A stretch of 38,582 nt of DNA from contig DASWGQ010000373.1 of assembly GCA_036393595.1 (NCBI GenBank), positions 1-38,582 of the forward strand. The letters run 5' to 3'. The stretch is from Myxococcales bacterium (GTDB taxonomy: Bacteria > Myxococcota > Myxococcia > Myxococcales > 40CM-4-68-19). The notes under the pieces are model-generated. The model made no database searches. It had not been told where the DNA came from and was given only the letters and a program-made list of their open reading frames with translations. A program made the position numbers and the translations under genes. Shown here one piece after another: positions 1 to 38,582 of the stretch (position 1 is its first letter; every line of letters starts with the position of its first letter).

Positions 1-1
1 C

Positions 2-175
2 GGGCAGGGGCCGCGTTGGGCGGTGAGCACGGAGACGTTCGAGGCGATGCGCTTCTGGTTCCCCATCGCCGCCGCCGCCGTCTGCTCGTACCTGGGCAAC
101 CGCTTCGGCGCGCGGCTCCGGGCGCGCTACGCTCCGCCGGCGCTCGCTCCCGTCGCACGGAACGCGAAGCTCTGA
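2..175 (+). CDS. 3' end of an unidentified, probably membrane-associated protein (truncated by the window edge)
   Basis: Frame is open from the window edge to TGA at 173-175. Almost every third codon position is G/C. It ends ...FEAMRFWFPIAAAAVCSYLGNRFGARLRARYAPPALAPVARNAKL, with one hydrophobic helix. No family is recognisable. It is absent from the ORF track because there is no in-window start. Confidence 0.35.
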   Translation, partial: GQGPRWAVSTETFEAMRFWFPIAAAAVCSYLGNRFGARLRARYAPPALAPVARNAKL

Positions 176-191
176 TCGAGCGCCGCCTCCC

Positions 192-1040
192 TCAGTAGCG
201 GTGGAACTCGCCGCGGGCGACGATCACCGCGGAGCCGGCCACCTCGACGCGCTCCACCCGGTCGGCGGACCCGGTCACGCGCGCCCGCAGCAGCGACGGA
301 CGCCCGATCTCGGCGCCCTGCCGGATCTCGATCTCGTCTCCGAAGGCGATGCGCCCGTGCCGCGCGAGGTGCAAGGCCAGCGGCCCCGCGGCCGAGCCGG
401 TGGCGGGATCCTCGGCCACGCCGAGCGCGGGCGCGAACATCCGCGTCTTCCACCGCTTCCCCGATCCCGCGAAGCAGTTCGCGCCCACCTCCGCCAGGCC
501 GGCGAGCGCGCCCAGGTCCGGGCGGAGCCCGGCCACCTCCGCCTCGCTCTCCAGCTCGACATAGACGTGCACCGGGCCGTTCCTGTAGGCGACGACCGGC
601 AGCCGCGAGCCGCGCACCCTGAGCGCGGCGAGCAGCTCGGCCTCGCGCTCGTACGGGCCCCAGGAGGGGATGGGCTGCTGCATACGGCCGGACACGACCC
701 GACCGCCTTCGCGGCGGAGCTCGACCGGCACGACGCCCACGCCGGTCTCCAGCAGGACCACGTCGCCGGGCAGCGGCTCGCCCACCACGAAGGCGGAGCC
801 GAGCACCGGGTGCCCGGCGAACGGCAGCTCGTGGGCCGGAGTGAAGATGCGGATGCGCGCGTCGCCCCCGCGCTCGGGCGGCAGGACGAAGGTGCACTCG
901 GCGAAGTTCATCTCCCGCGCGAGGCGCTGCATCTGCTCGGCGGAGAGGGCGCGCGCGTCGGTGAACACGCCGAGCTGGTTCCCTTCGAGGGGCGTGTCCG
1001 TGAACACGTCGGCGACGGCGTACGGGAGCGGAGCGGCCAT
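192..1040 (-). CDS. PhzF-family isomerase (phenazine biosynthesis PhzF-like)
   Basis: 282-aa ORF. N-terminus is YAVADVFTDTPLEGNQLGVFTD...NFAECTFV, followed by IRIFTPAHELPFAGHPVLGSAF and the C-terminal EDPATGSAAGPLALHL motif, all typical of the PhzF/DAP-epimerase fold. Confidence 0.85.
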   Translation of the reverse strand: MAAPLPYAVADVFTDTPLEGNQLGVFTDARALSAEQMQRLAREMNFAECTFVLPPERGGDARIRIFTPAHELPFAGHPVLGSAFVVGEPLPGDVVLLETGVGVVPVELRREGGRVVSGRMQQPIPSWGPYEREAELLAALRVRGSRLPVVAYRNGPVHVYVELESEAEVAGLRPDLGALAGLAEVGANCFAGSGKRWKTRMFAPALGVAEDPATGSAAGPLALHLARHGRIAFGDEIEIRQGAEIGRPSLLRARVTGSADRVERVEVAGSAVIVARGEFHRY

Positions 1041-1086
1041 CTCCGTTCTATATAGCCGGTTTCCTGCGGAAATGAGGGCCGATCAG

Positions 1087-1863
1087 CTAGCGCGGAGCGC
1101 TCGTCACCGGCTCTTCGAAGACGTCCAGCCGACCGAACACCCCGATGGCCGTCGCGCTGCGCCCCCGCGCCTCTCCGTTGGTCGCCGCCGCGACCTTGCG
1201 CGAGTCCGGAGACCAGCTCACCTGGAACGACAAGTCGTTGCGCGCGCAGGTGGACGCGGAAAACGCGAGCAGCTGCGCTTCGCCTCCCTTCGCCCTGCGC
1301 AGAACGTACCGAAGCCGCTCGGTACGGCACCCGCGCGCGTCGTTCTTGCCCGCCGTGCGGTCGATCACGAGCGCGGTCATGCCATCCGGCGAGGCGCACT
1401 TCCCGTGCGCGCCGTCGACACGGCACACCGGTGTCAGCGCTCCGGCTTTCGACAGCCGCGCCGCGCCCTCGTCCGCCGGACCGGCCGCGTCGTACCCGGT
1501 CACCGCCGGATCCTCCGCCGAACAGCCTGCTTTGATCCGAGCGGCTTGCAGCGGACCTTCGATGGGGCGCGTCTCGAAGTCCTGGTGTCCCTCGGCGGCG
1601 ATGCGGAAGGCCTCGGTTCCCGTGGGGCCGCGCAAGAACAGGACTTGCGTGCGCCAGCTCAGGCTGGAACCGCAGTCCAGATCGTCCCCAGAGGAACGCG
1701 CTTCATAGGCAAGCACGCCCGGGGGCGACCACCCCCGAAGATCGATGCGCCGGTAGTAGCGTCCGGCACGCCCGGCCGGATCGAGTGGGTCTGGATCGAG
1801 CGCCAGTCCTCGCGACGCCGACTCCGCCAGCGCCAGCGCTGCGGCGATCGCGAGCAGCCGCAA
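1087..1863 (-). CDS. Secreted Cys-rich hypothetical protein; candidate immunity partner of the upstream spike-effector
   Basis: 258-aa ORF with a TTG start 3 nt after the TAA of the spike gene. A GAGGGAG Shine-Dalgarno lies inside the end of that gene. Sec-type signal MRLLAIAAALALA|ES, eight Cys, and one PD40/TolB-like 'SWSPDSRKVAA' motif. No family recognised. Confidence 0.7.
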   Translation of the reverse strand: MRLLAIAAALALAESASRGLALDPDPLDPAGRAGRYYRRIDLRGWSPPGVLAYEARSSGDDLDCGSSLSWRTQVLFLRGPTGTEAFRIAAEGHQDFETRPIEGPLQAARIKAGCSAEDPAVTGYDAAGPADEGAARLSKAGALTPVCRVDGAHGKCASPDGMTALVIDRTAGKNDARGCRTERLRYVLRRAKGGEAQLLAFSASTCARNDLSFQVSWSPDSRKVAAATNGEARGRSATAIGVFGRLDVFEEPVTSAPR

Positions 1864-1866
1864 TGG

Positions 1867-4638
1867 TTACTCTCCCTCGATCTTGTAGAAGCGCCCGATG
1901 CGCGGGTCCTCGTACGCGTTCCAGGCGCGTTGCACGCGGGAGACGCCGCCCGCGTTGGCGGTGAGGATCGTGTACTTGACGACGTTGTCCGCCGCGTCTC
2001 TCTGCAGGTCCACGATGAAGAAGGAGTGCCCCGCGTTGCGATCGTCGGCCTCGAGCGAAGCGTCGTTCTCGTGTTTCCAGCCTTGCACGCAGTCGCCCAC
2101 CCGCAGCTTGTTCACCAGCTTCTGCAGCTTGCGAGATTTGACGCGCCGCTTGCGCTCGTTGGGCGAGATCGTCTCGTTCTTTGCCTTGCGCTCGTCCTCG
2201 ATCTCGTCCTCGGCGGCCTTCTGCTCGTCCGCCGAGAGCTGGATCTTCTGGCCCACGCCGAGATCGATGACCACGCCGGTGCTGCCATCCGGATGGTCGT
2301 TGCGGTCTGGGACGATCTCCCAGGCGGATTCGTACTTGCCGCAGGTCCGGTCGATCGCGAGATCGAGGTCGCCGATTTGCCCGCGCGTCGCCCAGAAGAA
2401 TGCGGCGAGCGTCGACGACGAGCAGTCGGTCTGCCAGTGCGGCTTGTCGCTCGCGCTTCCGGTGGTGACGAACCAGGTGTCACCGAACGCAATGCCCACC
2501 GGGAAGACCTTGGGCGGATTCGCCAGCCGGTCCGCTTGCGATGCGTACTTCACACCCTGGCCGGCCCAGTAGTCGAGCGTGGCAACGCATCTGCCGGCGA
2601 GCGCCTTGCTCGACATCGGATCGTCGCTGAACGTCGCCTCCTTCACGCGCACTCCTTCGTACCTGTACGGTTCGGGGAGGTCGTTCTTCTCCAGCAGCGC
2701 AAGGTCGAGCAAGGCCGCGGTGAGGCGGTCGAACTTGCCGGTCGCGACCAGGTCGGACTTGACCTTCCCCACCGTGGAGAGCCTGGCATCCAGCCCGGAA
2801 TCGGCGAGCTGCGCGTTCTGGAATGCCTTCACGTACTGGGCGAGGGAATCGTTGTAGACGTCCATCGCCGACACGGCGGCGTTTCCGTTCCAGAAGAGGC
2901 CCAGGCGGATGCAGCGGATGGCCGGCCCGCGCGGGGACCCGACCTTGAACGGTTCCGATGCGTCGTTCGCCATCCAGTCGTCCAGGTGGCCGCGGGCCAG
3001 CGCGCAGGAGGCGAGCTTGTAGACGAGTGGCCCCGGGGGCGCGATCTCGAGCGTCGCTTGCGCCTTGACTGCCGCCCCGCCGCCCTTCGGCACTGCGGTG
3101 AAGGTGTACGCGATCTTCCTGTCCGGCGCCGCGGCCGCGTCGCTCTCCGAAACCACCAGGGAGAGATCGCCGCTGGGCACCGCGAGATGCGCCACGTCGA
3201 GAGGAGCCGGCACGCCGGTTGCCGGGTCGAGCGAGAGTGAGTCGCAGTCCCCTTGCACCGTCCAGCTGAGCTTCACCGCCTGGCCGGGCAGGACCCGGTC
3301 TCGCTCGAGCTTGGCGGAGATGGTCACCGCCGTGGGCTGCGGCTGAGCAGTACCCGCCGCGCCAGGCTGCGGACCCGCGGGAGCTTGGGTCTGCGCCGGC
3401 GGCGATGCGGCCGCAGGCGCCTGCGTGGAGCCCGCTGCTGGGGCTTGCGCCTGCGTCGAGCCCGTGGTCCCTGCCGCGGCCGGAGGTTGTCCGGCTGCGG
3501 CCGACGGCTGGGCGGCTGCCGGCTGCGAGGCAGCCTGTGCGCCTCCAGCCTCGGCGGCCGCTGGTTGTCCTTGGGGAGCCGCGGCTCCCGCGGCGCCTGC
3601 TTGTGCCTGCGGAGCTGCCGCCGCGGGCGCGCCGGGAGCCTGGCTGGGAGCGGTTGCCGCCCCGGCAGCTGCCTGCGGCGGGGCAGGTGCGGCCCCGGGC
3701 GGCAGGGCGCCCGCCGGTATCGCGCCGGATGCCAGGGTCGCGGCGGGAGCGGCGACGTCGTGCGTCGGCACAACGGCAGAGCCGGCCGCGGCGCCCGCGG
3801 CAGCTCCAGCGGCGGCGCCCGCGCCGGCGCCGCCCGCCCCCGCGCCCGCGGCAGCTCCCGCCGCCGCGCCCGCCACTGCGCCCTTCGCTCCGCCCGTCAC
3901 TGCTCCGGCGATCGCGCCCGCCACCGCGCCGGCCAGCGCCGCGACGCTCAGCGACGACGGGTTGATCTGCACCTGGCTGCCTTTGAGCGTGAACGTTCCA
4001 CCCGCCTTCATCGCTGCGTCGCCGCCGACCTTCAGGTCGAACTTGTCGCTCACGTCGACCTTGGCGTTCTTGCTCGCGTGGACCTCGAGGTCCTCGCAGC
4101 GCATGGCGATCTTCTTCTTCGCCCGCAGCTCGACGCAGCCTTCCTTCGCCTCGATGAGCAGCTTCTTGGCCTTGACGTCGAAGGTGAGGACGCGCTTCCC
4201 CGTCCCGTCGCAGATGGTGATCTTCTCCTCGCCGTCCTTGTCCGACAGGGCGATCTGGTGCCCGGACCTGGTCTGGATCATCCGCGTGCTGTTGTCGTCG
4301 GCGTAGGCGTCCTTCATCGGCTTGTCTTTGGCGTTCCACAGGCCGCGGATCACGTACGGACGGTTCGGCTGGCCCATCTCGAAGGCGACCAGGACCTCGT
4401 CGCTCACCTCAGGCAGCCAGTAGAACCCGCGCCCCGGACCGCCGGCCGGCTGGACCACGCGCGCCCAGTCCGACTCGGGCATTCCCGAAAGCCGCGGAAA
4501 GCACACCTTGACCCGGCCGAGCTTCTGCGGGTCCTTCACGTTGGTGACGAGGGCGACCTCGACGCCGAAGATGGTGGCCGAGCCCGTCGAGGCGACCTTC
4601 CCCGCCCCTTGCATCTGGCCGAACAGGTTCTCGTCCAC
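1867..4638 (-). CDS. gpV/gp5-type spike (VgrG-like OB-fold plus beta-helix, no gp27 module) fused to an Ala/Pro/Gln linker, a beta-sandwich region, a PG-binding-like segment and a papain-like (NlpC/P60-type) Cys/His domain
   Basis: Real start is probably GTG at 4638, with GGGAGGGGGG 6 nt upstream; an ATG at 4614 is the alternative. The N-terminus FGVEVALVTNVKDPQKLGRVKVCFPRL...DWARVVQPAGGPGRGFYWLPEVSDEVLVAFEMGQPNRPYVIRGLWN is the gp5/gpV OB-fold signature. It is followed by beta-helix-like repeats (KITICDG..LTFDVK..LLIEAK..VELRAKKKIAMRCEDLEVHASKNAKVDVSDKFDLKVGGDAAMKAGGTFTLKG). The C-terminal part has TDCSSSTLAAFFW (Cys codon 2422-2424) and LRVGDCVQGW...AGHSFFIVD (His codon 2026-2028). The upstream 503 aa of track ORF 1867..6147 are antisense to the M28 gene and are not coding. 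Confidence 0.85.
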   Translation of the reverse strand: MDENLFGQMQGAGKVASTGSATIFGVEVALVTNVKDPQKLGRVKVCFPRLSGMPESDWARVVQPAGGPGRGFYWLPEVSDEVLVAFEMGQPNRPYVIRGLWNAKDKPMKDAYADDNSTRMIQTRSGHQIALSDKDGEEKITICDGTGKRVLTFDVKAKKLLIEAKEGCVELRAKKKIAMRCEDLEVHASKNAKVDVSDKFDLKVGGDAAMKAGGTFTLKGSQVQINPSSLSVAALAGAVAGAIAGAVTGGAKGAVAGAAAGAAAGAGAGGAGAGAAAGAAAGAAAGSAVVPTHDVAAPAATLASGAIPAGALPPGAAPAPPQAAAGAATAPSQAPGAPAAAAPQAQAGAAGAAAPQGQPAAAEAGGAQAASQPAAAQPSAAAGQPPAAAGTTGSTQAQAPAAGSTQAPAAASPPAQTQAPAGPQPGAAGTAQPQPTAVTISAKLERDRVLPGQAVKLSWTVQGDCDSLSLDPATGVPAPLDVAHLAVPSGDLSLVVSESDAAAAPDRKIAYTFTAVPKGGGAAVKAQATLEIAPPGPLVYKLASCALARGHLDDWMANDASEPFKVGSPRGPAIRCIRLGLFWNGNAAVSAMDVYNDSLAQYVKAFQNAQLADSGLDARLSTVGKVKSDLVATGKFDRLTAALLDLALLEKNDLPEPYRYEGVRVKEATFSDDPMSSKALAGRCVATLDYWAGQGVKYASQADRLANPPKVFPVGIAFGDTWFVTTGSASDKPHWQTDCSSSTLAAFFWATRGQIGDLDLAIDRTCGKYESAWEIVPDRNDHPDGSTGVVIDLGVGQKIQLSADEQKAAEDEIEDERKAKNETISPNERKRRVKSRKLQKLVNKLRVGDCVQGWKHENDASLEADDRNAGHSFFIVDLQRDAADNVVKYTILTANAGGVSRVQRAWNAYEDPRIGRFYKIEGE
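3334..3957 (-). repeat. Low-complexity Ala/Pro/Gln/Gly-encoding linker inside the spike gene (degenerate short repeats such as AGSTQAQAP / AAGAAAG)
   Basis: About 208 codons made almost only of GCN/CCN/CAG/GGN. The protein reads ...AALAGAVAGAIAGAVTGGAKGAVAGAAAGAAAGAGAGGAGAG...GSTQAQAPAAGSTQAPAAASPPAQTQAPAGPQPGAAGTAQPQPT. Confidence 0.8.
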
Positions 4639-4731
4639 GTCCCCCCTCCCGCGTCCCTGCTCTATGGTGAACCAGCGAAGGCGATCGGTCAACCGGCCCG
4701 AGTGGATTTCGAGCGCGCGGCGGCTCGGGCT

Positions 4732-6141
4732 ATGCGAGAGTGCGCCGCCGAAGGAGGCCACGTGCTCGCGCTCATCGCTCTTCTCGCAGCACCGCCCTAC
4801 TCGCCCGAGGTCGCCGCCCGCCTGGTCGGCGGCGCGCTCACCGACGGCGTCACGTACGCCCGGGTGGCGGAGCTGACGGACGGAATCGGCGCCCGCCTCT
4901 CCGGCTCCCCAGGAGCGGAAGCCGCCGTGAAATGGGCGCTGCAGCGGTTTCGCGACGACGGGCTGGAGGTCCGGGCCGAGCCGGTCAAGGTGCCGCACTG
5001 GGTCCGCGGCGAGGAGCGCGCCGAGGTGCTCCCGGCCCGCGGACGCGCGGGCCACCAGCTCGCGGCGACCGCGCTGGGCGGCAGCCCGGGCACCGCGGCG
5101 GGCGGCCTGACCGCCGAGGTGGTCGAGGTGCGCTCCATCGCGGAGCTGCAGGCGCTGGGCGACAAGGCGCGCGGCAAGATGGTGTTCTTCAACCATTCCA
5201 TGTCCACCGCGGGCGGAAAGACCGGGTACGGCGATGCGTCGCCCCTGCGCAACCGCGGCCCGGCCGAAGCGGCGAAGCTCGGCGCCGCCGGAGCGCTGGT
5301 GCGCTCGCTCGCCACGGCATCCCTGCGCGATCCGCACACCGGCGCGACGACGTTCGAGGCCGGCGCGCCAAAAGTACCCGCGGCGGCGCTCGCGGTGGAA
5401 GACGCCGAGCTCTTGCACCGCCTCCTGCAGCGCGGTCCGGTGCAGGTCCGCCTGGGGCTCGGCTGCCGCACCCTGCCCGACGCCGACTCGGCCAACGTGG
5501 TCGCCGACGTGCGCGGCCGCGAGAAGCCGGAGGAGGTGGTGCTGCTCGGTGCGCACCTCGATTCGTGGGACCTTGCCCAGGGCGCGGTCGACGACGCGGC
5601 GGGGGTCGCGGTGGTCATGGAGGCCGCGCGGCTCATCGCGCAGCTGCCCCAGCGCCCGCGGCGCACCGTCCGCGCGGTGCTCTTCATGAACGAGGAGAAC
5701 GGCCTCGCCGGCGCAAAGGCGTACGCGCAGGCGCACGCCGCCGAGGCGGACCGGCACGTGGCCGCGCTCGAGTCCGATGCGGGCGCGGGCCGTCCGCTGA
5801 CGGTCGGCCTGCGCGCGGGCGAAGGCGCGCAGGCGCTCCTCGCGCCTTGGCTCGCGCCGCTCGAGACGCTCGGAGCGGCGGACTTCGGTGGAGAAGCCGG
5901 AGGCGCGGACATCGGCCCGCTGGCGGCGTTCCGGGTCCCGTTCGTGGGCGTGCAGCAGGACGTGAGCCGCTACTTCGACTACCACCACAGCGCCGGGGAC
6001 ACGCTGGACAAGGTGCGCCCGGGCGACCTCGCCCAGACCGCCGCCGCCGTGGCCTGGGTCGCATACGCGCTGGCCGAGATGCCCCAGGCGCTGCCGCGGC
6101 CCAGCGCGCCCGCCGGCCGTCCGTCGGGAGGACGGCCATGA
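4732..6141 (+). CDS. M28-family metallo-aminopeptidase
   Basis: ATG at 4732; an alternative GTG at 4762 lies just after GAAGGAGG. Motifs include [49 protein letters not shown] and [12 protein letters not shown], the M28 zinc ligands. The stop overlaps the next start (ATGA). Confidence 0.85.
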
Positions 6142-7700
6142 CGGCAATCCTGCGCAGCTACGTCCAGGGACGGTGGATCGAGGGACAGGGCGCTCTCGCC
6201 ACGCTGGTCAATCCGGCCACCGAGGAGCCTCTCGCGCGCACCGGGACGGGCGGGATCGACTTCGCGGCGGCGCTGGAGCACGCGCGCGCGGCCTCGCCCG
6301 CGCTGCGGGAGATGGCCTTCGCCCAGCGAGGCGAAGCGTTGCGGGCCTGGTCCCAGGCGCTGCACGCGCACCGGGACGGGCTGATCAGCCTCGCCATCGC
6401 CAACGGCGGCAACACGCGGGGCGATGCGAAGTTCGACGTCGACGGCGCCATCGCCACCCTCGCCCACTACGCGGACCTGGGCGCGCAGCTGGGGTCCTTG
6501 CGCGCGCTGCGCGACGGCGATGCGGTGCAGCTCGGGCGCACGACGCGCTACGCGGGCGTCCATGTCTGGGTCCCGCGCGACGGGGTGGCGGTGCACATCA
6601 ATGCGTTCAATTTCCCCGCCTGGGGCACCGCGGAGAAGGCCGCGGCGTCGCTGCTCGCCGGGATGCCGATCGTCTCCAAGCCCGCGACCAGCACCGCGCT
6701 GCTCGCGTTCCGGCTCGCCGAGCTGGCCGTCGAGACCGGCGCGCTTCCGCCCGGCGCGTTCACCTTCCTCGCCGGCAGCCCCGGCGATCTGCTCGACCGG
6801 CTCGGGCCGCAGGACGTGGTCGCGTTCACCGGCTCCTCGCAGACGGCCGCAAAGCTGCGCGAGCAGCTCGCGAGGCGCGGGGCGCGCCTGAACGTGGAAG
6901 CCGACAGCCTGAACGCCGCCGTGCTCGGTCCGGACGTCGCGCCCGGCAGCGCCACCTGGGACCTCTTCGTCGCCGACGTGGTGCGCGACGTGACGCAGAA
7001 GGCAGGCCAGAAGTGCACGGCGGTGCGGCGCATCTTCGCCGGCCCGCAGCTCGAGGCCGTTCAGGAGGCGCTGGTCGAGCGCCTCTCCTCGGTCAAGGTC
7101 GGGGACCCCTCGCGTCCCGAGGTGGGCATGGGCCCCCTGTCCACGGCGGACCAGCTCCGCGACGTGCGCGCCGGAATCGCGAAGCTCGCCCGGGAGGCGC
7201 AGACGCTGGTGGGAGGCGACCAGGCCGTCGAGTCGAAGGGGTACTTCGTCGCTCCCACGCTGCTGCTCTCGAAGGACCCCGCTGCCGCCACCGTCGTCCA
7301 CCGTGACGAGGTGTTCGGCCCCGTGGCCACGCTGTGCGCCCTCCCGGGCGGCTCCGCGTCCGCCGCTGCGCGCCTGGCAGCGGGCCTGGTGCAACGAGGC
7401 GGAGGCGGCCTGGTGTGCTCGGTGTACAGCGACGACCGCGACTTCCTGCGCGCGTTCGTGCTCGCGGTCGCGCCCTACCACGGGCGCATCTACCTGGGCA
7501 GCGAGAAGGTCGCCGGCCAGACGATGGGCCCCGGAACCGTGCTCCCGCAGCTCGTCCACGGCGGCCCCGGCCACGCGGGCGGCGGCGAGGAGCTGGGCGG
7601 CCTGCGCGGCCTGCAGCTCTACTCGCAGCGCGTTGCCCTGCAGGGTGACCGTGCGTTGCTCGACGCCGTGGCCCCCGCCCTGGAGAAACGGTCGCCGTAA
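6138..7700 (+). CDS. Aldehyde dehydrogenase of the PaaZ N-domain / BoxD type (3,4-dehydroadipyl-CoA semialdehyde dehydrogenase-like)
   Basis: Motifs [48 protein letters not shown] and [24 protein letters not shown] match the E. coli PaaZ aldehyde dehydrogenase domain. No MaoC hydratase domain follows. Confidence 0.85.
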
Positions 7701-8606
7701 TTACTGCGCGGAGTGCCACTGCGCGAAGAGCGGCGGGGCCTCGGCGACGAAGTCCTCGTGACGGGGGCGCCAGTCCAGCTCGGTGCGCGCCTTCTCGCTC
7801 GATACCTTCTGATCGAGCGCAAGGGCGTCGGCGAGCAGCCCCATGGTGGACCGCGCCTTGTCCAGCGGCAGCGCGGTCACCTTGCCGTCCTTGCCGGCGG
7901 CGCGGCTGGCCGCCTCGGCGACCTCGCGGACGGTGCGGGTCGAGGCGTCGGTGGCGTGGAAGACGGAGCCCGCCGGCGCGCGCTCCACCAGCCGCACGTA
8001 CAGCTCGGCGAGGTCGTCGACGTGGACGAGCGGCCAGTGGTTCGCGCCTTCGCCGACGATCTGCGCGGCGCCCTGCTTCAGCGCGGTGCCGAACAGCGAG
8101 GCGGGGATTCCGCCGCGGGCTCCGCCGTAGACGATCCCCGGCCGGACCACGACGGAGCGGATGCCTTCCTTGGCGAGCTCCAGCGTCAGCTGCTCGTGCG
8201 CCGGGCGCCAGGCGGCGATCTTCACCGGATTCGTCGGGCTCGACTCGTCCGCCACGGCGCCGGCCGTGTCGCCGAGCACCCAGATGCCGCTCGTGTAGAT
8301 GAACGTCGCACCCACCCTGCCGTGCAGCAGCTCGCGCGCGTTCTGGATGGACTTGCGGTCCAGCTCGACCGACTGCGGCCCGGGATCGCTCGCGCAGTGG
8401 ACGATCGCCTGCACGCCGTACGCCGCCGCGGCGTATCCGGCGGGATTGGCGAGGTCGCCCTGCACCAGCTTCACGCCGGCCGCCTGGAGAGCGGACGCCT
8501 TGTCCTTGTTGCGGACGAGGGCCTGCACGTCGTGTCCCGCCTTCTTGAGGCGCAGGGAGACGGCACTGCCGATGTACCCGGTCCCGCCGGTGACGAACAC
8601 CTTCAT
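7701..8606 (-). CDS. NAD(P)-dependent epimerase/dehydratase-family SDR
   Basis: MKVFVTGGTGYIGSAV Rossmann motif. 301 aa. Its stop directly abuts the stop of the convergent aldehyde dehydrogenase gene (taa|tta). Confidence 0.85.
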   Translation of the reverse strand: MKVFVTGGTGYIGSAVSLRLKKAGHDVQALVRNKDKASALQAAGVKLVQGDLANPAGYAAAAYGVQAIVHCASDPGPQSVELDRKSIQNARELLHGRVGATFIYTSGIWVLGDTAGAVADESSPTNPVKIAAWRPAHEQLTLELAKEGIRSVVVRPGIVYGGARGGIPASLFGTALKQGAAQIVGEGANHWPLVHVDDLAELYVRLVERAPAGSVFHATDASTRTVREVAEAASRAAGKDGKVTALPLDKARSTMGLLADALALDQKVSSEKARTELDWRPRHEDFVAEAPPLFAQWHSAQ

Positions 8607-8824
8607 CGAGCCCCTCCGTGGGGTGGCCGCGTTTCTCTACGCTCGCGCGCGCCCGCCAACAAGAGCGAAGTGGATGACGCCCTCAGTGCCCGCTCCTGAG
8701 ACGACCGTCGCAGCGACTGTATACCTGCCTACGCACCGTCACCGCCGGTGCGCAGCGAAACCGCCGCCGGTGTGTGCTTTACACCTACAGAGAACGCGGG
8801 CATGTGCCCGGAATGTTTCAGGTT

Positions 8825-8836
8825 CGTGACGTCACG
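8825..8836. promoter_or_regulatory. Perfect 12-bp palindrome CGTGACGTCACG in the divergent SDR / lipid-kinase intergenic region
   Basis: Read directly: ...ggttCGTGACGTCACGcggcGTGTCACtg. A further GTGTCAC half-site lies 4 nt downstream, and a GGGCA-TG-TGCCC palindrome lies about 30 nt upstream. Function is unknown; it looks like the site of a dimeric regulator. Confidence 0.25.
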
Positions 8837-8905
8837 CGGCGTGTCACTGTCCGGCCTACTGTTTGCTACTGACCTCCCGGGGGTTTGCGCGGGAGCGGCA
8901 ACGAC

Positions 8906-9997
8906 ATGAACGTCGAGCGCCTTCCAGTCCGACATCACGAGCGCGTGGCCGTCCTCCTCAACGCCAACGCCGGCGCGGTCTCCGACGACCTCCGGCGCGA
9001 ACTGGAGAACTTCGTCCCGCCCGAGGACGTCTTCTACTCGCGCACCTTCGAAGACGCGCGCGCCATCGCCCGCACCGTCCTGGAGCGCGGGTACTCGACC
9101 GTCCTCACCGGCGGTGGCGACGGCACCTTCGTCGGCTACGTGAACTGCCTCTTCGAAGAGGCTGCCCGGCCGGAGGTGGTGGTGCAAGGCGGAGCGGCGG
9201 TGCAGCTCGCGCGGCACCGCTACCGCGTGCCCCGCGTGGGCGTGCTCAAGCTCGGCACCGGCAATGCGGTGGCGGAGTTCTGCGGCTCGTCCGCCCGGCG
9301 CGTGGGCGTCGTCGAGGACATCCTGCGCGCTCGCTCCGGCGAGGTGGCGCAGGCGCGCGAGGTGCACCTGCTCGACTGCGAGGGCAAGCTGGCGCCCTTC
9401 GCCGGCCTGGGCATCGACGCCGCCGTGCTGAACGACTACGTGCGCCTGAAGAAGGGCCTCGAGGGCGGGAAGCTCCGGTTCGCCGGCGCGGGCGGGCTCG
9501 GCTACTTCCTCTCGATCGTGGGCCGCACCATCCCGGGCTACCTCCTGCAGCGCGGCGTTCCGCAGGTGGAGGTGGTGAACCTCGGCGCGCCGGCGCGGCA
9601 GCTCGGGCCCGACGGGAAGCCGCTCGGCCGCGACATCGCGCGCGGGGAAGTCATCTACCGTGGCCCGTGCCGCATCGCCGCCGCCGGAAGCGTCCCTTGC
9701 TATGGCTTCGGCTTCCACATGTTCCCCTTCGCCCGCAAGGCCCCGGGCCGGTTCCAGCTGCGCATCTCGACGATGGGACTGCCCAGGATGCTGGCCCAGT
9801 TCCCGCGCATCTGGCGCGGGCACACGCCCCGCGGCGGCCTGCTCGACTTCCATTGCGACAAGGTCCAGATCGCCTTCGACCGCGAGATGCCCCTGCAGGT
9901 CGGCGGCGACGCCGAGGGCTATCGCAAGCAGCTGGTGGTCGGCATGGGCGACGAGCCGCTCGAGCTGCTCGACTTCTCCCGCCCCGCCTCTGCGTAG
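8906..9997 (+). CDS. Diacylglycerol-kinase-catalytic-domain lipid kinase (YegS/BmrU-like)
   Basis: VAVLLNANAGA...TVLTGGGDGTF (GGDGT motif)...LKLGTGNA. ATG at 8906 is preceded by GGGAG. The track ORF starts at TTG 8885. Confidence 0.8.
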   Translation: MNVERLPVRHHERVAVLLNANAGAVSDDLRRELENFVPPEDVFYSRTFEDARAIARTVLERGYSTVLTGGGDGTFVGYVNCLFEEAARPEVVVQGGAAVQLARHRYRVPRVGVLKLGTGNAVAEFCGSSARRVGVVEDILRARSGEVAQAREVHLLDCEGKLAPFAGLGIDAAVLNDYVRLKKGLEGGKLRFAGAGGLGYFLSIVGRTIPGYLLQRGVPQVEVVNLGAPARQLGPDGKPLGRDIARGEVIYRGPCRIAAAGSVPCYGFGFHMFPFARKAPGRFQLRISTMGLPRMLAQFPRIWRGHTPRGGLLDFHCDKVQIAFDREMPLQVGGDAEGYRKQLVVGMGDEPLELLDFSRPASA

Positions 9998-9998
9998 C

Positions 9999-10119
9999 CT
10001 ACAGGCGTTTCACGCGGAGCGCGCTGAGAGCGCGGAGCGCGCAGAGTTGTTTTTCGAAAATCGATTTTCTTCGCGCGCTTTCTTTTCCTCTCCGCGCGCT
10101 CCGCGTGAAACGCTTGTAG
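9999..10119. repeat. Long-hairpin intergenic repeat element, copy A (26-bp terminal inverted repeats, 1 mismatch)
   Basis: Left arm CTACAGGCGTTTCACGCGGAGCGCGC (9999-10024). Right arm GCGCGCTCCGCGTGAAACGCTTGTAG (10094-10119). The inner GCGGAGCGCGC unit is duplicated. The T-rich centre contains TTTTCGAAAA. The element sits between the convergent stops of the lipid-kinase and phoH2 genes. Confidence 0.75.
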
Positions 10120-10132
10120 GCAATTGCGCGGC

Positions 10133-11539
10133 CTAGAGGACGTTGGAGGCGAGCTCGGCGAGGGCGCTGCGCTCGCCCTTGGTCAGGGTGATGTGCCCGG
10201 CCAGGCGTTCGCTGCGGAACTTGTTCACCACGTGGATGAGGCCGTTGTTGGTGGAGTCCACGTAGGGATTGTCGATCTGGTAGGGATCGCCGGTCAGCAC
10301 GATCTTCGTGTTGTCGCCCACGCGGGTGATGATGGTCTTCACCTCGTGCGGGGTGAGGTTCTGCGCCTCGTCGACGATGATGTACTGGTTGGGGATGCTG
10401 CGGCCGCGGATGTAGGTGAGCGGCTCGATCGCCACCAGGCCCAGGTCGACCAGCTCCTTGTAGCTGCGGCCCGCCTTCTTGTCGGCGCGCGACAGCCCCA
10501 TGAGGAACTCGACGTTGTCGTAGATGGGCTGCATCCAGGGATTCAGCTTCTCCTCGACGCTGCCGGGCAGGTAGCCGATGTCCTTGCCGAGCGGGAACAC
10601 GGGGCGCGAGACCAGCATCTTCTGGAAGACCTGCTCCTCCATCGTCTTCTGCAGGCCGGCGGCGATGGCGAGCAGCGTCTTTCCCGTGCCGGCCTTGCCG
10701 ACGATGGTGACCAGCTTGATCTCGTCGTTGAGGAGCAGATCGAGCGCGAAGCTCTGCTCCTTGTTGCGCGGCCGCAGGCCCCAGGCGCCCTCTTTGAGCG
10801 ACTTGAGCAGCGGCACGAACTTGCCCTTGGCCGCGTTGTACTTGGCGAGCGCGGTGTGGCTCGCGGCGTCGCGGTCCTTGAGCAGCGCGAACTCGTTGGG
10901 ACAGACCGTGCCGGCGATCGCCTCGGGCACCGGCAGCTCGCCGTGCGCGTAGAACGAGTCGATCTCGCCGCGCGAGGCCTCCACCTCGCGCACGCCCATG
11001 TAGACCTCGGGATTCTCGATCTTGTCGTTTCGATAATCCTCGCTGGGCAATCCGAGCGCGTCGGCGCGGATGCGGAGGTTCACGTCCTTGCTGACGAACA
11101 CGCAGCGCAGATTGGGCTCGCGGTCCTTGATGTCCGTGGCCAGCGCCAGGATGCGGTTGTCGGCCAGGTGGCCGTTCATCAGCTCGCGCGGCAGCTCCTT
11201 CTGGGTGAAGAGCACCCGCAGCGTGCCGCCCCCTTCGAGCGGGACCCCCTCGGTGAGCGAGCCTCCTTCGGCGCGGAAGGCGTCCAGGTCGCGCGAGACC
11301 TGGCGGGCGTTGCGGCCCAGCTCGGACAGGTCGCGCTTGAACTTGTCGATCTCCTCCACCACGTAGATGGGGATGATGACGTTGTTGTCCTTGAACTTGA
11401 ACAGCGCGCTCGGATCGTGGAGAAGGACGTTGGTATCGAGGACGTAGTTCTTTCTCAACGAGGGCTCCCGGGCGGCTCGACCCTTCGGCCGGAGCGTAGA
11501 TCGGGAGGGTCCGGAAGCGAAGCCCGAAATCGTCCTCAA
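10133..11539 (-). CDS. phoH2: PIN-domain / PhoH-like ATPase fusion (PhoH2 / YlaK family)
   Basis: N-terminal PIN (YVLDTNVLLHDP...IIPIYVVEEIDKFK), then a PhoH domain with Walker A (VGKAGTGKTLLA) and IIVDEAQNLTPHEVKTIITRVGDNTKIVLTGDPYQID. The start overlaps the cyclase stop by 4 nt. Confidence 0.9.
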   Translation of the reverse strand: MRTISGFASGPSRSTLRPKGRAAREPSLRKNYVLDTNVLLHDPSALFKFKDNNVIIPIYVVEEIDKFKRDLSELGRNARQVSRDLDAFRAEGGSLTEGVPLEGGGTLRVLFTQKELPRELMNGHLADNRILALATDIKDREPNLRCVFVSKDVNLRIRADALGLPSEDYRNDKIENPEVYMGVREVEASRGEIDSFYAHGELPVPEAIAGTVCPNEFALLKDRDAASHTALAKYNAAKGKFVPLLKSLKEGAWGLRPRNKEQSFALDLLLNDEIKLVTIVGKAGTGKTLLAIAAGLQKTMEEQVFQKMLVSRPVFPLGKDIGYLPGSVEEKLNPWMQPIYDNVEFLMGLSRADKKAGRSYKELVDLGLVAIEPLTYIRGRSIPNQYIIVDEAQNLTPHEVKTIITRVGDNTKIVLTGDPYQIDNPYVDSTNNGLIHVVNKFRSERLAGHITLTKGERSALAELASNVL

Positions 11540-13644
11540 GCCGCTGCCTTTCCGGGGCCGGACTCGACGCGATTCCGCCCCGTCTGCTTGGCCCTATACA
11601 GCGCCCGGTCGGCGGTGGTGAGCAGCTCGTCCGGGTTCTGTCCCCCGCCCGGCCAGGTGGCGACGCCCACGCTGACGGTGACGCGCAACGAGCCCTGCTC
11701 GGTGACGTGGGAAGTCCCTTCGACGGCCGCCCGAAGCCGCTCCGCGATGGCTCGCGCGCCCGCAGCATCGGTCTCCGGCAGGACCACCGCCAGCTCCTCG
11801 CCGCCGTAGCGCGCCACCAGGTCGGTCTCGCGCGCCTGCGCGCGCGCGACCGCCGCCACCCCGCGCAGGACTGCATCGCCGGCCGGGTGGCCGTGCGTGT
11901 CGTTCACCTTCTTGAAATGGTCGACGTCGAGCAGGACCAGCGAGAGCGGCCGGCGGTAGCGCTGGGCCTCGCGGACCCGCGCCGCGAGCTGCGCGCTGAG
12001 CGTGCGGCGGTTCAGCAGGCCGGTGAGGCCGTCGGTGGTGGCGAGCTTCTCGGCCTGCTCGTACAGGCGCGTGCGCACCAGCGCCGCGGCGGCCTGCAGC
12101 GCCAGCATCGCCAGCGAGGCCTGCACCGGGTCGGGCAGGCCGTCGCGGCGGCGAGTCCCGCACACCAAGGTGCCCACGGTGGTCTCGCCCGCCCGCATCG
12201 GGAAGATCTTCAGCGCGCCCAGGCCCCGTACGGCGGTGGCCGAGTCGAAGATGACCACGCGCTCCATCGCCTGCAGCTCGCGGCCGGGCAAGGGAGCTCC
12301 CAGCCGGACCACGTTGGCGACCAGGCCGGGGTTGTCGGCGAAGGTGAGGCCCGCCAGGGGACCTGCGCCCTCTCCCGCGACCGACTGGACGCGGTGCCGC
12401 GGCCGCGCTCCGGCGCGCGCGGGCTCCTCGACCAGCGTCACCGCGCACAGATCGAGCGTGCCCATCTCGCGCGCCTGCGCCACCGCGCAATCCGCCGCCT
12501 GCGCCAGGGTGGTGGTGCGATTCAGCTCCTCGAGGGCGCGGAAGAAGCGCGCCTTCTCCTCCTTCTCGCTGCGCACCGCGGCGAGCAGGCGCTCCCCTTC
12601 CATCGCGCGCACCACCTCGCCGGCGAGCGACGTCAGCACCTGCTCGTCGGCGGGCCCGAAGGCGGCCTCGCGATCGGCGACCAGCGCGCCGAGCACGCGC
12701 TCCTGCAGGTCGCGCAGCGGCACACCGCAGAAGCAGTGCACCGGAGCCGGGCCGTCGTAATGCGAGAGCGCGGGACCGTCGCCCTGCAACAGGACCGGCC
12801 TCGCCGCCGCGAGCACGGCGCCCAGCGCACCCTCGCGCGTGGGCAGCGGGCCGCGGAAGAGGTGGTCGCTGCGGGAGATCGAGTCGCGCAGGCGCACGGT
12901 CGCGCCGTCCGGCGAGAGCAGGAAGACCGCGACCGTGTGCGGCTGCAGCGCGGCGGCGGCCACCGAGAGCGCGCCGCGGACCGACTCCTCGATCTCCGAC
13001 ACGGCCGCGAGGAGCTGCCGGTCCGGGTCGGCCTGGGCGGTGGCGACCAGGCGGAACTCGCGCGCGCTGCGCTCCGCGTCCGCCACGCGGCGCCGCACCG
13101 CCTCCTCCTCCGCGGTCCGCGCGGCCCGCAGGCGCGCGGCGAGCACGCCGTGGTAGAGCGCGGCGAAGACGGCGGTGAAGGCGGCGTGCGTGGCGAAGAG
13201 CGGCCAGCGCACGGGCAGCGCGCCCTGGGCGAGGAAGAGCCCCGCATCCAGGCCCAGCAGCCATCCCAGCGCGGGGAGCGCGAAGCGCAAGGGGAGCGCC
13301 AGCGCGTAGCCGGCCCCCAGGAGATACACGAGAGGATAGAGCGGGCTCGACAGGCCCCCGCCGAGCTGCGCCAGCGCCAGCGCGCCTACCGCCGACAGCG
13401 CGCACGCCTCCACCGTCCACCGGGCGGGCGCGCGTGCGCCGCTCAGCTTCCGCGTCACCTGCCGCAGCGCCGCCCACACCCCGGCGGCGACCAGGAACGT
13501 CCAGGAGGCAATGCGGGCGGGATCTAACTGGGCGGACTGCGCGAAGGCTCCGCGCACCAGCAGGACCGCAAGCGCGAGGATCGCGGCGGGCATGGCTGCC
13601 CTGCTCGCCCAACGCCGCGCCCGCCTGGTCCAGTGCTCCGCCAT
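11536..13644 (-). CDS. Membrane-anchored GAF-GAF-GGDEF diguanylate cyclase
   Basis: About 5 N-terminal TM helices and two GAF-like regions. The C-terminus reads DGLTGLLNRR...LLDVDHFKKVNDTHGHPAGD...RETDLVARYGGEELAVVL, with a GGEEL active site and an RxxD I-site five residues upstream. Confidence 0.9.
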   Translation of the reverse strand: MAEHWTRRARRWASRAAMPAAILALAVLLVRGAFAQSAQLDPARIASWTFLVAAGVWAALRQVTRKLSGARAPARWTVEACALSAVGALALAQLGGGLSSPLYPLVYLLGAGYALALPLRFALPALGWLLGLDAGLFLAQGALPVRWPLFATHAAFTAVFAALYHGVLAARLRAARTAEEEAVRRRVADAERSAREFRLVATAQADPDRQLLAAVSEIEESVRGALSVAAAALQPHTVAVFLLSPDGATVRLRDSISRSDHLFRGPLPTREGALGAVLAAARPVLLQGDGPALSHYDGPAPVHCFCGVPLRDLQERVLGALVADREAAFGPADEQVLTSLAGEVVRAMEGERLLAAVRSEKEEKARFFRALEELNRTTTLAQAADCAVAQAREMGTLDLCAVTLVEEPARAGARPRHRVQSVAGEGAGPLAGLTFADNPGLVANVVRLGAPLPGRELQAMERVVIFDSATAVRGLGALKIFPMRAGETTVGTLVCGTRRRDGLPDPVQASLAMLALQAAAALVRTRLYEQAEKLATTDGLTGLLNRRTLSAQLAARVREAQRYRRPLSLVLLDVDHFKKVNDTHGHPAGDAVLRGVAAVARAQARETDLVARYGGEELAVVLPETDAAGARAIAERLRAAVEGTSHVTEQGSLRVTVSVGVATWPGGGQNPDELLTTADRALYRAKQTGRNRVESGPGKAAA

Positions 13645-13653
13645 GCGCGCGCC

Positions 13654-13953
13654 TCACTCGAACTTGACGAGAACCTCGTCGGGACGGACGAAACCGAGCT
13701 GCTCGCGCGCTTCCTTCTCCAGGACGCGCGGATCCATCGGGGAGGAGAGCGCCCGGACGCGCCGCTGCAGGCGCGCGTTCTCCTCGCGCAGGGCGTGGTT
13801 CGCCGCCTCTTGCCGGGCCATGTCCTGGTCCAGCCTGCGGAGCAGCCGCACCCCGCGCGGGTCGGCCAGCGCCGCCGCGGCGATCGCCAGCGACGCCACC
13901 GCCGCTCCCGCCACCAACGCCCGCGGCCTCCCGATGATCCCCGACAAGTCCAT
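13654..13953 (-). CDS. ftsB: Septum formation initiator FtsB/DivIC family
   Basis: Starts at the internal ATG 13953 (MDLSGIIGRPRALVAGAAVASLAIAAAAL). One TM helix, a coiled coil, and the C-terminal EKEAREQLGFVRPDEVLVKF signature. It ends 9 nt upstream of the cyclase gene. Confidence 0.75.
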   Translation of the reverse strand: MDLSGIIGRPRALVAGAAVASLAIAAAALADPRGVRLLRRLDQDMARQEAANHALREENARLQRRVRALSSPMDPRVLEKEAREQLGFVRPDEVLVKFE

Positions 13954-14037
13954 CGCCAGGCAGCGTTCCACGCACCACCGCACCCAGCAAGAAAACCGCC
14001 CCCACATCCAACCACCCCAGCCGCGATGCTGACGAAG

Positions 14038-14168
14038 AGCGTTTCAGGGGAGAGCGGAAGGGACGGAAGGACGGAAGATCATTTTTCGGTATCGCCGCGG
14101 GCGCCCGAGCCGGCACGCCCAACTGAACCTTCCGCGCTCCCGGATCTTCCGCGCTCCCCTGAAACGCT
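14038..14168. repeat. Long-hairpin intergenic repeat element, copy B (23-bp terminal inverted repeats, 1 mismatch)
   Basis: Left arm AGCGTTTCAGGGGAGAGCGGAAG (14038-14060). Right arm CTTCCGCGCTCCCCTGAAACGCT (14146-14168). The inner unit is repeated: CGGAAG x3 on the left, CTTCCGCGCTCCC x2 on the right. The centre is ATTTTTCGGTATCG. It shares the GCGTTTCA...GGAG termini and the TTTTTCGnnATCG core with copy A. Confidence 0.75.
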
Positions 14169-14202
14169 TTGGTTCACCGCTGCGGCGCAGAGGGCCGGCG
14201 GG

Positions 14203-17200
14203 TCAGCGCGATTCGAAAGACTGTTCCAGTTCGTCCATGAGGAGATCGTAGACGCGGCTGGAGACCTTCTCGAGGAATTCCTCGCCGTCGGGCAGGTCGT
14301 CCTTGCCGCCGGCGTCGTCGCCGCGGCTGCGGGTGCGCTTCGCGGTGTGGATGCCGTCGGATGCCGGAGCGCCCTCGCCGTCCGGGAGCTTGAAGTCCGG
14401 CGCGGGGCGGCTCAGGTTGAGCGTCTCCATCGCCGGCGCCGACCCGTAGCTGTGCTCCGCGTGCAGCGCCTCCGCCTCGGCCGTGCGCACGTCGAGGTTC
14501 TTGCGGCCCTTCTGCAGGACGTGCGTCAGCTCGTGCGCGAGCAGCTTCTCGCCTTCCGCGCTGCCGGGGCTGAACTTCCCGGGGGCGAAGAAGATGTGGT
14601 CCTTGACCGTCACCGCCTCGGCCGCGTAGCGGCTGGTGATCTGCGCCGCGCCCGGCCCCACGTGCACGCGCACGCCGGTGAAGTCGCCGCCGAGGAACTG
14701 CTCCATCCGCGCCTGCGTGAGCGCGTCGAGGCGCCGCGGCTCGTCGAGGGGGGAGCCGAGCCGCACCTGCTCCGGGCGCAGCCTGCCGTCGGTCCCGTCG
14801 CCGTCGGTGGTGGCGCGGAACAGGTGCAGCAGATCGCCGAAATGCCCCTTGCGCGCCTTGTGCGCGACCTTCGCCGTGCTGTGGCCGAACGACTCGACCC
14901 CCTCGAGGTCGTGCTTGCCCTCCCCGAGCGCCTCGTCGGCGGTCTTCAGGCCCCCGTGGGCCTCCTCCGCCCGCGCGTCCACCCAGCCCGCCGCGGCTCC
15001 GACCTGGTGCGCGAACCCGGCGGCCGAGCCGAGGTGGATGCGGTACAGGAACCCTTCCGCCTTGCCTGCCAGGTCGTGCGCCTTCTCCGCGGCGTGCTCG
15101 ACCACGTTCAGGCCGTGCATGCCGGTCTCGGCGTAGTGCATCGCCTTCCCGAGCAGGCCGGCGCCGGCGTGCGCCACGTGCGCGACGTCCTCGGCGAAGT
15201 CCTCCACCTTCTCGAATACCTTGGCGAAGAAGCCGCCCTTGCCCCGCCGCCGCCCGGGCCGCTGGTCGTCCTGCGGCGCCTGGTCCCGGTGGTCTTGCCC
15301 GCCGCGCGAGCCGTGCCCGCCGAGCCGCCGCTGACGTGGTCTGCGCCCCGCGGCTCCCTCGGCCGGCAAGAACGCTCCGAACACGTCCGAGAAGAGCTTG
15401 ACGCCCTCGCCCGACCCGATCCAGCTGTCGATGGCCGCGGGGTCCACGTCCTGGCCATCGTGCTCCGGGCGCTCTCCCCGCTGCGCGCCGCGGTCGACGA
15501 AGATGCGTCCGTCGTCGATGCCGCGGAGCACCTCGTCGACGAGGTCTCCCTGCGGCCGCCGTCCGCGCCGTCCGCCGGGCCGGTGCCGCGGGTGACCGTC
15601 CCGCTGGCCCGCCCGCTCCCGATCGAGGGCCGCGTCCTTCGACTCCAGGCCGCGCAGTCCGGAGACGAACTGGCGGAAGTGCGCGCGGATCTCTTGCAGG
15701 TGGTCGCGCAGCTTCGCCGCCCTGCCGGCGAGCGCCGGATCGCTCGCGGCTGCGCGCGCCGCGTCCTTCACGGCCGCCGCCGCCTGGTCGCTGAGCTCCT
15801 CCACGGAGCGGATGCGCTCCGCCGCCTCGGCGCCCCGGTCGCGCTCGAGCAGCTTCTGCACCGCCTTGACCGCGCCGTCCACGGCGCCGCCGAAATGCGC
15901 CACGGCGTGCGCTGCCGCCTGAACGGCCATCTGCGCGTCCGCGGGCGGGTGCGCTCCGTCGACCCCTGCGCGATCGAGGACCCGGACGTGCTCTCGCTCC
16001 GGCTCTTCCGGATGCCCCCGCCCGACGGGCCCCTCGGCGTCGTGCGGGCGCTCGCGGTGCCCCTTCTCCACGTGGCGCTGCGCGCCGAGCTGCAGCGCCT
16101 CCTCCAGCAGCTTGCGCCCTTCGTGCAGCCCTTTCTTCCCCCGCGCGGCGACCTGCAGCGCGCCGTGCAGCTTGTCGTGCCCTTTGTCCGCGGAATCGTG
16201 GACCTGGTCCGCGAAGTGTCCGATCGCCGAATCGTCGCCGAACAGGTCGCCCAGCGTCCCCGCGACCCGGGAGACCTCCTCGAGCCCGTGCTCCACCTTC
16301 CGCCCGGCCGCGATGCCCCGCCGGAACTTTCCCTCGACCATCCCCAGCTTGCGGTCGAGCTTGCGACCCGTCCGCACCGCGCTCTTCTGCAGCTGCTGAA
16401 CCTTCGCCAGCCCCTGCTCGGCGGACTTCCGCAACCCGCCCGTCTTCGGCGCCTTCGCCGCCTTCGGCTCGGCCTTCCCGCCGCGCCGCAGCGCCTTCTC
16501 CAGCTTGGCGATGCTCTGGTCGATGAGGCGATCCTGCGTGCCGTCGGCGAGGAAGTCGCGCGCGCCGCGGTCGCGCTCGTACTTCGCCTGCAGCGACCGG
16601 AGCTCGGACTTCGCCGCCCTGGCCTCGGCCAGCACCTTCTCCACGTGCGACCGGGCGTCGTCGTCGCCCAGCGCCCCCGCGAAGGCGATCACCTTGCCTT
16701 GCACGGCGAAGATGTCGCGCGTGTTGCGGTAGACGTCCGGGTGGGTCTGTTCGGAGATTCCCTGCCCGCTGACGCCGACGTGCTTGCCGAGGTCCTTCCC
16801 GCCGGCGATGGCGGAGTGCACGCTCGCGCGCGCCTTCTGCTGCCAATCCTCGTAGAAGGCGATCTCCTTCTCGTACTTCTCGTTCCCCCGGGCGAGCCGC
16901 TTGGCTTCGCCGATGCGCTTGGCGATCTCGTCGACCTGGAGGCCCAGGCCCATCAGCTCGTGGAGCGCCTGGTCGGTCTGGTCCTTCGCGCCCAGCTCGT
17001 GCGCCTTGCGCAGCCGCCGGGCCGACTCCAGCTCGAACCGCTGCACCTGCCGGGAGACCGAGCCGATGGCATTCCAGGACTGCGTCAGCCGCCTGGATCG
17101 CTCCTCGTCCGACTCGTGGGCGACCTCCGCGCGGGCAGCGGGAACGCCGCCCTGGAGGTGCTCGAGCTCCGGAGCGTCGTGGATCTTCTTGCGCCTCTTC

Positions 17201-23486: not shown

Positions 23487-24455
23487 ATGGCCGCCACCTC
23501 GCCAAAGGCGCGCTCCGGGCGCGGCACACGCCCCCCGGCGCAGGACCGCCGCGCGCGCGCGGAGCGGCTGCTCTCGCTCTTCGCCTGGCACCGCGACGCG
23601 CCCCTGGTCGCGCGCTCGCTCGGGCTCTCGCTCGACGAGCTGTACGCCGAGCTCGACGAGCTGAAGCTGCGGCGCAAGGCATACCGGCTGACGCGCGGCA
23701 GCGAGTTCGACCTGCCCGTCGCACGGGCGGTGCCCGGCGTGCCCAGCGGGCCGCCGGTGCGCCGGCGCGCGCGCTCCGCGAGAGCGGAATCCGCTCCGGC
23801 GGTCGAGAGCGAAGCGACGCCGGCGCCCGCGCAGGGGGATCCGGATGCTGCGCCGGCCGCGCGCGGCGCCGCCCCTCCAGGGCCGGCGGCCCGCGGCAGC
23901 GCGGTTCCGGACCAGGCGGCGGAGCTCCTGGCGGTGCTCGCGAAGGTGGGACCGCGCCGCGGTGCGCTCGCCGCTCGGCTCGGCGCTCCCGGGCACCCGC
24001 TGCCCGAGCGCGTGCTGCTCGCCAGGTTCCGCGCGGCCGGCCTGGAGCGCGAGCTGGGCCAGCGGGAGCGCGACCTCTTGCGCGGCCTGTTCGCCCGCCA
24101 CCGGGGCGCGGCCCGCGCCGTTGCCGCCGAGCTGGAGCTCGAGCCGCAGGCATTGCAGCGGCTCGTCCGGGACCGCGGGCTGGCCGGCGAGATCGAGTCC
24201 CTGCGCGACCGCTTCCGGACCGAGGCGCGGGCCCGCCGCTGGCCGCGCGAGCAGATCGAGCAGCTGGTCCGCCGCCGCGCGTGGCTCGAGGACCTGGGCA
24301 TCGCCGCCGAGCTGGAAGGCGAGGTGCTCTCCCGCGCGCGCCCGGCGTGGGAGCGCTCGGGCGGGTCGGTGGCGCGGCTCCGGCGCGAGCTGCGCCTCTC
24401 GGAGTCCGACGCTCGGGCGCTGGAAGCGTTGCTCGCCCGCCAGTCGCCGCCGTAG
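23487..24455 (+). CDS. Arg/Ala-rich hypothetical protein with three Fis-type HTH-like segments
   Basis: 322 aa from the internal ATG, with consistently high GC3. Three segments resemble Fis/NtrC-type HTH modules: PLVARSLGLSLDELYAELDELKL, GAARAVAAELELEPQALQRLVRDRGL and GSVARLRRELRLSESDARALEALL. No family assignment. Confidence 0.6.
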   Translation: MAATSPKARSGRGTRPPAQDRRARAERLLSLFAWHRDAPLVARSLGLSLDELYAELDELKLRRKAYRLTRGSEFDLPVARAVPGVPSGPPVRRRARSARAESAPAVESEATPAPAQGDPDAAPAARGAAPPGPAARGSAVPDQAAELLAVLAKVGPRRGALAARLGAPGHPLPERVLLARFRAAGLERELGQRERDLLRGLFARHRGAARAVAAELELEPQALQRLVRDRGLAGEIESLRDRFRTEARARRWPREQIEQLVRRRAWLEDLGIAAELEGEVLSRARPAWERSGGSVARLRRELRLSESDARALEALLARQSPP

Positions 24456-24528
24456 TCGGCGGCGCTGCGCTTTTCCCAGCGCGGACTCATCGGCACGCTG
24501 CGGGCGCCGCGTGTTACATTTCCCCTCG

Positions 24529-24822
24529 ATGCCGATCTACGAATTCGTCTGCGAGTCTTGCGGCCGCATCGTCGAGCGCCTGCAGAAGGTGAGCGACCCT
24601 CCTCCCGAGGAGTGCCCGGAGTGCGGCGGGAAGATGGCGAAGATCATGAGCCGCAATTCGTTCCAGCTGAAGGGCGGCGGCTGGTACCGCGACCTCTACA
24701 GCTCGAGCGGCTCGGCCAAGCCCTCCGGCGCCGACGGCAAGCCCGAGCCCAAGGAGACGAAGACCGAGACCGCGGCCCCCGCCGCGACTCCCGCCAGCAC
24801 CGCTCCCACCAAGAAGGACTGA
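24529..24822 (+). CDS. FmdB-family zinc-ribbon protein (CxxC...CxxC)
   Basis: MPIYEFVCESCGRIVERLQKVSDPPPEECPECGG...FQLKGGGWY is the canonical FmdB/CxxC_CxxC_SSSS N-terminus, followed by a low-complexity tail. Confidence 0.85.
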   Translation: MPIYEFVCESCGRIVERLQKVSDPPPEECPECGGKMAKIMSRNSFQLKGGGWYRDLYSSSGSAKPSGADGKPEPKETKTETAAPAATPASTAPTKKD

Positions 24823-24827
24823 AGCGG

Positions 24828-25076
24828 CTACGTGGATGCGGGAGGGTTCTCGCCGCCGGGGGGCCCGGCGGCAGGGGCGGGCACGGCCGCCGCCGGCGGG
24901 GGCGGCGCGGGAGGCGGCGGCGCGGGGGCGGCCGCGGCCTTGCGCGCGGGAGCCTTCTTGACGGGCGCTGCGGCCCCCTGCGCTTTCGCGTCCGCCTTGC
25001 GCCGCTTCATGCGCTGGTTGTGCTGCTTGCGCCGGCGCATGATCAGCCGGATGTGCTTGCTCTTCGATCGGGCCAT
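24828..25076 (-). CDS. Small, highly basic protein with a Pro/Ala-rich tail (unknown function)
   Basis: 82 aa: MARSKSKHIRLIMRRRKQHNQRMKRRKADAKAQG... then AAPAPPPPAPPPPAAAVPAPAAGPP. GGGAGA SD 4 nt upstream of the ATG. GC3 is very high in this frame, unlike the overlapping + strand ORF. Confidence 0.55.
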   Translation of the reverse strand: MARSKSKHIRLIMRRRKQHNQRMKRRKADAKAQGAAAPVKKAPARKAAAAPAPPPPAPPPPAAAVPAPAAGPPGGENPPAST

Positions 25077-25089
25077 TCGTTCTCCCAGC

Positions 25090-25118
25090 CGCCGCCGATG
25101 GGGCGGCGCTGTTTTTTT
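25090..25118 (+). terminator. Intrinsic-terminator-like hairpin on the + strand (7-bp GC stem, T7 run)
   Basis: CGCCGCC-gatgg-GGCGGCG-ctg-TTTTTTT. It lies 14 nt upstream of the minus-strand small basic gene and 268 nt downstream of the + strand fmdB stop. It would therefore stop transcripts running antisense to the small gene. Confidence 0.4.
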
Positions 25119-25177
25119 CGCAGAGGTTCCGGGCACGCTTTGTAGCGGCATGCGGTCCGGGGACGCAACCACGTAAA

Positions 25178-26485
25178 TCACTCTTCGCGGCGCGGCGGCT
25201 GCAGCGGCACCGCCATGCCTTCCGCGCCTCGCACGGCGCTGGGCGGCGCCTCGGCCACGGTCGGTGGATCGGCGGGCTCGTGCACCGGCCCGGGCGGCGC
25301 CGCGGCGGGCGGTGGCGGCTTCGACGGCGCCGGCTTCTCGCGCGGCTTGAGGCGCCACCGCTCGAGCAGCTCCTTGGTCTGCGCAAGCGGCAGGGCGGGA
25401 ACGAAGTTCCCGTTCGCGCCGTCCATCTCGCGCGCCATGCACAGGGAGTTGAGGATGGCCTCTTCGGTCGCCTCGATCGCCGCCTCGTACACGGGGTTCA
25501 GGCGCTGATCGAGCAGCACCTTCATGTGGTAGATCATCTTGCTCGTCGTGCGCGGGATCTCGTTGGCCGTCGAGAACGCCAGGATGATCTCGCCCGAGCC
25601 GTGCGCGGCGATGCTGCCCGCGCGCCCGATCCCCAGCGCCACCCGCTTCGAGACACGCCCCAGCTGGTGGGAGTTGAGCGGCGCGTCGGTGGCCAGCACC
25701 GCGATGATGCTGCCGGCGCTGGTTTCGCGCTTGGGGATCTCGCGATAGCGCTCCTCGAGCACGGGCCCGACGGGGAACCCCGCGATGCGCAGGTCGCGCA
25801 TGTGCCCGAAATTGCTCATCACCAGGACGCCGACGGTGTAGCCGCCCAGCGCCGGAGGGAGCTTGCGGCTCGAGGTGCCGATGCCGGCCTTGAAGTCGCA
25901 GCAGATCATCCCGGTGCCGCCGCCGACCGATCCTTCGGCGACCGGTCCCGACCCCGCGGTGTGCAGCGCCTCGAGGACGTTGTCCGCCAGCACGTGGCGG
26001 CCGGCGACGTCGTTGAGCCAGGAATCGTCGCACTCCCCGACCAGCGGGATGAGCACGTCGTGCTCGCCGCCGATCCCGGGGAACTGGTCGACCATCCACT
26101 GCACGGCGGCGTCGCTCACCTGGCCCACGCTGAGCGTGTTGGTGAGGAAGATGGGCGTCTCCACCAGCCCCCACTCGATGAGCTGCGTCATGCCGCTCAC
26201 CTCGCCCGCGCCGTTCAAGACGAACCCGCCGCCGATGAGCCGCTGCTCGAACACGTTCTGCTCGTTGGGGAGGATGGCGGTCACGCCCGTGCGCACCGGC
26301 CCCTTCCCGCGCCGCAGCGGACCCGCCCCGCGAATGATCGTGGAATGGCCGACCAGGACGCCTTCCACGTCGGTGATGGCGTTCCACTTCCCTGGCCGGA
26401 AGCGACCCAGGGGGACGCCGAGCTCCCGGGCGCGGTAACGCTGCTCGGGCCGGGGTAGGGAAGTGTGGTCCTGCGGCGTCTTCAC
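25178..26485 (-). CDS. P1-family (formerly S58) DmpA/BapA-type aminopeptidase with a Pro-rich C-terminal tail
   Basis: GTG start. ELGVPLGRFRPGKWNAITDVEGVLVGHSTI, VGGGTGMICCDFKAGIGTSS and IIAVLATDAPL...RVALGIGRAGSIAAHGSGEIILAFST are typical of the Ntn-hydrolase DmpA family. Confidence 0.85.
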   Translation of the reverse strand: MKTPQDHTSLPRPEQRYRARELGVPLGRFRPGKWNAITDVEGVLVGHSTIIRGAGPLRRGKGPVRTGVTAILPNEQNVFEQRLIGGGFVLNGAGEVSGMTQLIEWGLVETPIFLTNTLSVGQVSDAAVQWMVDQFPGIGGEHDVLIPLVGECDDSWLNDVAGRHVLADNVLEALHTAGSGPVAEGSVGGGTGMICCDFKAGIGTSSRKLPPALGGYTVGVLVMSNFGHMRDLRIAGFPVGPVLEERYREIPKRETSAGSIIAVLATDAPLNSHQLGRVSKRVALGIGRAGSIAAHGSGEIILAFSTANEIPRTTSKMIYHMKVLLDQRLNPVYEAAIEATEEAILNSLCMAREMDGANGNFVPALPLAQTKELLERWRLKPREKPAPSKPPPPAAAPPGPVHEPADPPTVAEAPPSAVRGAEGMAVPLQPPRREE

Positions 26486-26591
26486 GCTCTAGGAGTACCC
26501 GACCTTCCAGAGGGGCGCTACCTCTGGGCCGGCCCCGTCAACTCGTCCCGTGGCCGGACGCAGCGCGTTAGACCACGGTGCGGGGCGGGCG

Positions 26592-28766
26592 CTAGCTCTG
26601 CAGCTGCGCGGGCGAGCCTGGCTCGGCCTCCGCCCGCGACCCGTTGCCGTTCGGCGGCGCCGGGGTGGCGACCGGGGGAGGCACGCTCTGCGCCACCACC
26701 GCGGGGCCACCCACCACGATGCGCGCGGACTCGCGGCGCTCGCGCTCGCGCTCCTTGTACCGGCGGATGGCGCCGGAGAGGATCTCCGCGATCAGCGCGT
26801 GGTACTCGATGCCCGCCGCCTTGGCGATGAGCACCAGGTCGCTCCAGCCCGGCGTGAGCCCCGGGAGCGGGTTGCACTCGAGGAAGTACACCTTCCCCTG
26901 CTCGTCCATGCGGAAGTCGACGCGCGCCACGTCGCGGCAGCCGAGCGCGATGAAGCACTCGCGCGCCGCCCGTTCCAGCGCGCGGAGCTGCGCGGGCGGA
27001 AGTCGGGCCGGCACGTCGTAGCGGATCTTGCTCGACCAGTCCTGCTTGTATTCGAACGAGTAGACCGGGTGCTTCTCGGCTGCCAGGAAGACGACCTCCA
27101 TCGGCGGCAGCACCTTGGGCCGGCGCTCGCCGAGAAGCCCGACGGTGAACTCCCGGCCGGCGACGTAGCCCTCGACCAGCGCCGGCTGGTCGTACTTGGC
27201 GATCATCTCGCGGGCGGCTTCGCGCAGCTCGGCCTCGGTCTCCACCACGCTCGTGTGGTGCACGCCCTTCGAGGACCCCTCCGCGACCGGCTTGACGATC
27301 AGCGGGAACTTCATCAGCTCGCGGGGCAGGCGCTCCTTCCCCGTCTGCAAGGTGACGAAGTTCGGCGTGAGGATGCCGTGCTGGCGCACGATGCGCTTGG
27401 CGAGCGCCTTGTCGAGCGCGATGGAGAGCGCGGCGGGGTCCGATCCCGAGTACGGGATGTCGAGGAGCTCGAGCAGCGCCGGCACCACCGCTTCGCGGTT
27501 CCGGCCCTTGATGCCTTCCGCCATGTTGAAGACCACGTCGACCGGCGTGGCGGCGAGCACGTTGGGCAGCTCGCTCGTCGCCTCCAGGTCGATGACCTCG
27601 TGCCCGGCGGCCCCGATCGCCTCGCGCACCGCCTGGATGGTCGAGGGGGCATCGTACTCGGCCTCGTCGTCCTTGCGCCCGTCGATCTCGGGCTTGATGC
27701 GCTTCACGTTGAAGGTGAAGCCCACCCGCAGCGGGCCGGTCTTGCGCAGCGGCCGCCCCTGCCGCCGCCGCGGATCGTTGATGCCCCAGCGCGCGACCGC
27801 GCTCTCGATCACCTTCCCGAGGACGCCGTCGGTGTGCAGCCCCTCCAGCGCCGCCGCCGCGTAGATGCCCGCGCCGGGCTCCAGGCTGGGCAGCGCGTTG
27901 ATCTCGATGAAGTAGACCTGCCCATCCTCCGCCACGCGGAAGTCGATGCGGCCCAGGTCCCGGCACCCCAGCGCCTTGTACGCCTTGCGCGCCATGTCCT
28001 GCGCGCGCTCCAGCACGTGCCCGGGGAACTGCGCCGGGCAGCGCACGCTCACCGCGTCGAAGTGGACCGACTTCAGGTCGTAGTCGTAGATGCGATACCT
28101 TCGCTTGGAGAGCTCGGCCTCGTCGATGACGTACTCGACCGGCGTGAGCACGCCCGCGCGCTCCGGCGCGGCCTTCTCCAAGAAAGCGACGGTCAGGTCC
28201 TTGCCGGGGATGAGCTCCTCGACCAGCACGCCGGCGGGAAAGCGCCCGAGCTGCTTCTCGACGAACGCGCGGAGCCGCGAGCGCTCCTCGATCACCGACT
28301 CCTGGGTGATGCCCTTCGACGAGCCTTCGAAGTTCGGCTTCACGATCACCGGCCAGCGCCAGCCGTCCAGCCTGAGCTGCCCGATCTCCTCGATGAACTG
28401 ACCGCGCGGCGAGATCACGCCGTGCTCCCCGAGCATGAGCTTGGTGAGTGCCTTGTCGAGGCTCACCGCCAGGACCCAGGCGTCCGACCCCGTGTACGGG
28501 AAGCCCAGCTCGTCGAAGAGCGCGGGATAGAACGCCTCGCGGAACCGCCCCCGGCGGCCCTCGGCGGTGTTGAAGATGAGGTCGGGCGCGAACGCCTCGA
28601 GGCGCGCGGCGGTGCGGCTGGCCGGCCCGCTCACCTCGATGCGCTCGACGCGGTGGCCGAGCCGCTCCAGGGCAGAGGTGAGCGCGTCGATGGTCTCGCG
28701 CGAATCGAACTCGGCTTCTTCCTCGGTATCCGTGAGGCGCAGGTTGTGCGTCAAGGCGATGCGCAT
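26592..28766 (-). CDS. Internally duplicated D-Ala-D-Ala-ligase-like ATP-grasp protein (two complete Ddl-like modules in one chain)
   Basis: Module 1: MRIALTHNL...EAEFDSRETIDALTSALERLGHRV...FPYTGSD...VIVKPNFEGSSKGI...IDFRVAEDGQVYFIEINALPSL. Module 2, from about residue 350: LRVGFTFNVK...EAEYDAPSTIQAVREAIGAAGHEV...IPYSGSD...LIVKPVAEGSSKGV...VDFRMDEQGKVYFLECNPLPGL. Confidence 0.85.
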   Translation of the reverse strand: MRIALTHNLRLTDTEEEAEFDSRETIDALTSALERLGHRVERIEVSGPASRTAARLEAFAPDLIFNTAEGRRGRFREAFYPALFDELGFPYTGSDAWVLAVSLDKALTKLMLGEHGVISPRGQFIEEIGQLRLDGWRWPVIVKPNFEGSSKGITQESVIEERSRLRAFVEKQLGRFPAGVLVEELIPGKDLTVAFLEKAAPERAGVLTPVEYVIDEAELSKRRYRIYDYDLKSVHFDAVSVRCPAQFPGHVLERAQDMARKAYKALGCRDLGRIDFRVAEDGQVYFIEINALPSLEPGAGIYAAAALEGLHTDGVLGKVIESAVARWGINDPRRRQGRPLRKTGPLRVGFTFNVKRIKPEIDGRKDDEAEYDAPSTIQAVREAIGAAGHEVIDLEATSELPNVLAATPVDVVFNMAEGIKGRNREAVVPALLELLDIPYSGSDPAALSIALDKALAKRIVRQHGILTPNFVTLQTGKERLPRELMKFPLIVKPVAEGSSKGVHHTSVVETEAELREAAREMIAKYDQPALVEGYVAGREFTVGLLGERRPKVLPPMEVVFLAAEKHPVYSFEYKQDWSSKIRYDVPARLPPAQLRALERAARECFIALGCRDVARVDFRMDEQGKVYFLECNPLPGLTPGWSDLVLIAKAAGIEYHALIAEILSGAIRRYKERERERRESARIVVGGPAVVAQSVPPPVATPAPPNGNGSRAEAEPGSPAQLQS

Positions 28767-29368
28767 GCTTCCTCGGGTGGCCCTGCGTTCGCGCGGAGCA
28801 CGGCCTGGGCCGGAGGCGGCTCCTTAACGAGCTTCCCGCGCGCGGCGCGCGAGGCGGCGAGCCCCGCGGGGGCGCGGGCCGCGTTCTGCGCCACAAGCTC
28901 CTTGAGCCCGAGCGCGATGGACGCGTCGATCACCTGGGTGCCGGCGATCAGGTCGCCGATGCGCCGCGCGCCCAGATCGCGCGTCAGCGGCTGCAGCGCG
29001 ACGCCCGTCTCGACGGCGAGCAGCACGCCGAGGACCGCCAGCGTGACGGCCACCGGGTGCGGAGCGCCGAAGAGGGCCGGCAGCAGCGCTACCGCGAAGA
29101 CCGCGTTGCGGCGCAGGCAGGCGGCGATGCCGGCCGGACGCCGGGTCGCGAGCTGCACCACCCGCAGCCCGGCGGCGCGCTTGCCGAGCGAGCGTCCGGT
29201 CCCGAACAGGGCGTCCGCGCAGAGGATGAGCGCCAGCGAGAGCAGCTCGCCGGCCCGCGCGTGCTCGCGCATCAACAAGATTGGGGCGAGCGCCACGGCG
29301 AGGTCCAGCGCCCGCGCCACGGCGCGGCGCCGGACGTCGGCGGGCGGGTAACTCGAGGGGTCAGCCAT
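28751..29368 (-). CDS. RDD-family membrane protein
   Basis: 205 aa from ATG 29368, which shares one nucleotide with the hemB stop (TGATG). It has hydrophobic helices and an R..D pattern (RRAVARALDLAV...). Its 3' end overlaps the ATP-grasp start by 16 nt. Confidence 0.65.
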   Translation of the reverse strand: MADPSSYPPADVRRRAVARALDLAVALAPILLMREHARAGELLSLALILCADALFGTGRSLGKRAAGLRVVQLATRRPAGIAACLRRNAVFAVALLPALFGAPHPVAVTLAVLGVLLAVETGVALQPLTRDLGARRIGDLIAGTQVIDASIALGLKELVAQNAARAPAGLAASRAARGKLVKEPPPAQAVLRANAGPPEEACASP

Positions 29369-30363
29369 CAAGCGAGATCCGACAGAGACCGCGCGGCGTC
29401 GACGGCGCTGTAGGTGAGGATCAGGTCCGCTCCCGCGCGCTTGATGCCGGTGAGGATCTCCAAGAGCGCACGCCGCTCGTCGATCCAGCCGTTCCCGGCG
29501 GCCGCCTTGAGCATGGCGTACTCGCCGCTGACGTTGTACGCGGCGAGCGGAAGGTCGGAGAGCCGCCTCACCTCCGCGATGACGTCCAGGTAGGGCAGCG
29601 CGGGCTTGACCATCAGCATGTCCGCGCCTTCCTGGACGTCGAGGAGCGCCTCGCGCCGGGCCTCGCGCACGTTGGCGGGGTCCATCTGGTACCCGCGGCG
29701 GTCGCCCTCCTTGGGCGCGCTCTCCGCGGCCTCGCGGAACGGGCCGTAGAAGGCGCTGGCGTACTTCACCGCGTAGCTCAGGATGGCGGTCTCGGTGAGG
29801 CCGTGCTCGTCCAGCCCCTTGCGGATGGCCGCCACGCGCCCGTCCATCATGTCGCTGGGCGCGACCACGTCCGCGCCCGACTGCGCGTACGCCACCGCGG
29901 CCCGGGCCAGGAGCGGGAGCGTCTGGTCGTTGGACACGGCGACCTGCCCGCGCGCGTCGCGCGCCAGCGGGCCGCAGTGGCCGTGGTCGGTGTACTCGCA
30001 GAGGCAGACGTCGGCGATCGCCACCACGTCCGGCGCGGCGTCCTTGATGGCCCGGAAGGCGGTGCACACCGGACCGTTCGGATCCCAGGCGCCTGTCCCC
30101 TGTGCGTCCTTGTGGTCGGGGATGCCGAAGAGGATCACCGAGCGGACGCCGGCGGCGCGAGCGGCCTTGGTCTCCTCGACGATCAGGTCGACCGAGAGCT
30201 GCGCGACCCCGGGCATGGAGCCGATCGGCTTGCGCACCCCCCGGCCTCCGACGGCGAACAGCGGAAGGATGAGGTCCGACGGTTGGATGCGCGTCTCGCG
30301 CACCAGTGAGCGGAGCGCCGCGGTGCGGCGCAAGCGGCGGGGGCGGTCCGCGGGGAAACCCAT
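29368..30363 (-). CDS. hemB: Porphobilinogen synthase (delta-aminolevulinate dehydratase)
   Basis: [24 protein letters not shown]..., [41 protein letters not shown] and [10 protein letters not shown] are HemB signatures. ATG at 30363 is preferred over the track's TTG at 30411. Confidence 0.95.
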
Positions 30364-30420
30364 TGCACGAACCGTAACGCCGTGGAGCCATGCAGCGCAA
30401 CGGCTCCCCAAGCCGGAAGA

Positions 30421-31212
30421 TCACATCTTGTAGCGCAGCCCGAAGGTCGCGGCGTGCTCGCGGGTCTCGACCAGCAGGGCGCGGTCGACGGTGCCGAGGA
30501 TGGTCGAGTTGGTGAAGGTCGCATGCCAGCGGGTCAGGTCGTAGCCGAACTCCATGGTGGCCGAGCGGCTCACGTCAATGGAGACCTGCACCCGGACGCG
30601 GACCTCGTCGGCGTCGGACAGGTCCCCCAGGTTGCTCTGCGCCAGGTAGGGATACGGCGTGATCGCCCCCTCCAGGTACCCGGACAGCGTGATGGTCGGG
30701 AAGACGCGGATCTCCAGCTCGATGTTCGAGTCCAGGCCGAACATGCCGATGGTCGGTGCGCCGGACCGCGACCGGCCCACCTCGTAGCGGGTGATGAGGC
30801 CCGCGCTGGCGATGAGGATGACGCCCGAGGTGATGCGCGTAGCGGCCCCCACCAGCACGCGCGCGGTCCAATCCAGACCGGTGGAACCGAGCCCCTGGTC
30901 CTCGGTCTCGAACCGGCCGCCTTCCACCTCGAACCGCCCGAAGTACGGCTTGTCCTGGCCGAGCCGCATCGTGTATCGCGCCAGGCCGCGCAGCGGCTGC
31001 AGCGAATCCGATCCGAACTTCGACGATCCGCTCCCCGAGTCCACGCGTACCGAGAGCAGCGCCGGCTTCCAGGCGATGAGCAAGCCCGTCGGTGTCGGGT
31101 CCGGCACTTCGATCGGAACGCCCTGCGTGTCCGGCGGCTTGTCGCGAGCCGCCGTCTCGGCGAAGGCAGGAGCGGCGCTGCTGAGGACGAGAACGGCCAG
31201 GATCGATCGCAC
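30421..31212 (-). CDS. Outer-membrane beta-barrel protein (hypothetical)
   Basis: GTG start at 31212 gives the signal peptide VRSILAVLVLSSAAPAFA|ET. The strand pattern is amphipathic throughout, and it ends ...AATFGLRYKM. The rest of track ORF 30421..32505 is out-of-frame read-through of nadD and DUF1343. Confidence 0.65.
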   Translation of the reverse strand: MRSILAVLVLSSAAPAFAETAARDKPPDTQGVPIEVPDPTPTGLLIAWKPALLSVRVDSGSGSSKFGSDSLQPLRGLARYTMRLGQDKPYFGRFEVEGGRFETEDQGLGSTGLDWTARVLVGAATRITSGVILIASAGLITRYEVGRSRSGAPTIGMFGLDSNIELEIRVFPTITLSGYLEGAITPYPYLAQSNLGDLSDADEVRVRVQVSIDVSRSATMEFGYDLTRWHATFTNSTILGTVDRALLVETREHAATFGLRYKM

Positions 31213-31229
31213 TCCGAGACCATACCCGT

Positions 31230-31805
31230 TCAGGCGGGCGCGGTCATGCCGTACGTCCCCGCTGCCTGGATGGCGCGCAGCACCGGACGTGGCACGAGGT
31301 GGGAGGCGTCGCCGCCCGAGGCGAGCAGCTTGCGCACCTCCGTCGAGGAGACCTCCGGCAGGACCGGCCCCGAGCCTGCGGGCACCGGGAAGCCGGCGCG
31401 CTCGAGCGGAATGATGCGCGCCAGCTGCTCGATCCGGTCGAACCGCTTCCACTGCGGCCGCTCCGCCGCGAGGTCCGAGCCGAGCACCAGCGCCCACTTG
31501 CGGTCGGGGTGCTTGCGGTGCAGGTGCTCGAGCAGGTCCACCGTTCGCCCTTCCCCGCCCAGCTCCGATTCCACCCGCGAGACCCGCGCGCGGTCGAGGC
31601 CCAGGTCCGCGACGGCCAGCTCGGTGAGCCCGGCGCGGTGCTCGAACGGCGCGTGGAGGGGCTTGCCCAGCGGGTGGCCGAAGACCGGCACGAACCACAG
31701 CTCGTCGACCGGCTCGGTCGCCAGCACGTACGCCGCGGCCAGCAGATGGCCGACGTGCGGCGGATCGAAGCTGCCGCCGAACAGGGCAATCTCCATGGCC
31801 GCCAA
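31230..31805 (-). CDS. nadD: Nicotinate-nucleotide adenylyltransferase
   Basis: IALFGGSFDPPHVGHL (the (H/T)xGH motif), ...VSSTEVRKLL. The TTG at 31805 has GAGG 5 nt upstream; ATG at 31796 is the alternative. Confidence 0.9.
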   Translation of the reverse strand: MAAMEIALFGGSFDPPHVGHLLAAAYVLATEPVDELWFVPVFGHPLGKPLHAPFEHRAGLTELAVADLGLDRARVSRVESELGGEGRTVDLLEHLHRKHPDRKWALVLGSDLAAERPQWKRFDRIEQLARIIPLERAGFPVPAGSGPVLPEVSSTEVRKLLASGGDASHLVPRPVLRAIQAAGTYGMTAPA

Positions 31806-31817
31806 GACTACCTCGAC

Positions 31818-32993
31818 TCAGTAGAGCAGGAAGGGCGCGCGCCGCTTGAGGAAGGCGTCGCGCTCCCGGTCCCACGGCGCGCACAGCTCGGCGACCCCCC
31901 CGCCTGCCTCCACGCCGGTGCGGAAAGCGGCGCTCCCGGTGAGCAGATCGATGGCGGGGAGGTGCTCGACGAACTCGTACTTCTCGGTCCGCCAGCGGAA
32001 CCGTCCGGGGTCTTGCGCGCGCGCGTGAGCGATGCAGGCGGCGCCGAGCCGGACCGGCTGCAGGGCGCCCGCCTCGGTGACGTGGATCTGCACGCCCCGG
32101 CAGCGCGTTCCCCGGTGCTTGTCCCAGGTCGGCGTGAAGGCGCTGGGGCGGAACCGGACCCCCGGCAGGTTCTCCGCCGCGAGCGCCTCGGCGAGGCGCG
32201 CTCCGTCGAGCCACGGGGCGCCCCACAGCTCGAAGGGGCGGGTGGTGCCCCGGCCCTCGGACAGGTTGGTTCCCTCCAGGAGGCACATCCCGGGATAGAC
32301 CAGCGCGGTGTCCACGGTGGGCATGTTCGGAGAGGGCATCACCCAGGGCAGGCCTGTCTCGGGGTAGAGCATCTCGCGGCGCCAGCCCTTCATCTCCATG
32401 ACCTGGAGCTCGCACCCGAAACCGAACCCACCCTGCTCCGCCGGCGCGTTCAGCAGGCGCGCGCACTCGCCGGCGGTGAGCCCGTGGCGCGCGGCGATGG
32501 GCCACAGCCCGACGAAGGACTCGAACCCCGGATGCACCACGCCGCCCTCGACCGCGGAGCCGCCGATGGGGTTCGGTCGGTCGAGCACCACGAAGCGGAG
32601 CTCGTTCCGGGCGGCGGCCTGCATGGCGAGGCCCATGGTGGCGAGGTACGTGTAGTAGCGGCTGCCGATGTCCTGCACGTCGAACACGAGCGCATCGAGG
32701 CCGCGCAGGTGCTCGTCGCGCGGCGTGAGCGAGGCGAAGTCCTTGCCGTACAGCGAATGCTCGGGGACGCCGGTGCGGGGGTCGGCGCCGGCAAAGGTCT
32801 CCTCGAGGTACTGCACGTCGCCGCGCACGCCGTGCTCCGGACCGAAGAGCGCGGCGAGGGTCACGCCGGAAGCCTGGTGCAGCAGATCGGCCAGGTGGCG
32901 CAGCCCGGCGTCGACGCTGGTCGGGTTCAGGATCGCCCCGACGCGCTGCCCGCGCAGCGACTCGAGCAGCCGCGTGACGCCCAGCTTCACCAT
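31818..32993 (-). CDS. DUF1343-family protein (YbbC/NamZ-type exo-beta-N-acetylmuramidase family)
   Basis: 391 aa from ATG 32993. RVGAILNPTSV..., LFGPEHG, LVFDVQDIGSRYYTY, VLDRPNPIGG and EGTNLSEGRGTTRPFE are DUF1343 hallmarks. The start shares one nucleotide with the upstream stop. Confidence 0.85.
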   Translation of the reverse strand: MVKLGVTRLLESLRGQRVGAILNPTSVDAGLRHLADLLHQASGVTLAALFGPEHGVRGDVQYLEETFAGADPRTGVPEHSLYGKDFASLTPRDEHLRGLDALVFDVQDIGSRYYTYLATMGLAMQAAARNELRFVVLDRPNPIGGSAVEGGVVHPGFESFVGLWPIAARHGLTAGECARLLNAPAEQGGFGFGCELQVMEMKGWRREMLYPETGLPWVMPSPNMPTVDTALVYPGMCLLEGTNLSEGRGTTRPFELWGAPWLDGARLAEALAAENLPGVRFRPSAFTPTWDKHRGTRCRGVQIHVTEAGALQPVRLGAACIAHARAQDPGRFRWRTEKYEFVEHLPAIDLLTGSAAFRTGVEAGGGVAELCAPWDRERDAFLKRRAPFLLY

Positions 32994-34393
32994 CAGTAGG
33001 CGTTCCGCGAGAGGAACCCGCCCGCGAGCGTGCGGGCGAGGATGCGCAGGTCGAGCAGGAGCGACCAGTGCTCGATGTAGTAGAGGTCGTACTCGACGCG
33101 CTTCTCGATGCTGGTCTGCCCGCGCAGGCCGTGGATCTGCGCCCACCCGGTCATGCCCGCCTTGACCATGTGCCGCAGCTGGTAGCGCGGGATGTGGCGG
33201 CGGAACTTGTCGATGAAGATGGGCCGCTCGGGGCGCGGGCCGACCAGGCTCATGTCTCCGGCCAGGACGTTCAGGAGCTGCGGCAGCTCGTCGATGCTGG
33301 CGCGGCGCAGGAGGGACCCCAGACGGGTCACGCGGGGATCCTCGGGCTCGGCGAAGCGCGGGCCGTCCTGCTCCGCCTGGTCGCGCATGGTGCGGAGCTT
33401 CAGCATCCGGAAGGGCTTCCCGTCGAGGCCGACGCGCTCCTGGCGGTACAGCACGGGCCCGGGCGAGCCGAGCTTCACCAGCAGCGCCACGAGCAGCAGG
33501 AGCGGCGCGAGCAGCGCGAGGAACAGCGCCGAGAGGATCAAGTCGAACGCCCGCTTCGCCAGCGCATTGATGCCCAGGACGCCCACGGATTGGAGATTCA
33601 CGATGGGCAGGCCGCCGAACTCCTCCAGGCCGCCGAAGAGCGTCGCGTACTGGTAGACGTCGGGAACGAGCTTCACGTCCACGGTGGTGTCGGCGCAGAT
33701 CTCCATGATCCGCGGCAGATGCTGGAACGAGCGCGAGGGCAGCGCGACCAGCACCTGGTCGACGGCGCGCGCCTGCAGCACGCCGCGGAGATCGCGCACC
33801 GTGCCGATCACCTCGGTGCCCGCCACGCTGGTGCCGACGCGCTTCTTGTGCAGCGACAGGCAGCCGACGGGGCGGAAGCCGAGCTCGCGGTGCAGGTCGA
33901 CCTGCTCCAGCACCTGCCGCGACAGCCGCCCCGCGCCTACCACCAGGATGTAGCGCAGGTTGTAGCCGCGCCGGCGCACGGCCTGGAGGATCTCCTTGAA
34001 GAAGACCCGCGCCAGGGCGAGGGCGAGGAAGGAGAGCGCGGTGAAGATGGCCAGCATGGCGCGCGAGTAGCGGGCTTCGCGCACGAAGTAGGTCAAGGAG
34101 ACGAGCAGGAGGCCCGCGACCACCGTCGCCTTGAAGACGCCGAAGACCTCGTCGATCTGTGTCTTCTGGCGCTGCGGGCGGTAGAGGCCCATGGCGCGGA
34201 ACGAGAGCGGCCAGATGATCAGCGCGAAGCCGCAGACGATGATGGTCTCGTTCCACGCCGGCAGCTCGGAGTACGGCCAGGTCTTCGGCGAATTGAAGCG
34301 CAGCGCATACGCGCCCCAGAACGCCGCGCCCACGATGGCCACGTCGAGCAGCACCCGGAGAGCGGTGAAGTACTGGTGGTATCGCTTGAACAT
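32993..34393 (-). CDS. Polyprenyl-phosphate glycosyl-1-phosphate transferase (WcaJ/EpsE-type initiating sugar transferase)
   Basis: 466 aa with N-terminal TM helices, a central Rossmann-like region (ILVVGAG) and a C-terminal bacterial sugar transferase domain: [11 protein letters not shown]...[25 protein letters not shown]...[24 protein letters not shown]. Confidence 0.9.
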
Positions 34394-34443
34394 CGACGGG
34401 TTGCCCTAGCAAGTCAGGACGCCCGGCGCAAGCGAGCGGTCAC

Positions 34444-35148
34444 TCAGCGCTTCGTCATCTCGAAGAGCTGGCGGGCCTGGACGGTGACGAAGCCGTCGAA
34501 GCCCGGCGCGCGCTGCGCGATCTCCAGGTAGGCGTAGGGCCATTTCCGCGTGCGCTGGCGCAGCTGCACGGTGCGTTCGGCGGCCCTGGTGGCGGTCTGC
34601 CGCAGGGGCGCCCCGGGTTCTCCCTCGATCTCGTCCTTCATGGGAATTCCCGCCGCGATCATCCGCCGCTGCCAGGCCTCCACGTCGTCGACGGCGGCGG
34701 TGAAGTGGTTCACCTCGCGGCCGAAGAGAAGAAGCCAGGCGCCGTACTGCGTTTCCTTCTCCAGCTCGAGCAGCTCATCCTCATTAGGCTCTTCAGCCGG
34801 CGCGCGGAACCAGCCGGCGAGATCGCTGCCTGGCTCTTCGTCCTTGGGGAGCCGCGCGAGGATCTCCCGCGCGCGGGGCGACAGCTCATGGGCGCGCAGC
34901 TCGCTGACGAAGATGCGCGGCTCGCCCGGCTTGCTGAGGTGGATGGCGCTCACGTGGACATCGGTGAGGTCGTACTTGCCGGCGCGCTTCCAGCCGAACT
35001 TCTCGAAGACGCGCGCGATGGGCGCGAGATCCAGCGAGCGGAAGGCGACGTGGTCGTTGCGGAACCCGCCCCCGGCCAGTTGCACGAAGGTGCGCGCGTA
35101 GGGCACGTGCGCGGCGTAGCGCTCCCAGAGGTTCTCGAGCAGCGTCAT
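34444..35148 (-). CDS. DUF1338-family protein (HglS-type 2-oxoadipate dioxygenase/decarboxylase family)
   Basis: 234 aa. FRNDHVAFRSL and NHFTAAV motifs, and the C-terminal FVTVQARQLFEMT, are characteristic of DUF1338. Confidence 0.75.
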   Translation of the reverse strand: MTLLENLWERYAAHVPYARTFVQLAGGGFRNDHVAFRSLDLAPIARVFEKFGWKRAGKYDLTDVHVSAIHLSKPGEPRIFVSELRAHELSPRAREILARLPKDEEPGSDLAGWFRAPAEEPNEDELLELEKETQYGAWLLLFGREVNHFTAAVDDVEAWQRRMIAAGIPMKDEIEGEPGAPLRQTATRAAERTVQLRQRTRKWPYAYLEIAQRAPGFDGFVTVQARQLFEMTKR

Positions 35149-35161
35149 GCCGTGCGGGATA

Positions 35162-36151
35162 TCACTCGCCCGGCACGACTTCCAGATCGACCAGCTCCGC
35201 GCCGCGCAGGGCGTGGAGCTTCATCTTGCGGCCGATCGACGAGGCGTCGAGGAGCTTGTGCACGTCGTCCACGCTCGCCACCGTCTTGCCGTCGAAGGAG
35301 AGGAGGATGTCCCCGGATTTCAGACCCGCGGCCGCTGCGGCCTTGCCCGGCACGATCTCCATCACCTCGACCCCGGTCCGCTGCGCGAGAGCATGCTTGC
35401 GGGAGAGGCGGCGATCGAGCGGCCGCTCCTGACCTGCGAATCCCAGCACTCCGCGGCGCACGCGGCCGTGGTGCATCAGCTCGCCCAGCACCCAGCGCGC
35501 GGTGTCCACGGGCACGGAGAAGCTCAGGCCCTGCGCTCCGAGGATCATCGCGGTGTTGATGCCCACCACGCGGCCGCGGCTGTCGACCAGCGGCCCGCCG
35601 CTGTTGCCGGGATTGAGGGCGACGTCGCTCTGGATGATGGCGTCCATCAGGCGGCCGTCCTGCGCGCGCAGGCTGCGGCCGAGCGCGCTGACGACGCCGG
35701 CGGAGACGGTGAAGGAGAAGCCGAGCGGGTTGCCGATGGCGACCACGAGCTGCCCCACCCGCAGCGAGGCGCTCTTTCCCAGCTCGGCCGCGGGCAGCCG
35801 CGCGCCGTCGATCTGCGCCACCGCGAGGTCGGTTGCGGGATCGCTGCCCACCACGTTGGCGGCGTGCGAGCTGCCGTCGGAGAGCGCGACCGTCACCTCG
35901 CGGGCGCCGCGGACGACGTGCGCGTTGGTGAGCAGGTAGCCGTCAGGGGTGAAGAGAACGCCGGACCCGCCGCCCTCGGGCCGGAAGCGGCGGCGCGACT
36001 TGACCGAGACCGCGACGACGGCCGGACCCACCTTCTCCACTACGGAGACTACCGCCCGCGAGTAGGCGTCGAGTGCCTCCTCCTCGGAAACGGTGGCGGG
36101 AACAGCTGGAACGGGATCCTGGGGATGTTCGATGCGGGCGAGGCGGGGCAT
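35162..36151 (-). CDS. S1C (HtrA/DegP-like) serine protease with one PDZ domain
   Basis: Catalytic triad contexts LLTNAHVV, TDLAV and NPGNSGGPLV. C-terminal PDZ (GVEVMEIVPGKAAAAAGLKSGDILLSFDGKTV). No obvious signal peptide. Confidence 0.85.
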   Translation of the reverse strand: MPRLARIEHPQDPVPAVPATVSEEEALDAYSRAVVSVVEKVGPAVVAVSVKSRRRFRPEGGGSGVLFTPDGYLLTNAHVVRGAREVTVALSDGSSHAANVVGSDPATDLAVAQIDGARLPAAELGKSASLRVGQLVVAIGNPLGFSFTVSAGVVSALGRSLRAQDGRLMDAIIQSDVALNPGNSGGPLVDSRGRVVGINTAMILGAQGLSFSVPVDTARWVLGELMHHGRVRRGVLGFAGQERPLDRRLSRKHALAQRTGVEVMEIVPGKAAAAAGLKSGDILLSFDGKTVASVDDVHKLLDASSIGRKMKLHALRGAELVDLEVVPGE

Positions 36152-36181
36152 CGCGGCAAGGTGCGCATCGCGGGAAGACTG

Positions 36182-37282
36182 TCAAGCGCGGCGGGCCCTG
36201 ATGCGATCGATCTCGCGCTTCAGCTCGGGAGCAAAGCGCGAGGCAGAGAACCTTTCGGCGTGCGCGCGGATGGCGGGTGGATCGACGCGCAGCCCGTCGA
36301 TGGCGGTCAAGCCGCGCAGGAGCGACTCCACGGTGGGCTCGTCGAAGAAGACGCCGGTCTCGCCCTCGATGACCGTCTCCAGCGCTCCGCCGCGGCCGAG
36401 CGCCAGCACCGGCCGGCCCGCCGACTGCGCCTCGACGGGCGCGATGCCGAAGTCCTCCTCGCCGGGGAGCACGAAGAATCGCGCGCGGGCGTAGAGGCGA
36501 GGCAGCTCGTCGAAAGGCACCGCGCCGAGGAAACGCACCGAGGGTCCCGCCAAAGAGCGCAGCGCGGGCATCTCGGGGCCGTCTCCGGCGATCCACAGCG
36601 GCCGCTTGAGCCGCGAGAAGGCGCGCACCGCCACGTCGATGCGCTTGTAGGGGACCAGCGCGGAGACGGCCAGGGCGTACTCGTCGGGACCCTCGGCGGC
36701 GGGCACGAAGCGGTGCGTGTCGACGGGCGGGTAGACGACCGCGTCGGCATCGCGGCCCCAGAAACGGCGGATGCGCTCGGCCACGAACTTGCTGTTGGCG
36801 ATGATGCCGTGCGCGCGCTCCGTGGAGCGCACGTCCCATCGGCGCAGGAAAGGGGCGACCGCGTGCGCAGCGAGGCGCGTGGGCAGGCTGGCGCGGCCCG
36901 CGCCGAAGTAGGCGTCGAACTGATCCCAGACGTAACGCATCGGCGTGTGGATGTAGGCGACGTGGGTCGCATCGGGCGCCGGGACGCAGCCCTTGGCCAC
37001 GGCATGGCTGGTCGAGACGACCAAAGTGTAGCCGGTCAGATCGAGGCTCTCGATGGCCCGCGGGAAGAGCGGCAGGTAATGCCGGTACCTCGAGTGCGCG
37101 AGCGGCAGGCGGTCGAGAAAGCTGGTGACGATCCGGTGGCGCTCGATGAGCGGCCCGACCGAGCCGGGCACGTACACCAGCGTGAAGATGTCCGCCTCGG
37201 GATAGAGCTGGCAGAGCTGCTCCAGCACCCGCTCGCCGCCGCGCAGGCCGGTGAGCCAGTCGTGCACCAGCGCGACCCTCAT
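36182..37282 (-). CDS. GT4-family glycosyltransferase
   Basis: 366 aa from ATG 37282 (ATGA overlap with the upstream gene). MRVALVHDWLTGLRGGERV N-terminus, ...FVLPGEEDFGIAPVEAQSAGRPVLA (EX7E region). Confidence 0.85.
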   Translation of the reverse strand: MRVALVHDWLTGLRGGERVLEQLCQLYPEADIFTLVYVPGSVGPLIERHRIVTSFLDRLPLAHSRYRHYLPLFPRAIESLDLTGYTLVVSTSHAVAKGCVPAPDATHVAYIHTPMRYVWDQFDAYFGAGRASLPTRLAAHAVAPFLRRWDVRSTERAHGIIANSKFVAERIRRFWGRDADAVVYPPVDTHRFVPAAEGPDEYALAVSALVPYKRIDVAVRAFSRLKRPLWIAGDGPEMPALRSLAGPSVRFLGAVPFDELPRLYARARFFVLPGEEDFGIAPVEAQSAGRPVLALGRGGALETVIEGETGVFFDEPTVESLLRGLTAIDGLRVDPPAIRAHAERFSASRFAPELKREIDRIRARRA

Positions 37283-38241
37283 CGGGCGGCCTCGCGGTAG
37301 ACTTGGGCGTGCTGCTCGGCGCAGGAGCGCCAGCTGAAGTCGCGCGCCCGCTGCAGACCCTTCCGCGAAAGCTCTTCGCGCAGAGCGGGATCGCGCCGCA
37401 CGCGCTCCACCGCCTCGAGCAGGGCGGGGCCGTCGCCGCGAGGAACGTGGAGCGCAGCGCCGCCGGAGACTTCCAGAAGCGCAGGATCGTCGCTGGCGAT
37501 GCAGGGCGTGCCGCAGGCCATCGCTTCCAGCAAGGGGAGCCCGAATCCTTCGTAGAGCGAAGGCAGCACCAACAGCGCCGCTTCGCGATAGAGGCGCAGC
37601 AGCTCCTCCTCGCCGACGTAATTCTCCGGCGGGCCGGCGTGGACGAACTCGACGCCGCGCAGCGCTTCCAGGCCCTTTCGCGGGCCGCCGTCGCCGACGT
37701 AGAGGACGAAATCCTTCCGCGGCGAGACGCCGGGAGTGAAGCGCGCATCGACCCCGTGATGGATCACCCGCACGCGCGCGGCCTCGACGCCGAGATGTCC
37801 GGTGACTTCCCGCGCGATGGCATCTGTCGGCACGATCACCCGCGCCGCCCGTGGGGCCCGCTCGCGCAGCGCCTTGGCGAAGTACCGCGCCCGCGCTGGC
37901 TCCTGCGTTCCGGCGTGCAGCACCGTGGAGAGATCGTGAATCGTCAGCACCACCGGCCCGCGAAAGGGCGGCGCGGCGTGGTTCGTCTCGTGATACACGG
38001 TCAGGCCGCGCAGCCGCTCGCGCTCGAGCGCAAGGGAGCGGGCCGCCTCGGCGAGGAAGTAGGCGCCCGGGAGCTGCTTGACGATGTCGCGGATACCCCG
38101 GCTGGCGGGGCCGGGCGCAAAGAGGGCTCGGGCGCGCAGCCCGCCGATGGGAGCGAGCGCGTCGAGGAGGCCGGCGATGTAGCGTCCCACGCCGGTGCGG
38201 GCGGCAGCGAGAGGAGCGGCATTGATCCCGACGTCGAGCAA
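37279..38241 (-). CDS. GT4-family glycosyltransferase
   Basis: 320 aa with a TTG start. VGINAAPLAAARTGVGRYIAGLL N-terminus and LVLPSLYEGFGLPLLEAMACGTPCIAS (EX7E motif). Confidence 0.8.
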   Translation of the reverse strand: MLDVGINAAPLAAARTGVGRYIAGLLDALAPIGGLRARALFAPGPASRGIRDIVKQLPGAYFLAEAARSLALERERLRGLTVYHETNHAAPPFRGPVVLTIHDLSTVLHAGTQEPARARYFAKALRERAPRAARVIVPTDAIAREVTGHLGVEAARVRVIHHGVDARFTPGVSPRKDFVLYVGDGGPRKGLEALRGVEFVHAGPPENYVGEEELLRLYREAALLVLPSLYEGFGLPLLEAMACGTPCIASDDPALLEVSGGAALHVPRGDGPALLEAVERVRRDPALREELSRKGLQRARDFSWRSCAEQHAQVYREAAR

Positions 38242-38582
38242 GGAAGCAGAGGATGTAGCACAACCTCTGGTTCACGCCGCCGTGGTTACCTGGCAGGGCG
38301 CGCACCTGATCGGCGATTGCCTGAAGGCGCTGCGCGCGCAGCGGGGCCGGCTGCGCATCGTGGTGGTGGACAACGCCTCGACGGACGGCACGGCGGAGAT
38401 CGTCGCGCGAGATTTTCCCGGGGTGGAGCTCTTGCGCATGGAGGAGAATCTCGGCTACGGGCGCGCCAATAACGAGGCGATGCGGCGCGCCCTCGACGCC
38501 GGCGCGCAGTTCGTCGCGCTGGTGAACAACGACGTCGAGCTGGAGCCGGGCTGGCTCGAGCGGATGCTGGAAGCGGCTCTCG
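38222..38582 (+). CDS. GT2-family glycosyltransferase, 5' part (runs off the window); start uncertain
   Basis: Frame is open from 38183 to the window end. It reads ...AAVVTWQGAHLIGDCLKALRAQRGRLRIVVVDNASTDGTAEIVARDFPGVELLRMEENLGYGRANNEAMRRALDAGAQFVALVNNDVEL, the GT2 'DNxSxDGT' and 'N.G(F/Y)' motifs. There is no in-frame ATG. Candidate starts are TTG 38222 (GAGGAG SD 5 nt upstream), CTG 38267 and GTG 38282. It is not in the ORF track because it lacks a stop. Confidence 0.6.
   Translation, partial: MIPTSSKEAEDVAQPLVHAAVVTWQGAHLIGDCLKALRAQRGRLRIVVVDNASTDGTAEIVARDFPGVELLRMEENLGYGRANNEAMRRALDAGAQFVALVNNDVELEPGWLERMLEAAL

Follow-up and report, generated by a model that had tools for sequence, protein, structure and literature searches.

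A gp27-less spike gene of Myxococcales with a candidate thiol-hydrolase effector domain and a putative immunity partner

What could a phage-type spike with an enzyme-like domain at its end be used for, and by which machine, when its gene lies outside any operon of a contractile injection system (CIS)? This question is raised by a gene in the window, that is, the 38.6-kb stretch of a contig from a soil myxobacterium of the Myxococcales (38,582 nucleotides) that was analysed as a whole. We read the gene, with a probability of about 0.62, as an alternative "evolved" central spike of a phage-tail-like CIS in Myxococcales, equipped with a thiol-hydrolase effector and accompanied by a secreted immunity partner. 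Below, we go through the protein from its N-terminus to its C-terminus and then turn to its neighbors, its possible carrier, and its likeness to known systems.

1867..4638, minus strand: spike-effector gene, 923 aa, GTG start, TAA stop (translation, coding-like GC3, dN/dS)
4641..4650, minus strand: Shine-Dalgarno-like GGGAGGGGGG just 5' of the GTG start (sequence inspection)

The gene is a single open reading frame (ORF), read from the GTG at 4638 to the TAA at 1867-1869, with coding-like GC3 on both sides of its linker. Compared with its 81%-identical homologue L001, dN/dS is 0.27 for the gene and about 0.27-0.32 across the part compared (linker to C-terminus); the effector gene is under purifying selection. 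The fusion of gpV to effector recurs in continuous frame in three other public assemblies (L018, L058, and L059), which bears out the claim, made earlier in a sequence-only reading of this DNA, of a gpV/gp5-type spike without gp27 and with a fused effector.

4336..4554, minus strand: gp5/gpV OB-fold domain, residues 29-101 (Pfam PF04717, E 7e-24)
3955..4335, minus strand: spike beta-helix, residues 102-228 (alignment to the solved spikes 9gtr, 9jg8, 8gra, 7aef, and 7b5h)

Pfam places Phage_base_V on the OB fold well above the gathering threshold (84.4 bits vs. a cutoff of 23.8), and directly after it residues about 100-247 align to the beta-helices of 9gtr, 9jg8, 8gra, and 7aef. This beta-helix is 57-97% identical to that of gpV paralogues. 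In solved VgrG/Cis8 spikes, the counterpart of residues 4-247 is solely the C-terminal gp5 part with its OB fold and beta-helix (positions about 355-610), and the NCBIfam VgrG_rel match to the same residues is likewise confined to that part. Since the alignment runs only from position about 355 onward, there is no gp27 module: the N-terminal hub, about 350 aa in VgrG, Afp8, and Pvc8, is absent. Between the start codon and the OB fold there are 20 residues, and upstream of the gene lies an M28 peptidase gene transcribed divergently from the opposite strand (Pfam scan). The sequence-only reading had recognized all three traits (an OB-fold signature some 20 residues past the start, a beta-helix behind it, and no gp27-like hub). 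The missing hub is not distinctive, however. Most of the >1,000 close relatives of the spike module are stand-alone proteins of about 225 aa, and, according to Chen et al. 2019 (PMC6899500), eCIS of lineage II have split spikes with separate Gp27 and Gp5 ORFs. The spike module is, in other words, ordinary for Myxococcales.

3334..3954, minus strand: Ala/Gly "zipper," then Ala/Pro/Gln-rich linker, residues 229-435 (composition)
3031..3333, minus strand: Ig-like beta domain, residues 436-536 (AF2 strands, phrog_2155 match)
2653..3030, minus strand: helical middle domain, residues 537-662 (module common to P0124, P0125, P0127, and P0132)

The linker, first put at ~208 aa, measures 207 aa (91 Ala, 34 Gly, 27 Pro, and 18 Gln), and other extended paralogues begin their C-terminal extension alike. 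Behind it, where a beta-sandwich-like segment had been suspected, AF2 indeed predicts strands (pLDDT about 58-72), and there is a weak match to the virion structural protein phrog_2155 (E 2e-5). The helical middle domain, present in two copies in P0127, had no Pfam match at E<=10 and no PDB match in sequence and profile searches. PG_binding_1 (PF01471), which had been proposed for this stretch, is not supported: a seven-copy profile found no PG-binding PDB structure either, and the resemblance, confirmed by no profile method, is one of motif only.

1870..2652, minus strand: C-terminal candidate catalytic domain, residues 663-923, new family (exhaustive search, 5-member alignment, AF2 model)
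2422..2424, minus strand: Cys739 codon, candidate nucleophile, N-terminus of a predicted helix (sequence, alignment, AF2)
2026..2028, minus strand: His871 codon, candidate general base, start of a predicted strand (sequence, alignment, AF2)
1954..1956, minus strand: Asn895 codon in an invariant ILTAN strand, candidate third triad residue (alignment)

The C-terminal domain belongs to a tiny family, with about 8 members among billions of proteins in an exhaustive search. It has no match in Pfam at E<=10 (four homologues: none at E<=1) and no NCBIfam, PHROG, or PDB sequence match. The Cys and His codons lie exactly where the sequence-only reading had placed them, and the conservation it asked for is there: Cys739 and His871, together with Asn895, are invariant in 5/5 complete family members (40-75% identity), although with five complete sequences such invariance is weak evidence. 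The spacing is 132 residues from Cys to His and 24 from His to Asn. Of the proposed NlpC/P60/CHAP-type C-terminus, this conserved motif stands, as the Cys...His...polar order of NlpC/P60 (PF00877) and CHAP (PF05257) is present at motif level only, whereas every profile test failed. In addition to the lack of Pfam and PDB sequence matches, hhalign of the five-member alignment against an NlpC/P60 profile (MepS, NlpC, MepH, and two myxobacterial members; both profiles shallow) gave a probability of 1.2% over 9 columns, and membership in either family is not supported.

An AF2 model of the domain, built with the five-member alignment, reached pTM 0.60 and pLDDT 64.8; residues 796-916 mostly exceed 90, whereas the Cys helix stays at about 56-59. 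Foldseek returned no match at E<=0.001. The best PDB fold matches are to the papain-fold IgG protease IdeS/Mac-1 (E 0.3, below significance), and those of highest probability in the viral library (0.92-0.98, E 0.18-0.57) are CHAP or endolysin models; the top fold matches all have E>=0.045. Because these sub-threshold top matches lean to papain-fold/CHAP enzymes, it is plausible from the model that the domain is a papain-like thiol hydrolase; that peptidoglycan is its target we only infer. The earlier idea of a peptidoglycan amidase or endopeptidase survives in the former respect, but its assignment to a hydrolase family failed in the profile tests.

1087..1863, minus strand: candidate immunity gene, 258 aa, TTG start (junction sequence, homologue in L007)

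The next gene starts 3 nt past the spike stop and accompanies the effector in L001-L003, L018, and L061. Its 258-aa product has no Pfam match; it has a hydrophobic, signal-like stretch at its N-terminus as well as conserved cysteines. As far as the gene is sequenced, dN/dS is 0.30, and this part is under purifying selection. At L007, a 716-aa gpV spike is followed, after a 10 bp gap, by a free-standing effector homologue (P0124, 31% identical to the window effector) and, with a 4-bp overlap, by a homologue of the 258-aa protein (32% identity, E 1e-24); both partner proteins have signal-like N-termini, and their cysteines align. This fusion/fission pair supports the link between spike, effector, and partner. 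Judging from its sequence, the partner is probably periplasmic, and the whole reads as an antibacterial effector borne on a spike and paired with a putative immunity protein of the periplasm. The C-terminal domain and its partner also form a compact toxin-antitoxin-like pair of candidate new families.

The surroundings of the gene add a further layer. In related genomes, the slot between the M28 peptidase and PhzF genes is filled by the same spike scaffold with different C-termini and downstream genes, and flanks that are 85-97% identical enclose different cargo. The C-terminal extension of the window and L018 is unlike that of the others in the same slot: in L010, a spike with a small beta domain precedes an independent ORF of 923 aa and one with a signal peptide; in L011 and L013, a different domain of roughly 180 aa is fused, accompanied by a 271-aa signal-peptide protein; and L004 has a PGAP1 lipase and a Tli4_C (Tli4-type immunity) gene. 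These comparisons support the view of the C-terminal domain as an exchangeable effector cassette that has a linked partner.

The alternative that survives best accepts delivery by the spike and differs in what is delivered. Although we find it unlikely, the C-terminal domain may not be a cell-wall hydrolase but an enzyme that attacks envelope proteins or lipids as a thiol protease, deamidase, or acyltransferase; or its conserved Cys and His may be structural, in a toxin without enzymatic activity. The failed database and hhalign searches speak for it, as do the middle domain unrecognized as PG_binding_1, the IgG protease IdeS as best PDB fold match, and the lipase effector that occupies the same slot in L004; moreover, the spacings of 132 and 24 suit the Cys-His and His-Asn distances of papain/IdeS/YopT-type proteases no worse than those of NlpC/P60 enzymes. 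On the other hand, the viral-library fold matches of highest probability are endolysin and CHAP models, P0127, which also contains the middle domain, matches PG_binding_1 weakly (21.4 bits vs. a cutoff of 23), and a secreted cysteine-rich partner suits periplasmic effectors, e.g., amidases (but lipases too).

Which machine would carry the spike? As stated in the sequence-only reading, the window offers no sheath, tube, or baseplate genes (0/26 ORFs in a Pfam scan). Its only eCIS-linked match, overlooked in that reading, is the eCIS marker domain DUF4157/eCIS_core in an ORF of roughly 2,280 aa (14206-21045), 9.6 kb from the spike gene. The carrier had been called unknown, but it is not wholly so: in Myxococcales MAGs, paralogues that are 62-64% identical stand at the end of CIS sheath/tube clusters, directly after Pvc16_N, sheath, tube, and CIS_tube genes (L005, L006, L014, and L016). 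These are Phage_sheath_1, T4_gp19, and Pvc16_N clusters, not TssB/C/Hcp clusters. In the MAG La1_maxbin2.464, a cluster copy (L014) coexists with an orphan fused copy of 815 aa (L017). The orphan copy in L015 has a PAAR-like gene, recognized by eye in the sequence, at a distance of 0.7 kb. These observations and the DUF4157/eCIS_core protein of the window speak for a link to CIS. No gp27-type hub gene was seen beside the spikes in the clusters read, and no baseplate-wedge gene was found in the 10-kb flanks covered; the carrier machine is therefore incompletely defined.

This leaves room for a reading without any contractile machine, in which the gp5 beta-helix is a trimerizing "needle" for a toxin that is otherwise exported or released, or the gene is what a lost CIS locus has left behind. 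The lack of CIS structural genes within 38 kb, the unseen gp27 hub, and the orphan copies in L007, L015, and L017, likewise without nearby CIS genes, would fit. Nonetheless, we deem it improbable: along its entire OB fold and beta-helix, the gp5 module is 57-97% identical among orphans and 62-64% identical to cluster copies, several assemblies preserve an intact ORF, dN/dS is low in the part compared with L001, orphan and cluster copies occur together in one MAG, and the spike protein has no signal peptide, as far as its sequence tells. Orphan vgrG-effector islands apart from the main cluster are, besides, normal in T6SS.

Still more improbable is service to a canonical T6SS of the same bacterium instead of an Afp/PVC-type CIS. 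T6SS-type cargo (a PGAP1/Tle4-like lipase with Tli4_C) does lie beside the orthologous spike in L004, TIGR03361/TIGR01646 VgrG matches are present but weak, and the overall architecture resembles evolved VgrGs. However, T6SS VgrG docks on Hcp via its gp27 module, which is absent here, and the nearest cluster paralogues do not belong to T6SS clusters. The CIS-type spikes 9gtr, 7aef, and 7b5h match at E 4e-23 to 6e-12 vs. E 5e-5 for P. aeruginosa T6SS VgrG1, and NCBIfam gives VgrG_rel 139 bits vs. 42-55 bits for T6SS VgrG models, none of them reaching the family cutoff. Finally, an artefactual ORF, through mis-assembly or a chance frame in GC-rich DNA uniting two genes, is very hard to sustain. 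It would fit with the linker GC3, which falls to 0.68-0.80, with gene calls on short contigs that place the product start at Val437, with contig L002, where the linker runs into an unrelated HTH gene, and with an indel near codon 45 in L058. Yet the frame is uninterrupted in L018 and altered in L059 only by one in-frame 84-nt deletion, the L001 linker keeps it although 17 codons are deleted and 1 codon is inserted (dN/dS 0.32), and the junction of beta-helix and Ala-rich linker is common to many paralogues.

Several known systems share part of this design. Vibrio cholerae VgrG-3, whose immunity protein is TsiV3, exemplifies the evolved T6SS VgrGs (for the general concept, see also PMC6899500), which likewise combine a spike beta-helix with a C-terminal effector acting on the target envelope and an immunity gene directly downstream (both candidates here), in a pair that may be encoded at an auxiliary site remote from the structural genes. 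Unlike them, the window spike lacks gp27, groups by its gp5 part with Afp/PVC-type CIS spikes, has a 207-aa low-complexity tether, and comes with new candidate effector and immunity families. Among phages, P2 gpV (about 210 aa) is a gp27-less OB-fold and beta-helix spike like this one, and T4 gp5 joins a spike to a peptidoglycan hydrolase, with the lysozyme between OB fold and helix and used for phage entry. In contrast to T4 gp5, the enzyme-like domain of the window is tethered C-terminally, swappable, and paired with an immunity-like gene, and, in contrast to both phages, there are no phage genes nearby and only one distant match turned up among 2.9 million viral contigs. With Tae/Tai pairs and NlpC/P60 and CHAP enzymes the domain shares the order Cys, GD-hydrophobic, GH-hydrophobic, and polar residue, and also a secreted partner (here, a signal-like N-terminus). 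Apart from the failed Pfam and hhalign comparisons, it differs from them in a much larger Cys-His distance and an inserted helical hairpin.

The split Afp8/Cis8 spikes of lineage II eCIS are similar in that a gp5-only protein serves as spike and the close paralogues come last after sheath, tube, and CIS_tube. Yet the window gene is extended by 695 aa and stands apart from any CIS operon, and in the Myxococcales clusters read, the spike had no gp27 ORF next to it. Polymorphic toxins (PMC3482391) resemble the locus in their conserved N-terminal trafficking module, variable C-terminal toxin modules, adjacent immunity genes (candidate here), and exchange at a fixed locus. One survey found no eCIS VgrG homologue with a C-terminal extension (Chen et al. 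2019, PMC6899500), and the VgrG module in PVC-type neighborhoods was never toxin-fused (Zhang et al. 2012, PMC3482391), whereas the trafficking module of the window is exactly such a spike, fused. As toxin-fused eCIS spikes are missing from both surveys, the spike-effector reading is new but unprecedented.

In the preferred reading of an evolved CIS spike, three copies would trimerize and displace the cluster-encoded 225-aa spike at the tube tip. Sheath contraction would then drive the spike through the outer membrane of a neighboring Gram-negative cell, where the tethered domains would work in the periplasm and a Cys739-His871-Asn895 thiol hydrolase would cleave an envelope substrate, most plausibly peptidoglycan. 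The secreted 258-aa protein would bind the effector in the producer's own periplasm, protecting producer and kin. More generally, and at slightly less than even odds, Myxococcales CIS of the Afp/PVC lineage may use interchangeable orphan gp5-only spikes with fused or adjacent antibacterial effectors and cognate periplasmic immunity proteins, with the window pair founding new thiol-hydrolase effector and immunity families.

Toxins of eCIS are thought to be loaded inside the tube or via N-terminal tags, e.g., DUF4157. The spikes of eCIS have been described as purely structural (PMC6899500, PMC3482391). Reports on antibacterial eCIS toxins call their immunity genes rare or unclear (PMC8213781, PMC10598620). 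The locus adds a family of spike-fused or spike-adjacent candidate effectors with putative immunity partners, swapped at a fixed slot. The candidate effector/immunity pair is compact and testable, and the beta-helix with its long flexible linker is a natural design for attaching cargo to engineered injection particles. If true, our reading would give eCIS-class machines a second route for toxin loading and a T6SS-style modular arsenal, with swappable antibacterial warheads on the spike; soil myxobacteria might then use it in antagonism between bacteria, in predation, or to discriminate kin.

The spike frame proposed by the sequence-only reading is real: on the minus strand it runs from a GTG at 4638, preceded by GGGAGGGGGG, to a TAA at 1867-1869 and encodes 923 aa. 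Since the window has a G+C content of 72%, open frames alone carry little weight, and we relied on codon-position GC, homology, and comparison across assemblies. A longer stop-to-stop frame up to 6147 was discarded as the antisense shadow of a plus-strand M28 peptidase gene (4738-6141), which has a Pfam match and a normal GC1/GC2/GC3 pattern. Direct translation also placed the proposed Cys and His codons correctly. The protein and its neighbor are organized as follows.

Parts of the 923-aa protein (1867-4638, minus strand) and the gene downstream
Residues 4-247: gp5-type spike part, whose alignments to solved spike proteins are confined to their C-terminal third
Residues 29-101: Phage_base_V OB fold (E 7e-24)
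Residues 229-435: linker (91 Ala, 34 Gly, 27 Pro, 18 Gln)
Residues 436-536: beta-rich, Ig-like domain
Residues 537-662: helical domain
Residues 663-923: domain with Cys739 (codon 2422-2424) and His871 (codon 2026-2028)
1087-1863, minus strand: 258-aa gene, candidate immunity gene

Among solved spikes, residues 4-247 align to 360-610 of 9gtr and also to 9jg8, 8gra, 7aef, 7b5h, Pvc8, and Afp8, as well as to positions 355-538 of the NCBIfam model VgrG_rel. The protein is gp5 without gp27, in agreement with the earlier claim of such a spike. The extension behind it opens with a hydrophobic Ala/Gly-rich "zipper" (SLSVAALAGAVAGAIAGAVTGGAKGAVAGAAAGAAAGAGAGG...; residues 229-283, window 3790-3954, minus strand), which is found at the same position in the extended paralogs of five public contigs (L007, L010, L011, L013, and L017) and has a weak Gly-zipper_Omp match in L010 (E 0.026). 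This segment might be a trimeric stalk or membrane-active.

The fusion of the gpV part to the C-terminal domains is real and under selection. Both are joined without interruption in three other public assemblies, namely L018 (MAG SMAG_U9411), L058, and L059. Linker GC3 lies below that of the rest of the spike gene; an 81%-identical homolog, which lacks 17 codons there and has 1 inserted, keeps the linker frame with a dN/dS of 0.32, and residues 437-923 give 0.27. L059 carries an in-frame 84-nt deletion in the helical middle domain (window 2720-2803 missing), and in L058 an indel near codon 45 shifts the frame in the OB-fold region; both may be strain variants or assembly errors. On the metagenomic contig L002 (1-420), an HTH_26 (Cro/XRE-like) gene that shares the linker's frame and ends in TGA abuts the middle of the linker, joining the window at about 3694. 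Either the assembler produced a chimera in low-complexity DNA here, or the junction is a genuine rearrangement or insertion allele.

For the spike module itself (residues 1-235), relatives at E<=1e-10 number more than 1,000. The best 120 of these share 61-88% identity; most are 225-226 aa long and are called "phage baseplate assembly protein V [Myxococcales bacterium]" in the source records. The gene for one such protein, P0070 (64% identity), closes a contractile injection system (CIS) cluster that reads Pvc16_N, sheath, tube, DUF6760, sheath, tube, a 1,200-aa protein, CIS_tube, and gpV; the MAG contigs L014 and L016 have the same arrangement. In these Myxococcales clusters only 10-40 nt separate the end of CIS_tube from the start of gpV, so the cluster spike likewise lacks gp27. 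A gap of about 1.1 kb, with room for a gp27 module, separates the two genes in L019, L020, L028, and L030, which are more distant relatives. The proposed absence of gp27 is thus correct and not unusual, given that split Gp27/Gp5 spikes are known from eCIS subtypes IIa-c (PMC6899500). No gp27 hub or baseplate-wedge genes were found in the 10-kb flanks of the Myxococcales clusters. The missing gp27 module might conceivably be part of the large protein encoded ahead of the cluster spikes. This protein, 1,200-1,616 aa long and located between the second tube gene and CIS_tube (L005 5737-9339, L014 4481-9331), gave no match in Pfam or PDB sequence searches; a tape measure is one possible role among others. 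In L005 a 2,320-aa ORF also lies ahead of the cluster. A prophage origin of the gpV family was dropped, since a scan of viral contigs for close gpV relatives gave a single distant match.

Among these 120 best relatives, roughly a tenth exceed 280 aa. Extensions past the beta-helix are present in P0003, P0006-P0008, P0012, P0021, P0024, and P0122 and in the spikes of L007, L010, L011, L013, and L017, most of which show an Ala-rich segment followed by other domains. Both kinds of spike occur in the MAG La1_maxbin2.464: one of 224 aa embedded in a cluster (L014) and an orphan, extended one of 815 aa (L017), the latter with no CIS genes within 10 kb. Another orphan gpV (237 aa; L015 9995-12211) likewise lacks CIS genes in its neighborhood; 0.7 kb downstream of it, L015 encodes a protein of 274 aa with an N-terminus that is PAAR-like by eye and a C-terminal extension. 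For the spike in our 38.6-kb window, the relatives point to a CIS as the carrier machine.

The C-terminal domain belongs to a very small family. A word-indexed search of 5.8 billion proteins returned only a near-identical copy and the 81% homolog as C-terminal relatives, and another five (some of them fragments) came from searching 1.84 billion representatives exhaustively with HMMER, together with two proteins that have the helical middle domain alone in common; a profile search of the family brought no new members. P0124, a distant member (about 31% identical by tblastn), is encoded at locus L007 by a stand-alone gene of 420 aa. This gene begins 10 bp past the one for a 716-aa gpV spike, which shares 57% identity with the window protein in the spike module, and it overlaps by 4 bp with a 241-aa gene that is homologous to our 258-aa gene (32% identity, E 1e-24). 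In the window, the 258-aa gene starts at a TTG 3 nt past the spike stop, with GAGGGAGAG just upstream. Both partner proteins have a short basic and then hydrophobic N-terminal segment and their cysteines align, features that would suit a secreted, disulfide-bonded periplasmic protein. Because the domain is fused to the spike in one genome and encoded next to it in another, with the same partner each time, there is strong evidence from gene arrangement that it would be a spike-delivered cargo, with the partner as its candidate immunity protein.

The locus is a slot in which cargo is exchanged. It lies between PhzF and, at its other end, genes for an epimerase, an aldehyde dehydrogenase, and the M28 peptidase, and these flanking genes are 79-97% identical in L004, L010, L011, L012, L013, and L018. 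In every case the slot contains a gpV spike (71-97% identical) that has an Ala-rich linker; the remainder differs.

Contents of the slot, by contig (coordinates are those of the cargo)
Window and L018: spike C-terminus with Ig, helical, and Cys/His domains; downstream, the 258-aa gene
L010 (5697-9655): 445-aa spike with a small beta domain at its end; downstream, a lower-GC 923-aa ORF, then a 396-aa signal-peptide ORF
L011 (11307-12122) and L013 (4385-5200): a different fused domain of ~180 aa; downstream, a 271-aa signal-peptide protein
L004 (11132-13689): 375-aa spike; downstream, convergent PGAP1 lipase and Tli4_C genes

The lipase and Tli4_C pair in L004 is the domain pair of T6SS Tle4/Tli4. 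Several of the other cargo proteins could be assigned to no family. A constant spike with differing cargo is the signature of polymorphic effector-immunity cassettes. The gene's lower G+C (65-66% in the gpV, helical, and C-terminal parts, 71% in the 258-aa gene, and 74-76% in the flanks), the dual spikes of La1_maxbin2.464, and the PAAR-like neighbor in L015 all fit this picture. In MAG SMAG_U9411 the locus occurs in two versions. On L013 the M28 flank is present and PhzF absent, and the spike carries another effector; on L018 the window-type effector is found together with the 258-aa gene and PhzF. Either the bin mixes strains or a single genome has two spike loci. By-eye readings of the L011/L013 domain as a LAS/M15 peptidase and of the L017 domain as NlpC/P60-like were confirmed by no tool.

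As for the enzyme class, the motifs around Cys739 (C-S-[SP]-S-T..AA.FWA), VNKL..GD.VQ.W, His871 (GH[SC]FF), and I-L-T-A-N895 are invariant in all five complete members (alignment A5). AlphaFold gave an unusable result for residues 436-923 from the single sequence (pLDDT 41); with a 7-sequence alignment it reached a pTM of 0.60, and residues 796-916 were mostly above pLDDT 90. In that model Cys739 sits at a helix N-terminus, His871 at the start of a strand, and ILTAN in the next strand, a predicted papain-like arrangement. The window protein has about 21-24 K/E/R-rich residues more than distant family members, and model and alignment place them in a hairpin whose two helices are predicted with confidence.

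Known families gave little hold. The C-terminal domains had no meaningful match in Pfam (window domain none at E<=10, four homologs none at E<=1), NCBIfam, or PHROGs, and no match in PDB sequence and profile searches (A1, A4) or by tblastn against 50,697 phage genomes. Foldseek of the model returned nothing significant: the best PDB fold matches were IdeS/Mac-1 papain-fold proteases (nonsignificant E 0.3-0.4), and a viral library offered endolysin and CHAP models (probability 0.92-0.98, nonsignificant E 0.18-0.57). With hhalign, the catalytic-domain profile matched an NlpC/P60 profile (made with MepS, NlpC, and MepH of E. coli and two myxobacterial members) at a probability of 1.2%, over nine columns around GDLV, and showed no relation to the Cys/His-looking C-terminus of the L017 spike. 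The proposed membership of NlpC/P60 or CHAP is therefore not supported, and the PG_binding_1-like stretch lies in the helical module (537-662), which is recognized by no profile. Based on the motifs, the medium-confidence model, and the nonsignificant fold matches, our best guess, at slightly better than even odds, is a Cys-His-Asn thiol hydrolase. Peptidoglycan as its substrate, suggested by the context, has slightly less than even odds. The helical module recurs in P0127 and P0132. P0127 (578 aa) has two tandem copies, a weak PG_binding_1 match (21.4 bits), and a C-terminus with HxxxD and HLH motifs; its by-eye reading as an M23 peptidase was dropped, as Pfam and PDB sequence searches confirmed no metallopeptidase.

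Elsewhere in the window, an ORF of roughly 2,256-2,280 aa (14206-21045, minus strand), largely helical and of low complexity, has DUF4157/eCIS_core (HExxH, "HELTHVLQ") as its sole Pfam match, at the extreme C-terminus (residues 2106-2181); in published eCIS toxins DUF4157 is usually N-terminal. Lying 9.6 kb from the spike gene, it may encode a cargo or component of the same, not observed, machine. A run of ordinary cell-wall/envelope genes (25181-33041, minus strand) encodes a peptidase S58 (DmpA-like), an RDD protein, ALAD, a cytidylyltransferase, a NamZ exo-muramidase, and a 734-aa protein with two D-Ala-D-Ala-ligase-type ATP-grasp modules; nothing ties these genes to the spike.

The architecture, the relatives, and the linkage are observed; the mechanism proposed here goes beyond them. 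Three chains would form an OB-fold collar and beta-helix at the tip of the CIS tube, replacing the short cluster spike and probably capped by PAAR. The Ala/Gly segment and a Pro/Gln-rich tether of roughly 150 residues would allow three cargo units of 490 residues each to lie outside the baseplate. Contraction would then push the spike through the target outer membrane, the cargo would be active in the periplasm, and the secreted partner protein would shield kin.

In function the gene would resemble an evolved T6SS VgrG, including the downstream candidate immunity gene; its spike lacks a gp27 module and so falls outside the VgrGs; its gp5 module belongs with the spikes of Afp/PVC-type CISs. Chen et al. 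2019 found a C-terminal extension in no eCIS VgrG homolog (PMC6899500), Zhang et al. 2012 described the PVC-type VgrG module as never toxin-fused (PMC3482391), and the later eCIS toxin surveys consulted do not mention spike fusions, so we rate the window gene as new in this form. The plan itself, an evolved spike with an immunity gene, is a known one; what we rate as new is a CIS-type variant of it with new effector and immunity families.
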